In this document: positions 1 through 64,000 of the stretch, in pieces | Numbering within the stretch: position 1 is the first letter of the stretch | Layout: the number at the start of each line of letters is the position of its first letter | Source of the DNA: an uncultured delta proteobacterium | GTDB lineage: Bacteria > Desulfobacterota > Syntrophobacteria > Syntrophobacterales > Syntrophobacteraceae | Reading direction: 5' to 3' | DNA length: 64,000 nucleotides | Assembly: GCA_963698165.1 (NCBI GenBank) | Contig: CAVOPT010000023.1 | Location: forward strand, 25,704-89,703 | Made by a program: the position numbers and the translations under genes | Notes under the pieces: generated by a model | The model's input: the letters and a program-made list of their open reading frames with translations, nothing else | Told to the model about the DNA's origin: nothing | Database searches by the model: none

Positions 1-237
1 TGCCAGTGCTATCTTTGTGGCCGCTTCCACTTTTACCCTGAGTTCATCCAACCTGGCAGCGACGGCCAACAGGCCGAGGATCGCCAGGTCGTCAAGGGCG
101 TCATCGATCTCACCGGCAACTGCTGTCAGCCTGTCCATCTTGGCCCTGTCATTTTGAGCCTTGGCGTCTTTGTATGGCTGTACCAATTGCGCACGAAGCG
201 CGTTCAATTGGGCGCGCGTCTCCTCTATGCTTGGCAT
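1..237 (-). CDS. hypothetical protein, N-terminal part only (gene continues past the left edge)
   Basis: Minus-strand ATG at 237-235 with GGAGG about 6 nt upstream. The frame stays open to base 1 (MPSIEETRAQLNALRAQLVQPYKDAKAQNDRAKMDRLTAVAGEIDDALDDL...) with coiled-coil-like composition. It starts 18 nt after the stop of the 256..1143 gene, so it is probably co-transcribed. No family recognised. Confidence 0.45.
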   Translation of the reverse strand, partial: MPSIEETRAQLNALRAQLVQPYKDAKAQNDRAKMDRLTAVAGEIDDALDDLAILGLLAVAARLDELRVKVEAATKIALA

Positions 238-255
238 GCTGCACCTCCAGTTCGG

Positions 256-1143
256 CTATTCTCGGGTTCTCAGGGTCTTGATCTGTTCCGCCAAGACCCT
301 CAACTCGATAGAGGCTTCCGCCAGACTTGCAAGGTCGGCAGAGGGCGCCTCAGTCATCGCGGCCACCACGGCGGCATTCATGGCAACCAAAGTTTTGTCC
401 AGGAGGATGACCCACGCTGCAAGCATCGCACGGTCGTTTTCCAGGGCGGCCCGGCCTTCCATTGAAATGCCGCTCGGCTCTTCCAAAGATCCTCGCTGTA
501 CCCGCGCCCTTTTTAGGACCTCAAACATCGCTGGCGTGCCCTTGCGCAATGCCAGCAGAAGATCGCGCATGGAAGGATATGCGGCGATGAGTTGCTTGCG
601 AAACGCGCAGCGACTGGCGAATGTTGCAACCTCCTTGATGACGGGCGCTGCAAGCTGCAAGGCTTGAACCGATTTTGACACCAATTCGGTGGCGCCGGGA
701 ATTGCCGCCGCTCCCGCCAATGCCGCTTGAGAGGCTGCTATGGCACCCGTGATGTTTGTCGCCAGCGTACCGATGCGGTTTGACAGGACTGCCGCAGCCT
801 CCCCGTTTGCGAGACCGCCCAACGCATCATTATAGGTCTTCAGTGATTTGACTGATGTGCGAATGGATCCGGTGATGGGTGGGTCAACATTTTCGACGAA
901 ATAGGCTGCCTGGTCCGGATTGAACTCCGGAATTTCGCTGGAATGCCTGAGGCGCCTCAGAACGACTGTCCTTTCAGCCCGTGCCAAAGAGTCGAGGATG
1001 ACTTCACCATGCTCGTATTGTGTATCGAAGGCCTGATTATAGAGCTGGAATTCGGCAACTCCGCGGGTTGCACAACCGCACAACGTCGCTCCGAGGAAAA
1101 GGATCAAAAAAACGCCCAAGAGACGCCAATACATCACTTTCAT
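256..1143 (-). CDS. putative lipoprotein, unknown function
   Basis: 295-aa ORF. The N-terminus MKVMYWRLLGVFLILFLGATLCGCATRG looks like a signal peptide with a lipobox-like L-C-G-C. The rest is Ala/Leu-rich and helical. No family recognised. Local composition looks less GC-rich than the rest of the window. Confidence 0.55.
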   Translation of the reverse strand: MKVMYWRLLGVFLILFLGATLCGCATRGVAEFQLYNQAFDTQYEHGEVILDSLARAERTVVLRRLRHSSEIPEFNPDQAAYFVENVDPPITGSIRTSVKSLKTYNDALGGLANGEAAAVLSNRIGTLATNITGAIAASQAALAGAAAIPGATELVSKSVQALQLAAPVIKEVATFASRCAFRKQLIAAYPSMRDLLLALRKGTPAMFEVLKRARVQRGSLEEPSGISMEGRAALENDRAMLAAWVILLDKTLVAMNAAVVAAMTEAPSADLASLAEASIELRVLAEQIKTLRTRE

Positions 1144-1605
1144 CGTTGCCCCCTCTCAGCAAGCAATTGGATTGTCTTTTGAGTCTCTTTCAACGCGATC
1201 TGGCGTTGCTCGACTTCCTGCGAAACGGGGGCCTGCAAATACCAACAGGCCTCTCGCCCCATTTGGCCACCTGAAAAAAGTGTCCGGCGGTCAAACCAGA
1301 GAGCATCTCCTCCCGCTGGGGGAGGAGAATCGCAGGGCGGTTCCTTCGCCTCGACGAGAGAGACTGGATTGGAGTTCAAGCAACTGCTGAAACAGTGTCT
1401 ATCATGATGGGCAACGAAGAATCGTTCAATTTGAACTGAAGAGACACGTCGTCCAAGGGGCAAGAGCAATTGAATGTGACAGGTCTACGGTCCTTTGAAT
1501 CGACCGGAAAGTCGCCATGGAAGCTCTGGTGCATTTCCAAATTTCATTGGAACGGATGCTACCAGATCAATGGGAGCGCGTCAACATGATATTTTTTTGT
1601 AACTA

Positions 1606-2964
1606 TTAGGAATTGTTATTGAAAAAAGGTGATCTTCCGATCCTTGCGACCAGTCGCATCACCTGGGACATGATGCGCTCTTCGTCGAGGTTCAGGACAG
1701 TGCCGTCGTGAACCACCAAACGGCCGTCCACCCACACCTGGCGCACGTCGCTTCCCTTGACTGCATAGACCAGGTGGGAGACGGGATCATAGAGGGGTGT
1801 GAGGTGGGGCTGGTCCAGGTCGATGGCGATGAGGTCGGCCCGCTTCCCCACTTCTAGGCTTCCGACGGCGTCCCCCAACCCGATGACGGAAGCCCCGTCC
1901 CGGGTGGCCATGCGGAGGACCCGGGGGGCCGGGCAGACCGTGGGGTCCAGGGTGACCGCCTTGTGGATCTTGGCTGCCCTGTCCATTTCCGAGAAGAGGT
2001 CCAGGTCGTTGTTGCTCGCGCACCCGTCGGTCCCGAGGCCCACCCTGACTCCTGCATCCAGCATCTTCGGGACGGGGGCGACCCCCGAGGCGAGCTTCAT
2101 GTTGCTCTCCACGTTGTGGGAGACGCCGGTTCCCCGATGGGCAAGGAGCTGGATTTCCTCATCGTCGAGCCAGATCCCATGGGCACAGAGGGTGCGGTCA
2201 TCCAGGATTCCCAGGCGGTCAAGATAGACAACGGGGGGCTCCCCGTGGGCCTCCTTCAGTTGCGACACTTCCGAGGCCGTCTCCGAGAGGTGGATCTGAA
2301 ATAAGATGTCCTGGTCCAGGCAGAGGGACTTCACCCACCGGAGGGTTTCGGCCCCGCAGGTGTAGGGGGCGTGGCAGAAGAGGGAGGGGCGCACGCGGTC
2401 GCGCGCGCCTGGGAAGTTCATTAGAAAAACCTCGGCGCGGTTCCGGCTTCGAGCGGGGTCGGGCTGGTCCGGGGATGGGAAGTCGAGGATTCCCTGTCCG
2501 AGAACGGCGCGTATTCCGGCATCCAGGACTGCCCGGGCGGCCGCTTCCTCGAAGAAGTACCCGTCGCAGAAGGTGGTGATGCCGTTCTTGACCATTTCCA
2601 CCGCGGAGAGGAGGGTCCCCCAGTAGACCATCTCCTCATGGACGATGGCCGCCTCGGCGGGGAAAATGACCTCGTGGAGCCAGCGGTGCAGGGGCAGATC
2701 GTCCCCGAGCCCCCGCAGGCAGCTCATGGCCCCGTGGGTGTGGGTGTTGACGAGACCGGGGAGCACCAGAAAACGGGAGAGATCCATGGTCTCCCGGCCC
2801 CGGCAGATGGAGAGGATCTGTTCCACCGTTCCCACTCCCACCACGGCACCCCCGTCGATGGCCAGGGCGCCGCGGCGGATGGTCCGCATGGCGGCGTCGC
2901 AGGTGACGATCCAGTCGATGGGGGCGAGGACCAGGTCCACCTCGGGGCGGGACCGACAGGGCAT
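1606..2964 (-). CDS. mtaD: amidohydrolase-superfamily nucleoside deaminase, MtaD (5-methylthioadenosine/S-adenosylhomocysteine deaminase) family, paralog A
   Basis: Motifs LPGLVNTHTHGAMSCLRGLGDDLPLHRWL, HLSET, HNVESNMKLASGVAPV and LGTDGCASNNDLD are typical of the MtaD/TM0936-type deaminase family. I chose the internal ATG at 2964 (MPCRSRPEVDLV...) because it lies 1 nt after the stop of the upstream paralog. The ORF-track start at 3108 would overlap that gene by 140 nt. Confidence 0.8.
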   Translation of the reverse strand: MPCRSRPEVDLVLAPIDWIVTCDAAMRTIRRGALAIDGGAVVGVGTVEQILSICRGRETMDLSRFLVLPGLVNTHTHGAMSCLRGLGDDLPLHRWLHEVIFPAEAAIVHEEMVYWGTLLSAVEMVKNGITTFCDGYFFEEAAARAVLDAGIRAVLGQGILDFPSPDQPDPARSRNRAEVFLMNFPGARDRVRPSLFCHAPYTCGAETLRWVKSLCLDQDILFQIHLSETASEVSQLKEAHGEPPVVYLDRLGILDDRTLCAHGIWLDDEEIQLLAHRGTGVSHNVESNMKLASGVAPVPKMLDAGVRVGLGTDGCASNNDLDLFSEMDRAAKIHKAVTLDPTVCPAPRVLRMATRDGASVIGLGDAVGSLEVGKRADLIAIDLDQPHLTPLYDPVSHLVYAVKGSDVRQVWVDGRLVVHDGTVLNLDEERIMSQVMRLVARIGRSPFFNNNS

Positions 2965-2965
2965 A

Positions 2966-4303
2966 TCAGGGACGGATGATGCGGGAGAAGGAGCGGACAC
3001 GTTCCATGACCTCGTGGATGTCCATGGTGAGGATCCTGCGGTCTTCCATGACGACTCTTCCGTGGATGACGCTGTGGCGGACGTCGGCGCGCCCGGCGGC
3101 GTAGACAAGGTGGCTCACGGGCTCATAGACGGGCGTGAGGTGGGGTTTGCGGAAGTCCACCACGATGATGTCCGCCAGCATGCCCGGAGAGAGCTCCCCC
3201 ACCCTGCCCTCGAGGCCCAGGGCCCGCGCCCCGTTGCGCGTCGCCATCCTCAGGACCGTGGCCGCGGGAAGGGCGGTGGGATCGAGGGTGGCGACCTTGT
3301 GGAGCTTGGCGCAGGAGTCCATCTCCCCCATCATGTCCAGGTCGTTGTTGCTGGCGCAGCCGTCGGTCCCCAGGGCCACGTTCACGCCCATTTCCAGAAG
3401 GCGCGGCACGGGTGCAATGCCCGATGCGAGCTTCATGTTGCTCTCGGGGTTGTGCACCACCTGGACGTCGCGCTTGGCGAGGAGCTCCATGTCCTTCTCA
3501 TCAAGGGCGACGCAGTGGTCCGCGATGAGATGGGGACCCAGGAGCCCGAGGTTCTCCAGGTGGGCGACGGGCCTCACCCCGTAGCGGGTCTGGATCTGCT
3601 CCACCTCCGGCATGTTCTCTGAAAGGTGGATGATGAGGGGGACGCCATGGCGTTGAGAGATTTCGTGGCATTGCCTGAGGAGTTGGGGGGAGCACGTGTA
3701 GAGGGCGTGGGGTTCGATGGCGATGCGCACCAGGGGGTCTGAGCGCCATTCCTCGATGAGGGATTCCGTGAAGCGCAGTCCGTTTTCGATGGGGCCGTAG
3801 TGGGGAGACGGGAAATCGTAGAGCACCTCGCCGACCAGGGCCCGCATGCCGGCATCCCTGGCCGCTTCGGCCACCTTGTGCTCGAAGAGGTACATGTCGC
3901 AGAAGGTTGTGGTCCCGGAGAGGATCATCTCGGCGCAGGCGAGGAGGGTGCCCCAGTAGACCCATTCCTCGGTGAGCTTCTGTTCCGCCGGAAAAATGTG
4001 GTTCTGAAGCCAGTCCATGAGGGGCAGGTCGTCGGCAAGGCCCCGGAAGATGGTCATGGCGGCGTGAGTGTGGGCATTGACAAGGCCGGGCAGGATAACG
4101 CACCCGCTGGCATCGAGGATGCGGGAAGCCGAATGGGCCGCATCCAGGGCATGGGAGGGGCCCACCGCCACGATTCCGAATCCAGCGACGGCCAAGGATC
4201 CGGGGCTGAAGCGCCGGTCCCCGTCGTCCAGGGTGAGGACCAGCCCGTTGGTGATCAGGAGATCGACAGCAGTCTTTTGGATTGTTTCACGCACCGTGGT
4301 CAA
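2966..4303 (-). CDS. mtaD: amidohydrolase-superfamily nucleoside deaminase, MtaD family, paralog B
   Basis: Motifs LPGLVNAHTHAAMTIFRGLADDLPLMDWL, HLSEN, HNPESNMKLASGIAPV and GTDGCASNNDLD. The ORF is open to 4525, but its first ~75 codons run through an intergenic repeat element also found at 34.2 kb and look non-protein-like. I prefer TTG 4303 (GAGGA 9 nt upstream; LTTVRETIQKTAVDLLITNG...) or GTG 4294. The start is uncertain. Confidence 0.8.
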   Translation of the reverse strand: MTTVRETIQKTAVDLLITNGLVLTLDDGDRRFSPGSLAVAGFGIVAVGPSHALDAAHSASRILDASGCVILPGLVNAHTHAAMTIFRGLADDLPLMDWLQNHIFPAEQKLTEEWVYWGTLLACAEMILSGTTTFCDMYLFEHKVAEAARDAGMRALVGEVLYDFPSPHYGPIENGLRFTESLIEEWRSDPLVRIAIEPHALYTCSPQLLRQCHEISQRHGVPLIIHLSENMPEVEQIQTRYGVRPVAHLENLGLLGPHLIADHCVALDEKDMELLAKRDVQVVHNPESNMKLASGIAPVPRLLEMGVNVALGTDGCASNNDLDMMGEMDSCAKLHKVATLDPTALPAATVLRMATRNGARALGLEGRVGELSPGMLADIIVVDFRKPHLTPVYEPVSHLVYAAGRADVRHSVIHGRVVMEDRRILTMDIHEVMERVRSFSRIIRP

Positions 4304-4384
4304 CTTTGGAAATCCTCGAGTTTTTAGTGTCTTGGGTGACTCACCATCAAGTTCGCACTTTCCTGGTGCGGATGGGACCTGTTT

Positions 4385-4407
4385 GAACCACGAAGGGCAC
4401 GAAGGAA
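4385..4407. repeat. short intergenic repeat, family aaccacgaagggcacgaagg
   Basis: The sequence gaaccacgaagggcacgaaggaa recurs in either orientation at 4729-4763, 16628-16697 and (weaker) 58519-58538. Confidence 0.6.
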
Positions 4408-4486
4408 ATGAGGCACATTCCGGCTCATCGCGGATTGGCGTGAGAATATGAGATTGTAGAGAGTCATCCCGTTCACAGCCCATCGC

Positions 4487-4543
4487 CCTGTAGCATAGGG
4501 CCTTGTGCCCGTTCCTAACGCCCACGAGGGGCTATGCTACAGG
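4487..4543. repeat. hairpin-forming copy of the gcccacgaggggcta-type intergenic element
   Basis: cctgtagcatag (4487-4498) is the exact reverse complement of ctatgctacagg (4532-4543). The enclosed agggccttgtgcc...gcccacgaggggctatgctac closely resembles agggccttgtccc...gcccacgaggggctagcctac at 34217-34259. Confidence 0.65.
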
Positions 4544-4612
4544 ATGCTTCTCTCACGCAAATTCGCGAAAACTTCCCACTTCCTTTACGCAGCTTTTCGT
4601 GAGTTCCATTGT

Positions 4613-4695
4613 ATGTCTGTCATTTCGAGGGGAGCGAGAAATCTGGTGCACCGGGAGATATGAGGAGTTCTGGTCCTTCGGTCGAGATGACAGTG
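4613..4695. repeat. inverted-repeat intergenic element (gtcatttcgagg...tcgagatgacag)
   Basis: ctgtcatttcga (4617-4628) pairs with tcgagatgacag (4682-4693), 11 of 12 complementary. The motif gtcatttcgaggggagcgagaaatc resembles short repeats commonly seen in intergenic DNA of anaerobic deltaproteobacteria (from memory, not searched). Confidence 0.45.
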
Positions 4696-4728
4696 TACCC
4701 ATGAATTTGTCCTGACGGCCCATTCTAT

Positions 4729-4763
4729 TTCTTCGTGGGCTTCGTGCGCTTCGTGGTGAAAGA
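4729..4763. repeat. short intergenic repeat, family cttcgtgcccttcgtggtt (reverse orientation, triple unit)
   Basis: ttcttcgtgggcttcgtgcgcttcgtggtgaaag contains three cttcgtg units. It is the reverse complement of the family seen at 4385-4407 and 16628-16697. Confidence 0.6.
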
Positions 4764-4830
4764 CCGTCTGGTTGGGGCCGCGGCTGTGTGACGATCTTTG
4801 TGGTTGGCTGATGAGGACAAGAAAACAATG

Positions 4831-5655
4831 TCACGCCATGTTTTCCAGCACGCCGGCCAGCAGGCGCATGAGCTGCGGTCCCGCCCTTTCGGCCGTGGCG
4901 ATGATTTCCTCGACGGGGGCCGGCTGGTAGCAGTCGGGAAGGTTCACGTTGGTGACGACGGATATGGCCAGCACCTCCAGCCCGGCGTGAACGGCCGTGA
5001 TGACCTCCATGACGGTGGACATGCCGACGGCGTCAGCTCCGATGGCGCGCAGAAACCGCGTTTCAGCGGCCGTTTCGAGGCTCGGCCCGAGGACTCCCGC
5101 GAAGACTCCCCTGTGGAGAGGCACCTTTCCAGTCAAGGCGGTTTCGACGGCGATCTCCTGGAGTCTCCTGGAGTAGGGTTCCGTCATTTCGGGAAAACGG
5201 GGTCCCCAGGCATCCACGTTGGGGCCCACCAGGGGGTTGTGGCCCGTGAGGTTGATGTGGTCCGTGATGAGCATGAGAGCCCCCGGCTGAAAAAGGGGAT
5301 TCAATCCTCCCGCGGCGTTGGAGAGAATGAGGGTCCGGACGCCGAGTTCCTTCATCACCCGTATGGGGAAGGCAATCTGTTGCGCCGTGTAGCCCTCGTA
5401 GAGGTGGAAGCGGCCCTGCATGGCGATCACGGACTTTCCGGACCATCTGCCGAAGACAAGCCTTCCCCGGTGGCTGATGACCGTTGAGACCGGAAAATGA
5501 GGGATCTCCCCGTAGGGAAAGGAAGCGGTCTCTTCCATGGCTTCCGCTACGCCTCCGAGACCTGTTCCCAGGATGAGACCGACCTCCGGCCGAGCCTCGA
5601 GGTGTGGGCGTATATGGGCGGCGGCCTCCATCACGCAGTGTCGAAGTGCTTCCAT
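4831..5655 (-). CDS. punA: purine nucleoside phosphorylase, trimeric PNP/MTAP family (candidate methylthioinosine/inosine phosphorylase)
   Basis: 274 aa. EVGLILGTGLGG, HFPVSTVISHRGRLVFG, MQGRFHLYEGY, SNAAGGLNP and VGMSTV are characteristic of PunA-type phosphorylases. Confidence 0.8.
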   Translation of the reverse strand: MEALRHCVMEAAAHIRPHLEARPEVGLILGTGLGGVAEAMEETASFPYGEIPHFPVSTVISHRGRLVFGRWSGKSVIAMQGRFHLYEGYTAQQIAFPIRVMKELGVRTLILSNAAGGLNPLFQPGALMLITDHINLTGHNPLVGPNVDAWGPRFPEMTEPYSRRLQEIAVETALTGKVPLHRGVFAGVLGPSLETAAETRFLRAIGADAVGMSTVMEVITAVHAGLEVLAISVVTNVNLPDCYQPAPVEEIIATAERAGPQLMRLLAGVLENMA

Positions 5656-5745
5656 GTGCTATGAGCTCCCGGTTGGAGGATTGAGGGGGGGAACGCCCAG
5701 ACAATTGACACAACCCGAGGGATTTGTAAAGATTTCCTCAATGGT

Positions 5746-5778
5746 TCACCGCAAAGGCGCAAAGTGCGCAAAGTCTTC
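5746..5778. repeat. short intergenic repeat, family ttcaccgcaaaggcgcaaag
   Basis: ttcaccgcaaaggcgcaaagtgcgcaaagtcttc. The same ttcaccgcaaaggcgcaaa core recurs at 38028-38051, with an inverted partner at 38071-38092. Confidence 0.55.
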
Positions 5779-5859
5779 ATGGGATAGGGGACGGCGAGGA
5801 CCATGGCACCGCCGTTTAGCATCCGTGAGGAATGCGCTGCTTGAGAGGAGTCACGGCAT

Positions 5860-8800
5860 TTGTCACCCACTGTCTTGAGATCTGGCCCCCCGTCCTTCTC
5901 ATCCGCGCCCTCCTCGAGGCCGAAAGGCTCAATCCCCATTACGTACCCCGCCGAGCTTCCCATCGTCGAAAAGAGGGAGGCCATCATCGGTGCCCTCCAG
6001 AGGGAGCAGGTCCTCGTGGTCGTCGGTGAGACGGGGTCCGGGAAGAGCACCCAGATTCCCAAGATGTGCCTGGAGGCCGGCAGGGGAGCACAGGGCCTCA
6101 TCGGGTGCACTCAGCCGAGGCGCATCGCGGCCGTCACCCTGGCGGCCCGCGTGGCCGAGGAGCTCGGGGAGAAGGGCGGAGGCCTGGTGGGCCACAAAAT
6201 CCGCTTCCAGGACCGGACATCTCGGAACACCCGCATCAAGTTCATGACCGACGGCATCCTGCTGGCCGAGGTGCAGCGGGACCGGGCTTTCCGGGCCTAC
6301 GACACGATCATTGTCGACGAGGCCCACGAGAGGACTCTCAACATCGATTTCCTGCTGGGCCTCATCAAGCGGGTGCTGCCGCGGAGGCCCGAACTCAAGG
6401 TCATCATCACCTCGGCGACCATCGACCCCGAGAAATTTTCAAGGGCCTTCGACGGGGCCCCCATAATCGAAGTTTCGGGGCGCATGTACCCCGTCGATGT
6501 CCGGTATCGGCCTCTGGACGCGACGGACGGGGAAGGTGACGACGCCACGCACGTGGACCAGGCCATCGAGGCCGTAGGGACTCTTAAGTCCCATTCGGGA
6601 AGCGGCGGCCGTGGGGACATCCTGGTGTTCATGCCGACGGAGAGTGACATCCGGGAGACCGTCCAGCGCCTGGAAGAGACGCGGTACTTCAACACCGTCG
6701 TCTATCCCCTCTTCGGGAGGATGGCGGCCGGAGATCAGCAGCGGGTCTTCAGGGCCACCACGGAAGAGAAGATCATCGTGGCCACCAACGTCGCCGAGAC
6801 ATCCGTCACAATCCCGCGGATTCGCTACGTGGTGGACACCGGCCTCGCCCGCGTCTCCCACTACAACGCCCGATCCAGGACCCAGGGCCTTCCCGTGGTC
6901 CCCATTTCCCAGGCCAGTGCCGATCAGCGCAAGGGCAGGTGCGGGCGGGTCGAGGCAGGCATCTGCATCAGGCTTTACTCCAGGGAAGACTACCTTTCCA
7001 GGCCCCTCTACACCCTGCCGGAAATCCAGCGGTCCAACCTGGCCGAAGTCATCCTGCGGATGCTCAACCTAAAGCTGGGCAACGTGCAGGAATTCCCCTT
7101 CATGGATCCCCCGTCTCCCGCGGCCGTCAAGGACGGTTTTGGCGTGCTGCGCGAGCTGAAGGCCGTCGACGATCACAGGAGGCTCACCTCCCTTGGTCGC
7201 ATGATGGCGAGGCTCCCCCTGGACCCCCGCCTGTCGAGGATGCTGCTGGAAGCGAGGAAGGAAGGCTGCCTCCATGAAATGGTGATCCTGGCCGCCGCCC
7301 TGAGCGTTCAGGATCCACGGGAGAGGCCCCTTGACCAGGAAGCAGCCGCGGACCAGGCCCATGGGGCCTTTCGGGACCCCCGCTCGGATTTCGTGGGACT
7401 CCTCAAAACCTGGAACGCGTGCTGGAACTGGTCCGCCCGCGCTCACGGTTCCTCCGGCTCGCCCGAAAATGATGCCGGAAGTGACGGTGTCCCGGTGGAG
7501 GGAATGAATGGAGATTTTGCGTCGACTGAAACGCAGGCTGAGTGGGCGATCGCTGAATCGCGAACCCGGACTCCCGACTGGCGGTCTCCGACCTCCGGTC
7601 CCAGCCGAAGCAGCGTCCGCAGGTTCTGCCGGCAGCACTTCCTCTCCTACCGAAGAATTCGGGAATGGCGGGACGTGTACGAAGAGATCCTGAGCATCCT
7701 CGATGAATTCGGAGGGTTTGCCCTCAATGCGAATCCGGCAAGCTTCGAACAGATCCACCGGGCCGTGGTGAGCGGTTACCTGAGCCACATCGCCATGCGC
7801 AAGGAGAAGAACATCTACCTTGCCGCCAAGAACCGCCAGGTGATGGTCTTTCCTGGGTCGGGCCTCTTCAACAGGGGCGGGGCCTGGATCGTCGCCTCGG
7901 AGCTGGTGCAGACGAGCCGGCTCTTTGCCCGGACGGTGGCCAACGTGGAGCCGGAGTGGCTGGAATCCCTCGGGAGGCACCTGTGCCGATACACCTATTT
8001 TGAGCCTCACTGGGAGAAGAAGCGGGGGCAGGTGACGGCCTTCGAACGGGTGATCCTTTACGGTCTTCCCATCGTGGACCGGCGCAAGGTAGCCTACGAC
8101 CGGGTGCGCCCCGAAGAGGCCCGGGAGATTTTCATCCGTTCGGCCCTGGTGGAAGGGGAGCTCCCCGGACGCCACGATTTCCTGGAGCACAACCGGGAGC
8201 TCATCCGCCGCATCGAGGATCTGGAGAGCAGGACCCGGCGCAGGGACCTCCTGGTGGACGAAGAGGCCCTGTTTCGCTTTTACGACAGCCGGTTACCCCT
8301 CTTCGCCGATGTGCGCTCCCTCGACAGTTTCATCAGGGACCAGGGAGGCGACGCGGTTCTCAGAATGAAGGAAGAAGACCTGCTGCGGAGCGCGCCGGAT
8401 TTCGACGAGCTTTCCCGTTTTCCCGACGCCTTCGACTGGGGGGCCGGCGAACTGCCTCTGCGGTACGCCTTTCAACCCGGAGGCGATGAGGATGGAATCA
8501 CGGTGAAAATCCCCGTCCATGCTCTCTCCCGGCTGCATGCGGACCCCTTCCAGTGGATGGTGCCCGGGTTGCTCGAGGAAAAGGTGATGACGCTCCTCAA
8601 GGGTCTTCCCAAGAACATCCGCAAGCAGCTGGTGCCGGTTGGCGAAACGGCCCGCCGCATCGTGGAGCGACTCGATTTCAGGGAAGGGAGCCTGCACGCG
8701 GAGCTCGGTCGCATCATCGAAAATTTGACGGGAGCCCGTGTGCCCTTGGAGGTGTGGGAACAGATCGAGATGCCCCCCCATCTTCAGATGCGCTTCGAAA

Positions 8801-9825
8801 TCCTGGGCCCCAACGGGGAAATCCTGGGGGCGGGGCGCAGTTTCAAAGAGCTGAGCGCCCTCGCATCCCGGCGATACGAGGATGAAATCTGGGAAAAGGC
8901 CCGGGGGGAATGGGAGAGGGACGGCTTGAAGTCCTGGAACTTTGGCGATCTCCCCCGGCAAATCGAACTGGGAAGGGATGCCATGGGTCTCACCCGCCAT
9001 GCCTGCCTCGGTTTGTCCGCGGAGAGCAAGGGCGTCGCCGTCCGGCTTTTCCCGGACCCCGAATCCGCCAGGATGGCGACGCGAGCCGGGCTGATGCTCC
9101 TCTATGAGTTTGCCTTCGGCAGTGAGCTGCGGCAGGCGATGCGCAGCTGCGCTTTTCCCGAGAGCATGGCTTCCATGGTCTTTTTCGTGGGTCCTCGCGA
9201 CGAGGCGACCACGATCCTCCAGATCTATTTGAAGCAGGAGCTCTTCGATTTGCGGGACCCTCAATGGCCGGATCGAGCCAGGTTCGAGGCAACGGTGGCG
9301 GCCCTCCGGGGTCAGCTCCACGCCGTGAGCAGGGAAATCCTCGATGAGGTTGTGAGGGCCATGCAAGAGCGGGATGCGGCCAGGAGGAACATCCTGCGGT
9401 TCCGGCAAATGGCGGGGAGGGAAAAGGCCATCCACGCGCGTATGGAGGTCATCCTGGAAGAACTGGAGGCCCTGATGCCGCCTGAGTTCCTGACCGTATA
9501 CCGCCGCCCCCGCATCCAGCAGCTTCCCCGCTACCTCAGGGCTCTGGGGCTGAGGAGCGAGCGGGCTTATGCCTCTCCCGGCAAGGACATTCTGAAGGGG
9601 AAACTGGTGGCTCCCCATCAGGAACGGGTTGCGAAGTTGAAAATGGAGGCCGAAAAGAGGTATGAGGAGAAAGCGGACGTGTTCCTCGATGAATTTCGGT
9701 GGATGATCGAGGAATTCAAGATCAGCGTGTTCGCCCCTGAAATCAAAACGCTCTTTCGCATCTCCGAAAAGCGACTGGATGAGAAGTGGCAAGAATGGGA
9801 GACCGGGAATCAAAGGAAGCCTTGA
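5860..9825 (+). CDS. hrpA: ATP-dependent RNA helicase HrpA (DEAH-box)
   Basis: 1321 aa. GETGSGKSTQIPK (Walker A), DEAHER, TSATID and the long C-terminal HrpA-type region. The start is a TTG at 5860 and is uncertain, since no upstream ATG lies in frame. Confidence 0.9.
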   Translation: MSPTVLRSGPPSFSSAPSSRPKGSIPITYPAELPIVEKREAIIGALQREQVLVVVGETGSGKSTQIPKMCLEAGRGAQGLIGCTQPRRIAAVTLAARVAEELGEKGGGLVGHKIRFQDRTSRNTRIKFMTDGILLAEVQRDRAFRAYDTIIVDEAHERTLNIDFLLGLIKRVLPRRPELKVIITSATIDPEKFSRAFDGAPIIEVSGRMYPVDVRYRPLDATDGEGDDATHVDQAIEAVGTLKSHSGSGGRGDILVFMPTESDIRETVQRLEETRYFNTVVYPLFGRMAAGDQQRVFRATTEEKIIVATNVAETSVTIPRIRYVVDTGLARVSHYNARSRTQGLPVVPISQASADQRKGRCGRVEAGICIRLYSREDYLSRPLYTLPEIQRSNLAEVILRMLNLKLGNVQEFPFMDPPSPAAVKDGFGVLRELKAVDDHRRLTSLGRMMARLPLDPRLSRMLLEARKEGCLHEMVILAAALSVQDPRERPLDQEAAADQAHGAFRDPRSDFVGLLKTWNACWNWSARAHGSSGSPENDAGSDGVPVEGMNGDFASTETQAEWAIAESRTRTPDWRSPTSGPSRSSVRRFCRQHFLSYRRIREWRDVYEEILSILDEFGGFALNANPASFEQIHRAVVSGYLSHIAMRKEKNIYLAAKNRQVMVFPGSGLFNRGGAWIVASELVQTSRLFARTVANVEPEWLESLGRHLCRYTYFEPHWEKKRGQVTAFERVILYGLPIVDRRKVAYDRVRPEEAREIFIRSALVEGELPGRHDFLEHNRELIRRIEDLESRTRRRDLLVDEEALFRFYDSRLPLFADVRSLDSFIRDQGGDAVLRMKEEDLLRSAPDFDELSRFPDAFDWGAGELPLRYAFQPGGDEDGITVKIPVHALSRLHADPFQWMVPGLLEEKVMTLLKGLPKNIRKQLVPVGETARRIVERLDFREGSLHAELGRIIENLTGARVPLEVWEQIEMPPHLQMRFEILGPNGEILGAGRSFKELSALASRRYEDEIWEKARGEWERDGLKSWNFGDLPRQIELGRDAMGLTRHACLGLSAESKGVAVRLFPDPESARMATRAGLMLLYEFAFGSELRQAMRSCAFPESMASMVFFVGPRDEATTILQIYLKQELFDLRDPQWPDRARFEATVAALRGQLHAVSREILDEVVRAMQERDAARRNILRFRQMAGREKAIHARMEVILEELEALMPPEFLTVYRRPRIQQLPRYLRALGLRSERAYASPGKDILKGKLVAPHQERVAKLKMEAEKRYEEKADVFLDEFRWMIEEFKISVFAPEIKTLFRISEKRLDEKWQEWETGNQRKP

Positions 9826-10718
9826 GGCGCCGGCTGCTCGCGGACCCCAGCCGATTGCGGTGCCGGATCGAGGAAGTCCTGGGCAAGAAGTGCGGTTGCG
9901 AATCCCTTTACGAGAACGAACCCTGTGAGCGTGTCAGGTCGTCGTCGGTCATGCTGCTCCTGGGAGAGCACGCCGCCTCCAACGGCCACGCTCCGGAGAT
10001 TTGCTTCATTTTGAACAAAAGATCCATGAGCGTCCGGCAGGGTGGAGATCTCTGCTGCCCCGGCGGTACGGCCAATTCCAGGCTGGATCCCGCCATCGCG
10101 AGGCTCCTGACGCTTCCGGGCTCTCCCCTGACCCGTTGGGCCCACTGGCGGGAACTGCGGAAACGCAGCCCCGAGGAGGCGCGGCTCATTTCCCTGCTCC
10201 TCGCCACCGGGCTTAGGGAAAGCTGGGAGGAAATGAGGCTCTATCCATTCCTCGTGCGATTCCTCGGGCCCCTGCCTTCCCAGTGCCTCCTCCTCTTCCG
10301 CCGTGTCATCCATCCCATGGTCGCCTGGGTGTCCTGGCAGAGGCACTTCCTGCCAAGCTGGGAAGTGGAGAGAATCGTCACCATTCCGGTGCGTGAGCTC
10401 CTGGATTCGGATCGCTACGTGCGATACCGGCTGGATGTGCCTCCCCACATGGAGTGGCGCTTCAACGGAAAACCCGACGATTTCCCGTGTTTCCGATTCT
10501 TGCAGGGGGACCGGGTGGAGCTGCTCTGGGGGGTGACGTTCAGAATCGTGACCTTGATCCTGGAGTTGGTGTTCGAATTCACGGTTCCGCCCATGGCGTC
10601 GCTTCCGGTGGTCACGGGGGTCATCGACGAGAGCTACGTGCTGGGTCCCGCCACCGGCAATGGCCAGGAGGCCCGCAATGCCCGGAGGGAACAGGAAATC
10701 GAGAAATGCGTATCCTAG
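9786..10718 (+). CDS. Nudix-family hydrolase, CoA-pyrophosphatase-like
   Basis: ILNKRSMSVRQGGDLCCPGG ... GLRESWEEMRL resembles the NudL/CoA-pyrophosphatase signature plus a Nudix box interrupted by an insertion. It overlaps the hrpA end by 40 nt, so the start is uncertain. Confidence 0.55.
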   Translation: MARMGDRESKEALRRRLLADPSRLRCRIEEVLGKKCGCESLYENEPCERVRSSSVMLLLGEHAASNGHAPEICFILNKRSMSVRQGGDLCCPGGTANSRLDPAIARLLTLPGSPLTRWAHWRELRKRSPEEARLISLLLATGLRESWEEMRLYPFLVRFLGPLPSQCLLLFRRVIHPMVAWVSWQRHFLPSWEVERIVTIPVRELLDSDRYVRYRLDVPPHMEWRFNGKPDDFPCFRFLQGDRVELLWGVTFRIVTLILELVFEFTVPPMASLPVVTGVIDESYVLGPATGNGQEARNARREQEIEKCVS

Positions 10719-10761
10719 ACCGTTTCCTGACTCTGCAACCAGGTGAAAGGGGTTGGCTCAC

Positions 10762-11145
10762 ATGACTCGAGAAGGGGACGTGGTTCTGGTCTACGTGGAA
10801 GACAATCCTGCCTTCTTTGCGAGGGTGGAAGCCATTACCGCGGACGTGAAGACCGGCTGGTACCAGATGAAGATGCTGGTGCTCCAGGTTCCCCTTCTGG
10901 TCATCACGTGGATTCTTCGGGAGACTTACATCAACGGGGATGAATTCACCATGGGCGGAAAGCCGGTGAGGGTGGTCAAGGTGGTCACGCCGGCCGAGGA
11001 AACCGAGCTCTCCGACCTGGAAGAGACTCCGGAGAAAGAGCCGGAGGTCATTCACCCCGAGGAGAAAGCCCGCGGTGGGAAGAATGGGGAAGCAGGCAAG
11101 GTTGTCTCCCTGGCGGACCGCAGGAAGAAAGATCAGTCTCCCTGA
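10762..11145 (+). CDS. hypothetical protein
   Basis: ATG at 10762 (the ORF track starts at TTG 10753). MTREGDVVLVYVEDNPAFFARVEAITADVKTGWYQMKMLVL... has protein-like composition and an acidic/basic tail. No family recognised. Confidence 0.5.
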   Translation: MTREGDVVLVYVEDNPAFFARVEAITADVKTGWYQMKMLVLQVPLLVITWILRETYINGDEFTMGGKPVRVVKVVTPAEETELSDLEETPEKEPEVIHPEEKARGGKNGEAGKVVSLADRRKKDQSP

Positions 11146-11897
11146 CGGTGCCACCAATGGTCGTGGCCTTCGAACCACCAGTCGGTGAAGTCGGTGTTCA
11201 GGATTTCCTCCGCGATGCTCTTTCCCACCGCCGTTTTCAGGCGCTTCAGGGCATGGTGGATCCACTTTCCGGCGTAGGAGTTTCCGAGATCCCCCTGTTC
11301 CTTGAGCTCCAGGATAAGGTCCAGCTGGTCGGCATCGTGGGCCAGCTGCACCTCCAAAGCCTCGCCCTTCCGGTACTCCTCCATGAGCTCCCTGAATTCA
11401 TCGCCGAAAGGCAGGGTGCTCGCCAGATCCTCGATGGCCTCCCTTTCCCTGGCCTTGACGTATTGCTTGTTCACGTAGTTGAGGTCCCCGATGCGGGCTT
11501 CCGGGACGTCGTGAAAGAGGCACAGGCAAACGACCTTGAACGGGTCGGCACTCGGCGTGAGCTTTGCCAGGGTGTATCCTATCATCGTCACCCGGTACGA
11601 ATGGTCGGCAACGGATTCTTTCCCCGAGCCGAGGAACTGGTACCCGCTACGGGGGGTTTTTTTGAGCATGCCGAGTTCGAAGAAAAAGTTGACGACGTTC
11701 TTGTGATCGGGTTGAGGAGTCTCGGCGGCCCCGGCGGGGGAGTGCTTGGCATGCCTCTTCACGGCTTGGGATCTACCTTTCCTGGTCTGTTGGGGAGAGG
11801 GTTCTCTTCCGTCCTTTTCCCGGGTGGTCCCGGGACTCTTTCGCCACCCGGTGGATGAGGGACGTGGGGATTCTATCAAAGGTCCCCTGCTTGTCAA
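11133..11897 (-). CDS. HD-domain phosphohydrolase (YfbR-like 5'-nucleotidase family) with a basic N-terminal extension
   Basis: SVADHSYRVTMIGYTLA and LFHDVPEARIGDLNYV give the H...HD...D pattern of the HD superfamily. The N-terminal ~70 aa are K/R/P-rich. Confidence 0.7.
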   Translation of the reverse strand: MTSRGPLIESPRPSSTGWRKSPGTTREKDGREPSPQQTRKGRSQAVKRHAKHSPAGAAETPQPDHKNVVNFFFELGMLKKTPRSGYQFLGSGKESVADHSYRVTMIGYTLAKLTPSADPFKVVCLCLFHDVPEARIGDLNYVNKQYVKAREREAIEDLASTLPFGDEFRELMEEYRKGEALEVQLAHDADQLDLILELKEQGDLGNSYAGKWIHHALKRLKTAVGKSIAEEILNTDFTDWWFEGHDHWWHRQGD

Positions 11898-12076
11898 TCC
11901 ATCCGGCGAAGACCTCGCCCCTCGCTCCCGGGAATCCCATTGACACGCTATGTGAAACCGGATATGCGATAAATCAAGATCGCCTCTTGTTCCGTCGGGC
12001 TTCCCCCGGCCCAGGGGAACAAGCCTTCTTCCCTCATGCGGCGTCCTGGTGCGTGGTGTCCTCGCCTTGAAGGTTT

Positions 12077-15000
12077 GTGATCCGTGATGACCCGAGGGTC
12101 GGAGGCCTCATACAGATGCGTTCGGATGCCGGTCAGCGAATCGACGATTCGGACCCCCGCTTCAGGATCTTCTATGAGCTCATGCAGAGAAAGGTGCGGG
12201 ACATCCTCCTCGTCTCGACCCTGTATGACGCCTGCATCATGGAGGAAGACGGGCGCCTCGTCGAACGCATCATCAACGAATACCGAGGTCTGAACCTCAG
12301 CCAGCCGCCCCGCATCAACTGGGCATCCACCGCCGAAGAAGCCCTCCATCTCCTGGACACGAAGAATATCGACCTCGTCATCACCATGCTGCGCCTTGCG
12401 GACATGGACGCGTACGCCCTTGCCGAGCGAATCCGGGAGAAGGTGCCGGACCTTCCCATTCTGCTTCTCTCCCACACGGTTCCGGACCCTCAGTGCGCGT
12501 CCGAGACGGTCCACCGGTCCATCGACAGGACCTTCGTCTGGACGGGGAATGCCGATCTCCTGCTTGCCCTCATCAAGAGCACGGAAGACCGGTGGAACGT
12601 CGTGCCCGACACCCAGTCGGCGGGCGTCCGGGTCATCCTCTTCGTGGAAGATTCCCCCCTGTACCGGTCGACGCTGCTGCCGGTTCTCTACAAGGAGGTG
12701 GTTTCGCAGATCCAGGCCGTCATGGAGGAAGGGCTCAACGAGGAGCACAAGCTCCTCACCATGCGTGCCCGTCCCAAGATTCTGGTGGCTGAAACCTTCG
12801 AGGAGGCCACGGAGCTTTTCAGGCGTTTCGAGCCCAACGTCCTCGGCGTGATTTCCGACGTGAGATTTCCCTTTGAGTGCAGAATGGACGACAGCGCGGG
12901 AGTCCGGTTTCTCAAGGAAATCAAGCGGGAACGATTCGACATCCCCCTTCTCCTGACCAGTTCCGACCCGGCCAACTCGGGGAAGGCTGCGGAAATCCCC
13001 GCCGTGTTTCTCAATAAGAATTCCCCTACGCTCCACGACGACATCCGGGCCTTTCTCAAGTTTCAGCTGGGTTTCGGGAGCTTCATCTTTCGCATGCCTG
13101 ACGGCCGGGAGATCACCAGGGTTTCCAACATACGGTCGCTGGAGCGGGTGCTCCCTTCGATCCCGGCCGAATCCTTCCGCCATCACTGGACCCACAACGA
13201 TTTCTCGCGATGGCTCTTTGCCCGCACCGAAATCATCGTCGCCTCGAAACTGCGGCCCGTGACCGACGCGGATTTCAAGGGTGACGAGGAGGAGATGAAA
13301 CGGTTCCTCGTGACGGTCCTCCGCAAGCGTCGCCGGTGGCAGCAGCTGGCCGTCGTCGCAACCCTGGAAGCCGAGGATTTCGATCCGGAAATGGAGTTTT
13401 TCCGGGTGGGAAAGGGGTCCCTGGGAGGCAAGGGGCGCGGTCTCGTGTTCCTTTTCAATCTCTTGCGTTTGAAACGATCCCTCCACGAGAATTTCCCTCA
13501 GCTCGACATCGTGCTTCCCCAGACCCTCATCGTGACGACGGAGGGGTTCGAATCCTTCGTACAGCTTAACAACCTGAAGGACCGGGTGAAGGGAAACCTC
13601 TCCGATGAGGAGATCGGCGGCGTCTTTCTCGGGGCGGATTTCCCGGGATGGCTGGAGAAGAGGCTCGCCGCATACCTTTCGAAAGTGGAGTATCCTCTCG
13701 CCATCCGGTCCTCGAGCATTCTGGAGGACAGCCATTCGCGACCCTACGCCGGGCTTTACAAAACCTACATGCTCCCCAACAACCATCCGCGTTTCGACAA
13801 ACGCCTGGAACAGCTCGTCACCGCCATCAAGCTGGTTTATGCCTCCACCTATTACAGAGGGCCCAGGAGCTTTGCCGGCCGAACGCCTTACGGAGTGGAA
13901 GAGGACAAGATGGCCGTCGTGGTTCAGAGGCTTGTGGGGAGGCCTTACGGGGGGCACTTCTATCCTGCCGTTTCCGGAGTGGCCCAATCCTACAACTACT
14001 ATCCGTTTCCGCCCATGAAGCCTGAGGACGGCATCGCCCACATGGCCCTCGGCCTGGGGAGGACCGTGGTGGAAGGGGGCAGGACGGTCCGGTTTTCACC
14101 CAGGTACCCTCAGGTGCTTCCCGCCTTTTCCACGGTTGAAGGGATTCTCGACAGCGCCCAGGGGGAGTTCTACTCCCTCGACCTGCAACAGCCGGAGGTG
14201 GTCCTGGAGGTCCGAGAGGAATCCAACCTGGAGAAGCGGCACATCATGGAGGCAGCCAACGAGGAGCCGGTGATCCTGCTCTCCGACACCTACGTGCCGG
14301 AAGAGCACCGGATCAGGGAGGGGTCCGGGTCACCCGGCACCCGGGTTCTGACGTTTTCCCACATCCTCAAATACAACGCGCTGCCCCTCGCGGGGGTCCT
14401 CTCGGAACTCCTCCCCATGGGAAAGACGGGAATGGGCTGCCCCGTCGAGATAGAATTCTCCATAAACCTCTTCAATCCGGATGAAAATCGCCGCTCCGAG
14501 CTCGCATTGCTGCAGATACGCCCCATGGGCGGCCAGGAGCGGTTTGGCGAGGTCCAGATAAGCGACGACGAGATCGCCGCCGCTTTCTGTTATTCGTCCC
14601 ATGCCCTGGGAAACGGCGTTAAGGAACAGCTGGAGGACATCCTCTTCGTCATGCCGGACCTGTTCGATGTGGCCCGCACCAGGGAGATCGCCCGGGAGAT
14701 CGGGTCCCTCAACGCCAGGCTCCTGGAGGCGAAGCGCAAGTACCTCCTCATCGGTCCCGGCCGCTGGGGCAGCGCGGACCGGTGGCTTGGAATCCCCGTG
14801 GACTGGCATGACATCTCGGGCGTCGAGGCCATCGTGGAAGCGGCAACGAGGGAACTCAAGGCGGAACCTTCCCAGGGTTCCCACTTCTTCCACAACATCA
14901 CGTCCCTCGGCATCGATTACGTCATGGTGACACAAGACGGTTCGGATTTTCTCGACTGGGACTGGCTCCAGTCCCAACACAGAGTGGGCGGGACGCGCCA

Positions 15001-15094
15001 CGTGGCCCACGTTCGATTGGAAAGGCCTTTCGTCATCAAGGTGCAAGGCAGGCAGTCCCGCTGCGTGATGCTGAAGGGTCTTCAACTGCCTTGA
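12077..15094 (+). CDS. response-regulator-like protein fused to a PEP synthase/pyruvate phosphate dikinase N-terminal (PPDK_N, ATP-grasp) domain, copy 1
   Basis: 1005 aa. Two receiver-like regions (ILLVSTLYDACIMEEDG...DLVITMLRLADMDAY and VRVILFVEDSPLY...VLGVISDVRFP...IPLLLTSS). Then GKGSLGGKGRGL, LAIRSSSILEDS..PYAGLYKTY and MAVVVQRLVG, as in the nucleotide-binding domain of PpsA/PPDK. The conserved C-terminal motif is EPSQGSHFFHNITSLGI. GTG start at 12077, with an alternative ATG at 12116. Confidence 0.8.
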   Translation: MIRDDPRVGGLIQMRSDAGQRIDDSDPRFRIFYELMQRKVRDILLVSTLYDACIMEEDGRLVERIINEYRGLNLSQPPRINWASTAEEALHLLDTKNIDLVITMLRLADMDAYALAERIREKVPDLPILLLSHTVPDPQCASETVHRSIDRTFVWTGNADLLLALIKSTEDRWNVVPDTQSAGVRVILFVEDSPLYRSTLLPVLYKEVVSQIQAVMEEGLNEEHKLLTMRARPKILVAETFEEATELFRRFEPNVLGVISDVRFPFECRMDDSAGVRFLKEIKRERFDIPLLLTSSDPANSGKAAEIPAVFLNKNSPTLHDDIRAFLKFQLGFGSFIFRMPDGREITRVSNIRSLERVLPSIPAESFRHHWTHNDFSRWLFARTEIIVASKLRPVTDADFKGDEEEMKRFLVTVLRKRRRWQQLAVVATLEAEDFDPEMEFFRVGKGSLGGKGRGLVFLFNLLRLKRSLHENFPQLDIVLPQTLIVTTEGFESFVQLNNLKDRVKGNLSDEEIGGVFLGADFPGWLEKRLAAYLSKVEYPLAIRSSSILEDSHSRPYAGLYKTYMLPNNHPRFDKRLEQLVTAIKLVYASTYYRGPRSFAGRTPYGVEEDKMAVVVQRLVGRPYGGHFYPAVSGVAQSYNYYPFPPMKPEDGIAHMALGLGRTVVEGGRTVRFSPRYPQVLPAFSTVEGILDSAQGEFYSLDLQQPEVVLEVREESNLEKRHIMEAANEEPVILLSDTYVPEEHRIREGSGSPGTRVLTFSHILKYNALPLAGVLSELLPMGKTGMGCPVEIEFSINLFNPDENRRSELALLQIRPMGGQERFGEVQISDDEIAAAFCYSSHALGNGVKEQLEDILFVMPDLFDVARTREIAREIGSLNARLLEAKRKYLLIGPGRWGSADRWLGIPVDWHDISGVEAIVEAATRELKAEPSQGSHFFHNITSLGIDYVMVTQDGSDFLDWDWLQSQHRVGGTRHVAHVRLERPFVIKVQGRQSRCVMLKGLQLP

Positions 15095-15215
15095 CGGGCC
15101 TCGGCGGTCCAATGGGCGCCCTTTAGGGCATGCGCAGGGAAGGGGCTCTTCGCCACATGACAAGAGGAAGAGACACTTGGCGGATGAACGTGACGGGTTT
15201 TCAAGGAGGAGCGAC

Positions 15216-16565
15216 ATGTCGGACATCATGGAAATCGTGAAGAGCAGGAATCCCCACGAAAAAGAATTCCATCAGGCCGTGGGGGAGGTCGCGGATTCCG
15301 TCAAGCCGGTTCTCGACCGCAATCCCCAATACAGGCACCAGAAGATCCTGGAGCGGATGGTGGAGCCCGAGCGGGTCATCATGTTCCGCGTGGTGTGGAT
15401 GGACGACCGGGGAACCGTCCAGGTGAACCGTGGCTACCGTATTCAGATGAGCAGTGCCATTGGGCCCTACAAAGGCGGGCTGCGCTTTCACCCGTCGGTG
15501 AACCTCAGCATACTGAAGTTTCTCGCCTTCGAACAGGTGTTCAAGAATGCCCTCACCACCCTCCCCATGGGCGGGGGCAAGGGCGGGTCGGACTTCGACC
15601 CCAAGGGGAAATCCGACAACGAGGTCATGCGCTTCTGCCAGAGCTTCATGTGCGAACTGTACCGCCACGTGGGGGCGGACACGGACGTCCCGGCGGGGGA
15701 CATCGGAGTGGGGGCGCGGGAAGTCGGTTACCTCTTCGGAATGTACAAACGATTGTGCAATGAATTCACCGGGGTGTTCACCGGGAAGAGCCTGAACTGG
15801 GGAGGGAGCCTCATCCGTCGCGAAGCGACGGGCTATGGGTGTGTCTATTTCGCATCCGAGATGCTCGCGACCAGGAACCAAAGCCTGGAAGGGAAAGTGT
15901 GCCTCGTCTCCGGTTCCGGCAATGTGGCCCAATACACGGTGGAGAAGATCCTCGATCTCGGGGGCAAGGTGGTGACCCTCTCGGATTCCAATGGACACAT
16001 CCATGACGAGAGCGGTATCGACCGGGAGAAGCTGGCTTTCGTGAAGGAGTTGAAAAACGTCAGGAGAGGCCGCATCAAAGAGTACGCTGAAAAGTATCCC
16101 GCCTCGTTCTACACGCCGGCGGAACCCGCCGGGGATTCCAATCCCATCTGGGATCACAAGGCGGACTGTGCCTTCCCTTCAGCCACGGAAAACGAGATCA
16201 ACGGCAAGGATGCCCAAAACCTCGTGAAGAACGGGGTCCAACTGGTGGCCGAAGGGGCGAACATGCCGACCACGCCTGAAGGGGTCGACGTCTTCATGGA
16301 AAACCGCATTCTCTATGCTCCGGGAAAGGCATCCAACGCCGGCGGGGTTGCCGTCTCGGGCCTTGAGATGACTCAGAACAGCATGCGCTTGAGCTGGACC
16401 CGGGAGGAAGTGGACACCCGGTTGCGAACCATCATGAAAACGATTCACAGGACTTGCCTGGACGCATCCGCCCATTACGGCATCCGCGGAGATTACATGA
16501 AAGGGGCCAATATCGCCGGGTTCGTCAAGGTGGCGGAAGCATTGCTCGATCATGGGCTCGTATAA
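15216..16565 (+). CDS. gdhA: NADP-type glutamate dehydrogenase, copy 1
   Basis: GYRIQMSSAIGPYKGGLRFHP, LPMGGGKGGSDFDPKGKS and GSGNVAQY are hallmarks of the hexameric GdhA family. ATG at 15216 with AGGAGG 7 nt upstream. The ORF-track start at 15177 is less likely. Confidence 0.92.
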   Translation: MSDIMEIVKSRNPHEKEFHQAVGEVADSVKPVLDRNPQYRHQKILERMVEPERVIMFRVVWMDDRGTVQVNRGYRIQMSSAIGPYKGGLRFHPSVNLSILKFLAFEQVFKNALTTLPMGGGKGGSDFDPKGKSDNEVMRFCQSFMCELYRHVGADTDVPAGDIGVGAREVGYLFGMYKRLCNEFTGVFTGKSLNWGGSLIRREATGYGCVYFASEMLATRNQSLEGKVCLVSGSGNVAQYTVEKILDLGGKVVTLSDSNGHIHDESGIDREKLAFVKELKNVRRGRIKEYAEKYPASFYTPAEPAGDSNPIWDHKADCAFPSATENEINGKDAQNLVKNGVQLVAEGANMPTTPEGVDVFMENRILYAPGKASNAGGVAVSGLEMTQNSMRLSWTREEVDTRLRTIMKTIHRTCLDASAHYGIRGDYMKGANIAGFVKVAEALLDHGLV

Positions 16566-16627
16566 GGCGGAACGAAGGGGCCTTGAGTCGGTTTTTGAGA
16601 GCCGTGCCTGCGCGATTCATGACGGCA

Positions 16628-16697
16628 AACCACGAAGGGCACGAAGAATCACGAAGGAATTCATCTTCTTCGTGCCCTTCGCGTTCTTCGTGGTTCA
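16628..16697. repeat. large imperfect palindrome built from the cacgaagggcacgaag repeat family
   Basis: aaccacgaagggcacgaagaatcacgaaggaattcatcttcttcgtgcccttcgcgttcttcgtggtt. The left and right arms are reverse complements. It lies about 60 nt after the gdhA copy-1 stop and could act as a stem-loop or terminator. Confidence 0.65.
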
Positions 16698-16833
16698 GTG
16701 GTTCAAATGATATCCATCAGAATATTTCCGAGCAGTTGCACACGCCCACCCTGATCACCATTGGCGATGAAATCCATAACTTTTCCGAGTAAAATCAATT
16801 AAATTTCTTTTGACATCCCCTTAAAAAATCCCC

Positions 16834-16864
16834 TTGACAAGGAATCTGATGTCTGATATATCAG
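16834..16864 (+). promoter_or_regulatory. candidate sigma70-type promoter overlapping a perfect 12-bp palindrome, upstream of REC-PPDK_N copy 2
   Basis: TTGACA (16834-16839), 17-nt spacer, TATATC (16857-16862). The perfect palindrome ctgatatatcag (16853-16864) overlaps the -10. A second TTGACA lies at 16810-16815, with a direct repeat tcccctt/tcccctt. The stretch is unusually AT-rich for this window. Confidence 0.45.
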
Positions 16865-16918
16865 ATTTCAACTCTGCAAGGTTGCTCCATCCCGCAACGT
16901 TCGAGGGAGGATGTTGGC

Positions 16919-19900
16919 ATGACCGGTCACACGAGCATTACAGGTCCAACGTGCACGACGGCCAACCTCGCTCCTTCCGTCGATGAATTCGATCCCCGAT
17001 TTACAATCTTTCACGAGCTGATGCGAGAGAAGGTCCAGGAGATTCTCCTCGTTTCCACTCTCTACGACGCGTGCATCATGGAGGAAGATGGTCGGCTGGC
17101 CGAGAGGATCATCAATGAATACCGGGGCCTGAGCCTGAGTCAGCCCCCCCGCCTGAACTGGGCTTCTTCCGCCGAGGAAGCCCTCCGCTGCCTGCATCAC
17201 AAACGGTTCGACATGGTGATCACCATGCGGCGTTTGGCCGACATGGATGTCTACGCGTTCGGGGAAGAACTGAAGAAAAGGAATCCGCAGCTGCCGGTGA
17301 TCCTTTTCACCCACACGGCCCCCGACCCGAGGTGCACCCCCGTTCGGGTGAAGAGGCCCGGCATTGACAGGACTTTCATCTGGTCGGGCAATACCGACCT
17401 CATCATCGCGCTGGTCAAGAGCGTGGAAGATCAGATGAATGTCGGTCACGACATTGAGATGGCGGGGGTCCGGGTGATTCTCTTCGTGGAGGATTCTCCC
17501 ATCTACCTGTCCACGCTCCTGCCCGTGCTGTACCGGGAGGTCATGCAGCAAACCCAGGCGGTGATGGAACAGGGACTGAATGAAGAGCACAAGCTTCTCA
17601 CCATGCGTGCTCGCCCGAAGATCCTGGTGGCCGAGGATTTTGAACAGGCGACGCAGCTTTACGAATTGTACCTCCCCTATCTCCTGGGGGTGATTTCGGA
17701 CGTGCGATTCCCCAGAAACGGCGAACTGGACGATGACGCGGGGGTCAATTTCCTCTCCAGGGTGAAGCGGGAGCAGCCGGACATCCCCCTCCTGCTGACC
17801 AGCTCCGAGCCTGCCAACGCCGAACGGGCTCTCCAGATCCCGGCCATGTTCATCAACAAGAATTCTCCATCCCTCCACACTGAAGTGCGTTCGTTTCTCA
17901 CGGGCCACCTCGGCTTCGGAGACTTCATTTTTCGCCTTCCCGATGGCCGGGAGATTGCCCGTGTCTCCAACATGCACTCTTTCGAAAAGACTCTGCCCAC
18001 CATTCCCAGGGAGTCATTCTATTACCATTGGAGCCGCAATGATTTTTCGAGATGGCTCTTTGCCCGGTCGGAAATCATCCTTGCCTCCAAGCTGCGCCCT
18101 GCGACGGACAAGGACTTCTCGGGGGATGTGGAGAGCATGCGGCGGTTCATCATCTCTAATATTCATGAGCGTCGGATCCGTCGGCAAGAGGGGCTGGTGG
18201 CGAGCTTCGACTCCGGCGATTTCGACCTGGACACGGACTTCTTCAAAATCGGCAAGGGGTCACTTGGGGGAAAGGCCAGGGGGCTGGTCTTCATTTCCAA
18301 CATGCTTCGCCGTCACGCTGCTCTGCGGGAGAACTACCCGGGAGTCCGGGTCACCTTTCCCAGGACACTGATCATCACCACCGAGGGGTTTGACGCCCTG
18401 ATGGAGGAAAATGGTCTGGAAGACCTCTGGGAAACGACGCTGAACGATGGAGAAATCGCACGGCTTTTCATGGATGCCCGCTTTCCGGGTTGGATCGAGG
18501 AAAAGCTCGCGGTGTACCTGGGTCACGTACACCATCCCCTGGCGGTTCGTTCCTCGAGTCTTCTCGAAGACAACCAGAACCAGCCCTATGCCGGCCTCTA
18601 TCGAACGCTCATGCTGCCCAACAACCACCCCGACCCCGCAGTGCGGTTGGAGCAGCTCGTCACGACGGTCAAGCTCATTTATGCGTCCACCTTTTACCGG
18701 GCTCCGAGGGCCTTTGCCTTGAGAACGTCCCAAGGCGCGGAAAAGGAGAAGATGGCGATCATCATCCAGAGGCTCATCGGCAAGCGCCAGGGGGACTATT
18801 TCTATCCTGCCATTTCCGGTGTGGCCCAATCACAGAATTATTACCCTATTTCTCCCATGAAGACGGAGGACGGCGTCGCCCACATTGCCGTCGGCCTCGG
18901 AAAGACGGTCATGGCCGGAGAGAAGGCGCTCCGGTTTTGTCCCAGGTATCCGCATGTTCTGCCCCAATTCTCCTCCGTTGAAGACATCCTGCGAAACGCT
19001 CAGCGCACTTTCTACGCTCTGAAAATGACCCATGAAGAGTTTGCGCCCGATGCTCACGAAGAATGCACTTTGGAAAAGCGCGAGATAGAAGACGCTGAGG
19101 CGGAGGAGCCGGTGAGGATCCTGTCGAGCATCTACAGGCCGGAGGAACACTGCATTGTCGACGGATCCATGGGGGAAGGGCATCGGATCGTCACCTTTGC
19201 CCAGGTGCTGAAGTACAAGCTCCTCCCGCTCCCGGAGCTGCTGTCGGACATCCTCGAAACGGCCCGCGAGGGGATGGGCTGCCCGGTGGAGATTGAGTTC
19301 TCGGTGAACCTGGGTTCCCCGGAGGACGCCCGCTCCGAGCTGAGTCTCGTGCAAGTCAGACCCATGGCCAGCGAAGAGGCCATCGACGGGGTTGAAATCA
19401 GCAGCGGGGAGATCTCCGGAGCTTTCTGCTATTCCGCCCACGCTCTCGGAAACGGAAGGAAAAAAGGCATGACGGACATTCTCTATGTCAAGCCCGACGT
19501 CTTCGATCCGAGTCGTATGCCCCAGATAGCCCGAGAAATCGGGGAGATGAATTCCGTGATCTTTCAGCAGGGTCGCACCTACTTGCTGGTCGGCCCGGGG
19601 AGATGGGGCTCCGGCGACCGTTGGCTCGGGATACCCGTCGGCTGGGCGGACATCTCCGGAGTCGGGGCCATCGTCGAGACCACGGACCCACAGCTCAAGG
19701 CCGAACCCTCCCAGGGGTCTCATTTCTTCCACAACATCACGACCCTGGGGATCAGCTACATCGCGGTAAACGATAAGGAGGGCGATTTCCTTGACTGGAA
19801 CTGGCTGCGATCCCTTCCCCTGGCGGGTGAGACAACCCATGTGGCTCACGTGCACCTGAGTGACCCGTTTGTGGTGAAACTGGACGGGAAGAAGTCTCTT

Positions 19901-19957
19901 GGCGTCATTTTCATGGGGACTTCCAGCGAAGGAGCACTCTGTTTCGAATCGACCTGA
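16919..19957 (+). CDS. response-regulator-like protein fused to a PPDK_N (ATP-grasp) domain, copy 2
   Basis: 1012 aa, collinear with 12077..15094 along the whole length. Shared blocks include ILLVSTLYDACIMEEDGRL.ERIINEYRGL, GVRVILFVEDSP, NEEHKLLTMRARPKILVAE, GKGSLGGK.RGLVF, VRSSSLLED and EPSQGSHFFHNITTLGI. ATG with GGGAGGA upstream. Confidence 0.8.
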   Translation: MTGHTSITGPTCTTANLAPSVDEFDPRFTIFHELMREKVQEILLVSTLYDACIMEEDGRLAERIINEYRGLSLSQPPRLNWASSAEEALRCLHHKRFDMVITMRRLADMDVYAFGEELKKRNPQLPVILFTHTAPDPRCTPVRVKRPGIDRTFIWSGNTDLIIALVKSVEDQMNVGHDIEMAGVRVILFVEDSPIYLSTLLPVLYREVMQQTQAVMEQGLNEEHKLLTMRARPKILVAEDFEQATQLYELYLPYLLGVISDVRFPRNGELDDDAGVNFLSRVKREQPDIPLLLTSSEPANAERALQIPAMFINKNSPSLHTEVRSFLTGHLGFGDFIFRLPDGREIARVSNMHSFEKTLPTIPRESFYYHWSRNDFSRWLFARSEIILASKLRPATDKDFSGDVESMRRFIISNIHERRIRRQEGLVASFDSGDFDLDTDFFKIGKGSLGGKARGLVFISNMLRRHAALRENYPGVRVTFPRTLIITTEGFDALMEENGLEDLWETTLNDGEIARLFMDARFPGWIEEKLAVYLGHVHHPLAVRSSSLLEDNQNQPYAGLYRTLMLPNNHPDPAVRLEQLVTTVKLIYASTFYRAPRAFALRTSQGAEKEKMAIIIQRLIGKRQGDYFYPAISGVAQSQNYYPISPMKTEDGVAHIAVGLGKTVMAGEKALRFCPRYPHVLPQFSSVEDILRNAQRTFYALKMTHEEFAPDAHEECTLEKREIEDAEAEEPVRILSSIYRPEEHCIVDGSMGEGHRIVTFAQVLKYKLLPLPELLSDILETAREGMGCPVEIEFSVNLGSPEDARSELSLVQVRPMASEEAIDGVEISSGEISGAFCYSAHALGNGRKKGMTDILYVKPDVFDPSRMPQIAREIGEMNSVIFQQGRTYLLVGPGRWGSGDRWLGIPVGWADISGVGAIVETTDPQLKAEPSQGSHFFHNITTLGISYIAVNDKEGDFLDWNWLRSLPLAGETTHVAHVHLSDPFVVKLDGKKSLGVIFMGTSSEGALCFEST

Positions 19958-20025
19958 AGCGGTTTCAGCGAAACGGCGGAGAAGAGTCTGCTGTTGTTAT
20001 CGGACGCAATTCTGGAGGGCATGAA

Positions 20026-21357
20026 ATGATAGACGAGATCATGGGCATTGTGATGGCGAGGGACCCTTACGAGAAGGAATTCCATCAGGCGGTGAGAGAA
20101 GTTGTCGAGTCGATCCAGCCTGTAATGGAGGCCAATCCGCGATATCGGCAGGCGAAGATCCTGGAGAGGATCACGGAGCCGGAGCGGGTGATCATGTTCC
20201 GGGTGCCCTGGATGGATGATCAGGGCAATGTTCAGGTCAACCGGGGATACCGCATTCAGATGAGCAGCGCCATCGGGCCGTACAAGGGGGGGATTCGCTT
20301 TCACCCTTCGGTCACCTTGAGCACCCTCAAGTTTCTCGGTTTCGAGCAGACCTTCAAGAACGCTCTGACCACTCTGCCCATGGGCGGAGGCAAGGGCGGC
20401 TCCGACTTCAATCCCAAGGGCAAATCGGACAATGAGGTGATGCGTTTCTGCCACAGCTTCATGCTGGAGCTCTTCCGGCACATCGGCCCCGACACGGACG
20501 TTCCCGCGGGCGATTTGGGAGTGGGGAAGCGGGAGGTCGGATATCTCTTCGGAATGTACAAGAAGCTCCACAACGAATTCACCGGTGTATTCACCGGAAA
20601 GGGCCTCAGTTGGGGCGGAAGCCTCATTCGCCCCGAGGCGACCGGGTACGGCGTGGTCTACTTCCTGGAGGAAATGCTGGCGACCCGTGGTGACACCCTT
20701 GCGGGAAAGACCGTGGCCATCTCGGGGTACGGAAACGTGGGGACCTACGTGGTTGAAAAGGTGAACCAGCTCGGTGGAAAGGTGATCACCCTGGCCGACG
20801 AGTTTGGGTACGCCTTGGATCCTGATGGAATCAAGGGCGAGAAGCTGGAGTACATGGAGAAGCTCTGGACGGTGTACCGCAAATCGGCCAAGGAGTATGC
20901 CGACAAGTTCGGCTGCGAGTGGGTGCCCGATAAACGCCCCTGGGAAGTCAAATGCGACATTGCCATTCCCACTGCCATGGAGAACGAACTGAACGGGGAA
21001 AATGCCAGGACGCTCGTGCAGAACGGGTGCAAGGTGGTCGTTGAGGCCGCCAATATGCCGTGCACTCCGGAGGCTGTGCACGAGTTCCATGCCAGTGGCA
21101 TTCCTTTTGCCCCGGGAAAGGCGGCCAATGCAGGTGGAGTGGCCACCTCAGGGCTCGAAATGACCCAGAACAGCATGCGACTCAGCTGGACGAGCGAGGA
21201 AGTAGACGCTCGCCTGAGAATCATCATGAAAACGATTCATAACAGCTGTCTTGATGCGGCAGCGCAATACGGTTCCCCGGGCAACTATGTCAAGGGCGCC
21301 AACATTGCCGGGTTCACCAAGGTGGTTGATGCCATGATGGACCAGGGTCTGGTGTGA
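20026..21357 (+). CDS. gdhA: NADP-type glutamate dehydrogenase, copy 2
   Basis: 443 aa, with the same GdhA hallmarks (GYRIQMSSAIGPYKGGIRFHP, LPMGGGKGGSDFNPKGKS). Clearly a paralog of 15216..16565, diverged at both the protein and DNA level. Confidence 0.92.
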   Translation: MIDEIMGIVMARDPYEKEFHQAVREVVESIQPVMEANPRYRQAKILERITEPERVIMFRVPWMDDQGNVQVNRGYRIQMSSAIGPYKGGIRFHPSVTLSTLKFLGFEQTFKNALTTLPMGGGKGGSDFNPKGKSDNEVMRFCHSFMLELFRHIGPDTDVPAGDLGVGKREVGYLFGMYKKLHNEFTGVFTGKGLSWGGSLIRPEATGYGVVYFLEEMLATRGDTLAGKTVAISGYGNVGTYVVEKVNQLGGKVITLADEFGYALDPDGIKGEKLEYMEKLWTVYRKSAKEYADKFGCEWVPDKRPWEVKCDIAIPTAMENELNGENARTLVQNGCKVVVEAANMPCTPEAVHEFHASGIPFAPGKAANAGGVATSGLEMTQNSMRLSWTSEEVDARLRIIMKTIHNSCLDAAAQYGSPGNYVKGANIAGFTKVVDAMMDQGLV

Positions 21358-21535
21358 GCCCGCGATCCGAAGAGTTCTTTACGGATTTTCCCTCCCACGT
21401 GGAATGGAAAACCGCAAGGATAGTTCATTCAGGTGAATCGATGGAAGGAATCACCTGATTCTGGATGGATGAGAGAAGTTGTGTTTTCGACAAGCAATCG
21501 AAGTGGAAAGAGAAAGGAGATCAGTCGTGAGCAAA

Positions 21536-23257
21536 ATGAAGATGACCCCCAGTGAGGCATTGGTTGAAACCATGGCGGCGGAAGGCGTGAAGAATGTCTT
21601 CGGGATCGTGGGATCCGCATTCATGGATGCACTGGATATTTTCCCGTCGGCAGGCATCCGTTTCATCCCCGTGGCACACGAACAGGCAGCCTGCCACGCC
21701 GCTGACGGACTGGCCCGGGTGACGGGAAAGCCCCAGTGCTGCATCGCTCAAAACGGCCCCGGCGCTGCAAACTTTGTGTCGGCCATGGTGGCGGCATTCT
21801 GGGCCCACTCCCCTGTCGTCGCCCTCACGCCCGAAACCGGATCCAAGGGAATCGGGACCGGCGGATTTCAGGAACTGGACCAAATGGCCATGTTCCAGAA
21901 TCAGACCGTGTACCAGGTGAGGGTCAATCGCCCCGACCGCATGTCGGAGCTTGCCAGGCGCGCGTTCTACATGGCCAAGAACCTCAATGGCCCGACCCAG
22001 CTGAACATCCCTCGGGACTACTTCTACGGGGAGCTCGAGGATGAGATCTACACCACCATGACGGTCTCCCGGGGCATCGGGTCCAAGGAGTCCCTGGAGG
22101 AAGCCGCCAGGCTCCTGGCCAACGCGAAATACCCGGTCATCCTGTCCGGCGGCGGAGTGTCCCAGGCCAACGCGCTGGAAGAGGTCAAGGCTCTCGCCGA
22201 GTACCTGAGCGCGCCCGTTGTCAACAGCTACCTCCACAATGACACCTTTCCCCACAATCACCCTCTCGCCACGGGGCCCATCGGCTACTGCGGGTCCAAG
22301 GCGGCCATGCGCACCATCGCCAAGGCGGACGTCGTCGTTGCCTTAGGATCCCGCATGGGGCCGTTCGGGACCCTGCCCCAGTACGACATGGCCTACTGGC
22401 CCGAGAAGGCCAAGCTGATCCAGGTGGATGTGGATGTGACCGTTCTGGGTCTGAGCAAGAAGGTGGACGTGGCGTGCTGCGCCGATGTGAAGGAGTACAC
22501 GGCGGAGCTCCTCAAGGCCGTCAAGGCCTTGAAGCCCGCGCTTGCGCCCAATAAGAAGCGCCTCGCGGACGTGGAAAAGGAAAAGAAGGCCTGGGGCGAT
22601 GAGCTGGAAGGGTGGTCCACTTCCACCAACAAGCTCATGCATCCCCGCCGCTTCCTGCGGGAGCTTTCCCTCGCCATTCCGGAGGGAAGCATCATCTCCA
22701 CGGACATCGGGAACAACTCCTCCATGTGCAACGCATACTTCAGGTTCAGCGGAGTTCGCCAGCACATTTCCGCTCTTTCCTGGGGCAACTGCGGTTTTGC
22801 ATACGGTGCGGCCATGGGAGCCAAGATCGGCAAGCCGGACACCCCTGTCTTCGCCTTCCAGGGAGACGGCGCCTACGGGATCAGCGGCATCGCCGAAGTG
22901 ATGACGGCAGTGCGTGAAAACATCCCGGTCATCGCCATCGTGGCCAACAACCTGGAGTGGGGTGCGGAGAAGAAAAACCAGATCGACTATTACAACAACC
23001 GGTTCATCGGGGCCAATCTGCGGGAAAACCCCGACTATGCGAAGCTCGCTGACGTCATGGGAGCCAAGGGCTACAAGGTCGAGGACTATCGGGATGTGCA
23101 GGATGTCGTGCGAGACGCCGTGGCATCCGGGAAGCCTTGTGTCATCAACGCCATGATCGAGGGCGGTGAAAATGTACTCGCGGAACCGTTCCGCCGCGAT
23201 GCCCTCAAGAAAGCGTGGCGTTTGCTGCCGAAGTACAAGCATCTCAACGTGGAATAG
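21536..23257 (+). CDS. xsc: thiamine-diphosphate enzyme, best read as sulfoacetaldehyde acetyltransferase (Xsc)
   Basis: N-terminus MKMTPSEALVETMAAEGVKNVFGIVGSAFMDALDIFPSAGIRFIPVAHEQ..AQNGPG..NFV...TPETGSKGIGTGGFQELDQMAMF...NIPRDYF follows my memory of Xsc sequences (MKMT.EEA...FGI.GSA.M...D.FP.AGI.F...HE...GQGGFQE.DQM...N.PRDFW) better than acetolactate synthase. ThDP motif GDGAYG...NN. Start at ATG 21536, with GTG 21527 also possible. Confidence 0.7.
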   Translation: MKMTPSEALVETMAAEGVKNVFGIVGSAFMDALDIFPSAGIRFIPVAHEQAACHAADGLARVTGKPQCCIAQNGPGAANFVSAMVAAFWAHSPVVALTPETGSKGIGTGGFQELDQMAMFQNQTVYQVRVNRPDRMSELARRAFYMAKNLNGPTQLNIPRDYFYGELEDEIYTTMTVSRGIGSKESLEEAARLLANAKYPVILSGGGVSQANALEEVKALAEYLSAPVVNSYLHNDTFPHNHPLATGPIGYCGSKAAMRTIAKADVVVALGSRMGPFGTLPQYDMAYWPEKAKLIQVDVDVTVLGLSKKVDVACCADVKEYTAELLKAVKALKPALAPNKKRLADVEKEKKAWGDELEGWSTSTNKLMHPRRFLRELSLAIPEGSIISTDIGNNSSMCNAYFRFSGVRQHISALSWGNCGFAYGAAMGAKIGKPDTPVFAFQGDGAYGISGIAEVMTAVRENIPVIAIVANNLEWGAEKKNQIDYYNNRFIGANLRENPDYAKLADVMGAKGYKVEDYRDVQDVVRDAVASGKPCVINAMIEGGENVLAEPFRRDALKKAWRLLPKYKHLNVE

Positions 23258-23320
23258 TGCTAATCATCATCCGCATGCGAAGGTATCGTTTGAACGGCGC
23301 ATGCAGGATTGGAGGTTTCC

Positions 23321-24688
23321 ATGATCGATCTCAAGAACATTCCCTCATCCAAAGAGGCCCTCGATTCCTACGAGGTAGAAAACCTTTTCCATTCCTGGGG
23401 TTATCAGCCGTCACAGGCTCCCCTGCGGGTGGTCAGCGCCAAGGGTGTGCGGTTCAAGACCGAAGACGGAAGGGAACGCCTGGATTTCAGCTCCTGCTTC
23501 GTGAGCCACAGCATAGGCCATCAGGACCAGCGGGTCGTGGATGCGATTTGCGAGCAGGCAAAATCCCTGACTTCATTTGCCCCGAATTTTTCAACCAAGC
23601 CCAGGGCTCTTTTGGCAAAAATGCTCGCCGAGGTCACCCCTGGCGATCTTTCCCGCACCTTCATTTCCCTTGGAGGCACGGAAGCCAACGAAGCCGCGGT
23701 GAAAATCTGCCACCAGTATACCGGCAAGAGGAAGATGCTGACCCGCTACAGGAGCTACCACGGCGGCACGGCCACTTCCATGACCCTTTCCGCGGGAGAT
23801 GCCAGAAGCTGGGCGCAGGTCCTGGGGGGGACGGAGTGGGTCTCGGTTCCTCAACCCTATTGCTATCGGTGCATGTTCGGGCAGAACTACCCCGAATGTG
23901 GTCTGCAGTGCGTGAAATACGTGGACGAAGTGATCGAGCTCGAGGGGGGCGGCGAGAAGGTTGCCGGCATCATCTTTGAGCCCGTGACCGGGGCCAATGG
24001 GATCATCGTGCCGCCTCCGGAATACTTTCCACGCCTCAAGGAGGTTTGCGACAAGTGGGGCACGCTGATGGTTGCCGATGAGGTGATGACCGGGTTCGGG
24101 CGCACTGGAAAGTGGTTCGCCATGGATCACTGGGGGGTTGTGCCCGACATCATGACCCTGGCGAAGGGGGCAACCTGCGGATATCTGCCCCTGGGCATGA
24201 CGGTTGTCCGCAAGCACATCGCGGACCGCTTCAAGGAACAGTTCTTCTCACACGGGGCCACTTACGCAGGACACGCCCTGTGCTGCGCGGCGGCGGTGAG
24301 GGTGATCCAGATATACCAGGAAGACAATCTTATCGAGAACTCCGAGAAGATGGGCAAGTACCTCCTGGAGAAGGCGATGGAGCTCAAGGAAAAACATCCG
24401 TGCATCGGGGATGTGCGGGGCCTCGGATTGTTCGTGGGCTTGGAGCTGGTCAAGAACCGCAAGACACGGGAGCCCATCATCCCCGTGGGGGCGAAGATTC
24501 GCCCCGGTCTGAATCCCAAGCTCGAAGTTGCCAAGAAGATAGGCGAACTGGGAATGATCGCCATGGCGGCAAACCCGGGCAATGTCATTGCCATGGCGCC
24601 TCCTCTCATCATCAAGAAGGACGAGATCGACGAAGGCGTCGCCATCATGGACAAGGCTCTGGAAGTCGCTGACAAGTATGTAGAATAA
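23321..24688 (+). CDS. class-III (omega) pyridoxal-phosphate aminotransferase, candidate taurine:2-oxoacid aminotransferase
   Basis: About 455 aa. GGTEANEAAVKI, YHGGT, ADEVMTGFGRTGKWFA and TLAKG (PLP lysine) are class-III aminotransferase motifs. ATG 23321 with GGAGG 5 nt upstream. The substrate assignment is contextual only. Confidence 0.8.
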   Translation: MIDLKNIPSSKEALDSYEVENLFHSWGYQPSQAPLRVVSAKGVRFKTEDGRERLDFSSCFVSHSIGHQDQRVVDAICEQAKSLTSFAPNFSTKPRALLAKMLAEVTPGDLSRTFISLGGTEANEAAVKICHQYTGKRKMLTRYRSYHGGTATSMTLSAGDARSWAQVLGGTEWVSVPQPYCYRCMFGQNYPECGLQCVKYVDEVIELEGGGEKVAGIIFEPVTGANGIIVPPPEYFPRLKEVCDKWGTLMVADEVMTGFGRTGKWFAMDHWGVVPDIMTLAKGATCGYLPLGMTVVRKHIADRFKEQFFSHGATYAGHALCCAAAVRVIQIYQEDNLIENSEKMGKYLLEKAMELKEKHPCIGDVRGLGLFVGLELVKNRKTREPIIPVGAKIRPGLNPKLEVAKKIGELGMIAMAANPGNVIAMAPPLIIKKDEIDEGVAIMDKALEVADKYVE

Positions 24689-24770
24689 GCATAGATCGCC
24701 AAAGATGCCCGCGGGCATGCAGTGTCCGAGATCCGTTCCCTGGACGCTGAGCGACAAGGCAGGGCCACCT

Positions 24771-24992
24771 TCCCTCGCCCCTTCCCTTTGGAGAGGGGGC
24801 CAGGGGAGGAAGGACTGGCAAACCACACGTGGGCGGCTTAGGGGTATACGGTTCACTTAAGAGGGTCTCATATTCAGTTCCCCTCCCTTTGGCGGGAGGG
24901 GTCAGGGGAGGGGGTTCATCTCCTTCGTCTTTCACCCTCCCCCAACCCCTCCCATCGAGGGAGGGGAGTTCTAATCACGTTAAGTGAACAGC
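24771..24992. repeat. cluster of three GC-rich palindromic units (ccctccc-ttt-gg.gggaggg type) partly bracketed by a 10-bp inverted repeat
   Basis: Units lie at about 24771-24812 (ccttccctttggagagggggccagggga), 24879-24916 (cccctccctttggcgggaggggtcaggggaggggg) and 24936-24968 (cccctcccatcgagggaggggag). gttcacttaa (24852-24861) and ttaagtgaac (24980-24989) are inverted repeats. The cluster sits just after the aminotransferase stop. Confidence 0.6.
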
Positions 24993-25076
24993 ATTGGGTT
25001 TAGGACCTGAATCAGACAAAACCTGCACAGCCCGCGTTAACGGAAAAGATCCACCGAGGTTAAGGAAAATACGACA

Positions 25077-25550
25077 ATGGGATACAAAAAGATTCTCGTG
25101 GCCATGAGCAGAGCATGGGCTGAACCGGTGGTCTTCCAGGAGGCCGCCAGCCTGGCTCAGGAACAGGGCGCTCAACTGTTTCTCTTCCATTGTCTTGTCC
25201 CGGGGACGGTCGCTGAAATGGAAGAAAGCATCGGCACACTGGCGGAGCTCGAAGGATCTGATTCTCAGAGGGTTTTGGGCGAAAGACAGGGGACTGAGAT
25301 CAAACAGGCCCATGCCTGGTTGGATGGTTTCGTGAAAGAGGCCGAGGAGAGGCACATCGCGGCCCAAGCCGTCGCCGAAGAGGGTGAGCCCGGGGCCCGC
25401 ATCTGCGATCTGGCGACTCGATGGAAAGCCGATTTGGTGGTCATTGGAAAAACAAGGCGAGGATACCTCGTGGAACGTCTTGCGGGAAGCATCGCGAGCC
25501 ATGTGATTCATCGTTGTCCATGTTCGGTCCTTTTGGTCCACCAGGGGTGA
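25077..25550 (+). CDS. universal stress protein (UspA family)
   Basis: 157 aa. MGYKKILVAMS... and the C-terminal DLVVIGKTRRGYLVERLAGSIASHVIHRCPCSVLLV match the Usp ATP-binding-type signature. Confidence 0.8.
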   Translation: MGYKKILVAMSRAWAEPVVFQEAASLAQEQGAQLFLFHCLVPGTVAEMEESIGTLAELEGSDSQRVLGERQGTEIKQAHAWLDGFVKEAEERHIAAQAVAEEGEPGARICDLATRWKADLVVIGKTRRGYLVERLAGSIASHVIHRCPCSVLLVHQG

Positions 25551-25591
25551 GGCCCTATCAAATGGTGACAGGCATGGAGATGGAGGAACAG

Positions 25592-26350
25592 ATGGGAGAA
25601 AACGTGGAAGAGCGAACAACCAAAATCGAGGTGAAAAACCTCACCAAACGCTTCGGTGAACTCCTGGTCTTGAACGGCATATCCTTCAACGTTCAGAAGG
25701 GGGAATTCCTCAGCATCGTGGGGCCCACGGGATGCGGCAAGACAACGTTCCTCAACTGTCTGTCCAAGCTCATACCGACTTCGGAAGGGAACATCTTCAT
25801 CGATGGAGAAGAGGCCGACCCCAAGAAGCACAACATCTCCTTCGTATTCCAGGAGCCCACCTGCATGCCATGGAGGACGGTGAGGGAAAATGTCGCCTTT
25901 GGGATGGAGGTCAAGCAGTTTCCCAAAGAGAAGCTTGAAGAGAGGTTGAAGTACATTCTGGACCTGGTCGGCCTGACGGACACAGCGGATCTCTACCCCA
26001 ACCAGGTTTCAGCCAGCATGGAGCAGAGAATGGCGGTGGCCCGCGCATTCGCCGTGGACCCGGATCTCCTGCTCATGGACGAGCCCTACGGCCAATTGGA
26101 TGTCAAGCTGCGCTGTTACTTGGAGGACGAGCTTGTCCGCCTTTGGAAGGCTCTCAAGAGCACCGTCGTCTTCATTACCCACAATGTTGAAGAAGCGGTC
26201 TATGTGGCGGAGCGAATCCTCATCCTGAGCAACAAGCCCACCAGCATCAAGGCCGAGGTGAAGGTGGATCTTCCTCGCCCGAGGAGCCTCATTGACCCCA
26301 AGTTCGTGGAAATCAGAAAACACGTTACGGACCTGATCCGTTGGTGGTAA
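25592..26350 (+). CDS. ABC transporter ATP-binding protein (NitT/TauT family) with a degenerate signature motif
   Basis: Walker A GPTGCGKTT, Walker B LLLMDEPYGQLD, H-loop ITHN. The signature reads VSASMEQR instead of LSGGxxQR. I chose ATG 25592 (GGAGG 5 nt upstream). ATGs at 25562, 25574 and 25580 are alternatives, and the ORF-track start at 25421 overlaps usp. Confidence 0.8.
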   Translation: MGENVEERTTKIEVKNLTKRFGELLVLNGISFNVQKGEFLSIVGPTGCGKTTFLNCLSKLIPTSEGNIFIDGEEADPKKHNISFVFQEPTCMPWRTVRENVAFGMEVKQFPKEKLEERLKYILDLVGLTDTADLYPNQVSASMEQRMAVARAFAVDPDLLLMDEPYGQLDVKLRCYLEDELVRLWKALKSTVVFITHNVEEAVYVAERILILSNKPTSIKAEVKVDLPRPRSLIDPKFVEIRKHVTDLIRWW

Positions 26351-26513
26351 ATTCGCGGACCAGTGAGCAAGAAAGGCCATGGCCGCAGTCTACAGCGTTC
26401 GTTTGAAGGGAGGTGAAAAGGGCAAGGAGGGCGACCGGATTTGTGAAAGGAAGGCGGTTGATTTGGATCACCGGCAATGGAACCTCATGACATTGACATG
26501 AAGGAGCAGCAGA

Positions 26514-27584
26514 ATGAAGAAACTGGTTTTCTCCGGGATTTTGGTCCTTTCGGCTTTACTGGCGTTTGGAGCCCTTGGCCCCGCTCAGGCTCAGAAGCCT
26601 ATGGTGTTGAACCTGGCATGGCAGCCGGAGCACGAGACGTTCGCCGCGTGGTATGCGAAGGAAAAGGGATGGGACAAGGAAGAAGGGCTGGATTTCCAGC
26701 TGCATTTTTTTGATTCCGGAATGGCGCAAATGGAAGCCCTGCCTGCCAAGCAGTGGGTGATCGCCGGCATGGGCGGTGTCCCCGCCAACGTGGGTGCCCT
26801 CCGCTACGGCACGGTTTTGTTCGCCATCGGCAACGATGAGTCCGAGACCAACTGCGTGATGGTGCGCAAAGACAGCCCCATCCTCAAGACAAAGGGCTTC
26901 AACCCCAAATATCCGGAGGTCTTCGGAAGCCCCGAGACCATCAAGGGAAAGACCATCCTGGCCACGACGGTTTCCTCCGGTCATTTCGCCATGAGCAAGT
27001 GGCTCGAAGTTTTTGGGCTCAAGGACAGTGACGTCGTGCTCAAGAACATGGATCAGGCGCAGGCGGTGGCGGCCTTCGAGGCGGGCATCGGCGACGCCGT
27101 GGTGCTCTGGGCCCCCCATATCTACACCGGCCTTGGCAAAAGCTGGAAAATCGCCGCCAACACCAAGACCTCCGGTGGAGCTCAGCCCATCGTACTCATC
27201 GCGGAAAAGGAGTTCAGCGAGAAGAATCCCGAAATCATGGCCAAGTTCCTGCGCGTGTATCTGCGCAGCATCAACGCCATCAAGAAAGAGGGCGAGAAGC
27301 TGGTGCCCGAGTACAATAGGTTTTTCAAGGATTGGGCCGGTATGGACCTGAGCCCAGAATCCGCCAAGATGGACCTGCTGATGCACCCGGTGTTCACCCT
27401 GGAGGAGCAGATCAAGATGTTTGACAGCAGCGCCGGACCGAGTGATGTCCAAAAGTGGCAGCAGGCCATCCTGGACTTCTTCACCGCTCAGGGCAGGTTC
27501 AAGCCCGAAGAGAAGGAAAAGGTGATGAAGAGCGATTACATCACGGGCAAGTTCCTTAAGATGGTCAAAACACCCATTCCCTGA
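26514..27584 (+). CDS. ABC transporter periplasmic substrate-binding protein (NMT1/SsuA/TauA-like, NitT/TauT family)
   Basis: Signal peptide MKKLVFSGILVLSALLAFGALGPAQA. The length, the alternating pattern typical of aliphatic sulfonate/taurine-type binding proteins and its position inside an ABC operon support the call. Confidence 0.75.
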   Translation: MKKLVFSGILVLSALLAFGALGPAQAQKPMVLNLAWQPEHETFAAWYAKEKGWDKEEGLDFQLHFFDSGMAQMEALPAKQWVIAGMGGVPANVGALRYGTVLFAIGNDESETNCVMVRKDSPILKTKGFNPKYPEVFGSPETIKGKTILATTVSSGHFAMSKWLEVFGLKDSDVVLKNMDQAQAVAAFEAGIGDAVVLWAPHIYTGLGKSWKIAANTKTSGGAQPIVLIAEKEFSEKNPEIMAKFLRVYLRSINAIKKEGEKLVPEYNRFFKDWAGMDLSPESAKMDLLMHPVFTLEEQIKMFDSSAGPSDVQKWQQAILDFFTAQGRFKPEEKEKVMKSDYITGKFLKMVKTPIP

Positions 27585-27826
27585 TGCGGTCGAGGCCTCG
27601 AGACGTGTGAGGGCTGCATGACCTGAGATTGAAATTCAAGAAAGAGAGAGGGAGGGCCGGACAATCTTCCGGTCCTCCCGGCAAGGCCGGACAAGGTATC
27701 GAACAGGGGGGACCCTCTGGCTCCGGAGTCAGGGCCGAGTGGGGCATGGAAAGCGAATGAGATGTTGGCACCCGTTTTAAGGATTTCGTTTCGACACTTT
27801 TGAACCATTCGGCTGGGAGACGAACC

Positions 27827-28621
27827 ATGGCCTATGAGGAAGTGAAGGTCAAAAAGCCTTTGATGTTAAGAATCCTGCCTGTGGCGAGCCTCTTGCTCTT
27901 CCTGGTGGGCTGGCAGCTGATCGTGGATATGGAAATCGTCCCAAGCAGTATGCTTGCCTCACCCACGCAGGTTTATGAACTCTTTAAGGTCAAGCTCACC
28001 GAGGCCAATCCGGACGGCGCGGTCTTGGCAAAGCATGCCTGGACAAGCGTACAGGAAGCCTTCACCGGCTACATTCTTGCCCTCCTCTTTGGGATCCCTC
28101 TTGGCCTGCTGATGGGCTGGTTTGTGGTGGTGGAAGGATTGACAAGGCCAATTTTCGAAATGATTCGGCCAATTCCTCCCATTGCGTGGATTCCTTTGAC
28201 CATTTTCTGGTTTGGCATCGGCATTACCGGGAAGGTGTTCATCATCTGGATAGCGGGAATCGTTCCCTGCGTGATCAATTCCTACGTGGGAGTGAGAATG
28301 ACCAACCCCACCCTGATCCAGATGGCCCGCACCTACGGCGCCACGGACTGGCAGATTTTCACGAAGCTCTGCGTCCCATCCGCCCTCCCCATGGTCTTCG
28401 GGGCCCTTCAGATCGCCCTTGCCTACTGCTGGACCAACCTGGTGGCTGCGGAGCTCCTGGCGGCCGACAGCGGTCTGGGCTTTCTCATCACCATGGGCCG
28501 CCGCCTGGCCATGCCTGACATGGTGGTTTTGGGCATGGTCATGGTGGGCCTCACCGGCGCGATCATCGGCATCGTTGTGGACTATTTCGAAAAGAAGCTG
28601 CTCGCGGGAATAAGGAGGTAA
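27827..28621 (+). CDS. ABC transporter permease 1 (NitT/TauT family)
   Basis: Multi-TM protein with the EAA-like loop MARTYGATDWQIFTKLCVPSALPMVFGALQIAL, typical of BPD-type permeases of SsuC/TauC type. ATG at 27827. Confidence 0.85.
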   Translation: MAYEEVKVKKPLMLRILPVASLLLFLVGWQLIVDMEIVPSSMLASPTQVYELFKVKLTEANPDGAVLAKHAWTSVQEAFTGYILALLFGIPLGLLMGWFVVVEGLTRPIFEMIRPIPPIAWIPLTIFWFGIGITGKVFIIWIAGIVPCVINSYVGVRMTNPTLIQMARTYGATDWQIFTKLCVPSALPMVFGALQIALAYCWTNLVAAELLAADSGLGFLITMGRRLAMPDMVVLGMVMVGLTGAIIGIVVDYFEKKLLAGIRR

Positions 28622-28627
28622 CCAAAA

Positions 28628-29467
28628 GTGTCTACAGTTGCCAATGAAGTACAGGTTAGAGTGAAGGAGAAGCGGCCGCTTTCGCTGAAGATCGTGCTCA
28701 AGAACCAATATTTTCTCTACGGCGTTTCCATCCTGGCTTTCTTTCTGGCGTGGGACTTCGCGGCCACAACGGAGATTTTGAAGGGGGGGTTGGCCCGCCC
28801 TCACCAGGTTCTGCTGCAGTCGACCTCCATGATAACGGACCGGCTGGCCGGCCTGTCGCTATGGGGACATATCTGGGCAAGCACGCAGCGGATTTTGATC
28901 GGCTTTACAGTGGCGGCCGTCGTAGCCGTGCCCCTTGGTCTCCTGATGGCCCTCAACCCTTACATCAATGCTGTGGTCAAGCCCGTGTTCGATCTGTTCA
29001 AACCCATGCCCCCAATTGCCTGGATCTCCATATCCATTCTCTGGTTCGGCATTGGGGAGACCTCCAAGGTGTTCATCATCGTGATCGGCACCTTTGTGCC
29101 CTGCCTTCTCAATTCATACAACGGAGTCCGGCTCATCGAACCGCAGCTCTATGACGTGGTGCGCGTGCTTGGGGGCAATCGCAGGGACGAGATCCTTCAG
29201 GTGTGCTTCCCCGCTGCTTTCCCCGCCATCTTCGCAGGGCTGCAAATCTCCCTGAGCATTGCGTGGACCTGTGTTTTGGCTGCCGAACTGGTGAGCTCCC
29301 GCTCCGGGCTCGGGTTCATCATCTTCCAGGGAATGACCCTCTCAAAGCCGGCGATGGTGCTGAGCGGCATGATCCTCATTGCATTGGTTGCCTGGCTCAC
29401 CACTCTCCTGGTCAGCGGGCTTGAAAAAGTGCTTTGTCCCTGGAAACGGGAAGTCCTTGGGCTGTAA
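28628..29467 (+). CDS. ABC transporter permease 2 (NitT/TauT family)
   Basis: GTG start with AAGGAGG upstream. EAA-like loop VVRVLGGNRRDEILQVCFPAAFPAIFAGLQISL. Paralogous to the preceding permease. Confidence 0.85.
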   Translation: MSTVANEVQVRVKEKRPLSLKIVLKNQYFLYGVSILAFFLAWDFAATTEILKGGLARPHQVLLQSTSMITDRLAGLSLWGHIWASTQRILIGFTVAAVVAVPLGLLMALNPYINAVVKPVFDLFKPMPPIAWISISILWFGIGETSKVFIIVIGTFVPCLLNSYNGVRLIEPQLYDVVRVLGGNRRDEILQVCFPAAFPAIFAGLQISLSIAWTCVLAAELVSSRSGLGFIIFQGMTLSKPAMVLSGMILIALVAWLTTLLVSGLEKVLCPWKREVLGL

Positions 29468-29544
29468 ACCGGGTCTCCAGCCCGTGCGAGTGCGAGAAGG
29501 GCCAGAGGCTGAGACCTTGGTCGGGTAGAAAGGAATTCAGCGCC

Positions 29545-30315
29545 GTGGGAACAAATAGCGAATACAAGATCGTGTGCGAAAACATCAGCAAGACGTTCAT
29601 CCAGAAGGGGACCCAGCAGGTCCACGTGCTCAAGGATGTGAGCGTCAGCGTCAAGGAGAACGAGTTCGTCGTGATCCTGGGACCCGGGCAATCGGGGAAG
29701 AGTACCCTGCTGAGAATCATCGCCGGCCTGGAAACCCCCACCAAAGGCACGGTGGTGCTGGACGGCCGGGAGGTGACCGGGCCCGGGCCGGACAGGGGTC
29801 TTGTCTTTCAGAGCTACATGCTCTTCCCGTGGAAAACCGTCATGGGGAACGTGGAGTTGGGACTTAAGCTGAGAGGGATCGACAAGACGGAGAGGCAGGA
29901 GATTGCGAACCATTACATTCAACTCGTCGGGCTGCAGGGCTTTGAGAAGCACTACCCCCACCAGTTGAGCGGCGGCATGAAGCAGCGGGTCGGGATTGCG
30001 CGGGCTTACGCCAACAGTCCCGAGGTCATGCTCCTCGATGAGCCGTTCGGGCAACTGGATGCCCAGACCCGCTACTTCATGGAAAAGGAAATAGTGCGCA
30101 TCTGGGAGGCGGAAAAGAGAACGGTCCTGTTTGTGACGAACAACATCGACGAAGCCATCTATGTCGGCGACCGCATCATTTCCCTCAAAGGAAAGCTGCC
30201 GGGGACCATGCACGAGGAGTACCAGGTGGATCTGCCCAGGCCAAGAGAGCACACGGAGATGAAATTCCTGGAGCTCAGGCATGAGATCACGGAGGCGTCG
30301 GAACTGACCCTCTAG
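29545..30315 (+). CDS. ABC transporter ATP-binding protein 2 (NitT/TauT family), canonical motifs
   Basis: Walker A GPGQSGKST, signature LSGGMKQR, Walker B MLLDEPFGQLD. GTG 29545 was chosen because the ORF-track start (29434) overlaps the permease. The start is uncertain. Confidence 0.8.
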   Translation: MGTNSEYKIVCENISKTFIQKGTQQVHVLKDVSVSVKENEFVVILGPGQSGKSTLLRIIAGLETPTKGTVVLDGREVTGPGPDRGLVFQSYMLFPWKTVMGNVELGLKLRGIDKTERQEIANHYIQLVGLQGFEKHYPHQLSGGMKQRVGIARAYANSPEVMLLDEPFGQLDAQTRYFMEKEIVRIWEAEKRTVLFVTNNIDEAIYVGDRIISLKGKLPGTMHEEYQVDLPRPREHTEMKFLELRHEITEASELTL

Positions 30316-30392
30316 AGGAACCCGCTCCGTCGAAGGGAATGGCGCTTGGCCGGGTTCAGGGTCCGTTGGAGTACCCAGGAAAGTTCACCGAA

Positions 30393-31049
30393 ATGATCAA
30401 TCAGAAATCGCTTCGTGAGCAAGTCTACGAATTCCTGCGGGCGGAATTGCACAAGGGCAAACTCGCGCCGGGGGCATCCATAAACCTGACGCAGGTGAGT
30501 GAGAGCCTGGGAATCAGCAAGACCCCCCTTCGCGATGCCCTCATTCAGCTTGAAGTTGAAGGATTCGTCACCATATCCCCAAGACGCGGAATCTTTGTCA
30601 ACCGTCTGGACCTGGATGACATCAAGCACTGCTATGAGATCATCGGAGCCCTGGAGGCCGCCGTGCTTATTTCTGTGTTCGATAAGCTCAGGAACGAGGG
30701 CCTCGATGAAATGAAACGGTTGAACCGCGAAATCTCCGCGGCCCTCGACCGGGAGGATTACGAGGCTTATTACGAGCTCAACATCCGGTTTCACCACCTG
30801 TTTGTCGACATGTCGGAGAACGAGTCCCTCAAGCGCATCATCATGCCCATGAAACAGCGCCTCTACGATTTCCCCTGTAGAGGCTACATCAGGAGCTGGG
30901 AGCAGCGCAACTGCAGGGACCACGAGGCTTTGATCGAGGCCATCGAGAGAGGGGACAGGGATGCCGCCGCAGCCATCTGGCGCGACCGGCACTGGTCCTT
31001 CTCCGTGCAGGAGCCGTACATAAAGAAATTTTACCTATTTGAGGAATGA
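30393..31049 (+). CDS. GntR-family transcriptional regulator with FCD (FadR C-terminal) domain
   Basis: The N-terminal wHTH LREQVYEFLRAELHKGKLAPGASINLTQVSESLGISKTPLRDALIQLEVEGFV is followed by a helical FCD-like domain with H residues (FHHLF, HEALIEAI). ATG 30393, or the upstream ATG 30339. Confidence 0.8.
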   Translation: MINQKSLREQVYEFLRAELHKGKLAPGASINLTQVSESLGISKTPLRDALIQLEVEGFVTISPRRGIFVNRLDLDDIKHCYEIIGALEAAVLISVFDKLRNEGLDEMKRLNREISAALDREDYEAYYELNIRFHHLFVDMSENESLKRIIMPMKQRLYDFPCRGYIRSWEQRNCRDHEALIEAIERGDRDAAAAIWRDRHWSFSVQEPYIKKFYLFEE

Positions 31050-31280
31050 GGTATCCGGCCAACCCTGGGGGACGCTTTGGCCGACTGGGAGTTACCATGA
31101 GGGTTCTGCCGCATGGCGGCCATTTGCCGGGTGCATTAGAATGGGGGCAGGGCCCATAAGGTCCTGCCTTTCCCGTTGGAATCCCGCGAAGACGCGCGAG
31201 CGGTTCCCGCATCCTGCTCCTGGAATGTGCCTGAAGGGGCATGAGGGTTTATTCTTACTTGTGGAAACCAGGGGACAAGG

Positions 31281-32906
31281 GTGAAGGTCGATCAAATCCA
31301 TGTGAACGGAGTGGTCCACACCATGGACCGGGGGAATTCGACCGTCGAAGGGTTCGCCGTGGCGGGAGGGCGCTTCTGCTTCGTGGGCTCAAGCGAGGAG
31401 GCGATGCGCCTGTCCGGCCCCGGGACGGAAGTTCACGATCTCGGGGGCAGGACGGTCCTCCCCGGCTTCATCGAAACCCACAGCCATCTGTCGCTCCACG
31501 CCATAACCCTGCTCCAGGCCAATTGCAGGACGCCTCCCAATGCGACCATCGATGACGTCAAGGCCGGGCTCAGGGAATTCGCTGCAGGCAAGGAACCGGG
31601 TCAATGGATCCGGGGCTGGGGCTTCGACGACACCCTCATTGAGGAAAAGAGGCACCTGACGCGGTGGGATCTGGACGAGGCGGTGCCGCTCCATCCCGTC
31701 TATGTCTCCCACACCAGCGGACACCTGGCTTACGTGAACTCTGCGGCCCTGAGGATGGCGGGCATAGGCCCGGCCACCCCCCAGCCCGAGGGTGGGGAAA
31801 TCCACATGGACTCGCGGGGAGAGCCCACGGGCCTTCTGGCGGAGGAGCCCGCCCAGCGGCTTGTTCTGGAGCTCATTCCTCCCTACCCGGTTCCCGCGCT
31901 CAGGGAGTCAATGGCGGAATCCATGGGTGTGTTTCACCGGGCCGGGATCACGAGCATCCATGATGCGGCCATCGGGTATTTCCGGCAGCACAAGCCCATT
32001 TTGCAGGCCTATCGTGAGATGGAAACCTCGGGCAATCTTCACATTCGTGTGTACTTGACCATCGTGGAGGAGGTCTACAGGAACCTCCTCGAAGTGGGGC
32101 TTGGAACGGGCTTTGGTTCGGAGTATCTTAAGCTCGGGGCCGTGAAGCTCTTCCAGGACGGTTCCATCCAGGCCCGAACGGCCGCTCTCGCGGAACCCTA
32201 CCTGAACATGGAGGATAATTCCGGGAACCTCATCCTGTCCCAGGATGCACTGGATGCCCTGGTCATGCGCTATCACGAACGGGGAGTCCAGGTGGCCGTT
32301 CACGCCAACGGGGACCGGGCCATCGAGTCCGTCCTGCATGCCGTGGAACGGGCACAAAACGCCCGTTCCGGCCGGGACAGCCGTCACATGGTCATCCACT
32401 GCCAGTTGGCGAGGAAGAGCCACATCGAGCGGATGAAGGAGGCCGGCATCATCCCGAGCTACTTCGTGAATCACGTGTACTACTGGGGAGACCGCCATGT
32501 GTCGCTGTTTCTGGGACCGGAGAGAGCGAAGCGCCTTGACCCCTTGAATACGACGGTGGGTGCCGGACTCCCTTTCACGCTCCATTCCGATCTGCCCGTG
32601 ACACCGGTGGACCCGCTCTTTTCCATGCACTGCGCCATGAACCGGCTGACCAGGAACGGCCATGTCCTCGGCCCCGAGGAGAGAATTCATCCTCTGGAGG
32701 CCCTGAAAGCATACTCGGTGTATGCGGCGGCCTGCAGCTTCGAGGAGCGCCTCAAGGGGTCCATCGAAAAAGGTAAACTGGCGGACTTCGTCGTCCTCTC
32801 GGAGAGCCCCTTGAGGATTCGCCCCGAGAGCATAAAGGATATCAGGGTATTGAAGACGGTGGTGGGAGGCAGGACCGTTTTTCCCCAAGACGGTCTCCCG
32901 CTCTGA
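31281..32906 (+). CDS. metal-dependent amidohydrolase (Amidohydro_3 / YtcJ-like)
   Basis: 541 aa. PGFIETHSHL, KLFQDGS, VAVHANGD and HSDLPV are the metal-ligand motifs of the YtcJ-like amidohydrolase subgroup. GTG start at 31281. Confidence 0.8.
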   Translation: MKVDQIHVNGVVHTMDRGNSTVEGFAVAGGRFCFVGSSEEAMRLSGPGTEVHDLGGRTVLPGFIETHSHLSLHAITLLQANCRTPPNATIDDVKAGLREFAAGKEPGQWIRGWGFDDTLIEEKRHLTRWDLDEAVPLHPVYVSHTSGHLAYVNSAALRMAGIGPATPQPEGGEIHMDSRGEPTGLLAEEPAQRLVLELIPPYPVPALRESMAESMGVFHRAGITSIHDAAIGYFRQHKPILQAYREMETSGNLHIRVYLTIVEEVYRNLLEVGLGTGFGSEYLKLGAVKLFQDGSIQARTAALAEPYLNMEDNSGNLILSQDALDALVMRYHERGVQVAVHANGDRAIESVLHAVERAQNARSGRDSRHMVIHCQLARKSHIERMKEAGIIPSYFVNHVYYWGDRHVSLFLGPERAKRLDPLNTTVGAGLPFTLHSDLPVTPVDPLFSMHCAMNRLTRNGHVLGPEERIHPLEALKAYSVYAAACSFEERLKGSIEKGKLADFVVLSESPLRIRPESIKDIRVLKTVVGGRTVFPQDGLPL

Positions 32907-32933
32907 AAACTCAGAGGGAAGGCGGACATTTTC

Positions 32934-34178
32934 ATGATCGTGCTCGTTATCAACGCGGGAAGTTCATCGGTGAAGTTCACCCTGTTCACAAACGACGGGG
33001 ACCTAGAAGTCATGGCTCACGGCATCGTAGAGCGGATCGGCCTCCGCGGGACGCTGCTCCGGTGCAAGAATGCGAGGGGCGACGGAATTGAGCGGGAAGT
33101 GGCCGTTGCGGACACGACCCAGGCCGTCGAAGTGATTCTCGCTTTCCTGTCGGGCAAAGATTTTGGGGTGGTCCGGAGGCTCGAGGAGATCACGGCAGTG
33201 GGACACAGGGTGGTCCACGGAGGGGAGACGGTCACCCGGTCCGTCCTCATTGACGACACCGTGAAGGCGATCATCCGGGAATGCGCCGAACTGGCCCCCC
33301 TCCACAATCCGCCCAACCTGGCGGGCATCGAGGCCTGCGAAAAGCTCATTCCCGGAGCCCCTCAGGTCGCGGTCATGGACACGGCATTCCATGCCACCAT
33401 CCCCCCCCATGCCTATTTGTACGGGATTCCATACCGGTATTACCGGGACTTCAAAATCCGGCGGTATGGTTTTCACGGGATCAGCCACAAATACGTGTCG
33501 GAGGAGGCCGCAAGGCACCTGGGTGTTCCCCTCGGGGATTTGAAAATCATCACGTGCCACCTGGGAAACGGCTGCAGCATGACGGCGGTGGACGGGGGGG
33601 TGAGCGTGGACACGAGCCTGGGTTTCACTCCCTTGGAAGGGCTCGTCATGGGCACCCGGTGTGGAGACATCGACCCCGCCATCATCACGTACCTCCTGGA
33701 CCGGAAGCTTGCGGAACCCGGGGACCTCGACCGGATCCTGAATAAGGAAAGCGGCCTCCTGGGGCTTGCGGAGATCGGGAGCAGCGACATGCGGGACGTG
33801 GCCGCCGCCGCCTCGAGTGGGAACAGGCAGGCGGAAATCGCGGTGCGGGTCTTTTGCTACCGGATCAGGAAATACATCGGTGCCTTTGCCGCGGCGATGG
33901 GAGGGCTCGATGTCCTGGTCTTCACAGCGGGGATCGGCGAAAATTCGCCCTCCGTGCGACGACTCGCCTGCGAAGGGCTTGGCGGGGTGAACGGCCTCGG
34001 CATCACCATCGATGCCGCGAAAAACGAAGCGCCGGCCGGGGGCGTGCGAGAGATCCAGGGGGGAGGCAGGGTGAAGGTTCTCGTGGTCCCGACCCATGAG
34101 GAGTTGGAGATCGCCAGGCAGACGGTGGCGGTCCTTGGGAGCGAGCTCCTGTCGGGGCAGCGGCGTGGGGAACCCTGA
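32934..34178 (+). CDS. ackA: acetate kinase
   Basis: MIVLVINAGSSSVKFTLF, GHRVVHGG, FDTAFH-like MDTAFHATIP, GFHGISH, HLGNGCS and TAGIGENS are canonical AckA motifs. Confidence 0.92.
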   Translation: MIVLVINAGSSSVKFTLFTNDGDLEVMAHGIVERIGLRGTLLRCKNARGDGIEREVAVADTTQAVEVILAFLSGKDFGVVRRLEEITAVGHRVVHGGETVTRSVLIDDTVKAIIRECAELAPLHNPPNLAGIEACEKLIPGAPQVAVMDTAFHATIPPHAYLYGIPYRYYRDFKIRRYGFHGISHKYVSEEAARHLGVPLGDLKIITCHLGNGCSMTAVDGGVSVDTSLGFTPLEGLVMGTRCGDIDPAIITYLLDRKLAEPGDLDRILNKESGLLGLAEIGSSDMRDVAAAASSGNRQAEIAVRVFCYRIRKYIGAFAAAMGGLDVLVFTAGIGENSPSVRRLACEGLGGVNGLGITIDAAKNEAPAGGVREIQGGGRVKVLVVPTHEELEIARQTVAVLGSELLSGQRRGEP

Positions 34179-34211
34179 CAAACCCGGGCGATTCCATTGG
34201 ATCCATCAGGC

Positions 34212-34326
34212 TATACAAGGGCCTTGTCCCACCCTGAGGCCCACGAGGGGCTAGCCTACGCGCCCACGAGGGGCCATGCTGCGCGCCCGCGGGGCCATGC
34301 TGCGCGCCCGCGAGGCCATGCCACAG
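34212..34326. repeat. intergenic element plus four tandem 21-23-nt units (gcccacgaggggc.a.gc...gc)
   Basis: Units at 34239-34261, 34262-34284, 34285-34305 and 34306-34326. These are gcccacgaggggctagcctacgc, gcccacgaggggccatgctgcgc, gcccgcggggccatgctgcgc and gcccgcgaggccatgccacag. They are preceded by agggccttgtccc, as in the copy at 4497-4543. Confidence 0.7.
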
Positions 34327-34369
34327 AACGCGTCTCGGTCACGAATCAGCCGACCCGCTTCCCCGCATG

Positions 34370-34398
34370 TTGACAGGCTGTTTTGATTTCCCTACAAT
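34370..34398 (+). promoter_or_regulatory. near-consensus sigma70 promoter upstream of ilvB
   Basis: TTGACA (34370-34375), 17-nt spacer, TACAAT (34393-34398), about 120 nt upstream of the ilvB ATG. Confidence 0.55.
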
Positions 34399-34515
34399 CA
34401 TTGATCTTCTTCAGCCAATCTCTCGATTGCACTGGGTTCTTTCCGACTGGGAGAGAGACCGGCGGGGAGATGGCTGTTCCTGCATTCAACATTTCAGACT
34501 TTGAAGGTTTTTCCC

Positions 34516-36237
34516 ATGAAGATGAAGGGAGCACAGGTTTTCTTCGAGTGTCTCAAGAAAGAAGGCGTCGACACTATCTTCGGGTTCCCGGGGGGATCCG
34601 TACTGGACGTCTATCATGAGATGCCCAGGCATGACATTCGGCACATCCTGGTCCGGCACGAGCAGGGAGCGGCCCACATGGCGGACGGATACGCCCGGGC
34701 CACGGGCCGGGTGGGTGTGTGCCTCGTCACGTCCGGTCCCGGGGCGACGAACACGGTGACCGGTGTTGCCACGGCGAACATGGATTCGGTCCCCATCGTC
34801 GTTTTCACCGGGCAGGTCCCCACGGCCATGATCGGGGACGACGCCTTCCAGGAAGTGGACATCATCGGCATCACCAGGCCCTGCACCAAGCACAGTTACC
34901 TGGTGAAGGACGTCAATGAAATGGCCAGGGTCATCAAGGAGGCATTCTACCTTGCCAGAACGGGGCGTCCCGGGCCGGTCGTGGTGGATCTGCCCAAGGA
35001 TGTCCTGCAGGCTCAGACGGAATTCCGCTATCCTAAAAAAGTGGATCTTCCGGGATATCGTCCGACCCTGGAAGCCCATGCAGGCCAGATCAAAAGGGCC
35101 TACCAGCTCATCCGGAAAAGCCGTAACCCCGTCATCTATGCGGGGGGCGGCGTGGTCATATCGGATGCCGCGGAAGAGCTCCTGCACTTTGCGGAGTTGA
35201 TCCAGGCACCGGTGACCAATACCCTCATGGGGCTCGGGGGGTTTCCCTCCGTGGTCCGTGACCCCACCGGAAAACTTGTGCCCCATCCCCTGTGGCTGGG
35301 GATGCTGGGAATGCACGGCACCTACCAGGCCAACATGGCGGTGACGGGAGCGGATCTGCTCATGGCCATCGGGGCGAGGTTTGACGACCGGGTGACGGGA
35401 AAGATCAGCGGGTTTGCTCCCAAGGCCAAGTTCGTTCACATTGATGTGGACCCCACAAGCATCGGGAAGACCGTCGACGTCCACATCCCCATCGTGGGCG
35501 ACTGCAAGAACGCGCTCCAGCAGCTCATTCAGATGGCCGAGACGGAGCCCATCGAGGGACTCCACGAGATGCGGAGTCCCTGGCTGGAGCAGATCCGCCA
35601 GTGGCGTGAAGCCAACCCGCTGAAGTACACATTCGACCCCGAAGTCATCAAACCCCAGTTCGTGGTGGAGAAGATTTTCGAACTCTCGCAGGGAGACGCC
35701 ATCATCACGACGGAAGTGGGGCAGAACCAGATGTGGGCCGCTCAGTTTTACCATTTCGCGCGTCCCCGGTCGTTTCTCAGCTCCGGGGGGCTCGGGACCA
35801 TGGGCTACGGGCTTCCTGCGGCCATAGGGGCTCAGGCTGCATTTCCCGACCGGCTGGTCGTCGACATTGCCGGAGACGGCAGCATTCAGATGAATATTCA
35901 GGAGCTCATGACGGCGGTCTGCAACTGCCTTCCCGTGAAGGTTGCCATTTTGCGGAACCAATACCTGGGCATGGTGCGTCAATGGCAGGAGCTCTTCTAC
36001 GAGCAGAACTACTGCGGGACCTGCCTGGACGGCATCAGCCCGGATTTCGTGAAGCTCGCCGAAGCTTACGGAGCGGTGGGTCTCAGAGCGACCAGGCCCG
36101 AGGACGTGGAGCCTGTGCTTCGGGAAGCGTTCGCTGTGAAGAGACCCGTGCTCATGGATTTCGTCGTTTCCCCCGAAGAGGGCGTGTATCCGATGGTTCC
36201 GGCGGGGAAGAGCATTTCAGAGATGTTGCTGGATTAA
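34516..36237 (+). CDS. ilvB: acetolactate synthase (acetohydroxyacid synthase) large subunit
   Basis: MKMKGAQVFFECLKKEGVDTIFGFPGG, TSGPGATN, GMLGMHG and GLGTMGYGLPAAIGA...GDGS are canonical IlvB/IlvI motifs. ATG 34516 is preferred over TTG 34501. Confidence 0.9.
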   Translation: MKMKGAQVFFECLKKEGVDTIFGFPGGSVLDVYHEMPRHDIRHILVRHEQGAAHMADGYARATGRVGVCLVTSGPGATNTVTGVATANMDSVPIVVFTGQVPTAMIGDDAFQEVDIIGITRPCTKHSYLVKDVNEMARVIKEAFYLARTGRPGPVVVDLPKDVLQAQTEFRYPKKVDLPGYRPTLEAHAGQIKRAYQLIRKSRNPVIYAGGGVVISDAAEELLHFAELIQAPVTNTLMGLGGFPSVVRDPTGKLVPHPLWLGMLGMHGTYQANMAVTGADLLMAIGARFDDRVTGKISGFAPKAKFVHIDVDPTSIGKTVDVHIPIVGDCKNALQQLIQMAETEPIEGLHEMRSPWLEQIRQWREANPLKYTFDPEVIKPQFVVEKIFELSQGDAIITTEVGQNQMWAAQFYHFARPRSFLSSGGLGTMGYGLPAAIGAQAAFPDRLVVDIAGDGSIQMNIQELMTAVCNCLPVKVAILRNQYLGMVRQWQELFYEQNYCGTCLDGISPDFVKLAEAYGAVGLRATRPEDVEPVLREAFAVKRPVLMDFVVSPEEGVYPMVPAGKSISEMLLD

Positions 36238-36251
36238 GCTGGGGATGGCAG

Positions 36252-36752
36252 ATGCAGATTGATAGCAATCAGAGGCACACCATAGGAATTCTCGTTCAGA
36301 ACGTACCCGGAGTTCTCGCTCGCATTGTGACGCTGTTCGCCGGCAGGAGCTTCAACATCGAGAACATAACGGCGGCAGAAACCCACGAGCCGGGCCTGAC
36401 GCGGATCACGCTGGTCACGACGGGCGATGAGCGCATCCTAGCTCAGATCGTCAAACAGCTGAACAAGCTCATCAACGTCATCAAGGTGTTCGACTTCAGC
36501 GACACCGAGTTCGTGGACCGGGAAATGGCTCTCATCAAGGTCAGGGCCGAAGCGCAGACTCGGGCCGAAGTGCTGCGCATCGTGGACATATTCCGGGCCA
36601 AGGTGGTGGATGTGAGCCCCCACTTCTACACCCTGGAGGTGACGGGAAACGAGAGCAAGATCGCGGCCATCATTGAACTGCTCGGCCAGATCGGGATCGT
36701 GGAGGTCGCCCGCACGGGCAAGGCGGCCCTGGCCAGAAGCAAGAAGCACTGA
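36252..36752 (+). CDS. ilvN: acetolactate synthase small (regulatory) subunit
   Basis: [39 protein letters not shown]... shows the ACT domain plus the ALS_ss_C pattern. It starts 15 nt after the ilvB stop. The longer ORF-track version (from 35733) overlaps ilvB in another frame. Confidence 0.9.
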
Positions 36753-36794
36753 ATCTCCGAGCGGGCTCCGTGGTGAGATTCTGAAACTCTTGGG

Positions 36795-36925
36795 AACCTC
36801 TTGCAAGAGTCGATTTACGTCATTCCTTCGAAAGCCGGAATCCAGGCTTTTCAAGCACTTCTGGACCCCGGTTTTCGCCGGGGTGACGGAATTGAGGAGT
36901 TCTGCAAGAGCCTCTTGTGAAAGAA
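36795..36925. repeat. composite intergenic repeat (inverted pair of ~29-nt units flanked by ctcttgcaagag-type palindromes)
   Basis: cgtcattccttcgaaagccggaatccagg (36818-36846) matches the reverse complement of ctggaccccggttttcgccggggtgacgg (36869-36897) at roughly 70 percent by eye. The perfect palindrome ctcttgcaagag lies at 36798-36809 and caagagcctcttg at 36905-36917. The unit resembles the widespread repeat that translates as ...SGFRRNDV... in spurious ORFs. Confidence 0.6.
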
Positions 36926-36972
36926 AATTTTCAACCTTACCCATTACGATTGGACATTGCAGGAGGATGATA

Positions 36973-37974
36973 ATGAGGATTTTTTACGATGCGGATGCAG
37001 ATTTGAATCTACTTCGTGGAAAAAAGGTAGCTGTTATTGGCTACGGCAGCCAAGGGCATGCTCAGGCTCAGAACCTTCGAGACAGCGGAGTTGAGGTTGT
37101 TGTAGCGGAAAAGGAAGGTGTACCAGGACACCAGAAAGCGATTGAAGATGGCTTCTCGCCGGTTTCGGCACGCGAAGCGGCCCAACTGGGGGATTTGATC
37201 CAAATCCTCACTGAGGACCATGTTCAGGCGTATTTGTACCGAGAAGATGTGGCACCTTCACTGAAACCCGGCAAAGCTCTCCTTTTTTCACACGGTTTCA
37301 ATATCCATTATGGACAGATTCGCCCGTCCAAGGGAATCGATGTCATCATGGTGGCGCCCAAGGGCCCAGGGCATCTCGTGCGGAGCGAATACGTTCGAGG
37401 TGCAGGCGTGCCCTCACTGGTGGCGGTTTACCAAGATGGCAGCGGCCAGGCGCTGCAACTGGCTCTTGCCTATGCGAAGGGCATCGGTGCGACCCGGGCA
37501 GGAGTGATCGAGACGACCTTCAAGGAGGAGACGGAAACGGATCTTTTCGGCGAACAGGCCGTCCTATGCGGTGGTGTGTCGGAACTCGTGAAGGCTTCCT
37601 TCGACACCCTCGTGGAAGCAGGCTATCAGCCTGAAATCGCCTACTTCGAATGCATGCACGAGCTCAAGTTGATTGTGGACCTTTTCTATCGGGGTGGTCT
37701 TTCGTTCATGCGCTATTCGGTGAGTGACACGGCCGAGTACGGGGATCTCACCCGAGGAAAGCGCATTGTTACGGATGAGACCCGCAAGGAGATGAAAAAG
37801 ATCCTTGAAGAGGTGCAGACGGGGGCATTTGCCCGGGAGTGGATTCTCGAGAATCAAGCAGGCCGCCCCATGTTCAAAACCATGCGGGAAAAGGAAAGAG
37901 AGCTCCTCATCGAAAAGGTGGGAGCGAAGCTCAGGTCCATGATGCCTTTCCTGGACCCGGTCAAAATGGATTGA
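36973..37974 (+). CDS. ilvC: ketol-acid reductoisomerase
   Basis: [39 protein letters not shown]... is class-I IlvC. AGGAGG 6 nt upstream of ATG 36973. The ORF-track N-terminal extension runs through the intergenic repeat. Confidence 0.93.
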
Positions 37975-38027
37975 GCGCTTCTCCCTCCACGGGGAACGTC
38001 CCGGCACCGCTCTGGAACCCCCTCAAT

Positions 38028-38092
38028 TTCACCGCAAAGGCGCAAAAAGTCTGTAAGAAACAGCTCGGCGATCTTTGCGCCTCCGCGGTGAG
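38028..38092. repeat. inverted-repeat copy of the ttcaccgcaaaggcgcaaa family
   Basis: caccgcaaaggcgcaaa (38030-38046) pairs with tttgcgcctccgcggtg (38075-38091), forming a long hairpin just after the ilvC stop. It belongs to the same family as 5746-5778. Confidence 0.6.
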
Positions 38093-38205
38093 TACCCATT
38101 TTTTGATCATTTCGGGCGCTCCGAAAGGGCATGATGGACTGCTCAGCCAAGTCATGGTGGGCTGAGCTGCCCACCCCTGCCAAGGAGAAGGAACGGGTTA
38201 CACCC

Positions 38206-38871
38206 ATGAATTCCGACAACTTCCGTGAAAAGGTTCACCACATTCCGTTTGCCAGGGAAGGCATCCCGTACGTGCTCATGGCGGCCTTCGTCACCCTGAT
38301 CCTGGCACTCCTCGGGCACGCGCTCCTCACCTGGATTGCCCTGGCCGTCACACTCCTCATCGGCCATTTTTTCAGGGATCCCGAGAGGGTGATTTCGGCG
38401 CCGCCCGACGAAGTGGTATCCCCCGCCGATGGAAAGGTCATCTCCATCGAAAGGGTGGAGGGGACTCATTTCTTTCAAAAGCCCTGCATCAGGATCAGCA
38501 TTTTCATGTCCGTCTTCGATGTGCACGTGAACCGCATTCCTTTTTCTGGTATAGTTCGAGGTCTTCGCTACCGGAAGGGGTGCTTTTTTTCGGCCAACCT
38601 CCCGAAAGCCATGAGGGAGAACGAACAGAACGGAATGTGGATCCAGGCGGATTCGGGAACGGACATCGTGATCACCCAGGTGGCGGGACTCATTGCCCGC
38701 CGCATCGTCTGCTGGCCCGCGATGGGGGACCACGTTGCGAGGGCTGAGCGGTTCGGGATGATCCGGTTCGGATCCCGCATGGATGTGGTTGTGCCCGAAA
38801 CTTCCACGGTCCTGGTGTCGGTGGGCGATCATGTTTGCGGGGGTGAGACTTCGCTATGTCGGCTGAAGTGA
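38206..38871 (+). CDS. psd: phosphatidylserine decarboxylase proenzyme (short, archaeal/Asd-type)
   Basis: FFRDPER, SPADGKV, FMSVFDVHVNR and the C-terminal FGSRMDV (self-cleavage G-S site) fit short-form Psd. ATG at 38206. Confidence 0.85.
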   Translation: MNSDNFREKVHHIPFAREGIPYVLMAAFVTLILALLGHALLTWIALAVTLLIGHFFRDPERVISAPPDEVVSPADGKVISIERVEGTHFFQKPCIRISIFMSVFDVHVNRIPFSGIVRGLRYRKGCFFSANLPKAMRENEQNGMWIQADSGTDIVITQVAGLIARRIVCWPAMGDHVARAERFGMIRFGSRMDVVVPETSTVLVSVGDHVCGGETSLCRLK

Positions 38872-39749
38872 GGAAGAAGCGTCCCAGGAGGCGCAAGTGG
38901 CAGCAAAAGTGGCGCCGGTTTGAGGAAGGGGAGGTCCGCATCGGGGCATACATCGTCCCCAATCTCTTCACCACGGCGAACCTGTTCAGTGGTTTTTTCG
39001 GCATGATCAGCGCCATCAACGGCAGGTTCGACCTGGCGGCCCTGGCGATTTTCGTCTCCTGTCTCTTCGACATCCTGGACGGCCAGGTCGCACGGTTGAC
39101 CCGGGCCACGAGCCGCTTCGGCGTTGAGTACGATTCCCTTGCGGATGTGGTGGCTTTTGGGGTGAGCCCCGGCATTTTGATGTACCTCTGGGCGCTGAAG
39201 CCTTACGGCAGGGTCGGCTGGCTGGCCTGCTTCGTGTTCGTTGCCTGCGGTGCCCTGCGTCTGGCCCGCTTCAACGTGCAGGTGGAAACGGTGAGCAAGA
39301 AGTACTTCGTCGGATTGCCCATTCCCGGGGCGGCGAGCATGGTGGCCGCAACGGTCCTCTTTTTTCACGAACTGAGACTCCTCACGGTTGTGGGATCCAA
39401 GTTGCCGCTTCTGCTGCTGACCTACATTCTGGGATTCCTCATGGTGAGCACGGTCCCGTATTACAGCTTCAAGGATTTCGAGATGCTGAAGGCGAGACCG
39501 TTTCCCGTGTTCTTCGGGATCCTGGTGCTGGTGACGGTGATTGCCATGAGCCCGGAGTTCACCCTCTTCATTCTCCTTGTCGTTTACCTGCTTTCGGGGC
39601 CCGTCATTTACCTGGTGAGGTTATACCGGAAAGGCAGGTCGGACCGGCAGTCCCCGCCCCCGGAGGCTGCGATGCTGGAGGATGGAGCCGGAGGGCAGGA
39701 GCGTCGGTCTGGGGTCCTGGCCGAAGTGGTTGATGACGATAAGAAGTGA
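38856..39749 (+). CDS. pssA: CDP-diacylglycerol--serine O-phosphatidyltransferase
   Basis: PNLFTTANLFSGF and the CDP-alcohol phosphotransferase motif DILDGQVARLTRATSRFGVEYDSLADVV. It overlaps the psd end by 16 nt. Confidence 0.85.
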   Translation: MSAEVRKKRPRRRKWQQKWRRFEEGEVRIGAYIVPNLFTTANLFSGFFGMISAINGRFDLAALAIFVSCLFDILDGQVARLTRATSRFGVEYDSLADVVAFGVSPGILMYLWALKPYGRVGWLACFVFVACGALRLARFNVQVETVSKKYFVGLPIPGAASMVAATVLFFHELRLLTVVGSKLPLLLLTYILGFLMVSTVPYYSFKDFEMLKARPFPVFFGILVLVTVIAMSPEFTLFILLVVYLLSGPVIYLVRLYRKGRSDRQSPPPEAAMLEDGAGGQERRSGVLAEVVDDDKK

Positions 39750-39776
39750 ATCAGTTTTTGTGGAAGGTTGAACCCC

Positions 39777-41036
39777 ATGTCCATGACCATCAGTGAGAAG
39801 ATTCTGGCGGAACACGCCGGTCGTCTTGAAGTGAGCCCAGAGGAGCTGGTCGAAGTTCGTGTGGACTTCGCCCTGGGAAACGACATCACCGCCCCTCTCG
39901 CCATCGAGGCCTTTCGAAAGGCAGGAGCCAGGTCGGTTTTCGACCCTGAGCGCATCGCCCTCGTCCCTGACCACTTCACTCCCAACAAAGACATCGCATC
40001 CGCCGTGCAGGTGAAGCTTCTGCGGGATTTTGCGAGGGAGCACGGCATTGTCAACTACTTCGAAGTGGGGCGCATGGGCATTGAGCACGCCCTGCTTCCG
40101 GAGCAGGGGCTGGTTCTTCCCGGTGACGTGGTCATCGGAGCGGACAGCCACACCTGCACGTACGGGGCCCTCGGGGCCTTTGCAACGGGGGTGGGAAGCA
40201 CCGACCTCGCCGCGGCCATGATGACCGGAAAAATCTGGTTCAAGGTTCCCGCATCCATGAAGTTCGTCTACCTGGGCACCCTGCGCCCCTGGGTGGGGGG
40301 CAAGGACCTTATCCTCCACACCATTGGTCAGATTGGGGTGGATGGAGCCCGTTATCGGGCCATGGAGTTCACGGGGGAGGTCATCGAGGCCCTGCCCATG
40401 GCGGATCGCTTCACCATGTCCAACATGGCCATCGAGGCGGGAGCCAAGGTGGGGATCATCGCCCCCGACGCCATCACCGAGGAGTACGTGAAAACCCGGG
40501 CCCGGCGCGGCTACACATTCCACCGCAGTGATGCGGACGCCGCTTACGAGATGGTCCAGGAATGGGATGTTTCCAGTCTGGAGCCGGTGGTTGCGGTCCC
40601 CCACTCCCCCAGCAACATCCGCGCGGCTGCAGAGCTCTCCCACATTTCCATCGACCAGGTCGTCATCGGGTCCTGCACCAACGGCCGCTTCGAGGATCTC
40701 CAGGTTGCCGCGAGGATTCTCAAGGGAAGGAAAGTGTCTCCCAACGTGCGGTGCATCGTCATTCCCGCCACGCAGGAGATCTACCGTCGGGCACTCAAGG
40801 AGGGACTCCTCGAGATATTCATTGCAGCGGAGGCGGCCGTGAGCACGCCCACCTGCGGCCCCTGCCTGGGAGGCCACATGGGGATCCTGGCTCCCGGAGA
40901 GCGGGCCGTCGCCACCACCAACCGGAACTTCGTGGGGCGCATGGGGCACACGGAGAGCGAGGTGTACCTCAGCAGTCCCGCCGTCGCGGCAGCATCGGCC
41001 ATTGCCGGGCATATCGCCCACCCGGAAGCGGTCTGA
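39777..41036 (+). CDS. leuC: 3-isopropylmalate dehydratase large subunit (aconitase family, short type)
   Basis: [42 protein letters not shown] and PTCGPCLG provide the Fe-S cluster cysteines. About 420 aa, the archaeal-type LeuC/HacA size. Confidence 0.9.
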
Positions 41037-41129
41037 TCACCGAGTGGCGTCAATGGAACCCGTGCATCGCCCAAAGGCTCCAGCGGAAGCCTTTGGCGGT
41101 GATGGAAATGCATAGAGCGAGGTTGCAGA

Positions 41130-41644
41130 ATGAAGATGACAGGTCGAGCGTGGAAGTTTGGCGATGACGTGGACACGGATGCCATCATCCCGGCCCGCTA
41201 TCTGAACACTTCCGATCCCCAGGTCCTGGCTTCCCATTGCATGGAGGACGCGGATCCACAGTTTGCGGCCAAGGTGCAGCCGGGGGACATCATGGTGGCA
41301 GGCAGGAATTTCGGGTGCGGTTCTTCCAGGGAACATGCCCCTGTTTCCATCAAGGGGGCCGGCATCGGGTGCGTGATCGCTCATAGCTTTGCCCGGATCT
41401 TCTACCGCAACGCCTTCAACATGGGCCTCCCCATCCTGGAATGCCCCGACGCCGCCGATGCCATCCAAACGGGAGACGAAATCAGGTGGACCTGGACAGC
41501 GGACTCATCGTGAATCGGTCTCGGCAGCGGAGCTACCATGCTCAGCCCGTCCCCCCCTTCATGCAGGAGTTGCTGCAAATGGGTGGCCTCATGCCGTACG
41601 TGGCGAAGAAAATGGCGGAGGAAGCCAAGCGAAAGGCGCGGTGA
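41130..41644 (+). pseudogene. leuD: 3-isopropylmalate dehydratase small subunit, interrupted by a 1-nt frameshift
   Basis: Frame 1 (41130..41513) gives [25 protein letters not shown]...[10 protein letters not shown]...[17 protein letters not shown], then nonsense and a stop. The expected C-terminus [35 protein letters not shown] continues in the -1 frame (ORF 41441..41644). The switch is at gaaatcagg (41478-41486), consistent with one missing base. Confidence 0.8.
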
Positions 41645-41703
41645 TCCCACCCGGTACGAACACCGGGAAACCCACGACGAAAGAAAGGTGCTGACAGCAA
41701 TCC

Positions 41704-42777
41704 ATGGAACAGAAGAAAAGTTACCGCATTGCACTCCTGCCGGGAGACGGAACGGGTCCGGAAGTGGTCCGCGAGGCTTTGAAAGCCCTGGAAGCCGTGT
41801 CTCACCGGGAAGGGTTCGCCATCGAGGAGACCCACTTTGATCTTGGGGGAGACCGTTATCTGCGAACGGGAGAGGTGCTCCCCTCGGGGGCCCTGGATGA
41901 CCTCAAGGGCTTCGATGCCGTTCTCCTTGGCGCCATAGGCCATCCGGACGTGAAGCCGGGCATCCTGGAGAAGGGGCTTCTCCTGGAATTGCGTTTTCAG
42001 CTGGACCAGTACATCAATCTTCGCCCGGTGATCCTCTACGACGGCGTGGAGACTCCCTTGAAGGACAAGGGGCCCCAAGACATCGACTTCGTGGTGGTGC
42101 GGGAGAACACCGAGGGACTCTATGCGGGGTCGGGCGGATTCCTGAGGAAGGGCACGCCTCATGAAGTGGCCGTCCAGGAATCGGTGAACACGCGGATGGG
42201 CGTCGAACGCTGCATCCGTTACGCCTTCGACTACTGCCGGCGCCGGAACCGGGAAAAGAAACTCACCCTTTGCGGAAAGACGAATGTCCTCACGTTCGCG
42301 TTCGATCTCTGGGAGAGGGTTTTCAACGAAGTGGGAAAAGAGTATCCCGACATCCAAACGGATTACGCCCATGTGGACGCCACGTGCATGTGGATGGTGA
42401 AGAACCCTGAGTGGTTCGACGTCATCGTCACGGACAACATGTTCGGCGACATCATCACGGACCTTGGGGCCATGATCCAGGGAGGCATGGGGATTGCCGC
42501 GGGAGGGAACATCAACCCGCAGGGTGTCTCCATGTTCGAGCCCATCGGCGGTTCTGCTCCAAAGTACACGGGGAAAAACGTCATCAACCCCCTGGCGGCC
42601 ATTGCCGCGGCCCAGATGATGCTGGACCATCTGGGCGAGGAGTCTGCCGGGCGGCGAATCGAAAACGCCATTCGCAAGGTGGTTTCGAAGGATGTCAAGA
42701 ACCTGTCCGCCGGGCAGATGGGGTATACGACCAGCGAAGTGGGAGACCTCGTCGCCAGGTACATCAGCACAGATTGA
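41704..42777 (+). CDS. leuB: 3-isopropylmalate dehydrogenase
   Basis: YRIALLPGDGTGPEV, VRENTEGLY and NMFGDIITDLGA...GG are isocitrate/isopropylmalate dehydrogenase family motifs. 357 aa. Confidence 0.9.
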   Translation: MEQKKSYRIALLPGDGTGPEVVREALKALEAVSHREGFAIEETHFDLGGDRYLRTGEVLPSGALDDLKGFDAVLLGAIGHPDVKPGILEKGLLLELRFQLDQYINLRPVILYDGVETPLKDKGPQDIDFVVVRENTEGLYAGSGGFLRKGTPHEVAVQESVNTRMGVERCIRYAFDYCRRRNREKKLTLCGKTNVLTFAFDLWERVFNEVGKEYPDIQTDYAHVDATCMWMVKNPEWFDVIVTDNMFGDIITDLGAMIQGGMGIAAGGNINPQGVSMFEPIGGSAPKYTGKNVINPLAAIAAAQMMLDHLGEESAGRRIENAIRKVVSKDVKNLSAGQMGYTTSEVGDLVARYISTD

Positions 42778-42802
42778 ACCCCACCGGGAAAGGGGTAACA
42801 CA

Positions 42803-43822
42803 ATGGGAAAAAAAGCCTATCGGGTGGCTGTGGTTGGGGCAACCGGGGCAGTCGGCAATCTGATGATCCAGGTCCTTGAGGAGAGGGCGTTTCCCGTGGG
42901 GGAGATCAAGCTCCTCGCCTCGGCGCGGTCCGTGGGCAAATCCCTCGCTTTCAGGGGAGAATCCATCCCCGTGCAGGAACTGAAGGAAGACTCTTTCGAC
43001 GGTGTCCAGTTGGCCCTCTTCTCAGCGGGAGGTTCGGTCAGCCGCATATTCGCACCCATCGCGGCCGCCAAGGGCTGCATCGTCATCGACAATTCCAGCG
43101 CCTTCAGGATGGACCCCAAAGTCCCTCTGATCGTTCCGGAGGTCAACCCGGGTGCCGTTAGCGTCGAATCGGGCATCATCGCCAACCCCAACTGTTCGAC
43201 CATCCAGATGGTGGTGGCCCTGAAGCCCATTTATGATGCCGCTGGAATCCGGCGCATCGTGGTGACCACTTTCCAGGCGGTCTCGGGGACGGGCAAACGG
43301 GCCATCGAGGAACTGCGCCACCAGGTCCAGAGCGTGATCAATGCGACTGAGATCAAGAGAGAGATCTATCCATACCAGATTGCGTTCAACTGTTTTCCTC
43401 ACATCGGAGCCTTCCTGGAAAACGGGTTCACCGAAGAGGAAATGAAGATGGACAACGAGACCCGCAAGATCTTCGGCGACCCGGACATTGCCGTCTGTGC
43501 CACCACTGTCCGGGTGCCCGTGTACTTCGGACACTCGGAGTCGGTGAACATCGAAACCAGGAAACCCGTCACCGTTGAAGCCGTGCGCAAGCTCCTCGCC
43601 GCTGCCCCGGGAGTGCGGCTCATCGACGATCCCGCCGCTGCCCGGTACCCGGTGCCCATCGAGGCGGCCGGCACCGACGAGACCCATGTGGGTCGCATCC
43701 GCCGGGATCCTTCCGTGGAGAACGGTCTGGCCATGTGGGTCGTGGCGGACAATATCCGCAAAGGGGCCGCCACCAACGCGGTCCAGATAGCTGAACTGCT
43801 CCTGGAGCGGGGTCTCGTTTGA
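42803..43822 (+). CDS. asd: aspartate-semialdehyde dehydrogenase
   Basis: MGKKAYRVAVVGATGAVG, NPNCSTI (active-site Cys), QAVSGTG and RVPV..GHS. ATG 42803, while the ORF-track start (42692) overlaps leuB. Confidence 0.92.
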   Translation: MGKKAYRVAVVGATGAVGNLMIQVLEERAFPVGEIKLLASARSVGKSLAFRGESIPVQELKEDSFDGVQLALFSAGGSVSRIFAPIAAAKGCIVIDNSSAFRMDPKVPLIVPEVNPGAVSVESGIIANPNCSTIQMVVALKPIYDAAGIRRIVVTTFQAVSGTGKRAIEELRHQVQSVINATEIKREIYPYQIAFNCFPHIGAFLENGFTEEEMKMDNETRKIFGDPDIAVCATTVRVPVYFGHSESVNIETRKPVTVEAVRKLLAAAPGVRLIDDPAAARYPVPIEAAGTDETHVGRIRRDPSVENGLAMWVVADNIRKGAATNAVQIAELLLERGLV

Positions 43823-43838
43823 GGGCCTCCTGAGCGCA

Positions 43839-44402
43839 ATGCGCATCGTGGCTGGTGAGTTCCGAGGCAGACGACTCCACACCCCCAAGGGAGAGGGAAT
43901 CCGACCGACAGCCGATCGGGTTCGCGAGGCCATGTTCAGTATCATTGGGTCGCGGCTGCCCGACGCCATGGTGCTGGACTTGTATGCAGGAACCGGGGCC
44001 CTGGGCCTCGAAGCCATCAGCCGCGGGGCCGCAAGCGCGGTGTTTGTGGATCAGAATCCGGCGGCAATCCGGCTGATCCGTTCCAACATCCAGCTCTGCG
44101 GTGCCGAAGGGAGATCGCGCATCATCCAGGCGTCCGTCCAAAGGGCCGTTCGACAACTGGCTGGCGAGGCACTGGCGTTTTCCCTCGTATTCCTGGATCC
44201 GCCATACGGCAGGGGCCATGTCGACTCCATCCTTCCGGACCTTCACCGGATTGCCGACGCATCCACCATGGTGGTGGCGGAACACCACGCGAAAGACATC
44301 CTTCCATCTACCTGTGGAAAATGGGTGAGAACCCAAGAACGGTTATACGGCGACACTGCAATTTCGTTCTATATGCGCAGTCCTGATTCTCCAATTTCAT
44401 GA
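43839..44402 (+). CDS. rsmD: 16S rRNA (guanine966-N2)-methyltransferase RsmD
   Basis: MRIVAGEFRGRRLHTPKGEGIRPTADRVREAMFSII, LDLYAGTGALGLEAISRGA and FLDPPY are the RsmD signature. Confidence 0.8.
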   Translation: MRIVAGEFRGRRLHTPKGEGIRPTADRVREAMFSIIGSRLPDAMVLDLYAGTGALGLEAISRGAASAVFVDQNPAAIRLIRSNIQLCGAEGRSRIIQASVQRAVRQLAGEALAFSLVFLDPPYGRGHVDSILPDLHRIADASTMVVAEHHAKDILPSTCGKWVRTQERLYGDTAISFYMRSPDSPIS

Positions 44403-44435
44403 TGGTTTCGACGAAAAGCGATGAGAGGAGACAAC

Positions 44436-44945
44436 ATGGAGAAATTGGCGGTTTATCCCGGTTCTTTCGACCCCATCACCTACGGTCATCTGGACCTGCT
44501 CGATCGAGGCCTCAAGATCTTCGACCGCGTTGTCATCGCCATCGCGGCGAACCCGGGAAAGAAGCAGCTCTTCTCCGTCGAGGAACGTGCCGAGCTCATC
44601 ACGGCAGCCCTGGAAGGACATCCCCATGCGGCGCGGGTGAAGGTGGACTCCTTCCGGGGATTGCTGGTGGACTACGTGAGGCTCATCGGGGCCAACGCCA
44701 TACTGAGAGGCCTGAGGGCTGTCAGCGATTTCGAGTACGAATTCCAGATGGCCCTCATGAACCGGAAGCTCTCCAGCGAAATCGAGACCCTCTTTCTGAT
44801 GACCGGAATGGAGTGGATTTACATCAGCTCCAGCATCATAAAGGAAGTGGCCATGTCCGGGGGGTGTGTCAACGGGCTTGTGCCGCCCCTCACGGAGAAG
44901 AAGCTCATCGAAAGGCTTCGGGAAAGAGGCGAGGTGTCGCGATAG
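44436..44945 (+). CDS. coaD: phosphopantetheine adenylyltransferase
   Basis: MEKLAVYPGSFDPITYGHLD..., RGLRAVSDFEYE and ISSSIIKEV. GAGGAG upstream of ATG 44436. Confidence 0.92.
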   Translation: MEKLAVYPGSFDPITYGHLDLLDRGLKIFDRVVIAIAANPGKKQLFSVEERAELITAALEGHPHAARVKVDSFRGLLVDYVRLIGANAILRGLRAVSDFEYEFQMALMNRKLSSEIETLFLMTGMEWIYISSSIIKEVAMSGGCVNGLVPPLTEKKLIERLRERGEVSR

Positions 44946-45108
44946 GGCATTGACCTGCAGGTTGAAGCGTTCGTATGAGCCTTTCCGGAAACCCTGCACT
45001 CCTGCTTCTGCAAGTCAGGTGTATTTGCTTTGTCGGATCGGTGCCGAGTGGGGGCAAATCTCCTCAATGGCGAAGGAGTCATGGGGACTCAAGGTGAAGG
45101 AAAGATGC

Positions 45109-45720
45109 ATGGAGAGGGAAAACCCTCAGGATTTCTCAAAGGTGATTCGTTTCCACGGGCATGTCTGCCCGGGACTCGCAATAGGTTACCGGGCGGCCCT
45201 GGCGGCACGATCGTACTTGGGGGCGGAACGCTCGCAAGACGAGGAGTTGGTCGCCATTGTGGAAACCGATGCATGCAGTGTGGATGCGATCCAGGTTGAG
45301 CTAGGGTGCACTCTGGGTAAAGGCAACCTCATCTATCGGGACTTGGGAAAGCACGTTTTCACGGTGGTGTCCAGGGAGAAGGGCAAGGCTGTCCGCGTTT
45401 CCATGAGGGGTGATGCCCTCCAGCAGAATCCAGAGCAGGAGGCTCTATTGCAGAGGGTTCGAAGCGGGGGGGCCACCGAAGAGGAACAGCGCGCTTACGA
45501 CGCCTTCCAGCAGGAACGGATATGGGAGCTTCTCCACATGGATGAAGACACCCTTTTTCGGATAGATGAAGTGGTGGTCGAGATTCCCGAGAAAGCCAGG
45601 ATTTTCAAGTCGGTCGTCTGCCACTACTGCGGAGAAAAGGTGATGGAACCCCGCGCTCGAATCCGGGATGGAGAAATCGCCTGCATGCCCTGCGCGAAAA
45701 GCTATTCCCGCGGTTGGTGA
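45109..45720 (+). CDS. FmdE-domain protein with C-terminal zinc-ribbon
   Basis: FHGHVCPGLAIGYRAA and ETDACSVDAIQV are the FmdE-family core. C-terminal CHYCGEKV...CMPC. ATG 45109 is preferred, with ATG 45067 possible. Confidence 0.7.
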   Translation: MERENPQDFSKVIRFHGHVCPGLAIGYRAALAARSYLGAERSQDEELVAIVETDACSVDAIQVELGCTLGKGNLIYRDLGKHVFTVVSREKGKAVRVSMRGDALQQNPEQEALLQRVRSGGATEEEQRAYDAFQQERIWELLHMDEDTLFRIDEVVVEIPEKARIFKSVVCHYCGEKVMEPRARIRDGEIACMPCAKSYSRGW

Positions 45721-45739
45721 AACACTCACCATTGTTGTC

Positions 45740-45768
45740 TTGACAAGGGAATGGGCGTGGAGTACTGA
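45740..45768 (+). promoter_or_regulatory. candidate promoter for the cobalamin riboswitch transcript
   Basis: TTGACA (45740-45745), 17-nt spacer, TACTGA (45763-45768), about 20 nt upstream of the riboswitch. Confidence 0.4.
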
Positions 45769-45785
45769 AATATCGGGTCAAAAAA

Positions 45786-45956
45786 GAATTGGTTGGGCAC
45801 CAGGTACCGCAAGGTTTAAAAGGGAATCCCGTGTGAATCGGGAATGGTCCCGCCGCTGTAAACGGGGACGAAATCCGGAGCAGCCACTGTTTTGCGGGAG
45901 CGAAACGGGAAGGTTCGGAGAGTAGATTGATCCGTGAGTCAGAAGACCTGCCTGGG
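45786..45956 (+). promoter_or_regulatory. cobalamin (B12) riboswitch
   Basis: The conserved core reads AAAAGGGAAtcccGtGTGAATCggg...GGtCCCGCCGCTGTAAacGGGGACGAA...GCCACTG...GGGAAGG...AGTCAGAAGACCTGCC. This includes the B12 box (GCCACTG) and the terminal CAGAAGACCTGCC element, all in plus-strand orientation. Confidence 0.88.
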
Positions 45957-46026
45957 GGTCAATGGGCAATCGGCACGTGGAGATGCGCGATGCCCGGGTG
46001 AAGGATCAAGTGAACCAGGGTGCAAT

Positions 46027-46058
46027 CCTCAGAGCCAAAAGCTCTGAGGTTTTTTTTT
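46027..46058 (+). terminator. intrinsic terminator (likely riboswitch expression platform)
   Basis: cctcagagc-caaaa-gctctgagg (9-bp stem, 5-nt loop) followed by nine T (46050-46058), about 70 nt after the aptamer. Confidence 0.8.
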
Positions 46059-46173
46059 GTCCCAATTCCCTGTTGAGCGGTACTTGGAAACCGCTCAATA
46101 TTTCCAGGAACCTTTCCGCTGCCCGGAGGGGGTGTGTCATGCCACAACCCTGGGCACTCAACGGAGGTGTTGG

Positions 46174-46432
46174 ATGAAGAGAGGCATGATCCTTTATGTG
46201 ACCCATGGGAAACAGGAAGTTCCCCTGAAAGGATGCGGCGGAACTCGTTGAGATCTCAAGGTCTCTGGGGGTTGCCGCCGTTTGCGTGGTGACCACCCAG
46301 GAAGACGTGGCATCTGCATGGTGGCATCTGGTCGCCAGAGGGGTCCATCAGGTCCTGTTCATGACAGTGGCTTACGATCCCGCCCTGGATTCAAAGCTCT
46401 CCAGGGGAGTTCCTGTAAGCCTTTGCGGATGA
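46174..46432 (+). pseudogene. short ORF behind the B12 riboswitch, apparently frameshifted; weak resemblance to the N-terminus of CbiX-type chelatases
   Basis: ATG 46174 with GGAGG 6 nt upstream gives MKRGMILYVTHGKQEVPLK, then a stop at 46249. The +1 frame continues with protein-like DAAELVEISRSLGVAAVCVVTTQEDVASAWWHLVARGVHQVLFMTVAYDPALD... to the stop at 46430. RGMILYVTHGKQ resembles RGLVIVGHGSQ of short CbiX (from memory). The call is weak. Confidence 0.3.
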
Positions 46433-46596
46433 GCGCAAAGGATGGGATCTCCGGCTTAACACGAACTCACCGAAGAATCGGATGGCCAATACGGAGAATG
46501 CTCAGAAAAACGAGCTTTGGGCTTCAAGACGGACGCTTCTTGAACGGAGGACAATGGGATGAAGAGCCAAGGGGGCCACGATGGGCTTCAAGAAAC

Positions 46597-48302
46597 TCAT
46601 GACGGCAGACGGTCTTGCTCGCCTGGGAGAAGAACAGGCGGAGAAGTGGTCTTCTGCAGTTGCATGATCTCCTGGCAGCACTGATTCTTGAACGTGTAAT
46701 CCAACCCATTGATTGAAATCAGGTTCTCATCGCTCGTGAAGGCCTGAGTCGGGTAGTCCCGAATGAGTCTGCCACGGTGCATCACCAGTGTTCGCGCACA
46801 GGTCATGGCGATGATGTCCATGTCGTGGCTGATGACGATCCTGGTGACATCGAGCTGCTTGAGGATCTCACACAGGATCTCCTCGCTTTGGGGGTCCAGG
46901 TTCGCCGTGGGCTCATCGAGGATAAGAACTCGGGGCCTCATGCTCAGGATGGATGCCAGGGCGAGCCGTTTGCGTTCACCGGCGCTGAGATGATGAGGGA
47001 TTCTCTCGTCGAAACCCTCCATGCGAACCATTTTCAGGGCTTCCTGAACCCGGGCATCGACCTCGTCGGCGGGAAGGCCCAGCTGCCTGGGGCCGAAGGC
47101 CACCTCTTCCCTGCAGGAAGGGCAGAAAAGCTGGTCGGCCGGGTCCTGGAAAACCAGCCCACAATGTCTCCAGAGCTCTTTTCTGACTTTCCCGAAAACA
47201 GCCATGCCGTCGAATGAGATATTCTCCTTCCCCCTTGAGCAGGCCGCAAAGGCAGGACACGAGGGTTGATTTACCCGCCCCGTTCTCCCCTGTGATGGCC
47301 AACGATTCGCCCATTTGAATGGCCAGGCTGAATCTCACGGATACCCCATGTCCCGTCGGGATACCGAAACGAGAAGTCCTGCAGCCTTATCAGCGCATCT
47401 GTCGGCAGTTCCTTGTTCGTTCCTGGATGGTGCCTTTGAACTGCATCAGATAAGGCGGAGATGTGGTGATGATGAGGATGCCCTGCCGCATCGTCAGCGT
47501 CCACTTGGCAGCAGCTCAATCGGAATGTGAAGTCGAGACCATGTTCGCGCAGGTACGCCTTTTGAGAGACGAGGTCCTTCATGGAGAAATCGTGATGGAT
47601 TTTCCCTTTCTCCAGGACAACCGCCCTGGTGCAGAGGTCATAGAGGAAGAAGAGATCGTGACTGATGCAAATGAGTGTTCCAGGGAATTCCCGAAGCATC
47701 TCGAGGAAGAACTTCTCCTGCTTTGGGTCGAGATAAGCGGTTGGTTCATCGAGAATGAGGACTTCGGGATTCATGGCGAGGGTCGTCGCAAAGGCCGCCC
47801 GCTTTTTCTGTCCATAGCTCAAGTGATGGGGGGCCTTGTATCGGAGGCCTTCGAGACCAACCTTTTGGAGAGCCACCGAGACCCGGCTTTCAATCTCCAA
47901 CCTGTCCAATCCCTGATTCAGGGGTCCGAAGGCGATGTCTTCATCGAGTGTGTTGCAAAAAAGCTGGTCATCAGGGTCCTGAAAGAGCATCCCGATTCTC
48001 AGCCTTGCAGCGGCAAGGTTTGCGCCTTCCAAAGGCTCCCCTTTGTAGAGAATCTTGCCGCCGCGCGGTCGGTACAAACCGTTCAGATGCTTTGCAAGAG
48101 TGGTTTTCCCCGCCCCGTTCTGGCCGACGAGGGCGATTTTGTCTCCGGTGTGGATTTCGAGATCGATGCCATCCAGGGCCCGCCGGCCATCAGCGTAGTG
48201 AAAGACCAGGGATCGGATGCCGAACAGAAGTTCAGACTTCTCCCTGAAGGCGCCAAATGCTCTCTCATCGTCGCGTCCGACCGTGTCGGCTCCCTTGCTC
48301 AA
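46597..48302 (-). pseudogene. fused double ABC ATPase of ECF/CbiO-NikO type, interrupted by two frameshifts
   Basis: Domain 1 is intact (47271..48302: GQNGAGKTT, LSYGQKKR, LILDEPTAYLD). Domain 2 is split over two further frames. 46976..47338 holds VRFSLAIQMGESLAITGENGAGKST, and 46597..47205 holds LVFQDPADQLF, LSAGERKR, LILDEPTANLD and ISHD. The frame switches sit near the C-runs at 47344-47347 and 47230-47234. Confidence 0.75.
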
Positions 48303-48460
48303 GGCCTCACTCCATTCCAGGCGGCTGCTTCACAACAGAATCCCCTGTCGACACACGTGTTCATTTAACCAGTCTGAACGCCGAATTTCAACCTCGCATA
48401 AAGAGGCGGGTTTCGCGGTAGGACTACCAGGGAGGAGGAGTGTCCTTCTTCCAAGATGCA

Positions 48461-48913
48461 CTAAAAATTGAGGGTCACTCCGGCAAGCCAGGTGATGTCA
48501 TCTTCGGTTTCCGTGATTCCTCCCTTCACACCCAGATCGAAAGTCAGGTTGTCCGTAACGGCGAAGACAAGACCGCCGAGTATAAACGCAGCGGGGGTAT
48601 CGGACAGTTTGTCCGAGTTTCTCTCGGCTCCAATGTTGGCCACTGCGGTCAACCAGTTGCACACCTTCACCGTGGACGCCAGCGAGACATTCCACAGGTT
48701 GTTTCGTTCGTCGATGTCGTTCTCATTGCGCAGATAGCCTGCATTGAAATGAAAGGCAAAGCGCTCAAGCTCCTTGGAGGCAATGAAGTAGAACTGCGGG
48801 GACACCCTCCCAGAACCCAGTCCCTTGTCCTCATCCCCGGACGGAAACGTCACCCCGGGCTTGACAGCGAGCCCCCATCCGTCGCACTCCCTAAGCGTGC
48901 TGCAGGTAAACAC
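48461..48913 (-). pseudogene. C-terminal half of an outer-membrane beta-barrel protein (MetA/phenol-degradation-like family), apparently truncated
   Basis: PGVTFPSGDEDKGLGSG, alternating beta-strand pattern and a terminal ...WLAGVTLNF (aromatic C-terminus typical of OMPs). There is no signal peptide or N-terminal strands in any frame upstream, which suggests a 5' truncation. Confidence 0.45.
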
Positions 48914-48983
48914 GATTCTTCCAGCCTGTCAAGCCGAATTCATTGCCATTCCATGGGCACCTGAGGGTGGAAGCCTTTTCGAA

Positions 48984-49013
48984 TTGACATGCTGAAGCAC
49001 TTGTTCTTATGAT
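48984..49013 (+). promoter_or_regulatory. near-consensus sigma70 promoter upstream of the Nik/Cbi transporter operon
   Basis: TTGACA (48984-48989), 18-nt spacer, TATGAT (49008-49013). It would start a leader of about 200 nt before the ATG at 49227. Confidence 0.5.
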
Positions 49014-49127
49014 GGCAGCAATTGGGAAGTTGAAGCTTCCTGCCCTCTTTTTCGGGTGCACCTGAAGGTGCGGCGACAAACGCCTTCGCTCAACGGCTCC
49101 ACGGAATCAACCATTCTGGTCACGAAG

Positions 49128-49151
49128 GCCGGCATCGATGCCGGCTTTTTT
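49128..49151 (+). terminator. intrinsic-terminator-like hairpin inside the transporter leader (attenuator candidate)
   Basis: The perfect 18-nt palindrome gccggcatcgatgccggc (49128-49145) is followed by TTTTTT (49146-49151), 75 nt upstream of the first transporter gene. Confidence 0.6.
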
Positions 49152-49226
49152 GTTCATTCGGTTGGCTGGGATGGGCTGTTTTCGAGGTTTGGGGGGAAAC
49201 CCAATTCCAAAAAAAGGAGGATTAGG

Positions 49227-50030
49227 ATGCTTCGATTGCGCTTTCTGTGCGTTGCTTGTGCTGTCGCTCTCTTTGCACTGGTTCCTGTCGCCATGGCGCA
49301 TTTTGGCGGCATCACCCCGTCCGACGACATAGTCACCCAGGAGGATCCCAAGACGATCACTCTGGAAGTGAAATTCATCCATCCCATGGAGATGCATTAC
49401 ATGGAGATGGAGAAACCCAAGCGCTTTGGAGTGCTCCATAAGGGCCAGAAGGAAGATCTTCTCAACACGTTGCAAAGCACCCAGGGAAAAGCCCCGGACC
49501 AGGATCGCCAGTTCACCTTCTGGAAATCCACCTATCCCATCAAGAAGCCCGGCGACTACACTTTTTTCCTGGAACCCACCCCTTACTGGGAGCCCGCCGA
49601 GGGCAAGTTCATCGTCCATTACACCAAGGTCTGCGTGAACGCCCTCGGTCTCGAGGAAGGCTGGGACAAGCCCGTCGGGTTCGAGACGGAGATTATCCCC
49701 TTGACGCGTCCCTACGGTTTGTGGACGGGGAATGTGTTCACCGGAAAAGTCCTCCTCAAGGGAAAGCCTGTTCCTAATGCCGAGGTCGAAATCGAGTACC
49801 TCAACGAAGCCCCGGAAAACAAGAGCGTGGTCAAGGCGCCGGCCGATCCCTTCGTCACCCAGGTGGTCAAGGCCGACGGCAACGGCGTCTTCACCTATGC
49901 GATGCCCAGGGCCGGCTGGTGGGGGTTCGCCGCCCTGAGCGACGCCCCGTGGAAACTCAAAAAAGACGGCAAGCCCAAAGACGTGGAAATTGGGGCCTTG
50001 TACTGGGTCCACACCGTAGACATGAAATAG
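49227..50030 (+). CDS. periplasmic DUF4198 protein (NikK-like accessory component of Ni/Co ECF transporters)
   Basis: ATG with AAGGAGG upstream. Signal peptide MLRLRFLCVACAVALFALVPVAMAH. GDYTFFLEPTPYWEP, PYGLWTGNVFTGKVLLKGKPVPNAEVEIEY and DGNGVFTY fit DUF4198. Confidence 0.75.
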   Translation: MLRLRFLCVACAVALFALVPVAMAHFGGITPSDDIVTQEDPKTITLEVKFIHPMEMHYMEMEKPKRFGVLHKGQKEDLLNTLQSTQGKAPDQDRQFTFWKSTYPIKKPGDYTFFLEPTPYWEPAEGKFIVHYTKVCVNALGLEEGWDKPVGFETEIIPLTRPYGLWTGNVFTGKVLLKGKPVPNAEVEIEYLNEAPENKSVVKAPADPFVTQVVKADGNGVFTYAMPRAGWWGFAALSDAPWKLKKDGKPKDVEIGALYWVHTVDMK

Positions 50031-50157
50031 GAAAGCCGAGGTGGATGTGGCCCGATTTCACCGGGAACATGTTTTGTTTTCTAGAGGTCATTGACAGGGG
50101 TGAACTGGATTCGCTCCTGTCGCAACAACTGATGCATTCCAGCGTGAGGAGAAAACC

Positions 50158-50493
50158 ATGGGCTGTCGACTTCTGCAAGTTGGTATTCTCGCTGTCCTGG
50201 TGACCTTTGCCCTGTTCCAAGCTCCTGCGCACGGACACAAGGTCAACATCTTTGCCTATGCGGAAAACGGCAAGATCTTCACGGAAAGCTATTTTCCCGA
50301 TGGGAAGCCTGTCGAAGACGGAGTGATCGAGGTTTTGGACAGCCAGAGCCAGAAGGTCGCAGAGGGGAAGACCGACAAGGAGGGCAAGTTCTCGTTGCCC
50401 ATTCCCAAGAAGGACGACCTCACCATCGTCATCAACGCGTCCATGGGCCACAAGAACACCTTTCTTCTGAAAAAGAGTGAACTGGGAGAATAG
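50158..50493 (+). CDS. small secreted protein with HGH motif after the signal peptide (possible metal-binding accessory component)
   Basis: GAGGAG upstream. Signal peptide ...LFQAPAHGHKVNIF. A beta-rich ~85-aa mature part (EVLDSQSQKVAEGKTDKEGKFSLPI) resembles a carboxypeptidase-regulatory/transthyretin-like fold. The function is contextual. Confidence 0.5.
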   Translation: MGCRLLQVGILAVLVTFALFQAPAHGHKVNIFAYAENGKIFTESYFPDGKPVEDGVIEVLDSQSQKVAEGKTDKEGKFSLPIPKKDDLTIVINASMGHKNTFLLKKSELGE

Positions 50494-50496
50494 GTC

Positions 50497-50895
50497 ATGT
50501 TGCAGCGACTCAGGCCAGGCATTCATTGCCTGCTCTTACTGCTTGCGTTGATGGCAATCTCGGTCATCGGTTTCCAGAGCGGGGTGGCTTGGGCGCAAGC
50601 CACTCCCGGCGAGATTGCCTCCCCGGAGGGGGCATCCCAAAGAGCAGCCACAAGCAAACCGGTCGATTGCGGGGAGCTGGCAGGACTTATCCAGCAGGAG
50701 AGAACTGCGGTTTCCAGGGAAATGGGACAGATCAAGCGGGAAATCGCTGCCTTGCGGGATGACCTCTCCAAGCCGGGGTTGAAGGAGATCTTTGCCGGGA
50801 TTGGCTATATTTTGGGCTTGGCCGGCGTTGGCCTCTATGCTCACTGTCGCAGGAATAAGATCCTGGAGCCAGGAGCCGGTTCACGGGAGGGTTGA
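50497..50895 (+). CDS. membrane-anchored protein (possible NikL-like component)
   Basis: N-terminal hydrophobic segment CLLLLLALMAISVIGF, a central helical region and the C-terminal TM IFAGIGYILGLAGVGLYA. It starts 4 nt after the previous gene. Confidence 0.4.
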   Translation: MLQRLRPGIHCLLLLLALMAISVIGFQSGVAWAQATPGEIASPEGASQRAATSKPVDCGELAGLIQQERTAVSREMGQIKREIAALRDDLSKPGLKEIFAGIGYILGLAGVGLYAHCRRNKILEPGAGSREG

Positions 50896-50937
50896 TCCCT
50901 GTCCCTTTTTCCATTGGGAAAAAGAAAGAAATCATCC

Positions 50938-51561
50938 ATGCATATCTCTGACGGCGTTCTCCCCACCACGGTTGCAGTCGTCGGATTTGCGGTGAGCCTT
51001 GCGATTGTCGCCTGGACCGCCCGCAAAGTCGACCCGGAAGATCTTCCCAAGATCGCGGTGGTGACTTCCGCCTTTTTTGTGGCGTCCCTCATTCACGTCC
51101 CTATCGGCCCCACCAGCGTGCATCTGCTCATTCCAGGCCTGGTGGGCATTCTTCTTGGCAGTGGCGCGTTCATCTCCATTGGACTTGGAATTATACTCCA
51201 AAGCCTGCTTTTCCAGTTCGGCGGCATCACTGCCATAGGAGCCAACGCGTGCATGATGGGGGTTCCGGCCCTCGTGTCGGGGTGGCTCTTTCGCGCCATG
51301 AAAGGGAAGTCATTGACGCGCCATGTCCTGGCCGGCGCCTTGGCAGGTGGCCTGGGGGTTTTTATGGCAACTTTGATTCTGGCGCTTTTCCTGTTGAGTG
51401 GCGGGGAGGATTTTTTCGGAGTGGCCAAAATCGCCATCTACGCTCATCTGCCTGTCTTCATCATTGAAAGTGCCGTCTCCGCTTTCGTGGTTTCGTTCCT
51501 TTTCAAAGTGAAGCCGGACATGCTGGGGCGGGAAACCGCTTCAGTCAGCCCTTTTTGCTAG
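50938..51561 (+). CDS. ECF transporter substrate-capture component, CbiM/NikM family
   Basis: MHISDGVLP... has the invariant N-terminal M-H metal-binding end of CbiM/NikM. It is multi-TM and about 207 aa. The HISDG variant looks closer to the NikM pattern (MHIPDG) than to CbiM (MHI.EG), judged from memory. Confidence 0.88.
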   Translation: MHISDGVLPTTVAVVGFAVSLAIVAWTARKVDPEDLPKIAVVTSAFFVASLIHVPIGPTSVHLLIPGLVGILLGSGAFISIGLGIILQSLLFQFGGITAIGANACMMGVPALVSGWLFRAMKGKSLTRHVLAGALAGGLGVFMATLILALFLLSGGEDFFGVAKIAIYAHLPVFIIESAVSAFVVSFLFKVKPDMLGRETASVSPFC

Positions 51562-51567
51562 CAGGCC

Positions 51568-52530
51568 ATGGACTCTTCCGTTCACGTCGTGGTGGTTCCT
51601 CTCAGAGTGTTCGGGTACACTTTGGGGGGAGTTATTCTGTTGATCCTCCTCCCCTTCCTTTTGAGGCGGGTTGTTCGCTTCCGCCAAAGCTCCGAAAAGT
51701 CTGATGAGGAAAGGAACTGGGGCATCCCAAGCATCGATGCTCAGGCCCACCTCCATTCTCCATTCCACAGCTGGGACCCCCGAATCAAGATCGTCTCCCT
51801 CCTGTTCTTCATCTTCTGCACGGCCGCCTTGAGTCATCTCTTTTGGGCCTGCTTTGCGCTTTTCGCCGCAATCTTATCCATTCTTGTGGCACGGATTCCT
51901 CTTCGTTACCCACTGAGGCGGCTTGCGGCCATGGGGGCCTTCCTCGGGATGTTTCTGGTGGTGATGCCTCTGACCGTGAATGCCAGGAGTGGGGACTTGC
52001 TGGTGCGCTTCGAGCATGTCTCCTTCCTCTCCTTCAATGGAAGGGGGTTCATGCTCGCTCTGCTCATCTGTCTGAAAGCCTCGGCCATCGCCTTACTGGT
52101 TGAGCCCCTTCTTTCCACCTCTCCCTTTCCTGTGACCATTCAGGCACTTGCCCGCTTGAGGGTTCCCCAGATGGTCTGCCAGATGATCCTCCTCGCCCAC
52201 CGGTACATCTTTGTCTTCCAGCACGAAACCAGCCGCATGAACAAGGGAATGCAAATGAGAGGCTTTAGGAGGCGGACCGACATGGAAACTCTGCACAACA
52301 TTGGAAATTTCCTGGGAATGTTACTCGTGCGAAGCTTCGAGAGGACCCAGCGAGTTTACGAAGCGATGATCGCCCGGGGATACACGGGGCAGTTGTCTGT
52401 CACTCATGAGTTCCGGGCCATGAAAGGAGATTGGTGGAAGGGGCTTTTCTGGCTCAGTGCGGGGATTGGCCTCGTTCTCGTGGACCGTTTCTGGGTGCCG
52501 ACAGCGTTGATGGCGGTCTTCGAGTTTTAG
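51568..52530 (+). CDS. ECF transporter transmembrane (T) component, CbiQ/NikQ family, with an N-terminal ~70-aa extension containing an extra TM segment
   Basis: DPRIKIVSLLFFIF..., ALARLRVPQMVCQMILLAHRYIFVF and ...AMIARGY are CbiQ-type motifs. The N-terminal GGVILLILLPFLL segment is extra. Confidence 0.8.
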   Translation: MDSSVHVVVVPLRVFGYTLGGVILLILLPFLLRRVVRFRQSSEKSDEERNWGIPSIDAQAHLHSPFHSWDPRIKIVSLLFFIFCTAALSHLFWACFALFAAILSILVARIPLRYPLRRLAAMGAFLGMFLVVMPLTVNARSGDLLVRFEHVSFLSFNGRGFMLALLICLKASAIALLVEPLLSTSPFPVTIQALARLRVPQMVCQMILLAHRYIFVFQHETSRMNKGMQMRGFRRRTDMETLHNIGNFLGMLLVRSFERTQRVYEAMIARGYTGQLSVTHEFRAMKGDWWKGLFWLSAGIGLVLVDRFWVPTALMAVFEF

Positions 52531-52715
52531 TCTTCGATCAATACGATCCGATGTTGAACCAGGTTCATCTCCTTGATGCGCCCCTTGATCCATCGCTGGT
52601 CCCCGTAGATGTCCCGGATATAGATGCTTTCTCCCTCAGGTCTGACGATATCCACGCTTTCCATGATGAGCTCCTCCCTATCCTCTTTCATCAGGTATGC
52701 ATTTGCTTCGCACAT
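52527..52715 (-). CDS. CooT-family small protein (putative nickel-binding, formerly annotated RNA-binding)
   Basis: 62 aa, MCEANAYLMKEDREELIMESVDIVRPEGESIYIRDIYGDQRWIKGRIKEMNLVQHRIVLIED. The MCE.N.Y start with Cys2 and the overall pattern match the CooT family. AAAGGAG upstream. The long ORF-track version (to 52883) is not needed. Confidence 0.7.
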   Translation of the reverse strand: MCEANAYLMKEDREELIMESVDIVRPEGESIYIRDIYGDQRWIKGRIKEMNLVQHRIVLIED

Positions 52716-52765
52716 CTCCGTCGTGCTCCTTTCAGTGGTGGTGGGGATTTCCTTGCCGCCGTCGG

Positions 52766-53656
52766 CTAAGAAGACGCGCCCAGCCGGGAAGCGATTTCCA
52801 GGATGGTCGCCACGTAAGGGCGGCTTTTGTTGTAATGGTGGATGACTTCTTCTTTCTCCGGCCGGCTGAGGCTTTCGGACCATCCGTACCCCCGCAGGTA
52901 GTTGGCAACGCTCGAGATGGCGTCTTCCGGCTGGTATAGGTCGATGCGACCGTCGCGATCAGCGTCCACCCCGAACTTGAGGAGGCTCGACGGGAGGAAC
53001 TGGGGCCACCCGATGGCTCCCATGACCGACCCCCTGTAGAGATCGGGTCTTCTGCCCTGGGTTTGGGAGACTTCGAGCAGCGCCCTCACTTCACCGTAAG
53101 CCCAATCTGCTCTCTTCAACAACTTCTGGTCGAAAGCATCCCGATCCCACCGCTTTCGGTCACTTGAGGACAGCAGTGCCCACACCCTGTCTCGAGAACC
53201 CTTGCTGTCCATGAGGGCAAAGGTGGCGAGCACCGCCAGGGTGGGAATCTCCCCCGTGTAGCTCCCCAGTTGGGTCTCTACGAGAAGAATGGCCACGATG
53301 ACGTTCCGGTCCACTCCGTATTGAGCTTCCGCCCGCCGCAGGGTGCCGCCGTGGGACATGGCGAATCCCTGGGCTTTGCGCAGGTTGGAAGCACTCAAGA
53401 ACTGGTTGTAATTGAGCTGACTTTCCCGCATGCGCAGCGTTTTGGAAATGGTCGTGAACATGGGAGCGGGCGCTGTTTGAAAAGCCATCATCACCTGCTG
53501 TTGAGAAAGGCCATCGTCGATCAGCCGCTTTTTCAGGGGTGCAAAGGTGTCCTCCGCCCGGACCGTTGGCACGGCCAAGAACCCCAGTGCAAGCCAGAAT
53601 AAAAGAAGCCGCGCCAGTGATTCGGTGCCGCGGCGAGTGCGTCTTCCACCCGTCAT
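52766..53656 (-). CDS. lytic murein transglycosylase (MltB-like)
   Basis: Signal-like LARLLLFWLALGFLAVPTVRA. YGVDRNVIVAILLVETQLGSYTG (catalytic Glu context) and GAIGWPQFLPSS are MltB/SLT-2 motifs. ATG 53656 was chosen inside the longer ORF. Confidence 0.8.
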   Translation of the reverse strand: MTGGRRTRRGTESLARLLLFWLALGFLAVPTVRAEDTFAPLKKRLIDDGLSQQQVMMAFQTAPAPMFTTISKTLRMRESQLNYNQFLSASNLRKAQGFAMSHGGTLRRAEAQYGVDRNVIVAILLVETQLGSYTGEIPTLAVLATFALMDSKGSRDRVWALLSSSDRKRWDRDAFDQKLLKRADWAYGEVRALLEVSQTQGRRPDLYRGSVMGAIGWPQFLPSSLLKFGVDADRDGRIDLYQPEDAISSVANYLRGYGWSESLSRPEKEEVIHHYNKSRPYVATILEIASRLGASS

Positions 53657-53976
53657 GTTTTCTCTCAATGCTCTTCCTTTCCTTTCCGTTTCAGCGAACC
53701 CATGTGTACTGAAGGTTTTCCTTTGCGATTCCAAGCCCGTTTCATTATACGTAAACCCTTGTCGGGGAGCAACAGTCGGGCATCCCGATGGGGTCACGAA
53801 AGAATGCGATGGAGCGAAAGCCTGAAGGAGATTCCCTGCCGGCCATGGGCTGACCTCGAAATCCCGTGGTTGGAGCGTTACCTTGGAAGGAAATCCATTG
53901 TGCCATGGCTTGGTGAAGTTGTTGTCGTCCCGTGTAGAGGTGCTTTCCGGCGAACAGGCCGATGTGTGAGGTCAAG

Positions 53977-55821
53977 ATGAGCAACAGGGAATTCCCGGAG
54001 AATCTGGAAACGACGTGGTCTTGTGGAATCGAAGCCTACGGGCCTCTCAAACGGAGGATGCTCGAGTGCATCGGCCGCATGCACGTGCTGAACGGATTTC
54101 CTCACGCATTCCTCATGGACCTGAGGGAAAGACTCGAAAAGGACAGGTTCAACCTTGTGGTGGTGGGGCAGTTCAAGAGAGGCAAGACGTGCCTCATCAA
54201 CGCCCTCATGGGAACCGACCTCCTGCCGGTGGCGGTGGTGCCCCTCACTTCCATCGTCACGGTCCTCTCGTACGGGGAACGGCTGAAGGCCACGGTCCTT
54301 CGCAACGATGGAGAGGCCGCCGAAATTCCCCCCGGGGAAGTTGCGGCCTATGTCACCGAAGTGGGCAATCCCAGGAATGAAAAGGGTGTGCGTGAGGTGC
54401 AAATCGAGTTCCCCTCGGCCTATCTCAAGGACGGGGTGCGCCTCATCGACACCCCCGGTGTGGGCTCGGTCTACTTGCACAACACGGATGTGGCCTACCG
54501 CTATCTGCCTCACTGCGACGCAGCGCTGTTCCTGCTCTCGGTCGAGCAACCCGTCGGCAGGGCGGAGCTCGATTTTCTGAGGGATGTCCAGGTGTATTCC
54601 AACAGGATCTTCTTCCTTTTGAACAAGATCGACATCCTTTCGGATCCGGAAGTCGAGGAATCCATGGCGTTCTCCAGGAGCGCCCTGGAAGAGGCCATGG
54701 GCCCCCAGGTGAAGATGTTTCCCGTCTCAGCCAAGCTTGCCCTGAAAGGAACGGCGGAGGGCTCCGAGGAAACGCTTCGGAAAAGCAGGTTGCCGGCGTT
54801 CTCTGCGATCTTGAACCAGTTCCTCATGGAAGAGAAGGGCAAGGTCCTTCTGCTCTCGGCCGGCGGAGCCCTGCAGCGAACACTGCGGCAGGGGAAGCTC
54901 GAACGCGAGCTGGAGCTGAAGGCGCTCATGACGCCCCTGGAAGAACTCCAGGAAAAAATCTCCATTTTCGAAAACAAGCGCAGGGAAGTCCTGGCCGAAA
55001 AGGACGCCTTTCTGATCCTGGTGGAAGGCGAGACGAAAAGGATCATCAAAGAGGTGCTCGACGAGGACCTGTCCGGTTTCAAGAGAGGGCTCATCGCCAA
55101 AATGGAGGAAGGTTTCGAGGCATGCCGTGAAGCGAACAGGGACCTTTCCCTGAGGGAGTTGAACGAGGCCCTCCGGAACCATGTGAACGAGGGAGTGGAG
55201 CGGGAGATCTCCGCCTGGCGTCCCCTTGAAGAGGAAAAGATCGAACGGGCCTTCCAGGCCCTTTGTGATCGGTTCCTGACCAAGATCAACGGGATCCTCG
55301 ACGCCCTCCTGCAATTCTCCTCCCGGCTGTTTTCCGTTCCATTCGAACACATCAGCTCCCAGGCCCAGTGGAAGATGGAATCCCGGTTCTACTTCAAGTT
55401 CGAGGAGGAGGCAGTGGGGCTGAGCATGCTGGAATCCTCCCTGACCGAGGTCTTTCCTGGGTATATCAGCAGTCGGTTCAAGAAGATCAAAGACTTCTTT
55501 TTCAGGGTTGCCAACCGAAGAATCGTGAAGAGGCGCAAGGAGCATCTGTACCAGGTCATCGAAATGCAGGCGGGCCGCATCCGTTCGGATCTCGTGGAGA
55601 GGCTCAACGCCAGCACGACGGCCTTTCGAAAGGAGATGCTCCAGAAGATCGATTCCACCGCCAATGGCATCGCCGCAGCCATCGACAAGGGCATGCGGCA
55701 GAAGTCCATGGGTGAAGAGAGCTCCCGGGAGAGGCAGCAGGTCCTCCTCGATGAATCCTCCACCATTGATCAGCTGAGGAGGGAGCTTCTGGACATCGAG
55801 CAGTGCGCCAAGGCCCTGTGA
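53977..55821 (+). CDS. dynamin-family GTPase (bacterial dynamin-like protein)
   Basis: G1 VVVGQFKRGKTCLINAL, G3 IDTPGVGS and G4 LLNKID, followed by a long helical stalk. ATG 53977. Confidence 0.8.
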   Translation: MSNREFPENLETTWSCGIEAYGPLKRRMLECIGRMHVLNGFPHAFLMDLRERLEKDRFNLVVVGQFKRGKTCLINALMGTDLLPVAVVPLTSIVTVLSYGERLKATVLRNDGEAAEIPPGEVAAYVTEVGNPRNEKGVREVQIEFPSAYLKDGVRLIDTPGVGSVYLHNTDVAYRYLPHCDAALFLLSVEQPVGRAELDFLRDVQVYSNRIFFLLNKIDILSDPEVEESMAFSRSALEEAMGPQVKMFPVSAKLALKGTAEGSEETLRKSRLPAFSAILNQFLMEEKGKVLLLSAGGALQRTLRQGKLERELELKALMTPLEELQEKISIFENKRREVLAEKDAFLILVEGETKRIIKEVLDEDLSGFKRGLIAKMEEGFEACREANRDLSLRELNEALRNHVNEGVEREISAWRPLEEEKIERAFQALCDRFLTKINGILDALLQFSSRLFSVPFEHISSQAQWKMESRFYFKFEEEAVGLSMLESSLTEVFPGYISSRFKKIKDFFFRVANRRIVKRRKEHLYQVIEMQAGRIRSDLVERLNASTTAFRKEMLQKIDSTANGIAAAIDKGMRQKSMGEESSRERQQVLLDESSTIDQLRRELLDIEQCAKAL

Positions 55822-56411
55822 GGTGCCCGGGATCGCGGCAGTCGCCGGTCCCCATGGCGGCGTCCATCCACCAATCCTTCCCTTGCCGAAATCCGTCGGC
55901 CCGCCGCGGCTCTTCACGGCTCCGACACTACCCGCATCGGCCCCGGCCGGGTAGTTCGCGGGGTGCTTTTCTGCTTGACAAAGTGGGTCCTGTCAAGTAG
56001 CTTGGCGCCGCATGTGAAAAGAGCATGGAGGGGTGTTTTTTCTTTTGATCAGGCCATGTCCTTCATGGGCGAGGACGGCTCCGGTTTGGACTCGCGCTCT
56101 GGTGCAAGGGTCTTTTTTTCACAATGCCACATCTGATGAAGTGTTTTCCATCTTGTTGCCCTCAGCCGCGCCCGCAGAATTCATGAGAACCGTTTCTCCA
56201 AGCGTGTGCAAAGTGCTGGCCCGCCTGCAGAGAAGAGGCGAGCTAGGCTTTTTTTGTTTTGAGTGAATCCACGCCAGCTGATTTGATCACTTGACTGGAG
56301 GAGGTGAGAAGCAACGGAGGTAGGAGATTTCCTGTGAAAGTCGGGAGAGGGACTTTCAACAAATGGGATGGTTTGGTCAGGTATTTTCAGGATCTTTGGA
56401 AGGAGGAGTAA

Positions 56412-58457
56412 ATGAAAGCAAGCATCATCATCATGTTTGCCCTGGGATGTGGTGGGCTCGGGGTTCTTTATGCCTTAATCACTGCCGCATGGGTTTCCAA
56501 GCAGCCCGCCGGATCCGAAAAAATGCAGGAGATTTCGGATGCCATCAAGGAAGGTGCAATGGCCTTCTTGAATCGCGAGTACAGGACCGTCGCCATCGTG
56601 ATGGTCGTCCTCGCCGCGCTCCTCACCTATCTCGGTAAATGGACAGCCATTGGATTCGTTATCGGTACCGCTGGCTCCGCCCTCGCCGGTTATATCGGCA
56701 TGATGGTGTCCGTGAAGGCCAACGTGAGGACCACGGAAGCCGCCAAGCGCGGTCTCCAGCCTGCATTGAACGTTGCCTTCAAGGGCGGTTCGGTGACGGG
56801 TATCATGGTGGTTGGCCTTGGGCTGCTGGGCATCGCAGGATACTATCTGGTCGTCAAGAACATGGCTCCGGTCGATGACGCGTTCCATGCCCTGATTGGC
56901 CTGGGCTTCGGCTGCTCCCTCATGAGCGTGTTCGCTCGTATCGCCGGCGGCATCTACACCAAGGCTGCCGACGTGGGCGCCGACCTCGTGGGTAAAGTGG
57001 AAGCGGGGATTCCCGAGGACGATCCCAGAAATGCAGCGGTCATCGCTGACAACGTGGGCGACAACGTGGGCGACTGCGCGGGTATGGCTGCCGACCTCTA
57101 CGAAACCTACACGGTTACCCTCGTGGCTGCCATGCTCCTGGCCAAGACCGTCTACGGAGCGGACAGCATGTGGGTGGAATTTCCCCTCCTCATCGGCGGC
57201 ATCTCCATTGTTGCTTCCATCATTGGCACCTACTTTGTCCGCCTTGGAAAGAACGAATACATCATGGGTGCCCTCTACAAGGGCTTGGCTGTCTCGGGTA
57301 TCCTGGCAGCCGGTGCCTTCTATCTTGTTTCCGACTGGTTCCTGAAGCTTCCGGGCGTCCAGCAGGCTTTCACGCCCATCGGTGTGTTCACCACCGCTGT
57401 CATCGGGCTCATCCTGACCGGTCTCATCGTGATGATCACGGAATACTTCACGTCCAAGAGCTTCAATCCGGTCAAGCACATCGCATTTGCCAGCCAGACC
57501 GGTCACGGCACTAACGTCATCGCGGGCCTCGCGGTGAGCATGAAGTCGACGGGCGCGCCCGCACTGGTCATCTGCGGCGCCATCGCCTGGGCCTATCAGT
57601 TGGGTGGCGGCTTCTCCGGGAACCCGGGCGGCGGTCTTTTCGCCATCGCTCTTTCCGCCGTGGCCATGCTCTCCATGACGGGAATCGTCGTGGCCATTGA
57701 CTCCTACGGCCCCATCACGGACAACGCCGGCGGTATCGCAGAGATGGCGGAGCTTCCCGACAGCGTTCGCGCCATCACTGATCCTCTGGATGCCGTTGGA
57801 AACACCACCAAGGCGGTCACGAAGGGTTATGCCATTGGTTCCGCGGCCTTGGCCGCTCTGGTGCTCTTCGCCGAGTATTCCAGGTCCTTCGGCGAGGCCC
57901 TTGCTTTCGACCTTTCCAATCCCAAGGTCCTCATCGGCCTTTTCATCGGCGGGCTGCTGCCTTATTTCTTCGGCTCCCTCCTGATGGAAGCGGTTGGCAA
58001 GGCTGCAGGCGGCGTGGTCGAGGAAGTTCGCCGTCAGTTCCGCGAGATTCCGGGGATCATGGAGGGCACCGCCAAGCCCGAATACGGGAAGTGCGTGGAC
58101 ATCGTGACCAAGAGCGCCATCAAGGAGATGATGCTTCCTGCGCTCATTCCCGTTGCCACCCCCGTCGTGGTTGGTTTTCTGCTTGGTAAGGAGGCCCTGG
58201 GCGGCGTGCTCATCGGCGCCATCATCACCGGTCTCTTCCAGGCCATCGCCATGACCAGCGGCGGCGGTGCATGGGACAATGCCAAGAAGTTCATTGAGGA
58301 CGGCATGTACGGCGGCAAGGGTTCCGAAGCCCACAAAGCGGCCGTCACGGGCGACACCGTAGGCGACCCGTACAAGGACACCGCCGGTCCCGCCATCAAT
58401 CCCATGATCAAGGTGGTCAACATCGTGGCGCTTCTGATCGTTCCCCTGATCAAATAG
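56412..58457 (+). CDS. hppA: membrane-bound proton-translocating pyrophosphatase
   Basis: 681 aa. [49 protein letters not shown] and AWDNAKK are canonical H+-PPase motifs. GGAGGAG upstream. Confidence 0.93.
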
Positions 58458-58487
58458 AGGCGGCGCGACCTTTCTTGTGCAACGAAG

Positions 58488-58518
58488 CCGGCAGGGCAAT
58501 CCCCTGCCGGTTTTTTTT
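58488..58518 (+). terminator. intrinsic terminator after hppA
   Basis: ccggcaggg-caatc-ccctgccgg followed by eight T (58511-58518), 30 nt after the stop. Confidence 0.8.
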
Positions 58519-58833
58519 GCTTCTTTGTGCTTCGTGGGCCATCCCTCCCCTCTTCCTCTTTCGCAAGAAACCAGTTTGCTCAAATCACTCGAGAACTGTC
58601 CCCCGGAATGAAATTGACAGACTCCAGAAAAACAGTATCTCAGGAGCCTCAGGGGACTACCGGGTTTCCCGGTGAAGCCCCGGCCTAGAATTCATCCAGT
58701 GCAAGATGCGATAATCTCTTGGTATTTCGAGTCGCTCACTGCTAAATTGAATGCTTGGGAATGCATCCATGAATGCCTCGGTGGAATGTCCGTTGAGTGT
58801 CCTGGCGGTTTAGAGTCGTGAAAGGAGATGTGA

Positions 58834-60315
58834 ATGAAGCGCGTTGTCATCGGTGCCTTGGTTGTGGGTCTGCTCATCGGGGCTGCATGGACGGCATCCT
58901 CATACTGGTTTGGAATGCAAACTGAGAGTCGGTACCGCTCCATGATTGAGGAGAGTTCCTCGTGGGGTCAGGCGAGGATGGTCAATGAATCGTACGAGAG
59001 GGGAATATTCCGATCTCAAGCGAAAACTGTTGTCGAGATCGGCCAGCCTCCTCCAAAGGGAAAGGCCCTGGAGGAACAACCGGTCGGTGGGCCTCTGCGG
59101 TTCACTCTGATGGAGGAGATATTGCACGGACCTCTGCCCTTCATGGCCCAGGCCCCCGGGCAGTCACTCCTGGAGCCGGCCCTCGCCGTCATCGAGACCA
59201 GGGTCGCTTTTGACCCTGAAAAGAATGAGGTCCTGAAGCAATTGCAGGATCTCATCCCGAAGGATGCCGTGACGAAGTTTACGACCGTCCTCCATTGGAA
59301 GGGTGAGGGCGAGACACGGGTTTCGATGAAGCCGTTTCGCCAGGAATCCGGTCAGGATGAAAAGGTCGGTGTGGATTTCGGCGGACTCGATGCTCAGATC
59401 AGATTCAGCCTGGACTTAAAGAGGTTTTCCGGAAACCTTTTGTGTGAAAAGCTCCGTGTGCAAACGGCCAGGCATGGACTGTACCAAATGGGCCAGATGG
59501 ATGGGACCTTCGACCAGTACCAGGGGGCCAACGGCCTCTTTCTCGGGGACATCGACTTTAAGCTCAACCACTTCGAATTCCAGGGGCCCCAGGGTGGGGG
59601 CAAAGCCGAGGAACCTTTTCGGGTCAAGGGCTTGCAGGTGAAAACATCCGCACGGGAATCGGCCAACGACCTTTCCACCTCCGCCGTCACGTCGATGGAT
59701 CAATTGGGCCTTGGTGAATTTGGCGCCGACAAGGCTCTTCTGGAGGTCGAATTCAGAAAGCTGGATGCCAGGGCGGTCTCGGAACTCCAGAGCACCCTCA
59801 GGGGGCTGCGAAATCTGCAGGATTCCCAGGAGGAGATGAGCCGGCAAGCGCTGGAAAAAGCCGTGGACCTGCTCGCGAGACTTCTCAGGAACTCCCCGGA
59901 AATGGCGATCAAACGATTCGGCTTCATGACGCCGGAGGGGGAGCTTCAGGCCGCCGCCAAGTTGATGGTGGATGGAACCCAGGTGGGGGATTCGCTCAAT
60001 ATCGCGAGCATTGTCAACGCTTCGGACCTTGAAGCGAAAGTGGATGTCTCCGAGAAACTCCTGGTGAGAATTCTCAAGTCGGGGGGAAGGAAGAGCGAAG
60101 GCGGAACGGATGAGGATTCGAAGGCAGAGGCGGTTCCGGACTCCAGCAAGGAAGATGTCCATGATGCGGAAATTCAAGAGCAACTGGCGGGCCTTTTGGC
60201 TCAGGGTTATCTTAAGCTGGAAAATGGCACATACAAGACCTCCGCCCGTTATGCCAAGGGAAAGCTTACGGTGAACCAACGGGATGTACCCCTGAATCAG
60301 TTCCTGGGTCATTAG
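58834..60315 (+). CDS. DUF945 (YdgA-like) protein
   Basis: An N-terminal TM (VVIGALVVGLLIGAAW), then YERGIFRSQAKTVVEI, HGPLPF and a C-terminal ...NGTYKTSARYAKGKLTVNQRDVPLNQFLG parallel E. coli YdgA as I remember it. Confidence 0.65.
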   Translation: MKRVVIGALVVGLLIGAAWTASSYWFGMQTESRYRSMIEESSSWGQARMVNESYERGIFRSQAKTVVEIGQPPPKGKALEEQPVGGPLRFTLMEEILHGPLPFMAQAPGQSLLEPALAVIETRVAFDPEKNEVLKQLQDLIPKDAVTKFTTVLHWKGEGETRVSMKPFRQESGQDEKVGVDFGGLDAQIRFSLDLKRFSGNLLCEKLRVQTARHGLYQMGQMDGTFDQYQGANGLFLGDIDFKLNHFEFQGPQGGGKAEEPFRVKGLQVKTSARESANDLSTSAVTSMDQLGLGEFGADKALLEVEFRKLDARAVSELQSTLRGLRNLQDSQEEMSRQALEKAVDLLARLLRNSPEMAIKRFGFMTPEGELQAAAKLMVDGTQVGDSLNIASIVNASDLEAKVDVSEKLLVRILKSGGRKSEGGTDEDSKAEAVPDSSKEDVHDAEIQEQLAGLLAQGYLKLENGTYKTSARYAKGKLTVNQRDVPLNQFLGH

Positions 60316-60495
60316 AGTGGAAGGATGCAAAGGCGGCAGGACCCGCACGGCATCGAGATCCTTCCGGGTGGAAGGATTGAGCTCGCAAGGCCTCCATGCG
60401 CTTCCCTCACCTTGACTTGAGGCCATGATGCCTATACGATGCCCACGTCTCTGGAGTGTCCGAGACCAAAGAGAATCCCTAACGTGGCGGAAATC

Positions 60496-61848
60496 ATGTT
60501 CGATAGTCTTTCAGACAAGCTGCAGAAGATTTTCAAAAACCTGCGAGGCCAGGGAAAGCTCACCGAGGAAAATATTCAGGGGGCTTTGAAGGAAGTGCGG
60601 ATGGCCTTGCTTGAGGCCGACGTGCACTACAAGGTCGCCAAGGATTTCGTGGCAGGCATCGCTTCCCGGGCTGTCGGCCAGGAAGTCATGCAGAGCCTCA
60701 CTCCCGGCCAACAGGTCGTCAAGATCGTGAACGAAGGCCTCACCGAGCTCATGGGAGGGCAGGCGGAACCCCTCAGATTGACAGGCCGCATCCCCGTCTC
60801 CGTGATGCTTGTGGGATTGCAGGGATCCGGGAAAACGACAACAGCAGCCAAGCTTGCCAAGAGGCTCACCCAGGAAAAGCGGCATCCGTGCCTGGTTCCC
60901 GCCGACATATACCGGCCCGCGGCCATAGACCAGCTGACGACCCTTGGAAAGCAGCTGGGAATGCCCGTGTACCCGGCCTCGACCGGTCAAAGGCCCGAAG
61001 AGATCGTGAAGGAGGCGTTCAACTTCGCGAGGGAGCGAAACTGCGACACGCTCCTGGTGGACACGGCGGGGAGGCTCCACATCGACACGGACTTGATGGA
61101 GGAGCTTCGCCGTCTCAAGGAGATCCTTCTCCCTGCCGAAATCCTCCTGGTGGCCGACGCCATGACGGGCCAGGACGCCGTGCAGGTTGCCGACAGCTTC
61201 CACGGGGCCCTGGGAATCACGGGAGTCATCCTCAGCAAGCTGGACGGCGATGCCCGGGGTGGCGCGGCCCTGTCCATCCGGGCCGCCACCCAGTGTCCCA
61301 TCAAGTTCATAGGGGTGGGGGAAAAGCTGGACGCCCTGGAAGTGTTCCATCCGGAGCGCATGAGCTCCCGCATCCTGGGCATGGGAGACGTGCTCTCCAT
61401 GATCGAAAAGGCCCAGGAAGCCATCGACGAGAAACAGGCCCAGGAACTCGTCGACAAATTCCGGGACGACACGTTCTCCCTTGAGGATTTCCGCAATCAG
61501 ATCCGGCAGATCAGGAAGCTCGGCTCCCTGGAGAGCATCCTCTCCATGCTCCCGGGAATGGGAATGCTCAAGGAATTGAAAAAGATGCAGGTGGACGAGA
61601 AGGAATTCGTCCGGATGGAAGCCATCATCAATTCCATGACAAAGGCGGAGCGGCGCAATGTTGACATCATCAACGCGGGTCGCAGGCGGCGCATTGCCGG
61701 GGGCAGCGGCACGACGGTTCAGGACGTAAACCGGCTCATCAACAGCTATTCCGAAGCGCGCAAAATGATGCGGCAGATGATGGGGGTGAGCGGAACCAAG
61801 AAAAAGAAGGGCAAGGGCCGCCGGAAAAAGGCATTTTTTCCTTTTTGA
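60496..61848 (+). CDS. ffh: signal recognition particle protein Ffh
   Basis: MFDSLSDKLQKIFKNLRG, GLQGSGKTTT, DTAGRL, KLDGDARGGAALS and a Met-rich M domain. ATG 60496 is preferred over the upstream ORF start. Confidence 0.93.
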   Translation: MFDSLSDKLQKIFKNLRGQGKLTEENIQGALKEVRMALLEADVHYKVAKDFVAGIASRAVGQEVMQSLTPGQQVVKIVNEGLTELMGGQAEPLRLTGRIPVSVMLVGLQGSGKTTTAAKLAKRLTQEKRHPCLVPADIYRPAAIDQLTTLGKQLGMPVYPASTGQRPEEIVKEAFNFARERNCDTLLVDTAGRLHIDTDLMEELRRLKEILLPAEILLVADAMTGQDAVQVADSFHGALGITGVILSKLDGDARGGAALSIRAATQCPIKFIGVGEKLDALEVFHPERMSSRILGMGDVLSMIEKAQEAIDEKQAQELVDKFRDDTFSLEDFRNQIRQIRKLGSLESILSMLPGMGMLKELKKMQVDEKEFVRMEAIINSMTKAERRNVDIINAGRRRRIAGGSGTTVQDVNRLINSYSEARKMMRQMMGVSGTKKKKGKGRRKKAFFPF

Positions 61849-62074
61849 ATTGGATCAGGTGGGGTATACAAAAGAATTTACAACACTGGTCAATGGCTTT
61901 GGCTTCAGTTCATAGATTTGACGGCCGCGATTTCCCTTTTCCAGTGGGACTTGTTCATCGTTGCGATCGGAGTGATCGGGAGATTCTCTGAGCAGGCAGC
62001 CCCTAGTCTTGGCCCGGCAGGTGAGCGTTGAAAGCGCGGTATCCATTTTCTTATCAGGAGGTGAGACACAGACC

Positions 62075-62332
62075 ATGGCAGTAAGGATTCGTTTGGCCAG
62101 AGGAGGCAGGAAGAAAAGACCTTTCTACCGCATTGTAGTGGCTTCTTCGGAGGCGCCACGGGATGGTCGTTTCATTGAGGGCATTGGAACCTACAATCCC
62201 TTGCCCGAGACGCCCGAGGTCAAGTTCAATGCTGAAAGACTTGAATACTGGCTTCAACAGGGTGCAAAGCCCACCGAAACGGTAAAGAGCCTGATTCGGA
62301 AGCACGGCGCTCAGACGGCAGCTGAGGCCTAA
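62075..62332 (+). CDS. rpsP: 30S ribosomal protein S16
   Basis: [23 protein letters not shown]..., with AGGAGG upstream of ATG 62075. Confidence 0.93.
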
Positions 62333-62376
62333 TCGGCGAACGGAGTATGTGCGGCGCAGAGAATCCGGAGGTCACC

Positions 62377-62610
62377 ATGTTGAAAGAATTGATCGATTTT
62401 ATGGCACGGGCTTTGGTGGACAATCCAGAGAAGGTGAATGTCTCCGAAATTGAAGGAGAACAGACTTCCGTGATCGAACTGCGGGTAGCCAAGGAAGATC
62501 TGGGCAAGGTGATTGGAAAGCAGGGGCGGACCGCCCGTGCGATGCGAACGATATTGAGCGCCGCTTCGACCAAGATTCGGAAAAGAGCTGTCCTGGAAAT
62601 CATCGAATAG
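62377..62610 (+). CDS. KH-domain RNA-binding protein (YlqC/UPF0109 family)
   Basis: [60 protein letters not shown] has the GKxGR KH motif. It holds the conserved position between rpsP and rimM. Confidence 0.8.
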
Positions 62611-62614
62611 GGGC

Positions 62615-63139
62615 ATGGAGGAATCTCGCCTCATACCTGTCGGGAAAATCGCGCGCACTCACGGAGTCAGGGGACTCGTGAAGATCCTCCCTTACGGCGA
62701 GAGCCTGGCGCTTCAGGGTGCGGGAGAAAAGGTTTTTCTTGCAGGCTCCTTGAAAGAAACACCCGAGACCTTGACCATCGTGACCGCCAAGAGCCAGGGG
62801 AAAATGCTGCTGGTGCAGTTTCAGGACTTGACGAATATCGATGAGGCGAAGGGAATCGTCGGCCTGGAGGTGTTGCTCCCCGAAGACCGTCTTCCCCCGA
62901 CTCAGGATGATGAGTACTACCACTACCAGCTCATTGGACTTGAAGTGGTGACAAAACAGGGAGACCGCATAGGTGTGCTCCGAGGCATCATTGAAACAGG
63001 CGGCAATGATGTCTACTCGATAGACCGCAATGGCAGGGAGCTCCTTGTTCCCGCCGTCGAGGGCGTTATCGCGGACGTGGATTTGCAGCAGAACCGGATG
63101 GTGATCGATCCTCCGGAAGGTTTGATGGATGATCTTTGA
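62615..63139 (+). CDS. rimM: 16S rRNA processing protein RimM
   Basis: [18 protein letters not shown]..., [12 protein letters not shown] and a PRC-barrel C-terminus. Conserved operon position. Confidence 0.88.
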
Positions 63140-63863
63140 CATTCTGACGCTTTTTCCCGGCATGTTCGATTCCCCCATGAGGGAGAGTATTCTTGGCAAG
63201 GCGGTAGACCGGGGTCTGATTCAGGTCCGTGTACACAATATTAGGGACTATGCCACGGACAAGCACCAGATCACGGACGACCGGCCTTTTGGAGGGGGAG
63301 AGGGCATGGTCATGAAGCCCGAGCCCATTGTTGGGGCTCTGGACGCCCTCAGGGAACGCGGCCCCAATCCCCGGGTTCTGTTGCTGACTCCCCAGGGACC
63401 TCTGTTCACGCAGGAAATTGCCCGCTCCTTGAGCGGGATTCCCCGTCTGGTACTCGTCTGCGGAAGGTATGAAGGGGTTGATGAACGGGTGGCCCAGTAC
63501 TTCTGTGACGACCAGATTTCCGTCGGAGACTACGTCCTGAGCGGCGGAGAACTGGCTGCCATGATCGTCGTGGACGCCGTTGCCCGTCTCATTCCCGGAG
63601 TCCTGGGCAACGTGGATTCGCCGGGGAGGGACTCCTTCACCGAGGCGCTCCTCGAATACCCCCAGTACACCCGTCCGCAGGAATACAGGGGACACCGGGT
63701 GCCCGACGTCTTGCTGTCGGGGCACCATGACGTGATCGAAAAATGGCGGCGGGGCCAGGCCCTTTTGAGGACCAGGATGCGGCGCCCGGATCTGTTCGAC
63801 CGATTCACACCGACCCGGGAAGACCTGCGGTTGCTCCGGGAGGCCGAAGAGAAGGGAACCTGA
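63129..63863 (+). CDS. trmD: tRNA (guanine37-N1)-methyltransferase
   Basis: [46 protein letters not shown] and LLSGHH are canonical TrmD motifs. Confidence 0.93.
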
Positions 63864-63923
63864 CCGGGAGAGCCTGTGACGCGGGGATGAGTGTGAGCCC
63901 CGGCGCATAGAAAAGATCGGTGG

Positions 63924-64000
63924 ATGCGGAAAGGGTTTGCCCCGCTCTATTTGGCATTGGTACACCATCCCGTTCTGAATCGCAGAGGCGAAGTCATCGC
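63924..64000 (+). CDS. 5' end of a gene resembling the SPOUT-like RNA methyltransferase family (Methyltrn_RNA_4-like); runs off the right edge
   Basis: ATG 63924 gives MRKGFAPLYLALVHHPVLNRRGEVI..., and LALVH.PV.N..GEV is how I remember that family starting. Only 25 codons are visible. Confidence 0.35.
   Translation, partial: MRKGFAPLYLALVHHPVLNRRGEVI

Follow-up and report, generated by a model that had tools for sequence, protein, structure and literature searches.

Why would two large proteins combining receiver domains with a PPDK_N domain be encoded one behind the other, each next to a gene for glutamate dehydrogenase (GDH)? We addressed this question in a 64-kb window (the whole stretch of DNA that was analysed). 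The region comprises two ancient paralogous two-gene modules, in which each large protein (RP1 and RP2) adjoins its own hexameric-type GDH (Table 1). The first-pass annotation had described two collinear modules of the same architecture, and this held: the open reading frames are exactly as reported and the domains were confirmed by Pfam, including ELFV_dehydrog_N and ELFV_dehydrog in both small proteins. Modules 1 (12077-16565) and 2 (16919-21357) are separated by 353 nt. The probable true start of RP1 is ATG 12116, giving 992 aa, and the gdhA1 frame, which spans 15177-16565, likely starts at ATG 15213, leaving 118 nt between the two genes (82 nt with a TTG start); the RP2-gdhA2 gap is 68 nt.

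Table 1. Features of the two modules and their flanks (positions in the window).
Feature	Position	Strand	Description
HD_3/YfbR-like phosphohydrolase gene	11133-11897	-	Pfam HD_3 3.7e-31; divergent upstream neighbour of module 1
RP1	12077-15094	+	ORF, 1005 aa; Pfam Response_reg + PPDK_N
RP1 receiver 1, aspartate-less pseudo-receiver	12188-12622	+	aa ~38-182; Met104 (12386-12388) at phospho-acceptor position
RP1 receiver 2, canonical	12629-13066	+	aa ~185-330; Glu191/Asp192, Asp261 (12857-12859), Ser295, Lys314
RP1 linker domain	13073-13411	+	aa ~333-445; highly conserved LGFGDFVFR...W379; weakly DUF5752-like
RP1 PPDK_N-type ATP-grasp	13418-14542	+	aa 448-822; Pfam PPDK_N 8e-33; conserved motif residues intact
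RP1 family-specific C-terminal domain	14549-15085	+	aa ~825-1003; motifs GPGRWGS899xDxWLGIPV, PSQGSH936FF
gdhA1	15213-16565	+	GdhA-type GDH; NADPH-type coenzyme signature (GSGNVA ... SDSNG)
Perfect 16-bp inverted repeat, 17-nt loop	16633-16681	.	100% complementary; 68 nt after gdhA1 stop
Palindrome CTGATATATCAG	16853-16864	.	55-66 nt upstream of RP2 start
RP2	16919-19957	+	ORF, 1012 aa; Pfam Response_reg + PPDK_N
gdhA2	20026-21357	+	GdhA-type GDH, 443 aa; without NADPH-type signature (GYGNVG ... ADEFG)
xsc, sulfoacetaldehyde acetyltransferase	21479-23257	+	TIGR03457 756 bits vs cut-off 676
Class-III aminotransferase	23309-24688	+	Aminotran_3 7e-92

The modules had been read as an old duplication rather than an assembly repeat, with protein identity of two-thirds to four-fifths. 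That estimate was slightly high for the large proteins, which are 61% identical (BLASTP, 595/981, collinear with 2 gaps), the GDHs being 67% identical (302/449). At the DNA level the copies share 65% (RP) and 68% (GDH) identity, third positions agree at only about 46%, and dS reaches 1.6 and 2.0, i.e., synonymous sites are saturated; therefore, this is not an assembly repeat. Purifying selection acts on all four genes (dN/dS 0.05-0.12 against orthologues; 0.09 for RP1 against its L087 orthologue, 0.12 for RP2). Moreover, the copies have separate orthologues: the nearest relatives of RP1 are P0001 (88%) and P0002/P0003 (70%), and those of RP2 are P0013 (84%), P0026 (83%) and P0006/P0011 (76%). 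Partners co-segregate, RP1 orthologues (70-88%) with GDH1 orthologues (80-92%; 92% in L087, 80% in L084) and RP2 orthologues (77-84%) with GDH2 orthologues (89-93%; 93% in L082, 89% in L081). Contig L087 (GCA_964623165.1), an independent assembly, carries in order an HD gene on the minus strand, orthologues of RP1 (88%) and gdhA1 (92%) and the N-terminus of an RP2 orthologue (86%); it thus has the same junction between the modules, and the second copy is no artefact. Module 1 occurs alone in L084-86 and module 2 alone in L082. Hence, for the proposed duplication of the pair as a unit two readings remain: the pair was duplicated in tandem long ago and modules were later lost, or old paralogues came to lie side by side. 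In neighbour-joining trees RP1 and RP2 fall into sister clades, which GDH1 and GDH2 do not; this topology, along with the discordant divergence of GDH2 and RP2 against L082, indicates that some partner exchange occurred.

The proposal that each pair is functionally coupled had been made dependent on an enrichment of neighbouring gdhA among homologues, and this check was passed. With a limit of 800 nt, a neighbouring GDH gene was found for 27 of 56 full-length relatives from genomes (47-59% identity to RP1) and for 23 of 45 metagenomic members of a distant subfamily (37-44% identity), i.e., for 50/101 together. By our estimate, which is not a computed control, a gene with one or two copies among some 4000 would be adjacent by chance in around 0.1% of cases; the enrichment among homologues is thus massive. 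When neighbours were clustered without bias, GDH also formed by far the biggest cluster both times (36/80 and 40/80 loci; runner-up 12 and 7). All four relative orientations occur, the partner may be an NAD-type GDH, an NADP-type GDH or a different class of 415-438 aa, and multi-copy arrays (RP-gdhA-RP or gdhA-RP...gdhA-RP) were found in L095, L101, L108, L110, L113 and L132; in L101 one NAD-type and one NADP-type GDH each have their own RP. Short forms without receivers, which retain the ATP-grasp and C-terminal domains, and PPDK_N-nucleotidyltransferase fusions also adjoin GDH genes. Other recurrent neighbours belong to nitrogen or NADPH metabolism (a Glu_synthase-domain protein, GlnA, GATase, aminotransferases, NtrC-type regulators and NfnAB/GltD-like pairs).

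A referee might object that the adjacency reflects neutral hitch-hiking of unrelated genes and that the tandem in our window is a chance juxtaposition, since the fetched flanks lack a GDH in about half of the relatives and modules 1 and 2 are each found singly elsewhere. However, GDH stays adjacent where protein identity is only 37-59%, in different phyla, in four orientations and with three GDH kinds. Such a pattern marks selection for linkage, and purifying selection acts on all four genes. We regard hitch-hiking, already disfavoured, as very improbable; the relatives without an adjoining GDH weaken our own reading too, in that the target need not be a neighbour, or need not always be GDH. 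The RP-GDH pairing is a functional unit conserved in Desulfobacterota, Chloroflexota and unassigned metagenomic lineages, and functional coupling is well supported. Its mechanism is only inferred, and the earlier idea of GDH modification rests solely on sequence and gene neighbourhood. The statement that no link between this kinase-like family and GDH had been described also held, as the literature searched contains neither an experiment nor a paper on it.

The partner enzymes themselves are unremarkable. RP-linked GDHs are ordinary GdhA proteins, 58-60% identical to E. coli GdhA (59% for the gdhA1 product), and both copies exceed the cut-off of the NADP-GDH model PRK09414 (755 and 729 bits; cut-off 536). 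Just over half of the 455 columns in an alignment of seven GDHs are invariant, the GGGKGG motif included, and no obvious insertion specific to RP partners was seen in it. Judging from its coenzyme signature, which we read using published residue roles (PMC3157743), GDH2 probably prefers NAD(H). The sequences thereby suggest that the modules are subfunctionalised, GDH1 keeping the NADPH-type signature and GDH2, without it, heading the xsc/aminotransferase/ABC cluster.

Both large proteins share a five-part order: pseudo-receiver, true receiver, linker, PPDK_N-type ATP-grasp and family-specific C-terminal domain (in RP2 with Met103, Asp261, Ser898 and His935). The description 'REC-REC' was thus only partly right. 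Receiver 1 adopts a (beta-alpha)5 fold in the structure model, and an HMM alignment with the response regulator 4q7e sets its VITML over VVLDL; the phospho-acceptor column holds Met in 59 and Thr in 13 of 98 family members, otherwise Phe, Ser, Val or Leu, and Asp in none. Receiver 2 appears competent, as inferred from conservation of its active-site residues in 85-95 of the 98 members (E191 95, D192 85, D261 90, S/T295 93, K314 93), with D261 ending beta3, S295 ending beta4 and K314 following beta5. PleD-like REC-REC tandems are the top Foldseek matches of this region. The linker matches DUF5752 weakly (Pfam, E 0.017), one family member (P0187) scoring 25.5 bits against a cut-off of 23, and all 98 members share its Trp379 (W366 when numbered from ATG 12116).

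The C-terminal half of RP1 was modelled with AF2 at a pLDDT of 94. Its ATP-grasp fold resembles rifampin phosphotransferase (5hv1, Foldseek E 1e-13) and PPDK (1kbl, 8e-10), and hhalign relates it to E. coli PpsA with 97% probability. K452, R544 and Q813 are present in 98/98 members, E793 in 97, R815 in 94 and E791 in 92; conservation and predicted fold together suggest a competent ATP-grasp module. The label 'PEP-synthase-like' holds for this domain only. Neither Pfam nor a PDB sequence search nor hhalign detected the phospho-His swivel that defines dikinases (PEP-utilizers, PF00391), the PEP-binding barrel (PEP-utilizers_C) is not detectable by sequence, and RP has no insert resembling the rifampin-binding one. 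The last domain gave no Pfam match even at E<=10, only non-significant, unrelated proteins in the PDB sequence search at E<=10 (E >= 0.22), and an hhalign probability below 1% against the PpsA/PtsI swivel; the best, non-significant path pairs the PpsA phospho-His with Ser/Thr899 and not with a His. When Foldseek aligns the model with five PPDK structures, 664-699 columns are covered, past the ATP-grasp part of about 390 residues. Position 899 is Ser in 62 members and Thr in 35, and His936, found in 97/98, opens a predicted helix after a Gly/Ser loop; on conservation and the model, it is possibly the catalytic residue, and the best candidate we have. The best NCBIfam matches of the large protein, PigC (43 bits, cut-off 1300) and PEP synthase (35, cut-off 740), fall far below their cut-offs, and the literature searched mentions the REC+PPDK architecture only in censuses and describes no function for it; hence, this is not a characterised enzyme, and no well-characterised family with an unrelated role was found in NCBIfam or that literature.

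We speculate that RP is a receiver-gated, ATP-dependent modifier of its cognate GDH; this is the best explanation overall, albeit one inferred only and which we would not quite back against all others combined. Asp261 would be phosphorylated by a kinase encoded elsewhere, for which the HisKA_3 kinases embedded in some related arrays may be cited, and would gate the ATP-grasp module. The latter would use ATP, probably via a phospho-enzyme intermediate on the C-terminal domain (with His936 as putative acceptor), and GDH would be acted on post-translationally, being either modified covalently or bound in an ATP-dependent manner, so that ammonium assimilation or glutamate catabolism is turned on or off. 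Module 1 would control the NADPH-type (assimilatory) GDH, and module 2 a GDH with an NAD-like signature that may serve the neighbouring aminosulfonate (xsc/aminotransferase) pathway by recycling 2-oxoglutarate. Points against this explanation are the relatives without an adjoining GDH, the undetected swivel domain, the ordinary make-up of the RP-linked GDHs, the signs of partner exchange, the lack of any experiment or paper linking the family to GDH, and an RP-GDH complex whose structure could not be predicted. The pairing points to an undescribed dedicated controller of GDH, a central nitrogen enzyme, in many anaerobic bacteria.

Possibly, RP is instead a receiver-gated metabolic enzyme performing a dikinase-like phosphorylation of a metabolite at the glutamate/2-oxoglutarate node, with GDH as pathway neighbour and not target. 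The characterised PPDK_N enzymes that surfaced here all act on small molecules (pyruvate, rifampin, prodigiosin precursors), and the neighbouring genes serve glutamate, glutamine and NADPH metabolism. However, Pfam recognises no substrate-binding domain in RP, and one RP per GDH isoenzyme (NAD-type, NADP-type and the 415-438 aa class) fits a protein partner better. A self-contained phosphorelay, in which the ATP-grasp passes phosphate to His936 and on to RP's own Asp261, replacing a histidine kinase before RP acts on GDH, seems to us very unlikely. In its favour, both residues are near-invariant within one polypeptide, and in the PTS proteins do receive phosphate from phospho-His swivel domains. 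Pfam finds no histidine kinase among the 50 long ORFs spanning the window, where the 'orphan' status assigned earlier thus held, and most related loci have no adjacent kinase. Against it, HisKA_3 kinases recur inside or near related RP-GDH arrays, the receiver-less short forms indicate that the ATP-grasp/C-terminal module works without a receiver, and no structural evidence has His936 reaching Asp261.

The modifier reading must also be weighed against a non-covalent one, in which RP, like RssB-type adaptors and PII-type sensors, transfers no group and senses adenylate or PEP status, controlling GDH or gdhA expression by binding alone. For it speak the swivel domain that could not be demonstrated, the likeness of the pseudo-receiver/receiver tandem to PleD-type dimerisation switches, and a conserved palindrome upstream of RP2 suggesting separate transcriptional control. 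Yet the ATP-grasp residues listed above are kept in 92-98 of 98 members, as expected of an active enzyme, and Pfam finds no DNA-binding domain in RP; we therefore consider this reading unlikely. Scans for promoters, sigma-54 sites and terminators returned nothing bearing on co-transcription of the module genes. The inverted repeat behind gdhA1 was not called a terminator by the consensus scan because it lacks a T-run; it is likely a transcript-end hairpin between the modules. The palindrome CTGATATATCAG is unique in the window (0.03 expected by chance) and recurs ahead of the two nearest RP2 orthologues, in L081 (460-471, 58-69 nt from the start) and L087 (5814-5825, 55-66 nt), so that from sequence it may be a candidate operator. 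The flanks are conserved as well: an HD gene on the minus strand also lies upstream of the RP1 orthologue in each of L084, L086 and L087, and the order RP2-gdhA-TPP enzyme-aminotransferase-ABC recurs in L081 and L082.

Genes for glutamate dehydrogenase (GDH) lie beside RP genes well beyond the window's two modules, RP1-gdhA1 and RP2-gdhA2, RP being a ~1000-aa protein composed of a pseudo-receiver, a receiver, a linker, a PPDK_N-type ATP-grasp and a C-terminal domain. The first-pass annotation had proposed to ask how often gdhA adjoins homologues of the large protein; this check was run, and a neighbouring gdhA was found for 27 of 56 RP genes from genomes and 23 of 45 from metagenomes. The former set derives from a search of one representative genome per species with the family alignment (the best 80 loci were kept of 573 relatives) and comprises full-length RP genes with at least 1.5 kb on both sides, a GdhA-type gene being counted when located within 800 nt. 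It lay downstream of RP on the same strand in 19 cases, upstream on the same strand in 4, and in divergent or convergent orientation in 3 and 1, respectively; the loci belong to Desulfobacterales, Syntrophobacteraceae, Desulfocapsa, Maridesulfovibrio, Desulfomonilaceae and Chloroflexota. Carriers of RP that can be cultured include Desulfosarcina variabilis (L056), a Maridesulfovibrio (L049) and a Desulfocapsa. The second scan covered metagenome contigs and started from a distant subfamily that shares 37-44% identity with RP1; here, gdhA is mostly found upstream of RP. Moreover, unbiased all-against-all clustering of neighbouring ORFs returned GDH as by far the largest neighbour cluster in both sets. 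Our results show that the RP-GDH pairing is selected, that both partners are intact, and that receiver 2 and the ATP-grasp keep their catalytic residues. Functional coupling of RP and GDH is likely; the rival view, in which this recurrent adjacency is neutral linkage, appears very unlikely.

The partner GDHs are of several kinds: the majority carry an NADPH-type signature, those in five loci carry the exact clostridial NAD-type signature (GFGNVA/SGPDG), and a different GDH class of 415-438 aa is also represented. Arrays of two RPs with one to three GDH-family genes occur in metagenomic loci (L095, L101, L108, L110, L113 and L132, where L-numbers denote fetched loci carrying RP relatives), and in L101 one NAD-type and one NADP-type GDH are each followed by their own RP, which mirrors the window. 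Further recurrent neighbours include glutamine synthetase, aminotransferases, NtrC-type regulators and NAD synthase, and the theme they share is ammonium/glutamate metabolism together with NADPH supply. Directly upstream of RP in 12 Desulfobacterales loci (L028, L031, L034-L037, L042, L044, L045, L061, L064 and L074) lies a gene for a 527-aa protein consisting of the FMN Glu_synthase domain (PF01645) alone, and in L028, L034, L035 and L037 gdhA is followed by a PurF-like class-II amidotransferase gene; possibly, these two proteins form a split glutamate-synthase-like system flanking RP-gdhA. In the distant subfamily, RP is directly followed by an NfnAB/GltD-like pair (L112, L124, L139, L148 and L161), i.e., a sulfide/dihydroorotate-dehydrogenase-like FAD/NAD protein and a GltD-like 'NADPH-dependent glutamate synthase' (TIGR01316), of which the L112 contig accommodates just the first gene. 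Hence, the module is linked to NADPH supply. As a separate observation, in the Desulfocapsa-like loci L067, L069, L077, L078 and L079 a gene for an arginyl/leucyl-tRNA-protein transferase (ATE_N/ATE_C, an N-end-rule enzyme) follows gdhA, and it may hint at regulated proteolysis in the neighbourhood.

Regarding the window itself, the first-pass annotation's placing of the four ORFs held, as did its domain claims: Pfam detects Response_reg and PPDK_N in both large proteins (1005 and 1012 aa), and finds both ELFV dehydrogenase domains in each of the small ones. The probable true starts, judged in part from homologue N-termini, are ATG 12116 for RP1 and ATG 15213 for gdhA1. RP1 and RP2 share 61% identity over 981 collinear residues with two gaps, and GDH1 and GDH2, likewise collinear, share 67%; at the DNA level the copies are 65% (RP) and 68% (GDH) identical, with third positions ~46% identical and dS of 1.6-2.0 in codon alignments. 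Given this divergence and dS, the copies are old and were neither collapsed nor created by assembly. An assembly artefact as the origin of the second copy is ruled out by the divergence along with L087, a contig of the independent assembly GCA_964623165.1. This contig carries HD(-), the opposite-strand HD_3/YfbR-like phosphohydrolase gene, then an RP1 orthologue (88%), gdhA (92%) and the N-terminal 179 residues of an RP2 orthologue (86%); thus, a different assembly presents the same module 1/module 2 junction as the window. The modules are together in L087 and single in L082 and in L084-86: the latter have HD(-)-RP1-gdhA followed by unrelated genes, and L081 and L082 have unrelated genes followed by RP2-gdhA-TPP enzyme-aminotransferase-ABC transporter. 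The closest relatives of RP1 among the RP relative proteins (P-numbers) are P0001 (88%) and P0002/P0003 (70%), those of RP2 are P0013 (84%), P0026 (83%) and P0006/P0011 (76%), and each of the two is nearer to proteins of other organisms than to the other; an exact-sequence look-up of RP2 returned no record from the public assemblies, and the nearest match, at 99% identity, is a fragment of 606 aa that comes from a Syntrophobacteraceae MAG. GDH orthologues co-segregate with their RP orthologues, and comparison with orthologues yields dN/dS values of 0.09-0.12 (RPs) and 0.05-0.06 (GDHs); both module copies are maintained, each with its own lineage. In neighbour-joining trees, the RP1 and RP2 clades are sisters and a long branch separates the GDH2 clade from GDH1. 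The simplest history starts from an ancient duplication of the pair in this lineage, after which some genomes lost copies and GDH2 evolved faster or in part independently. That two old paralogous modules were instead brought side by side is not excluded and remains a possible alternative. We also observed discordant divergence from L082, GDH2 being 93% identical (dS 0.56) and RP2 merely 74-77% (dS 1.37), and this suggests recombination or gene replacement inside the module.

The two GDHs of the window exceed the cut-off of PRK09414, the NCBIfam model for NADP-GDH (755 bits for GDH1 and 729 for GDH2 versus 536), and just over half of 455 columns, including GGGKGG, are invariant when E. coli GdhA is aligned with six sequences of the present analysis. 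NADPH-type enzymes have Ser at the equivalents of clostridial F238 and P262 and Ala at fingerprint P6 (PMC3157743). GDH1 is E. coli-like (GSGNVA/SDSNG) and carries these two Ser residues as well as the Ala of fingerprint position 6. In GDH2 and its orthologues the two stretches read GYGNVG (residues ~229-234) and ADE[FY]G (~252-256), which places Tyr, Glu and Gly at those positions. This signature might indicate a switch away from NADPH preference, an inference from sequence without kinetics, and NCBIfam calls both enzymes 'NADP-specific' despite it. After gdhA2, the window and L081/L082 encode sulfoacetaldehyde acetyltransferase (xsc; TIGR03457, 756 bits versus a cut-off of 676), a class-III aminotransferase and an ABC transporter with an SsuA/taurine-like binding protein. 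The first part of this aminosulfonate-type cluster is syntenic in L081 and L082, and the cluster also includes a GntR/FCD regulator, an Amidohydro_3 protein and, further on, acetate kinase. Possibly, GDH2 regenerates 2-oxoglutarate for the aminosulfonate aminotransferase; this inferred role would fit the downstream genes.

An alignment of 98 RP members (32-88% identity), together with AF2 models and fold searches, divides the protein into five parts (residue numbers refer to RP1). The family comprises 1118 clusters at 50% identity (E<1e-30), mostly full-length, and no NCBIfam model names it. Receiver 1 (aa ~38-182) retains the (beta-alpha)5 fold, has Met104 at the phospho-acceptor position according to alignment to 4q7e, and shows Asp in this column in none of the 98 members; it is an aspartate-less pseudo-receiver, which does not meet the phospho-acceptor criterion of PF00072. 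Receiver 2 (aa ~185-330) has Asp261 at the end of strand 255-261 in the AF2 secondary structure (Asp in 90/98), and its active site is conserved at E191 (95/98), D192 (85/98), S/T295 (93/98) and K314 (93/98); it meets the fold, acidic-pair, Ser/Thr and Lys criteria of PF00072. The linker domain (aa ~333-445) is strongly conserved and gives a weak DUF5752 signal, and the literature searched at full text holds no functional study of the RP family or of DUF5752. The longer members P0187, P0218 and P0193 possess N-terminal extensions with no Pfam domain and no fusion to a kinase or GDH. Both window proteins had been called orphan regulators from the first reading, and this holds locally, no histidine kinase being present among the 50 long ORFs Pfam-scanned across the 64-kb window. 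A PAS-HisKA_3-HATPase_c kinase and a REC-GerE (LuxR-type) regulator are encoded between RP and gdhA in L095, L101, L110 and L113, and in L084-86 such a kinase is encoded 4 kb away from the RP1 orthologue. Given the kinases in related arrays, conventional kinase input to Asp261 is plausible, the phosphotransfer itself being inferred; the rival reading of RP as a self-contained His-to-Asp relay is, in our view, very unlikely.

The ATP-grasp (aa 448-822) matches PF01326 (PPDK_N) with 114-116 bits against a cut-off of 27 and aligns to PpsA with an hhalign probability of 97%. Among the 98 members, K452, R544 and Q813 are invariant, E793 is found in 97 and E791 and R815 are near-invariant; the PPDK_N ATP-grasp criterion of PEP-utilising dikinases is met with the catalytic residues kept, and the turnover typical of that class, from ATP to AMP + Pi with transfer of the beta-phosphoryl group, would for RP be an inference only. 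Since the full-length AF2 model was of moderate confidence (pLDDT 68.6) and its Foldseek matches were mostly receivers, the C-terminal half was re-modelled with the 98 sequences (pLDDT 94, pTM 0.93), and significant Foldseek matches were limited to rifampin phosphotransferase (5hv1, E 1e-13) and PPDK (1kbl). RP ends ~180 residues past the ATP-grasp with a domain that contains His936 (97/98) and a 'GPGRWG[ST]xD..LGIPV' motif, and in the AF2 model His936 caps a predicted helix after a Gly/Ser loop. This C-terminal domain has no Pfam match at E<=10, returned only non-significant matches to unrelated proteins (E >= 0.22) in a PDB sequence/profile search at E<=10, and aligned to the swivels of E. 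coli PpsA and PtsI with an hhalign probability below 1%; the PF00391 swivel (GGxTSHAA) was not detected in RP by Pfam, PDB or hhalign sequence comparison. That the domain is a diverged swivel is nevertheless possible and not excluded, since Foldseek alignments to PPDK extend over 664-699 columns, well beyond the ATP-grasp, albeit without a residue-level superposition. Two resemblances noted by eye, of 'PSQGSHFF' to 'GGxTSHAA' and of 'GPGRWGSxDxWLGIPV' to 'GGRTCHAAIIARELGIPAV', are leads only, and a regex search of the fetched loci for true PEP-utilizers proteins, meant to supply a comparison profile, found none. No Pfam match in RP corresponds to a substrate domain (PEP-utilizers_C TIM barrel or rifampin-binding domain), and the rival idea that RP is a small-molecule enzyme is unlikely; the same is our view of a non-catalytic adaptor, the catalytic residues being kept.

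Additionally, REC-less short RPs (581-596 aa), consisting of the ATP-grasp and C-terminal domain, are encoded beside GDH genes. In L162 and L169, the short RP directly follows the gene for a 429-aa GDH-family protein from another class, ~31% identical to GdhA, and precedes a conserved ORF without a Pfam match, while in L135 it adjoins instead a fusion of the PPDK_N ATP-grasp with a Pol-beta-type nucleotidyltransferase (NTP_transf_2). Such fusions (933-1066 aa), located next to RP and GDH genes, constitute a second PPDK_N architecture in GDH neighbourhoods. The short RPs and the nucleotidyltransferase fusions beside GDH suggest an effector role for the ATP-grasp/C-terminal unit and a regulatory one for the receivers.

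We propose that phosphorylation of Asp261 would gate an ATP-dependent reaction, probably proceeding via a phospho-intermediate on the C-terminal domain, and that this reaction would control the cognate GDH post-translationally. This specific mechanism is inferred, no modification of GDH having been shown, and we judge it a little more apt to fail than to hold. A bolder reading, which we regard as no more than a possibility, is that RP represents a new response-regulator output class, a receiver-gated PPDK-type ATP-grasp phosphotransferase that would covalently modify its cognate GDH, with one dedicated regulator per GDH isoenzyme; if true, GDH would thereby have an equivalent of the GlnE-type control that acts on glutamine synthetase (GS), spread widely among anaerobic Desulfobacterota, Chloroflexota and allied lineages. 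GlnE and GlnD control GS by covalent nucleotidylylation. By analogy, RP would be a dedicated ATP-using regulator doing for GDH what GlnE does for GS, and nucleotidyltransferase-domain PPDK_N fusions do occur beside GDH and RP (L094, L135); however, RP itself is related to GlnE neither in sequence nor in fold, and no link of RP to PII or a uridylyltransferase was found. In actinobacteria, GarA/OdhI and PknG control GDH and 2-oxoglutarate dehydrogenase. They offer a precedent, in that a signalling protein there governs a bacterial GDH post-translationally and depending on phosphorylation, but, unlike RP, comprise an FHA-domain protein and a Ser/Thr kinase, are unrelated in sequence, belong to another phylum and are not encoded next to gdh. 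With PPDK, PpsA and RPH, RP shares a PPDK_N-type ATP-grasp that keeps all conserved nucleotide-binding motifs and a conserved His on a separate C-terminal domain that could be a phospho-carrier; it differs in lacking a detectable PF00391 swivel or PEP-utilizers_C barrel, in its NCBIfam scores (25-43 bits versus cut-offs of 600-1300) and in the two receivers and DUF5752-like domain ahead of the ATP-grasp. By fold, RP's first ~300 residues correspond to the receiver tandem of PleD (REC-REC'-GGDEF), and both proteins combine one competent receiver, one pseudo-receiver and an enzymatic rather than DNA-binding output; in RP, however, the order is reversed, with the pseudo-receiver first, and, unlike in PleD-type regulators, the output is an ATP-grasp tied genomically to a metabolic enzyme and not to a kinase.

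Response regulators with enzymatic outputs are already known, as is the REC-PPDK_N architecture, the latter only from censuses (PMC5847659, PMC4395418); as far as the literature was searched, no function has been shown for an ATP-grasp output in any response regulator. The literature searched at full text does not describe the conserved isoenzyme-specific GDH linkage, the arrangement of pseudo-receiver and receiver, or the family-specific C-terminal domain. GDH stands at the junction of carbon and nitrogen metabolism, and its post-translational switching in bacteria is poorly understood outside a few lineages. The RP family is large and combines a fixed five-domain architecture with strong, orientation-independent linkage to several GDH types; hence, it offers a concrete and testable candidate for a controller dedicated to GDH, and the linkage provides the first functional handle on the REC-PPDK_N architecture. 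The window is a natural experiment in which paralogous regulator/enzyme pairs, with an NADPH-type and an NAD-like GDH, allow cognate and non-cognate specificity to be compared.

Coordinates of features in the window and in loci carrying RP relatives
Feature	Sequence	Position	Strand
RP1	window	12077-15094	+
gdhA1	window	15213-16565	+
RP2	window	16919-19957	+
gdhA2	window	20026-21357	+
HD_3/YfbR-like phosphohydrolase gene, HD(-)	window	11133-11897	-
Putative ORF, 310 aa	window	9786-10718	+
Putative ORF, 214 aa	window	10621-11265	-
Aminosulfonate-type cluster	window	21479-34178	
Inverted repeat CGAAGGGCACGAAGAA / TTCTTCGTGCCCTTCG	window	16633-16681	
Near-copy of inverted-repeat arm	window	4392-4406	
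Near-copy of inverted-repeat arm	window	4729-4743	
Palindrome CTGATATATCAG	window	16853-16864	
Palindrome CTGATATATCAG	L081	460-471	
Palindrome CTGATATATCAG	L087	5814-5825	
Embedded kinase	L113	1690-3798	
Kinase near RP1 orthologue	L084	8616-10973	
NfnAB-like pair (example)	L148	9147-10040	
NfnAB-like pair (example)	L139	11500-12981	
Short RP locus	L162	10894-14162	
Short RP locus	L169	5143-8239	
Short RP locus	L135	10784-12535	
PPDK_N-NTP_transf_2 fusion	L135	7587-10787	-
PPDK_N-NTP_transf_2 fusion	L094	8964-11765	+

Neither in 11800-21600 nor in the window as a whole did scans for promoter, terminator and sigma-54 consensus sequences exceed the counts expected from shuffling; hence, they provide no evidence on co-transcription. 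The two putative ORFs between hrpA and the HD gene have no Pfam match. Ahead of the RP2 start, the window and L087 (at a distance of 55-66 nt) and L081 (at 58-69 nt) carry the perfect palindrome CTGATATATCAG, for which L082 has no exact match; as inferred from its sequence, this palindrome could be an operator for a dimeric regulator. Past the gdhA1 stop, at a distance of 68 nt, there is a perfect 16-bp inverted repeat (CGAAGGGCACGAAGAA / TTCTTCGTGCCCTTCG), near-copies of whose arm recur at two other sites in the window, and it may be either a terminator hairpin or a small repeated element.

Follow-up and report, generated by a model that had tools for sequence, protein, structure and literature searches.

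A predicted taurine-degradation island with Xsc and acetate kinase in an environmental Desulfobacterota genome

The window, the whole 64-kb stretch of DNA analyzed here, comes from an uncultured, Syntrophobacteraceae-like member of the Desulfobacterota of the sulfate-reducer type. On its plus strand, positions 16919–34178 hold genes for an RR/PPDK_N protein, glutamate dehydrogenase (gdh), Xsc, an aminotransferase, Usp, five components of an ABC importer, a GntR regulator, an Amidohydro_3 hydrolase (amh3) and acetate kinase (ackA), in this order (Table 1). The eleven gene types that the original prediction had placed at 20026–34178 were all found there, on that strand. GC content is 0.56–0.61 across the island and matches that of the flanks. 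As had also been claimed, no sulfite reductase or sulfite exporter is encoded in the 64-kb window, and the remaining scanned genes have housekeeping roles (ilvBNC, psd, pssA, leuC, leuB, asd, cbiMQ, H+-PPase, ffh and trmD). Matches were scored on Pfam models and on NCBIfam models with curated cut-offs, solved relatives were taken from the PDB, and related loci are labeled L001 onward.

Table 1. Features of the island and the models or structures they match.
Feature	Position	Strand	Match or remark
RR receiver + PPDK_N (PEP/pyruvate-binding) protein, copy 2	16919–19957	+	PF00072, PF01326
gdhA copy 2, glutamate dehydrogenase	20026–21357	+	NF006929
Xsc, sulfoacetaldehyde acetyltransferase, ThDP-dependent	21536–23257	+	TIGR03457, NF005713
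Class-III aminotransferase, Toa-like	ORF 23309–24688, likely ATG 23321	+	PF00202, 6JIX
Universal stress protein Usp	25077–25550	+	PF00582
ABC ATPase 1	~25562–26350 (start approximate)	+	PF00005
Binding protein, SsuA/TauA/NMT1 type	26514–27584	+	Sec signal peptide ending AQA
ABC permease 1	~27827–28621	+	PF00528; best NCBIfam match TauC, 141 bits, under cut-off
ABC permease 2	28628–29467	+	PF00528; TauC, 156 bits, under cut-off
ABC ATPase 2	~29545–30315 (GTG start, approximate)	+	PF00005; TauB, 225 bits (cut-off 357)
GntR/FCD regulator	30339–31049	+	PF00392, PF07729
Amidohydro_3 (YtcJ-like) metallohydrolase, cytoplasmic	31281–32906	+	PF07969, 378 bits
AckA, acetate kinase	32934–34178	+	TIGR00016, 474 bits (cut-off 293)

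The ThDP enzyme, which had been called Xsc-like, indeed lies above the cut-offs of both curated Xsc models, with 756 bits on TIGR03457 (cut-off 676.4) and 857 bits on NF005713 (cut-off 620). It shows the three-domain ThDP architecture (TPP_enzyme_N, M and C) and is 42–52% identical, over 98–99% of its length, to annotated xsc products from Rhodococcus, Cupriavidus/Burkholderia, Caballeronia, Sinorhizobium, Cereibacter and others; alternatively, translation may start at a GTG (21527). Acetolactate synthase was rejected as its identity, since the protein passes both Xsc models whereas the true ilvB next door (34501–36237) reaches only 349–353 bits on them.

For the aminotransferase, the best PDB match is 6JIX, the taurine:2-oxoglutarate aminotransferase Toa of Bifidobacterium kashiwanohense (E 2e-88, 300 bits, 37% identity), followed by a structure at 265 bits. 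With Toa as the top solved relative, the original reading of this protein as a taurine enzyme gains support. Window-type aminotransferases form a clade separate from the alanine dehydrogenase (AlaDH)-linked ones and score 281 bits against Toa, as opposed to 158–211 bits for a second clade, one member of which adjoins an AlaDH gene in L089. In two further loci (L049 and L061), AlaDH follows xsc.

The importer comprises, besides its binding protein, two different permeases and two different ATPases. The ORF listed for ATPase 1 runs from 25421, overlapping usp; its family match sets in near residue 66, and homologues are ~250–262 aa long. TauABC orthology was rejected because the equivalog cut-offs were missed throughout (TauA 51 vs 304, TauC 141–156 vs 342 and TauB 177–225 vs 357 bits); the components also remain far under the curated SsuABC cut-offs. 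By sequence, the importer belongs to the same superfamily as TauABC and has an NMT1/SsuA-type binding protein. The latter scores 97 bits on SsuA_fam (cut-off 163.5) and 43–51 bits on TauA models, and its sole PDB match is E. coli TauA (3e-11). Its nearest characterized relatives, the SsuA family and TauA, bind sulfonates, in keeping with the original prediction, and we infer that its ligand is taurine or a small sulfonate. Upstream of the ABC genes, the position of usp is kept in L002, L004, L009, L010, L045, L066 and L081–L083; downstream of them, that of the GntR/FCD gene is conserved in related loci, and its product is likely the local regulator of the island.

The Amidohydro_3 gene had been listed without interpretation. 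Its product is probably a taurine-conjugate (N-acyl-taurine) amidohydrolase that releases taurine. The best PDB match is 3ICJ (9e-44), and the metal ligands H67, H69, K289, H341, H373 and D437 are conserved. By published biochemical work, Amidohydro_3 relatives of 3ICJ cleave taurine conjugates, and they are found together with taurine genes (PMC13081988). These metal-dependent, taurine-conjugate-specific bile salt hydrolases (mBSHs; Malarney et al. 2026, preprint, PMC13081988) share with the window gene the PF07969 family, 3ICJ as closest structure, conserved binuclear-metal ligands and the company of taurine genes, which for mBSHs are Tpa/SarD, IslA or Xsc; the preprint also describes a Thermodesulfobacteriota cluster. 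However, the mBSH clade is from the gut, whereas the window organism is environmental, and the window protein is only 33–34% identical to a Clostridium butyricum member of that clade. N-acetyltaurine was not used by the mBSHs tested (PMC13081988). In an alignment with a C. butyricum homologue, S146, Q297, N343 and H398 of the window protein fall opposite S142, Q287, N333 and H389, the mapping onto the Beduini massiliensis numbering (Ser144, Gln290, Asn337, His393) being by offset only. These putative sulfonate-binding residues do not discriminate, because they are also conserved in homologues without taurine context.

Homologues of the amidohydrolase, 56–79% identical, occur with taurine genes in five of the seven contexts looked up (L081, L082, L083, L089 and L091), where the neighbors are Xsc/aminotransferase, Tpa-like/AlaDH, or nearby Fe-ADH and glycyl-radical-enzyme genes. 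The other two contexts (L090 and L092) show no taurine association, with 55–56% homologues in MttB/pterin surroundings. L034 and L055 each have a homologue immediately ahead of xsc. By gene layout, the island can be likened to the naaT-naaS-naaR-naaABB'CC' cluster of Ruegeria pomeroyi and Cupriavidus necator, in which an amidohydrolase releases amide-bound taurine and the adjacent ABC importer is likewise composed of a single binding protein, a pair of permeases and a pair of ATPases; the naa cluster differs from the island in having a LysR regulator and a metallochaperone (PMC4334477). No naa-like context was found around plasmid-borne homologues.

The order RR/PPDK_N, gdh, xsc, aminotransferase, Usp, five ABC genes, GntR, ackA is repeated in related Desulfobacterota genomes. 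The same gene order appears in independent metagenome-assembled genomes (L002, L004, L009, L010, L045 and L081), and the arrangement exceeds chance. The stretch from gdh through xsc, aminotransferase, Usp, ABC genes and GntR to ackA is kept in L004 and L010, the closest full-length relatives, both of which are without the amidohydrolase; the order gdh–xsc–aminotransferase up to the ABC genes is kept in L002, L009 and L045. Since the block order recurs in this way, gdh and ackA travel with the island. Both are syntenic with xsc in related genomes, which supports the original prediction that counted them as its parts.

Altogether, we read this block as the dissimilatory taurine island of an anaerobe, with functions predicted from sequence and gene context and in support of the original prediction, and put the probability of this reading at about 0.75. 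Its predicted job is to import taurine, remove nitrogen and sulfite from it, and gain ATP from the acetyl phosphate that remains. Taurine would be taken up by the binding-protein-dependent ABC importer of the nitrate/sulfonate/taurine family, while the cytoplasmic Amidohydro_3 metallohydrolase would provide a probable second entry by splitting N-acyl-taurine into taurine and a carboxylic acid. The Toa-like aminotransferase may then move the amino group onto 2-oxoglutarate, yielding sulfoacetaldehyde and glutamate, with 2-oxoglutarate as a putative acceptor given 37% identity to Toa; the evidence for it over pyruvate is contextual, with gdh adjacent here and in five related loci, and AlaDH near a member of the other aminotransferase clade (L089) or after xsc (L049 and L061). 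The adjacent glutamate dehydrogenase would restore 2-oxoglutarate, with release of ammonium and NAD(P)H. Xsc is predicted to cleave sulfoacetaldehyde by means of phosphate, forming sulfite and acetyl phosphate; from the latter and ADP, AckA would make acetate and ATP. Finally, reduction of the sulfite would fall to a dissimilatory sulfite reductase from outside the window.

The place of gdh and ackA in this scheme deserves scrutiny. The functional unit might consist of xsc, the aminotransferase, the ABC genes and gntR only, with gdh (as part of an RR/PPDK_N–gdh module) and a general ackA as neighbors by descent, which we consider rather unlikely. In its favor, the window holds a second RR/PPDK_N–gdh pair without xsc: the RR/PPDK_N copies (the first at 12077–15094) are 61% and the gdhA copies 67% identical. 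Moreover, gdhA copy 2 fits the NADP-specific equivalog NF006929 (729 bits, cut-off 536), a type usually regarded as assimilatory, and L034, L048 and L055 carry the window-type aminotransferase without gdh. Because gdh is always paired with an RR/PPDK_N gene, which lies upstream of gdh–xsc in L002, L004, L009, L010 and L045, its link to taurine is one of synteny only and could therefore have been inherited. Nevertheless, 5 of 65 loci have gdh as the gene immediately before xsc; they are diverged, and all five carry the window-type, Toa-like aminotransferase. A gdh is also present in L001. The RR/PPDK_N protein itself possibly has a regulatory role. More speculatively, this protein, whose gene always stands ahead of gdh–xsc in the lineage, might serve specifically to control the shuttle between glutamate and 2-oxoglutarate. 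As to ackA, its position at the island edge, adjoining the housekeeping ilvBNC genes, would suit a bystander. Yet it starts 27 bp past the end of amh3, and ilvB downstream has a promoter of its own (TTGACA-17-TACAAT, 34370–34398). It also ends the island in L004, L010 and L081, in two right-end versions that have diverged (64–66% identity in L004/L010, 87% in L081). What comes next varies: the window continues with ilvB, L004/L010 with a gdh on the reverse strand, and L081 with an unrelated ORF, likewise on the reverse strand. Across related loci, 15 of 66 have ackA immediately 3' of xsc, some of them in quite different sulfonate clusters, and 26 of 80 have it on the strand of xsc.

A different substrate is a less probable alternative still. 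Hypotaurine, homotaurine, 2-aminoethylphosphonate or another 2-aminoethyl or alkanesulfonate compound might be processed, with an unrelated job for the amidohydrolase; this would accommodate the distance of the ABC and binding proteins from the TauABC cut-offs, the weak matches of the ATPases and GntR to phosphonate-related models (PhnT2, phnR_burk) and the two amidohydrolase homologues in MttB contexts, and 37% identity cannot reveal the donor or acceptor specificity of an aminotransferase. Xsc is, however, specific for sulfoacetaldehyde, and the window protein passes the equivalog model; as the transaminase gene directly adjoins that of Xsc, taurine is the obvious amine precursor. Also against another substrate, Pfam and NCBIfam scans of the window genes found no phosphonatase or PhnW-type gene, and in L083 the block from the aminotransferase through Usp, ABC genes and GntR to the amidohydrolase recurs with an Fe-ADH gene next to it and genes for glycyl radical enzyme and activase nearby. 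Least credible to us is that the island serves mainly to scavenge taurine nitrogen rather than to yield energy, as in Bifidobacterium kashiwanohense and Clostridium butyricum. A Toa-type aminotransferase does put taurine nitrogen straight into glutamate, and an NADP-type gdh would fit such a use. But scavengers reduce sulfoacetaldehyde to isethionate, which they excrete, whereas here Xsc would cleave the aldehyde and, together with the island's own acetate kinase, conserve energy and yield a respirable electron acceptor.

The dissimilatory taurine island may also have a modular build. The Fe-ADH and glycyl-radical-enzyme/activase genes that accompany the block in L083 resemble the other known taurine route. 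We tentatively raise the possibility, doubtful as it still is, that aminotransferase, Usp, five ABC genes, GntR and Amidohydro_3 form, in environmental Desulfobacterota, a portable 'taurine-conjugate front end' with exchangeable desulfonation back ends (Xsc–AckA here, Fe-ADH and a glycyl radical enzyme in L083). The amidohydrolase clade would then be a non-gut branch of the recently described taurine-specific metallo-amidases, acting on some N-acyl-taurine pool of anoxic sediments, groundwater or digesters.

The nearest known counterpart is Taurinivorans muris, which respires taurine by an experimentally supported Tpa-Ald-Xsc-AckA-Dsr route (PMC10507020). The presentation of xsc with ackA as a novelty was overstated, since this pairing is known from T. 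muris (PMC10507020) and common in Desulfobacterota loci. T. muris (Desulfovibrionaceae) and the window organism are both anaerobic Desulfobacterota in which transamination leads to sulfoacetaldehyde, Xsc to sulfite and acetyl phosphate, and AckA to ATP, as predicted for the window, where the Xsc and AckA of this route are both present and linked. In T. muris, sulfite is the respiratory acceptor, reduced by DsrAB (PMC10507020), whereas the 64-kb window is without Dsr genes; co-occurrence of toa, xsc and dsr has been reported for subsurface genomes. Furthermore, the Tpa of T. muris is pyruvate-dependent and works with alanine dehydrogenase, and transport there is by TRAP systems (PMC10507020). 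The island contains no AlaDH or TRAP gene and has instead a Toa-like aminotransferase with gdh, a five-gene ABC importer, GntR/FCD and Amidohydro_3.

Desulfonispora thiosulfatigenes, a strict anaerobe, shares with the window the oxygen-independent Xsc route but is Gram-positive. In this bacterium, acetyl phosphate serves substrate-level phosphorylation. Its anaerobic fermentation of taurine via Xsc has been described (Denger et al. 2001, cited in PMC10507020). Among solved structures, the class-III aminotransferase Toa of B. kashiwanohense comes closest to the window enzyme. In that system, sulfoacetaldehyde is reduced to isethionate, with no cleavage by Xsc. Aerobic proteobacterial clusters (tauABC, tauXY or tpa, xsc, pta; R. 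pomeroyi, PMC4334477, PMC9870897; S. meliloti) resemble the island in desulfonation by Xsc and in an ABC importer of the same superfamily. They pair xsc with pta, however, and feed acetyl-CoA into aerobic metabolism, whereas pta was not found among the remaining scanned genes of the window. With the alphaproteobacterial type of Xsc, the window protein shares 42% identity; with the Cupriavidus/Burkholderia type, ~51%.

In summary, the island reveals no new chemistry; because gut sulfide producers already use that chemistry, we regard the island as an environmental variant and not as a new pathway. Taurine and its conjugates are abundant organosulfur compounds whose anaerobic breakdown feeds sulfide production, and experimental work has so far centered on gut Desulfovibrionaceae. 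Together with 80 related loci (labeled as Syntrophobacteraceae, Desulfarculia, Desulfobacterales and others), the island suggests that free-living sulfate-reducer lineages carry ATP-yielding Xsc–AckA modules in several wirings. A Toa/Gdh version that brings an ABC importer of its own and a taurine-linked amidohydrolase would widen the known routes and would offer testable candidates for an environmental N-acyl-taurine hydrolase and a transporter for ligand identification.

The gene run put forward in the original prediction was found without interruption at 20026–34178 on the plus strand, and its members are listed in the table. For both ATPases and the first permease, start codons were reset using family-match coordinates and homologue lengths. 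GC content is equal within and outside the island; as composition gives no signal, we rejected a recent horizontal transfer. A scan of the window genes found no sulfite reductase, sulfite exporter or pta, in line with the earlier statement that the first two are absent, and the remaining scanned genes are housekeeping.

Genes of the predicted taurine island in window positions
Feature	Position	Strand
Glutamate dehydrogenase (gdh)	20026–21357	+
Three-domain ThDP enzyme (Xsc)	21536–23257	+
Class-III aminotransferase	ORF 23309–24688, probable ATG 23321	+
Universal stress protein (Usp)	25077–25550	+
ABC ATPase, first	about 25562–26350	+
ABC binding protein	26514–27584	+
ABC permease, first	about 27827–28621	+
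ABC permease, second	about 28628–29467	+
ABC ATPase, second	about 29545–30315	+
GntR/FCD regulator	30339–31049	+
Amidohydro_3 protein	31281–32906	+
Acetate kinase (ackA)	32934–34178	+

On the equivalog model TIGR03457, whose cut-off is 676, the ThDP enzyme reaches 756 bits, and on NF005713, with a cut-off of 620, it reaches 857 bits. No acetolactate synthase model gives it more than 341 bits, with cut-offs that all exceed 538; the pattern is reversed for the true ilvB, which lies just downstream (34501–36237). Compared over 98–99% of its length with xsc products from annotated plasmid or chromid records, the protein shares 52.5% identity with that of Rhodococcus, about 51% with the Cupriavidus/Burkholderia type and 42% with the Sinorhizobium/Cereibacter type. 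No chain named Xsc came up in the PDB, where its best solved relatives are other ThDP enzymes, and a look-up for identical proteins gave no match. Since the Xsc models are passed, the acetolactate synthase models fall far short and the identity to annotated xsc is full-length, membership of a non-Xsc clade, acetolactate synthases included, can be rejected. Judged by these models and homologues, the enzyme is a sulfoacetaldehyde acetyltransferase, as originally proposed.

To place the island in context, one genome per species was scanned, which yielded 321 Xsc relatives, and the best 80 of these 321 loci were examined. Their Xsc proteins are 73–94% identical to that of the window, and almost all stem from Desulfobacterota-type MAGs or from one of three cultured strains, Desulfatibacillum alkenivorans, Desulfatitalea alkaliphila and Desulfosarcina widdelii. 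Syntrophobacteraceae MAGs are closest to the window, with 94% identity for Xsc in locus L001, and the response-regulator/PEP-binding-domain protein (RR/PPDK_N) upstream of gdh is 96% identical to the Syntrophobacteraceae entry P0121. When window proteins were mapped onto related loci by tblastn, L004 and L010 showed the order RR/PPDK_N, gdh, xsc, aminotransferase, Usp, five ABC genes, gntR, ackA. The left part is the same in L002, L009 and L045, but with an aldehyde dehydrogenase between aminotransferase and Usp, while L081, reached via the amidohydrolase, reads xsc, aminotransferase, short Amidohydro_3, Usp, five ABC genes, gntR, Amidohydro_3, ackA.

A same-strand ackA occurs in 26 of the best 80 of the 321 loci and lies immediately downstream of xsc in 15 of the 66 with enough flank; the window-type aminotransferase takes this place in 8 of the 66. 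The right end of the island (30339–34178) is mosaic: gntR and ackA are only 64–66% identical to their L004/L010 counterparts, while most other island genes are 82–97% identical (Usp 51–56%), and L081 shares the version of the window (gntR 82%, ackA 87%), including the amidohydrolase. At the island end, ackA thus exists in two diverged versions with three different downstream neighbours, which argues that its position reflects function rather than accident. In the window it starts 27 bp after the amidohydrolase gene. Altogether, curated family models and conserved gene context support the presence of the predicted Xsc and AckA, their linkage and their joint conservation.

In many Desulfobacterales a different conserved cluster, which lacks an aminotransferase, also ends in Xsc-AckA. 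In locus L018 (1–13047) it starts with an acetoacetate-decarboxylase-like gene, acyl-CoA dehydrogenase, MFS, a TauE sulfite exporter, TetR and a second ThDP enzyme (28–30% identical to IlvB), followed in order by an SBF symporter, NAD epimerase/dehydratase, SDR, Xsc and AckA. In 23 of 47 loci, an ilvB-like ThDP gene precedes xsc at a distance of 1–5 kb. This cluster appears to encode an undescribed route by which another sulfonate is converted to sulfoacetaldehyde.

The best solved relative of the aminotransferase is the taurine:2-oxoglutarate aminotransferase (Toa) 6JIX from Bifidobacterium kashiwanohense (E 2e-88, 300 bits; next match 265). Identity to 6JIX is only 37%, so its specificity for taurine and 2-oxoglutarate would be a tentative assignment. 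Across the related loci, aminotransferases fall into two clades. The window type shares 83% identity with the enzyme of L083, and its score against Toa is 281 bits. Members of the second clade (L066, L069, L089) are 35–37% identical to the window enzyme and reach 158–211 bits against Toa. Alanine dehydrogenase adjoins the second-type aminotransferase in L089 and directly follows xsc in L049 and L061; gdh directly precedes xsc in 5 of 65 loci, and in all five it stands ahead of a window-type aminotransferase. Tpa is known to pair with Ald and Toa with Gdh, and the neighbours of the two clades match these pairings, in small numbers. Several related islands also carry an aldehyde dehydrogenase of ~517 residues before Usp and the ABC genes, which is missing from the window; it directly follows the aminotransferase in L002 (8552–10102), L009 (13463–15022) and L045 (13414–14967), and xsc in L066 (11810–13366). 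Its substrate could be sulfoacetaldehyde, with sulfoacetate as the product, or some other aldehyde.

The RR/PPDK_N and gdh genes form a pair that occurs twice in tandem (12077–16565 and 16919–21357), with copy-to-copy protein identities of 61% for RR/PPDK_N (~1000 residues) and 67% for gdh. RR/PPDK_N belongs to a very large family in Desulfobacterales, with at least 7,561 of 8,000 scored candidates reaching E ≤ 1e-20, and the gene after two distant members (L093, L094) encodes a radical SAM enzyme instead of Gdh. The link between gdh and taurine therefore rests on conserved adjacency within one lineage and on the Toa-like aminotransferase; the match of gdh to an NADP-type model counts mildly against a catabolic role.

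All five ABC components belong to the nitrate/sulfonate/taurine superfamily, and none reaches the curated TauABC or SsuABC cut-offs. The binding protein, which carries a typical Sec signal peptide, has SsuA_fam as its best family (97 bits, cut-off 163.5) and E. coli TauA as its sole solved relative (3e-11). Its closest characterised relatives therefore bind sulfonates, and the possibility that they bind other ligands, raised with the original prediction, did not materialise. By these scores the protein is not a TauA orthologue. The 'SaoA/SaoP' best matches of the ABC proteins, to a selenoprotein-associated transporter family and below cut-off, were set aside as uninformative.

The Amidohydro_3 protein (541 residues, YtcJ-like), to which the original prediction gave no role, has as solved relatives only the uncharacterised hydrolases 3ICJ and 3IGH. 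Its translated sequence has no signal peptide, so it should act in the cytoplasm. A 2026 preprint describes Amidohydro_3 enzymes homologous to 3ICJ as metal-dependent bile salt hydrolases (mBSHs) specific for taurine-conjugated bile acids, whose genes co-occur with those of Tpa/SarD, IslA or Xsc. Among them is a Thermodesulfobacteriota cluster in which a Bilophila enzyme has been verified, and N-acetyltaurine was no substrate of the mBSHs tested (PMC13081988). The window protein retains the binuclear-metal ligands H67, H69, K289, H341, H373 and D437. Residues S146, Q297, N343 and H398 fill the presumed sulfonate-binding columns, the published numbering being mapped by offset only via a C. butyricum homologue, and these residues also occur in homologues with no taurine context. 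The best 120 matches to the C. butyricum homologue were Ruthenibacterium, Oscillospiraceae and Clostridium relatives, with no named Beduini, Turicibacter or Bilophila enzyme among them.

Querying with homologues, we retrieved and inspected seven amidohydrolase contexts (55–79% identity). L081 combines the gene with Xsc, aminotransferase and AckA. L082, on the same contig as L045, extends the xsc-aminotransferase island of the latter with the order aldehyde dehydrogenase, Usp, five ABC genes, GntR, EamA, amidohydrolase. In L083 (1287–19193), the same block of aminotransferase, Usp, five ABC genes, GntR, (EamA) and Amidohydro_3 is followed by an Fe-alcohol dehydrogenase, and the opposite strand encodes a PFL-like glycyl radical enzyme and a radical SAM activase close by. 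This neighbourhood resembles the SarD-IslAB route of Bilophila, so that the block seems to feed a SarD/IslAB-like desulfonation in place of Xsc. L089 holds a peptide-type ABC importer, a Tpa-like aminotransferase and alanine dehydrogenase, and the Chloroflexi locus L091 SBP_bac_5, amidohydrolase, Xsc, aminotransferase, GntR, Mem_trans and AckA. Independently of these queries, a 58%-identical homologue lies directly upstream of xsc in L034 and L055. In L090 (6189–11503) and L092 (6279–11427), homologues of 55–56% identity have an MttB-family methyltransferase on one side and a pterin-binding protein on the other; Amidohydro_1 lies upstream and taurine genes are absent, which limits the transfer of a taurine annotation among homologues. 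Plasmids with an amidohydrolase homologue, searched by tblastn, showed no N-acetyltaurine (naa) cluster in the Cupriavidus, Leisingera, Pseudosulfitobacter and C. butyricum contexts; all four are generic peptide-type or unrelated neighbourhoods. The window enzyme probably frees taurine from an N-acyl-taurine; as its gene is missing from L004 and L010, it is dispensable. L081 has a further, shorter Amidohydro_3 gene (1846–3366) between aminotransferase and Usp; in the alignment the middle of the fold is missing and the C-terminus is aberrant, so this gene may be a decayed copy. Two adjacent Amidohydro_1 genes in the window (1606–4525, minus strand), upstream of an HrpA-like helicase (5860–9825), have no apparent link to the island.

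Scans of the island for promoters and terminators stayed at background level except for the ilvB promoter, repeat searches revealed no shared operator motif, and no Rfam family matched. This near-consensus sigma-70 promoter (TTGACA-17-TACAAT) lies in the 322-bp gap between ackA and ilvB; just upstream of it are four tandem copies of a 21–23-nt unit (GCGCCCACGAGGGGCCATGCT-like), the copies and the promoter falling within 34237–34398. The 388-bp spacer between aminotransferase and usp contains G+C-rich direct and inverted repeats at 24778–24966 (CCCTCCC...GGGAGGG type). Two ~32-nt copies are separated by 102 nt, and there is an inverted pair of 32 nt; the motif was found nowhere else in the window and has no Rfam match.

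Every function assigned in the island is a prediction based on sequence and gene context. The ABC system would import taurine, which the amidohydrolase might optionally free from a conjugate, and the aminotransferase would move the amino group to 2-oxoglutarate, an acceptor that Gdh would restore while freeing ammonium and NAD(P)H. Xsc would then yield sulfite and acetyl phosphate, AckA would form ATP and acetate, and the sulfite would be respired by a Dsr system encoded outside the window. For such a route through Xsc, AckA and Dsr there is experimental evidence in Taurinivorans muris; it was also predicted from the genome of Desulfotomaculum ruminis and is cited for Desulfonispora thiosulfatigenes (PMC10507020, PMC3569383). 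A gene inventory of subsurface MAGs reports toa, xsc and dsr together (PMC12019592). Given these precedents, the view that xsc and ackA form an unusual pair is outdated. What sets the window apart is a Toa-like aminotransferase with Gdh where Tpa with Ald is known, and a distinct five-gene ABC importer where TRAP or TauABC is known; it further differs by its GntR/FCD regulator, its conserved RR/PPDK_N neighbour and its putatively taurine-linked amidohydrolase.

Follow-up and report, generated by a model that had tools for sequence, protein, structure and literature searches.

The 64,000-nucleotide window (the whole stretch of DNA analysed here) contains a cobalamin riboswitch followed by an open reading frame that stops after 25 codons, which raises the question of what, if anything, this riboswitch controls. 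A sequence-only reading had taken it for an orphan, the relic of a former cobalt or corrinoid operon, whilst allowing that it might instead serve an unrecognised small protein. The comparative analysis supports the second of these readings. Promoter, aptamer, intrinsic terminator, structured spacer and strong ribosome-binding site would together form a complete unit whose proper, and only, target is a gene for an 85-aa protein. This unit very probably operates as an 'off' switch for that undescribed protein, the break in the gene being something other than an old relic. The features concerned are collected in Table 1.

Table 1. Features of the riboswitch unit and of the gene that converges on it (positions are those of the window).
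Feature	Position	Strand	Basis
Promoter-like site: -35 TTGACA (45740-45745), 17-nt spacer, -10-like TACTGA (45763-45768)	45740-45768	+	conservation
Cobalamin riboswitch aptamer RF00174, full length	45785-45969	+	116.4 bits, E 1.7e-28, model positions 1-189 of 189
Intrinsic terminator (expression platform): 9-bp stem CCTCAGAGC/GCTCTGAGG, loop CAAAA, T9	46027-46058	+	terminator scan
Structured spacer with Shine-Dalgarno	46059-46173	+	MFE -51.2 kcal/mol, z -3.4
Codons 1-20 of the 85-aa gene (MKRGMILYVTHGKQEVPLKG)	46174-46233	+	translation; identical to P0002/L006 except Q14E
Extra T (GGA T GCG; GGAGCG in L006)	46234	+	pairwise DNA alignment
Codons 21-85 and stop (AAELVEI...VPVSLCG*), +1 frame	46235-46432	+	translation
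Fused double ABC ATPase (CbiO-type); two or more single-base frame breaks, near 47335 and 47205	46597-48302	-	Pfam ABC_tran on pieces

The riboswitch itself is an ordinary member of RF00174. A canonical cobalamin aptamer had been claimed at 45786-45956, and cmscan places a full-length one there with slightly wider bounds and a score that compares with a gathering score of 31.5 bits (Table 1); RF00174 is the sole Rfam family above threshold in the whole window. The 3' end of the aptamer falls at 45969 by cmscan and at 45965 by nhmmer, 205-209 nt before the ATG. Near this end lies the B12 box GAGUCAGAAGACCUGCC, which aligns to the consensus with high posterior probability and is invariant across related loci, and the aptamer as a whole is orthologous to those upstream of the same 85-aa gene in relatives. 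Although a generic strict-consensus promoter scan called no sigma-70 site upstream of the aptamer, the promoter-like hexamers that had been noticed there are borne out by conservation: in almost all of 29 related loci TTGACA stands in register upstream of the aptamer and is followed by hexamers of the TATAAG, TACAAG or TAATGA type. The same genome carries four other cobalamin riboswitches which, from translations judged by eye, precede cbiC-cbiX-cbiM-cbiQ (C10:146379-146619), cobT (C4:514733-514935), a large membrane protein without assigned function (C4:130786-130972) and genes for an MtaA-like methyltransferase, a corrinoid protein and a CobW-like GTPase (C10:268954-269159).

Downstream of the aptamer, the strong terminator that had been proposed is present at the expected place, as a G+C-rich hairpin (46027-46049) running into nine T residues. 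A terminator of this kind, a hairpin with an energy of -13 to -20 kcal/mol and then T5-T10, was scored in 32 of 32 loci, lying about 84 nt past the aptamer in some 30 of them, and its stem shows compensatory changes among loci (CCTCAGAGC/GCTCTGAGG, CCCGAGTCC/GGGCTCGGG, CCTTGGGGT/GCTCCGGGG). The spacer that separates the terminator from the gene ends in what had rightly been called an excellent ribosome-binding site, with the Shine-Dalgarno (SD) sequence GGAGG at 46163-46167. In minimum free energy folds this SD is paired, both here and in nearly all of 25 related spacers, and its partner is one of two motifs, AAUUCCC (46064-46070, after the T-run) or AACCUUUCC (46109-46117, about 50 nt upstream). 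Both candidate anti-SD motifs are conserved in the spacer alignment, and between them lies a conserved hairpin that itself contains GGAGG. Since RNAalifold gave no good consensus structure for the spacer alignment, sequestration of the SD rests on single-sequence folds; together with the conservation, these suggest that the spacer may provide a second, translational layer of control.

This conserved anatomy points to a standard B12 'off' switch acting by transcription termination. With B12 plentiful, the aptamer would bind adenosylcobalamin, the terminator would form and transcription would halt before the gene; with B12 scarce, transcription would read through and the 85-aa protein would be made. 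Both the response to adenosylcobalamin and the termination are predicted from sequence.

The open reading frame was described correctly by the sequence-only reading: the frame opened by ATG 46174 has 25 codons before it meets TGA 46249-46251, and the +1 frame remains open as far as 46432. Compared with the syntenic gene on a 91%-identical metagenome contig (L006), the ORF shows a single gap column, the extra T at 46234, which lies outside any homopolymer. Owing to this T the uninterrupted ORF of about 85 codons that is usual in the family is not found in this assembly, where a genome search returns the match divided over two frames and in one copy only. Read across the T, the joined product has 85 aa and is 95% identical to the intact relative P0002 over 100% of its length; it retains Y8, G12, W49, L52, G56, Y67 and P80, with Ala in place of the near-invariant G48. 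Over the whole ORF, 11 synonymous and three non-synonymous differences separate it from L006 (dN/dS 0.083), of which 10 synonymous and two non-synonymous lie after the break (dN/dS 0.064), with a dS of about 0.19 between the two sequences. To judge by these substitutions the ORF is under strong purifying selection, after the break as well as before it, and the low dN/dS after the break argues that there has been no period of relaxed constraint that was long relative to the divergence from L006.

The gene belongs to an undescribed protein family that has no database model. No Pfam or NCBIfam family covers the small protein or eight of its relatives (for the window protein, Pfam at E<=1), a sequence profile search of the PDB returned nothing below E 0.46, and searches of the literature brought up no account of the family. 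Among 5.8 billion proteins 19 relatives were recovered, nearly all with a length of exactly 85 aa and an identity of 56-95% across 100% of the query; they come from metagenome-assembled genomes (MAGs) labelled Syntrophobacteraceae or Desulfomonilaceae. A profile search of 1.84 billion cluster representatives gave 48 clusters of about 81-88 aa, none of them fused to another domain. All source names read 'hypothetical protein' but one, an evident mislabel, and Desulfothermus naphthae JCM 12298 is a cultured carrier. Of 96 genomes from the order to which the window belongs, 65 have the family, almost always as one uninterrupted frame; across the phylum it was found in 25 of 401 sampled genomes, and as far as searched it appears to be restricted to Desulfobacterota. 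Nearly all relatives thus carry the same intact gene, of 81-88 codons, a result that speaks for the unrecognised small protein and against the relic.

Conservation in the family falls mostly on aromatic and polar residues (Y8, T10, G12, E14, P17, R29, G48, W49, W50, G56, Q59, Y67, F74, P80 and R82) and on a C-terminus of the form ...LRL[C/W/Y]G with an invariant final Gly; the alignment contains no conserved Cys/His pattern or metal site. The invariant residues are kept down to about 40% identity, and a strong SD precedes every member. From an alignment of 44 sequences, AF2 returns a compact beta-alpha-beta-alpha-beta-beta-beta model (pLDDT 80.9, pTM 0.71), whereas 16 sequences alone gave a poor one (pLDDT 58). 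Neither a signal peptide nor a membrane segment is evident by eye, and the product is predicted to be a cytoplasmic alpha/beta protein, its topology being that of the AF2 model. Among the matches listed by Foldseek against the PDB, none fell below E 0.03 or rose above a TM score of 0.5. Two copies of the small gene lie about 1.5 kb apart in some relatives (G024:C57 26583-28455, G025:C401 15290-17133 and G078:C58 2952-4684). A 47-aa sequence (P0020) considered as a second, truncated copy was rejected, being cut by a contig end. The syntenic copy in the same-genus genome G026 (L042 9740-10103) and P0009 have lost the stop codon and reach 117 aa, with a 32-aa extension that is conserved between the two samples, and the G026 copy also carries Y8H and Y67F at positions that are otherwise invariant; paralogues of this type may be diverging or changing function within the genus.

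The association of the family with cobalamin riboswitches is close. The small gene is preceded by RF00174, in the same orientation, in L006 and L007 (a 5.3-Mb genome contig), in nearly all of 29 loci within the order, and in 36 of 38 oriented loci, the aptamer usually ending about 200-215 nt before the ATG; one of the two remaining loci is at a contig end and the other is a tandem second copy. The same holds for 16 of 16 distant members, which belong to other families within the phylum. In several loci a second, different cobalamin riboswitch follows the small gene, beginning 59-78 nt past the stop in L063, L064, L066, L067, L069, L071 and L073 and found also in L011, L014, L016 and L022. It precedes transporter or receptor genes; such loci consist of two riboswitch units in tandem and not of one operon, and the small gene is there a monocistronic unit with its own B12 switch. 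Among the two ORFs that follow the gene in 27 loci, the families met with most often are TonB-dependent receptors (7), CbiK (6), CbiZ and BtuF-type binding proteins (4 and 3), CbiM (3), TonB (3) and BtuR (2), and BtuCD is also among the neighbours. Distant members repeatedly have as their partner a CbiK of the signal-peptide type, with a domain that begins 31-57 residues in, followed by FecCD and ABC genes; alternatively, CbiK or BtuR stands between the riboswitch and the small gene. This context resembles the arrangement in Desulfovibrio, where a B12-element lies upstream of cbiK-cbiL-btuCDF (Rodionov et al. 2004, PMC545781).

Within the window, the unit is followed by a block of convergent, damaged genes and then by intact plus-strand transporter genes (DUF4198-CbiM-CbiQ) that start at about 49.1 kb, roughly 3 kb away, in agreement with the earlier description. 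The block comprises the split ABC ATPase, which covers three frames against an intact orthologue of 567 aa in G026, and a Phenol_MetA_deg outer-membrane protein of which the C-terminal 150 aa are present. The ATPase is context and not a part of the riboswitch unit. The order FmdE gene, riboswitch, small gene and convergent ABC ATPase is common to L006, where the small gene is intact at 85 aa, and to G026, and this shared order implies that the riboswitch never headed a longer operon at this site. The conserved module, the intact gene in L006 and the purifying selection all contradict the view that the riboswitch is an orphaned relic. The FmdE-domain protein directly upstream (window 45094-45720) has a C-terminal zinc ribbon of the DksA/TraR type; the same neighbour occupies this position in L006 and L042 (G026), and in L056 an FmdE gene is found about 8.5 kb before the small gene. 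A His-rich linker joins the two ABC domains of the ATPase (window about 47403-47500, minus strand), with GHPHHHH here and GHSHHHTDSHNHEDMHG in G026, which suggests a metal-binding or sensing segment.

Because the rest of the unit is intact and its coding sequence lacks decay, the break should have arisen either as an error or very recently by mutation. Of the two, an error of assembly or consensus is the probable explanation of the extra T; a real, very recent mutation is a possible but less favoured one, and would leave the genome, which has this one copy, unable to make the protein. Neither allele around 46234 was matched when JGI metagenome contigs were scanned for the exact patterns. Frame breaks are not peculiar to this locus. 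In a comparison with 360 kb sampled from the congener G024, six of the 118 genes of the present genome that have a clear orthologue there (about 5%, or roughly one per 25 kb of coding sequence) were split between frames, against one of 142 (0.7%) in the reverse test on G024. The indels that could be placed all affect a single base, none of them in a homopolymer, and the coding sequence around them is conserved. One of the affected genes is leuD (window 41478-41513), which lacks one base relative to G026 (GAAATC-AGGTGG vs GAAGTCGAGGTGG), so that its conserved C-terminus falls into another frame; this deletion fits a background of single-base indels in the assembly. That about 5% of sampled genes, leuD included, carry such breaks points to consensus errors. 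The assembly has 28 contigs of up to 1.16 Mb and 6.3 Mb in all, which fits a long-read MAG. At this frequency of frame breaks, any call of a decayed gene or pseudogene in this genome needs support from reads.

The main rival explanation is that the region from 46.2 to 48.9 kb is being lost as a whole, with the small gene, the ABC ATPase and the outer-membrane gene as pseudogenes and an intact riboswitch that controls nothing useful. Within 1.2 kb there are at least three frame breaks, a clustering that would be unlikely if errors were evenly spread and that fits local decay, and the Phenol_MetA_deg gene is truncated at its N-terminus. In G026 (L042 12004-13851) a DUF3842 gene and a 384-aa Phenol_MetA_deg porin stand between the ATPase and the DUF4198 gene, whilst the window holds in their place (48303-49055) only a 461-bp segment encoding the last 150 aa of a different Phenol_MetA_deg porin, non-orthologous to that of G026 (BLASTP E 0.6), so that both genes are missing or replaced. 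Decay would also accord with the G48A change at a near-invariant site, with the want of a second small-gene copy where congeners have two, and with the state of the syntenic G026 copy, itself without its stop codon and altered at Y8 and Y67. Set against this are the low dN/dS and the excess of synonymous changes after the break, the intact promoter, aptamer, terminator and SD, and the genome-wide frequency of frame breaks. Moreover, the out-of-frame segments of the ATPase are as conserved as the in-frame one (72-86% vs 74% identity to G026). Even a real lesion would be young, and at this site the unit has never stood at the head of a longer operon. On balance, loss of the whole region is unlikely.

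Much less probable is antisense control, by which read-through into the convergent CbiO-type ATPase gene would modulate the Cbi/Nik transporter and the small ORF would be of secondary importance. Antisense-acting riboswitches are a described class (PMC9943018), the convergent layout is conserved in L006 and G026, and a scan of the plus strand between 46432 and 46597 found no terminator-like site, so that antisense read-through is possible at this locus. This does not extend to the family, however, as elsewhere the small gene is mostly followed by same-strand genes or a second riboswitch rather than by a convergent gene, and the ORF is under strong selection at the protein level. That the short ORF is a uORF or a structural RNA, and the 'family' a conserved RNA, is very improbable indeed: the ORF is small, lacks a known domain and follows a highly structured spacer, but its length of 81-88 codons and its invariant residues are conserved to about 40% identity, most changes are synonymous, a strong SD precedes each member, and the 44-sequence alignment yields a confident compact alpha/beta fold.

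Taking the 85-aa protein as the target of the switch, the system can be compared with those already known. It shares with the class I adenosylcobalamin riboswitches that employ a terminator (RF00174) a full-length aptamer, a B12 box and a terminator platform, as well as the control of a B12/cobalt acquisition regulon in Desulfobacterota. It differs in that the first, and often the only, controlled gene encodes the 85-aa protein, sometimes placed between two riboswitches. BtuG, BtuH, BtuM, CbrT, CbiN, DUF3842 and CooT-like proteins are accessory or unassigned members of the B12 regulon, known through riboswitch linkage and transporter context. The 85-aa protein differs from these in having no signal peptide or membrane segment, as judged by eye, and no Cys/His metal site, and it matches no Pfam or NCBIfam model. 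The gene goes without mention in the regulon reconstruction of 2004 (Rodionov et al. 2004, PMC545781).

Two further resemblances proved superficial. The N-terminus had been thought to recall CbiX-type cobaltochelatases, and its stretch 'ILYVTHGKE' does resemble the 'LVxMGHGSE' motif of the CbiX(S)/CbiK class II enzymes, of which CbiK is also the commonest neighbour of the family. Nevertheless, neither PF01903 nor PF06180 matches at E<=1, hhalign against 11 CbiK sequences gives a probability of 0.16% (E 0.36), the His at position 11 is variable (H/Q/E/K/L/R), 85 aa do not suffice for a chelatase half-domain, and the 50 Foldseek PDB matches listed include no chelatase. Similarly, the length of about 85 aa and the conserved C-terminus ending in Gly recall carriers of the ThiS/MoaD type, an identity rejected because the AF2 topology is not a beta-grasp, the C-terminus has a single Gly and not Gly-Gly, and the neighbourhood tallies (27 loci) include no E1-like partner.

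The regulation and neighbourhood of the family, namely its linkage to cobalamin riboswitches and its proximity to genes for cobalt and corrinoid acquisition, indicate that the 85-aa protein is most likely an accessory factor in the acquisition or handling of corrinoid or cobalt under B12 limitation. More specifically, and more tentatively, it could be a dedicated corrinoid/cobalt component in Desulfobacterota, for example a cytoplasmic acceptor or chaperone for CbiK-type, BtuCD or TonB-dependent imports, a proposal for and against which the case is nearly even. In any event, the new element at this locus is the target of the riboswitch, a small protein family, and not the riboswitch. If the proposal of a dedicated component is correct, the B12 regulon would include a protein family and a fold-level signature that are both new (no match in the PDB, the conserved aromatic residues Y8, W49, W50, Y67 and F74, and an invariant C-terminal Gly). 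The protein would be produced under B12 limitation alone and would matter enough to warrant a riboswitch of its own, its gene often being a monocistronic unit flanked by two. The family is tied to cobalamin riboswitches in essentially all of more than 80 loci across the phylum, and to genes for cobalt and corrinoid uptake, and this linkage provides a clear lead to a missing accessory function in anaerobic B12 acquisition.

Follow-up and report, generated by a model that had tools for sequence, protein, structure and literature searches.

Nickel import needs tight control, which in textbooks is exerted by the DNA-binding repressor NikR. The nickel-dependent proteomes of the sulfate-reducing and syntrophic anaerobes concerned here are large. 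In the lambda N/boxB system, a short 5′-proximal hairpin with a purine-rich, GAA-containing pentaloop recruits an antitermination protein; the polymerase is made processively terminator-resistant, and overlap with a particular terminator is not needed. NikR is a ribbon-helix-helix protein repressing nik operons when nickel is sufficient (PMC2667541, PMC11672702). The NiCo (czcD) riboswitch (RF02683) forms a four-way junction, binds the metal directly and turns exporters on (PMC11672702). A 2024 review names NikR as the uptake regulator and NiCo, on efflux genes, as the sole nickel-linked riboswitch (PMC11672702). Targets of the ANTAR proteins EutV, NasR and AmiR are dual-hairpin leaders, whose hexaloops have A as first and G as fourth nucleotide and whose last hairpin overlaps a terminator (Ramesh et al. 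2012, PMC3369931).

The leader described here lies in a 64,000-nt stretch of DNA from an uncultured delta proteobacterium (the whole stretch is called the window, and positions refer to it). It carried GAA-loop hairpins, one of them competing with the terminator, and preceded nickel-uptake genes in a genome without NikR. A literature search for a described nickel-uptake leader RNA found none. The family to which the leader belongs is a probable on/off switch for nickel uptake in anaerobes lacking NikR.

Layout of the locus and its conservation in a sister species

As shown in Table 1, a promoter, a leader of several hairpins and an intrinsic terminator were located in front of a transporter operon, whose genes follow the NikKMLQO naming, with NikK and NikL as the nickel-specific components (PMC2667541). 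When 47500–50500 was searched for sigma-70-like sites, the one listed was detected alone, so that no other promoter is visible from which the transporter operon could be transcribed. Although the entire promoter stretch was only 63% identical in the sister species (G001), both hexamers were unchanged there. In most members of the leader family the TTGAC of the −35 box lay at a constant distance from the first hairpin, P1, and P1 was preceded by CAAT or CAAC in most curated leaders.

Table 1. Positions of the promoter, leader elements and neighbouring genes in the window.
Feature	Position	Strand	Remarks
Sigma-70-type promoter, TTGACA-N18-TATGAT	48984–49013	+	TTGACA 48984–48989; TATGAT 49008–49013; 11 of 12 consensus matches
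Predicted transcript start	~49019–49021	+	
CAAU (family: CAAY)	49019–49022	+	transcript 5′ extremity, directly before P1
P1, GGGAAGU-UGAA-GCUUCC(U)	49024–49041	+	−7.4 kcal/mol; N-G-A-A loop 49031–49034
Weak pyrimidine-rich hairpin, CCC-UCUUUUUC-GGG	49043–49056	+	−2.5 kcal/mol; kept in the sister species
P2, second GAA-loop hairpin, GCACC-UGAA-GGUGC	49058–49071	+	−6.4 kcal/mol
Variable linker	49072–49116	+	takes in hairpin GGCG-ACAAA-CGCC (49072–49084)
Near-invariant 13/14-mer, UGGUCACGAAGGCC	49117–49130	+	
Mini-hairpin P3, GGUC-ACGAA-GGCC	49118–49130	+	−3.1 kcal/mol
Intrinsic terminator	49124–49151	+	11-pair stem 49124–49149; UCGA loop; U6 49146–49151; −16.8 kcal/mol
Spacer with ribosome-binding site	49152–49226	+	AGGAGG 49215–49220
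DUF4198/NikK-like gene	49227–50030	+	Pfam; ATG at 49227, 75 nt past the T run
Small NikL-like secreted protein gene	50158–50493	+	Pfam
132-aa membrane protein gene	50497–50895	+	Pfam search of operon
CbiM/NikM gene	50914–51561	+	Pfam
CbiQ/NikQ gene	51568–52530	+	Pfam
Whole controlled operon	49227–52530	+	
CooT gene	52530–52715	−	62 aa; Cys2; convergent with operon end

The initial annotation had proposed for this region a near-consensus promoter, a leader with three local hairpins, and an 18-nt palindrome plus T6 placed 75 nt before the first transporter gene. The promoter was confirmed, with 11 of 12 matches to the consensus. The perfect palindrome GCCGGCATCGATGCCGGC (49128–49145) and the T6 following it (49146–49151) were found at exactly the proposed coordinates, and the distance to the DUF4198 start codon was as claimed. 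All three hairpins are present in the sequence, but the third (49072–49084) is not conserved, as the aligned sequence of the sister species is unable to form it.

The whole leader folded better than 200 of 200 shuffled sequences (z = −2.9). The 3′ arm of P3 (49127–49130) is common to the 5′ arm of the terminator, and P3 and the terminator are mutually exclusive. The stem-loop with its U tract, the stem of which covaries across the family, is predicted to terminate transcription in the intrinsic (rho-independent) manner.

Third codon positions of the DUF4198 gene, which were 66% identical between the window and the sister species, served as a neutral yardstick. Identity was 92.5% for P1 with its neighbouring hairpin, 93% for P2 and 88% for the 13-mer with the terminator; at 49073–49104, comprising most of the third hairpin, it was 66%, the neutral level. 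In the flanks of P2 the sister species showed two U-to-C changes, GUGC becoming GCGC in both arms, and a slightly shifted stem also fitted. Judged by this yardstick, P1, P2 and the 3′ module are under purifying selection and the linker is neutral, and the conservation of the leader elements is, by the same comparison, beyond chance. The spacer before the first gene was also conserved (85% identity against the neutral 66%); no promoter-like site was seen in it (49152–49226). It contained a small hairpin, UUGGG-GGGAAA-CCCAA (~49188–49203), and may house an additional element acting on translation or stability.

On the minus strand, the upstream side of the leader (46597–48913) carried genes for a truncated Phenol_MetA_deg barrel and an ABC ATPase. 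The barrel lacked its N-terminal half, only profile positions 88–242 being covered, and the ATPase, a fused double ABC ATPase with the His-rich linker HPHHHH, appeared to be broken across three frames. In another genome (G022), an intact 595-aa ATPase and a 334-aa barrel, divergently arranged, adjoined a leader of the same type. A canonical cobalamin riboswitch (45785–45969, plus strand, 116 bits) was detected 3 kb upstream of the nickel leader. Cobalamin sensing is therefore handled there by a standard B12 riboswitch, and the nickel leader is something else.

Distribution and anatomy of the leader family

The Rfam scan that the initial annotation had proposed as a check was run on the window and 28 homologous loci at permissive and gathering thresholds. 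The leader matched no family, Cobalamin, NiCo and T-box included: the cut-offs were E ≤ 10 for 48000–50000, E ≤ 1 for eight homologous loci and the gathering thresholds for 20 more. The NiCo model RF02683, in particular, was without a match at the first two of these settings. The Cobalamin model RF00174 was likewise silent on the leader yet detected the riboswitch upstream with its high score, in agreement with the earlier view that the leader is not a cobalamin element.

A DNA search of 60 related genomes revealed one full-length homologue, in the sister species, and many short matches to the segment just before or inside the terminator. On inspection, the short matches were not random terminators; each stood at the end of a leader built in the same way. 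The names of proteins returned for relatives put the organism among the Syntrophobacteraceae. The pattern TGGTCAYGAAGGCCRGC, with at most one mismatch allowed, was found in 56 of the order's 96 genomes, as against about 13 hits for the reversed control; genomes within one order are non-independent. A covariance model of the 3′ module, which is narrow and certainly misses diverged copies, matched in 51 of the 96. Among about 147 other sampled genomes of the phylum, two further real copies were detected, one before a DUF4198 gene and one before a P-loop ATPase. No further real copy was found in the window's own genome, where the window copy stands alone. By these searches the family comprises about 60 copies across the Syntrophobacterales-like order and a few elsewhere in the phylum, and the leader is, as judged by alignment and Rfam comparison, a conserved RNA family absent from RNA libraries.

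Family members shared a fixed order of elements: TTGACA promoter, CAAY, P1, linker, UGGUCAYGAAGGCC and terminator. Forty-five leaders were curated, their P1 hairpins by eye, so that selection bias is possible. Their P1 stems had 4–8 pairs, with a mean of 6.3 contiguous pairs, and comprised 43 distinct stems with frequent G·U pairs. When the 3′ halves of P1 were swapped among sequences, 3.95 pairs were obtained, with a maximum of 4.47 in 200 trials. P1 covaries in this comparison. Its loops were of one kind: TGAA in 12 leaders, AGAA in five, ATGAA in four, AAGAA and CGAA in three each, and similar loops in the others. After P1, hairpins of the type CCYC...GRGG were seen, by eye only, at a similar place in several DUF4198 leaders.

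The linker varied from 31 to 196 nt. Of 46 leaders, 18 had extra GAA-loop hairpins in the linker, 19 hairpins in all where shuffling predicted 4.3; P2 of the window is one such hairpin. UGGUCAYGAAGGCC was near-invariant, its last bases AAGGCC forming the outer part of the terminator 5′ arm. In the alignment of terminators 98.2% of cells paired; the inner pairs covaried and the outer AAGGCC was fixed. At one inner position GC was found 27 times, AU 23 times and GU 10 times.

The segment GGUC-AYGAA-GGCC can close as the mini-hairpin P3, with a loop of the same type as P1. In some leaders the two loops were identical (CAAGAAG in L100 and L116; CAUGAAG in L118 and L106), and in L113 CCU-AAGAA-AGG occurred twice, followed by GGUC-AAGAA-GGCC. 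In the family alignment 99.2% of P3 cells could pair; changes were one-sided only (five U-to-C, two C-to-U), and no double-sided covariation was found, because the P3 sequence hardly varies. P3 is thus compatible with the data, not proven. Three f3 leaders apparently consisted of the 13-mer and the terminator only.

These results bear on other proposals of the initial annotation. Conservation upstream of related operons was found, the layout standing mostly before nickel-uptake genes. The region might instead have been leftover coding sequence of the truncated outer membrane protein gene; this was refuted, as the RNA structure is kept where that gene lies elsewhere. The suggested attenuation switch of an undescribed type gained support from the lack of an Rfam match, the same layout in about 60 leaders and the need for read-through described below.

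Two side observations were made at individual copies. About 400 nt from the leaders L003 and L005, on the plus strand, lay a second promoter-to-terminator RNA with a related 3′ end, AGCCACGAAGGCGAGCAG...CUGCCCUUCGUGGCUUUUUU; it probably belongs to the leader family as a diverged copy. In L051, from the same stretch of G022 as L003, this second RNA faced an [FeFe] hydrogenase gene. Directly behind the terminator of another leader (L055:1153–2952, minus strand; G100:C9) lay a group II intron (Rfam D1–D4, Intron_gpII). Some group II introns home to intrinsic terminators, and this insertion fits.

Genes behind the leaders and candidate readers

Genes behind the leaders were mostly nickel-related, and the motif associates with nickel genes. 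The first gene encoded DUF4198/NikK in about 25 copies and CbiM/NikM in six. Other first genes encoded NikL-like proteins, TonB-dependent receptors, FecCD permeases, an OprB-type porin, [FeFe] hydrogenases (two leaders), a CooC-like P-loop ATPase, a ferredoxin-type protein, a response regulator and a single-copy IS630-like protein; the regulon also included an HdrC-like protein. The P-loop ATPase behind one of the copies outside the order is read as CooC-like, its Pfam matches being only generic. For the IS630-like gene, the response regulator and the HdrC-like protein a nickel link is not obvious. Nickel is the most likely signal, as against cobalt or another, as far as gene content alone can tell.

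Both hydrogenase cases (L101, G011:C1:~1052450, minus strand; L052, G016:C78) concerned genes of the large subunit, and in G011 a CooT gene lay 600 nt away on the opposite strand. G011, a complete genome, also had a leader copy before the IS630-like gene. A leader before an [FeFe] hydrogenase suggests a nickel-sparing switch between hydrogenase types. The IS630-like gene (HTH_32 and DDE_3 domains, ~370 aa) was present in single copy behind the leader in several genera (L003:316–1431, L005:309–1424 and L007:95–1204, minus strand; L056:1758–2921, plus strand; L041 and L084). Its protein was vertically inherited, with 77% identity within a genus and ~53% between genera, and the gene has the appearance of a transposase domesticated within the nickel regulon.

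NikR_C was not found in 94 of the 96 genomes of the order, including the window's 99.4%-complete genome; positive controls were detected. One of the two NikR-bearing genomes (G014) gave no motif match.

Two protein types were rejected as readers. The IS630-like protein is absent from the window's genome. For the ANTAR domain PF03861 there were matches in 24 of the order's 96 genomes, but none in that of the window or in genera g1, g9, g10 and g14, which carry the motif.

The protein encoded convergently to the operon was identified as CooT by Pfam (1.8e-25) and matched the solved CooT structure 6FAN (5e-12), with Cys2 kept. CooT is a 7-kDa dimer. One Ni is bound per dimer, the Kd being 9 nM, and the role of the protein is unsettled (PMC6006190). 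Of 60 motif hits, 13 had a CooT gene within 8 kb. In 38 genomes this gene adjoined a gene for DUF3842, and the pair was often a few kb from leader copies; examples of the pair are G041:C3:385217–385802, G092:C21:511307–511904 and G064:C51:49294–50226. Of the 60 motif hits, 15 had DUF3842 itself within 10 kb, with a rough chance expectation below one, and in the sister species it was 2 kb from the leader; in the window's genome it followed parB on another contig. Both proteins were near-universal in the order (CooT in 90 and DUF3842 in 93 of the 96 genomes), which makes their phyletic profiles within it uninformative, and occurred also in genomes where the narrow 3′ model finds no motif; DUF3842 was found in none of 14 control genomes.

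DUF3842 was 65–86% identical across aligned homologues, and 59% in a second copy beside a leader. Its AlphaFold model (pLDDT 79) gave generic Rossmann-like matches only (TM ≤ 0.5), and no RNA-binding signature was seen in that model. No sequence relative of DUF3842 was found in the PDB, and among the titles and abstracts searched none naming it was found. CooT is a possible nickel-sensing partner, and the clustering of CooT and DUF3842 near leaders may serve only as a lead. We regard it as quite unlikely that CooT, alone or with DUF3842, binds the GAA-loop hairpins and controls termination, nickel being sensed by the small protein. If true, RNA-binding regulators would gain their first nickel-responsive member, working for a metal by a logic like that of TRAP or HutP and replacing NikR in many anaerobes, and the leader family makes such a role of CooT-type proteins testable.

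Read-through, rival explanations and known systems

All inspected copies had the same orientation as the gene behind. Between the U tract and the start codon there were only 22–40 nt in L098, L114, L117 and L119, leaving no room for a second promoter; downstream expression therefore needs read-through. Complementarity of upstream segments to the 13-mer or to the arm of the terminator did not exceed chance (5.78 nt observed against 5.90 in shuffled sequences), and therefore no RNA-encoded anti-terminator is recognised.

Several elements within the leader were considered and rejected. Pairing of GCCUUCG (49083–89 in the window) as an anti-terminator is lost in the sister species. A 17-codon leader-peptide frame starting inside the −10 box has no ribosome-binding site, and its frame and end differ in the sister species (alignment by eye). 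The AUG inside the 13-mer is ACG, AAG or AGG in many copies and so does not serve as a start codon. P1 does not pair with the 13-mer, since P1 is variable and the 13-mer constant.

With moderate confidence, we read the leader as a factor-dependent attenuator responding to nickel, with ANTAR-like logic but not an ANTAR member. Transcription from the promoter would yield an mRNA whose first ~130 nt act in cis as attenuator of a NikK-NikL-NikM-NikQ-type importer. By default the terminator would form, and transcription would end 75 nt before the first gene. Read-through would need a trans-acting factor, most likely an RNA-binding protein, recognising the look-alike N-G-A-A loops of P1, P2 and the mini-hairpin; once closed, the mini-hairpin would keep GGCC out of the terminator stem. 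The signal would most likely be nickel availability, with read-through when nickel is scarce. We infer the reader (a factor rather than a ligand, and a protein), the direction of regulation and the nickel signal from the pattern of conservation and the genes behind the leaders. Conserved letters were found only in the repeated loops and the 13-mer, the linker was free, and minimal leaders occurred; a trans-acting reader is therefore favoured.

In a true riboswitch, the leader itself would bind Ni2+, Co2+ or a small metabolite in a pocket made of the GAA loops and the 13-mer, and the balance between P3 and terminator would shift. A promoter, leader and terminator before transporters is its typical layout, the 13-mer is extremely conserved, the search for a protein reader found none, and metal-sensing riboswitches such as NiCo exist (PMC11672702). 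Against this, the family has no conserved multi-helix junction, no aptamer helix competing with the terminator and no Rfam match; its linker is neutral and of widely differing length, and the minimal leaders apparently dispense with all but 13-mer and terminator. The conserved pieces repeat one small hairpin type, a hallmark of a multimeric reader, and a mini-hairpin of −3 kcal/mol cannot outcompete a terminator of −17 kcal/mol without strong outside help. We consider a riboswitch unlikely. The initial annotation had left the choice between a riboswitch and a protein-dependent attenuator; the factor-dependent option fits better and the riboswitch less so, given the small look-alike loops, the free middle and the lack of an RNA anti-terminator.

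If the leader were a small RNA of ~130 nt acting independently in trans, with the 13-mer as its seed or as an Hfq/ProQ-binding module, this would account for the strong promoter and the (predicted) efficient terminator, for the conserved single-stranded segment beside that terminator, and for copies before unrelated genes, such as the IS630-like gene; moreover, the terminated leader must accumulate somewhat. Yet inspected copies were co-oriented with and close to the next gene, with spacers down to 22–40 nt, the window offers no second promoter for the operon, and the complement of the 13-mer was not enriched at translation starts in the window's genome, where its nine matches were the motif itself and ordinary coding or unannotated sequence. 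A small RNA as the main function is very unlikely; a cis role and an additional trans role of the leader are not mutually exclusive. We give least credence of all to the absence of a regulated switch, that is, to a stabilising 5′ hairpin with a leaky terminator setting constant low expression, or to a DNA operator (the P1 repeat or the TCATGA core) bound by a repressor. It is true that 5′ hairpins stabilise mRNAs and that P1 is an inverted repeat just past the −10 box, a frequent repressor site. However, pairing in P1 is kept despite the 43 distinct stems, its G·U pairs only make sense in RNA, and the 13-mer is strand-specific and tied to the terminator; stability alone leaves the strict conservation of loop letters and 13-mer unexplained.

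The occurrence of one leader before nik transporters, TonB receptors and nickel-free [FeFe] hydrogenases points to a termination-controlled nickel-sparing regulon, and the 13-mer, the defined loops and the defined terminator give a precise handle for finding the sensor. Of the known systems, the factor-dependent attenuator proposed here resembles the ANTAR targets in its look-alike small hairpins, its variable linker and the sharing of bases between the last hairpin and an intrinsic terminator; in the window, P1, P2 and P3 are present, P3 exclusive with the terminator. Recognition of loop letters, termination by default and read-through caused by a bound dimeric reader are further likenesses that we presume. 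The loops differ, being mostly 4–5 nt of the type N-G-A-A (G, then AA; UGAA, UGAA and ACGAA in the window) and not A1/G4 hexaloops; in addition, the genome of the window has no PF03861 protein, the first hairpin here stands at the very 5′ end, and the regulon concerns nickel uptake and not the use of nitrogen or ethanolamine.

With lambda N/boxB the leader shares a 5′-proximal hairpin with a GAA-containing loop, but its conserved 13-mer is fused to the terminator itself, and we know of no N-like protein in these genomes. Like NiCo, the family is found in anaerobes in front of genes for metal transport and concerns nickel or cobalt, but it has no four-way junction and precedes importers. With NikR it apparently shares the same job, the shutting off of nickel import, TonB receptors and related genes; whereas NikR acts on DNA, here an RNA leader takes the corresponding position before nik genes.
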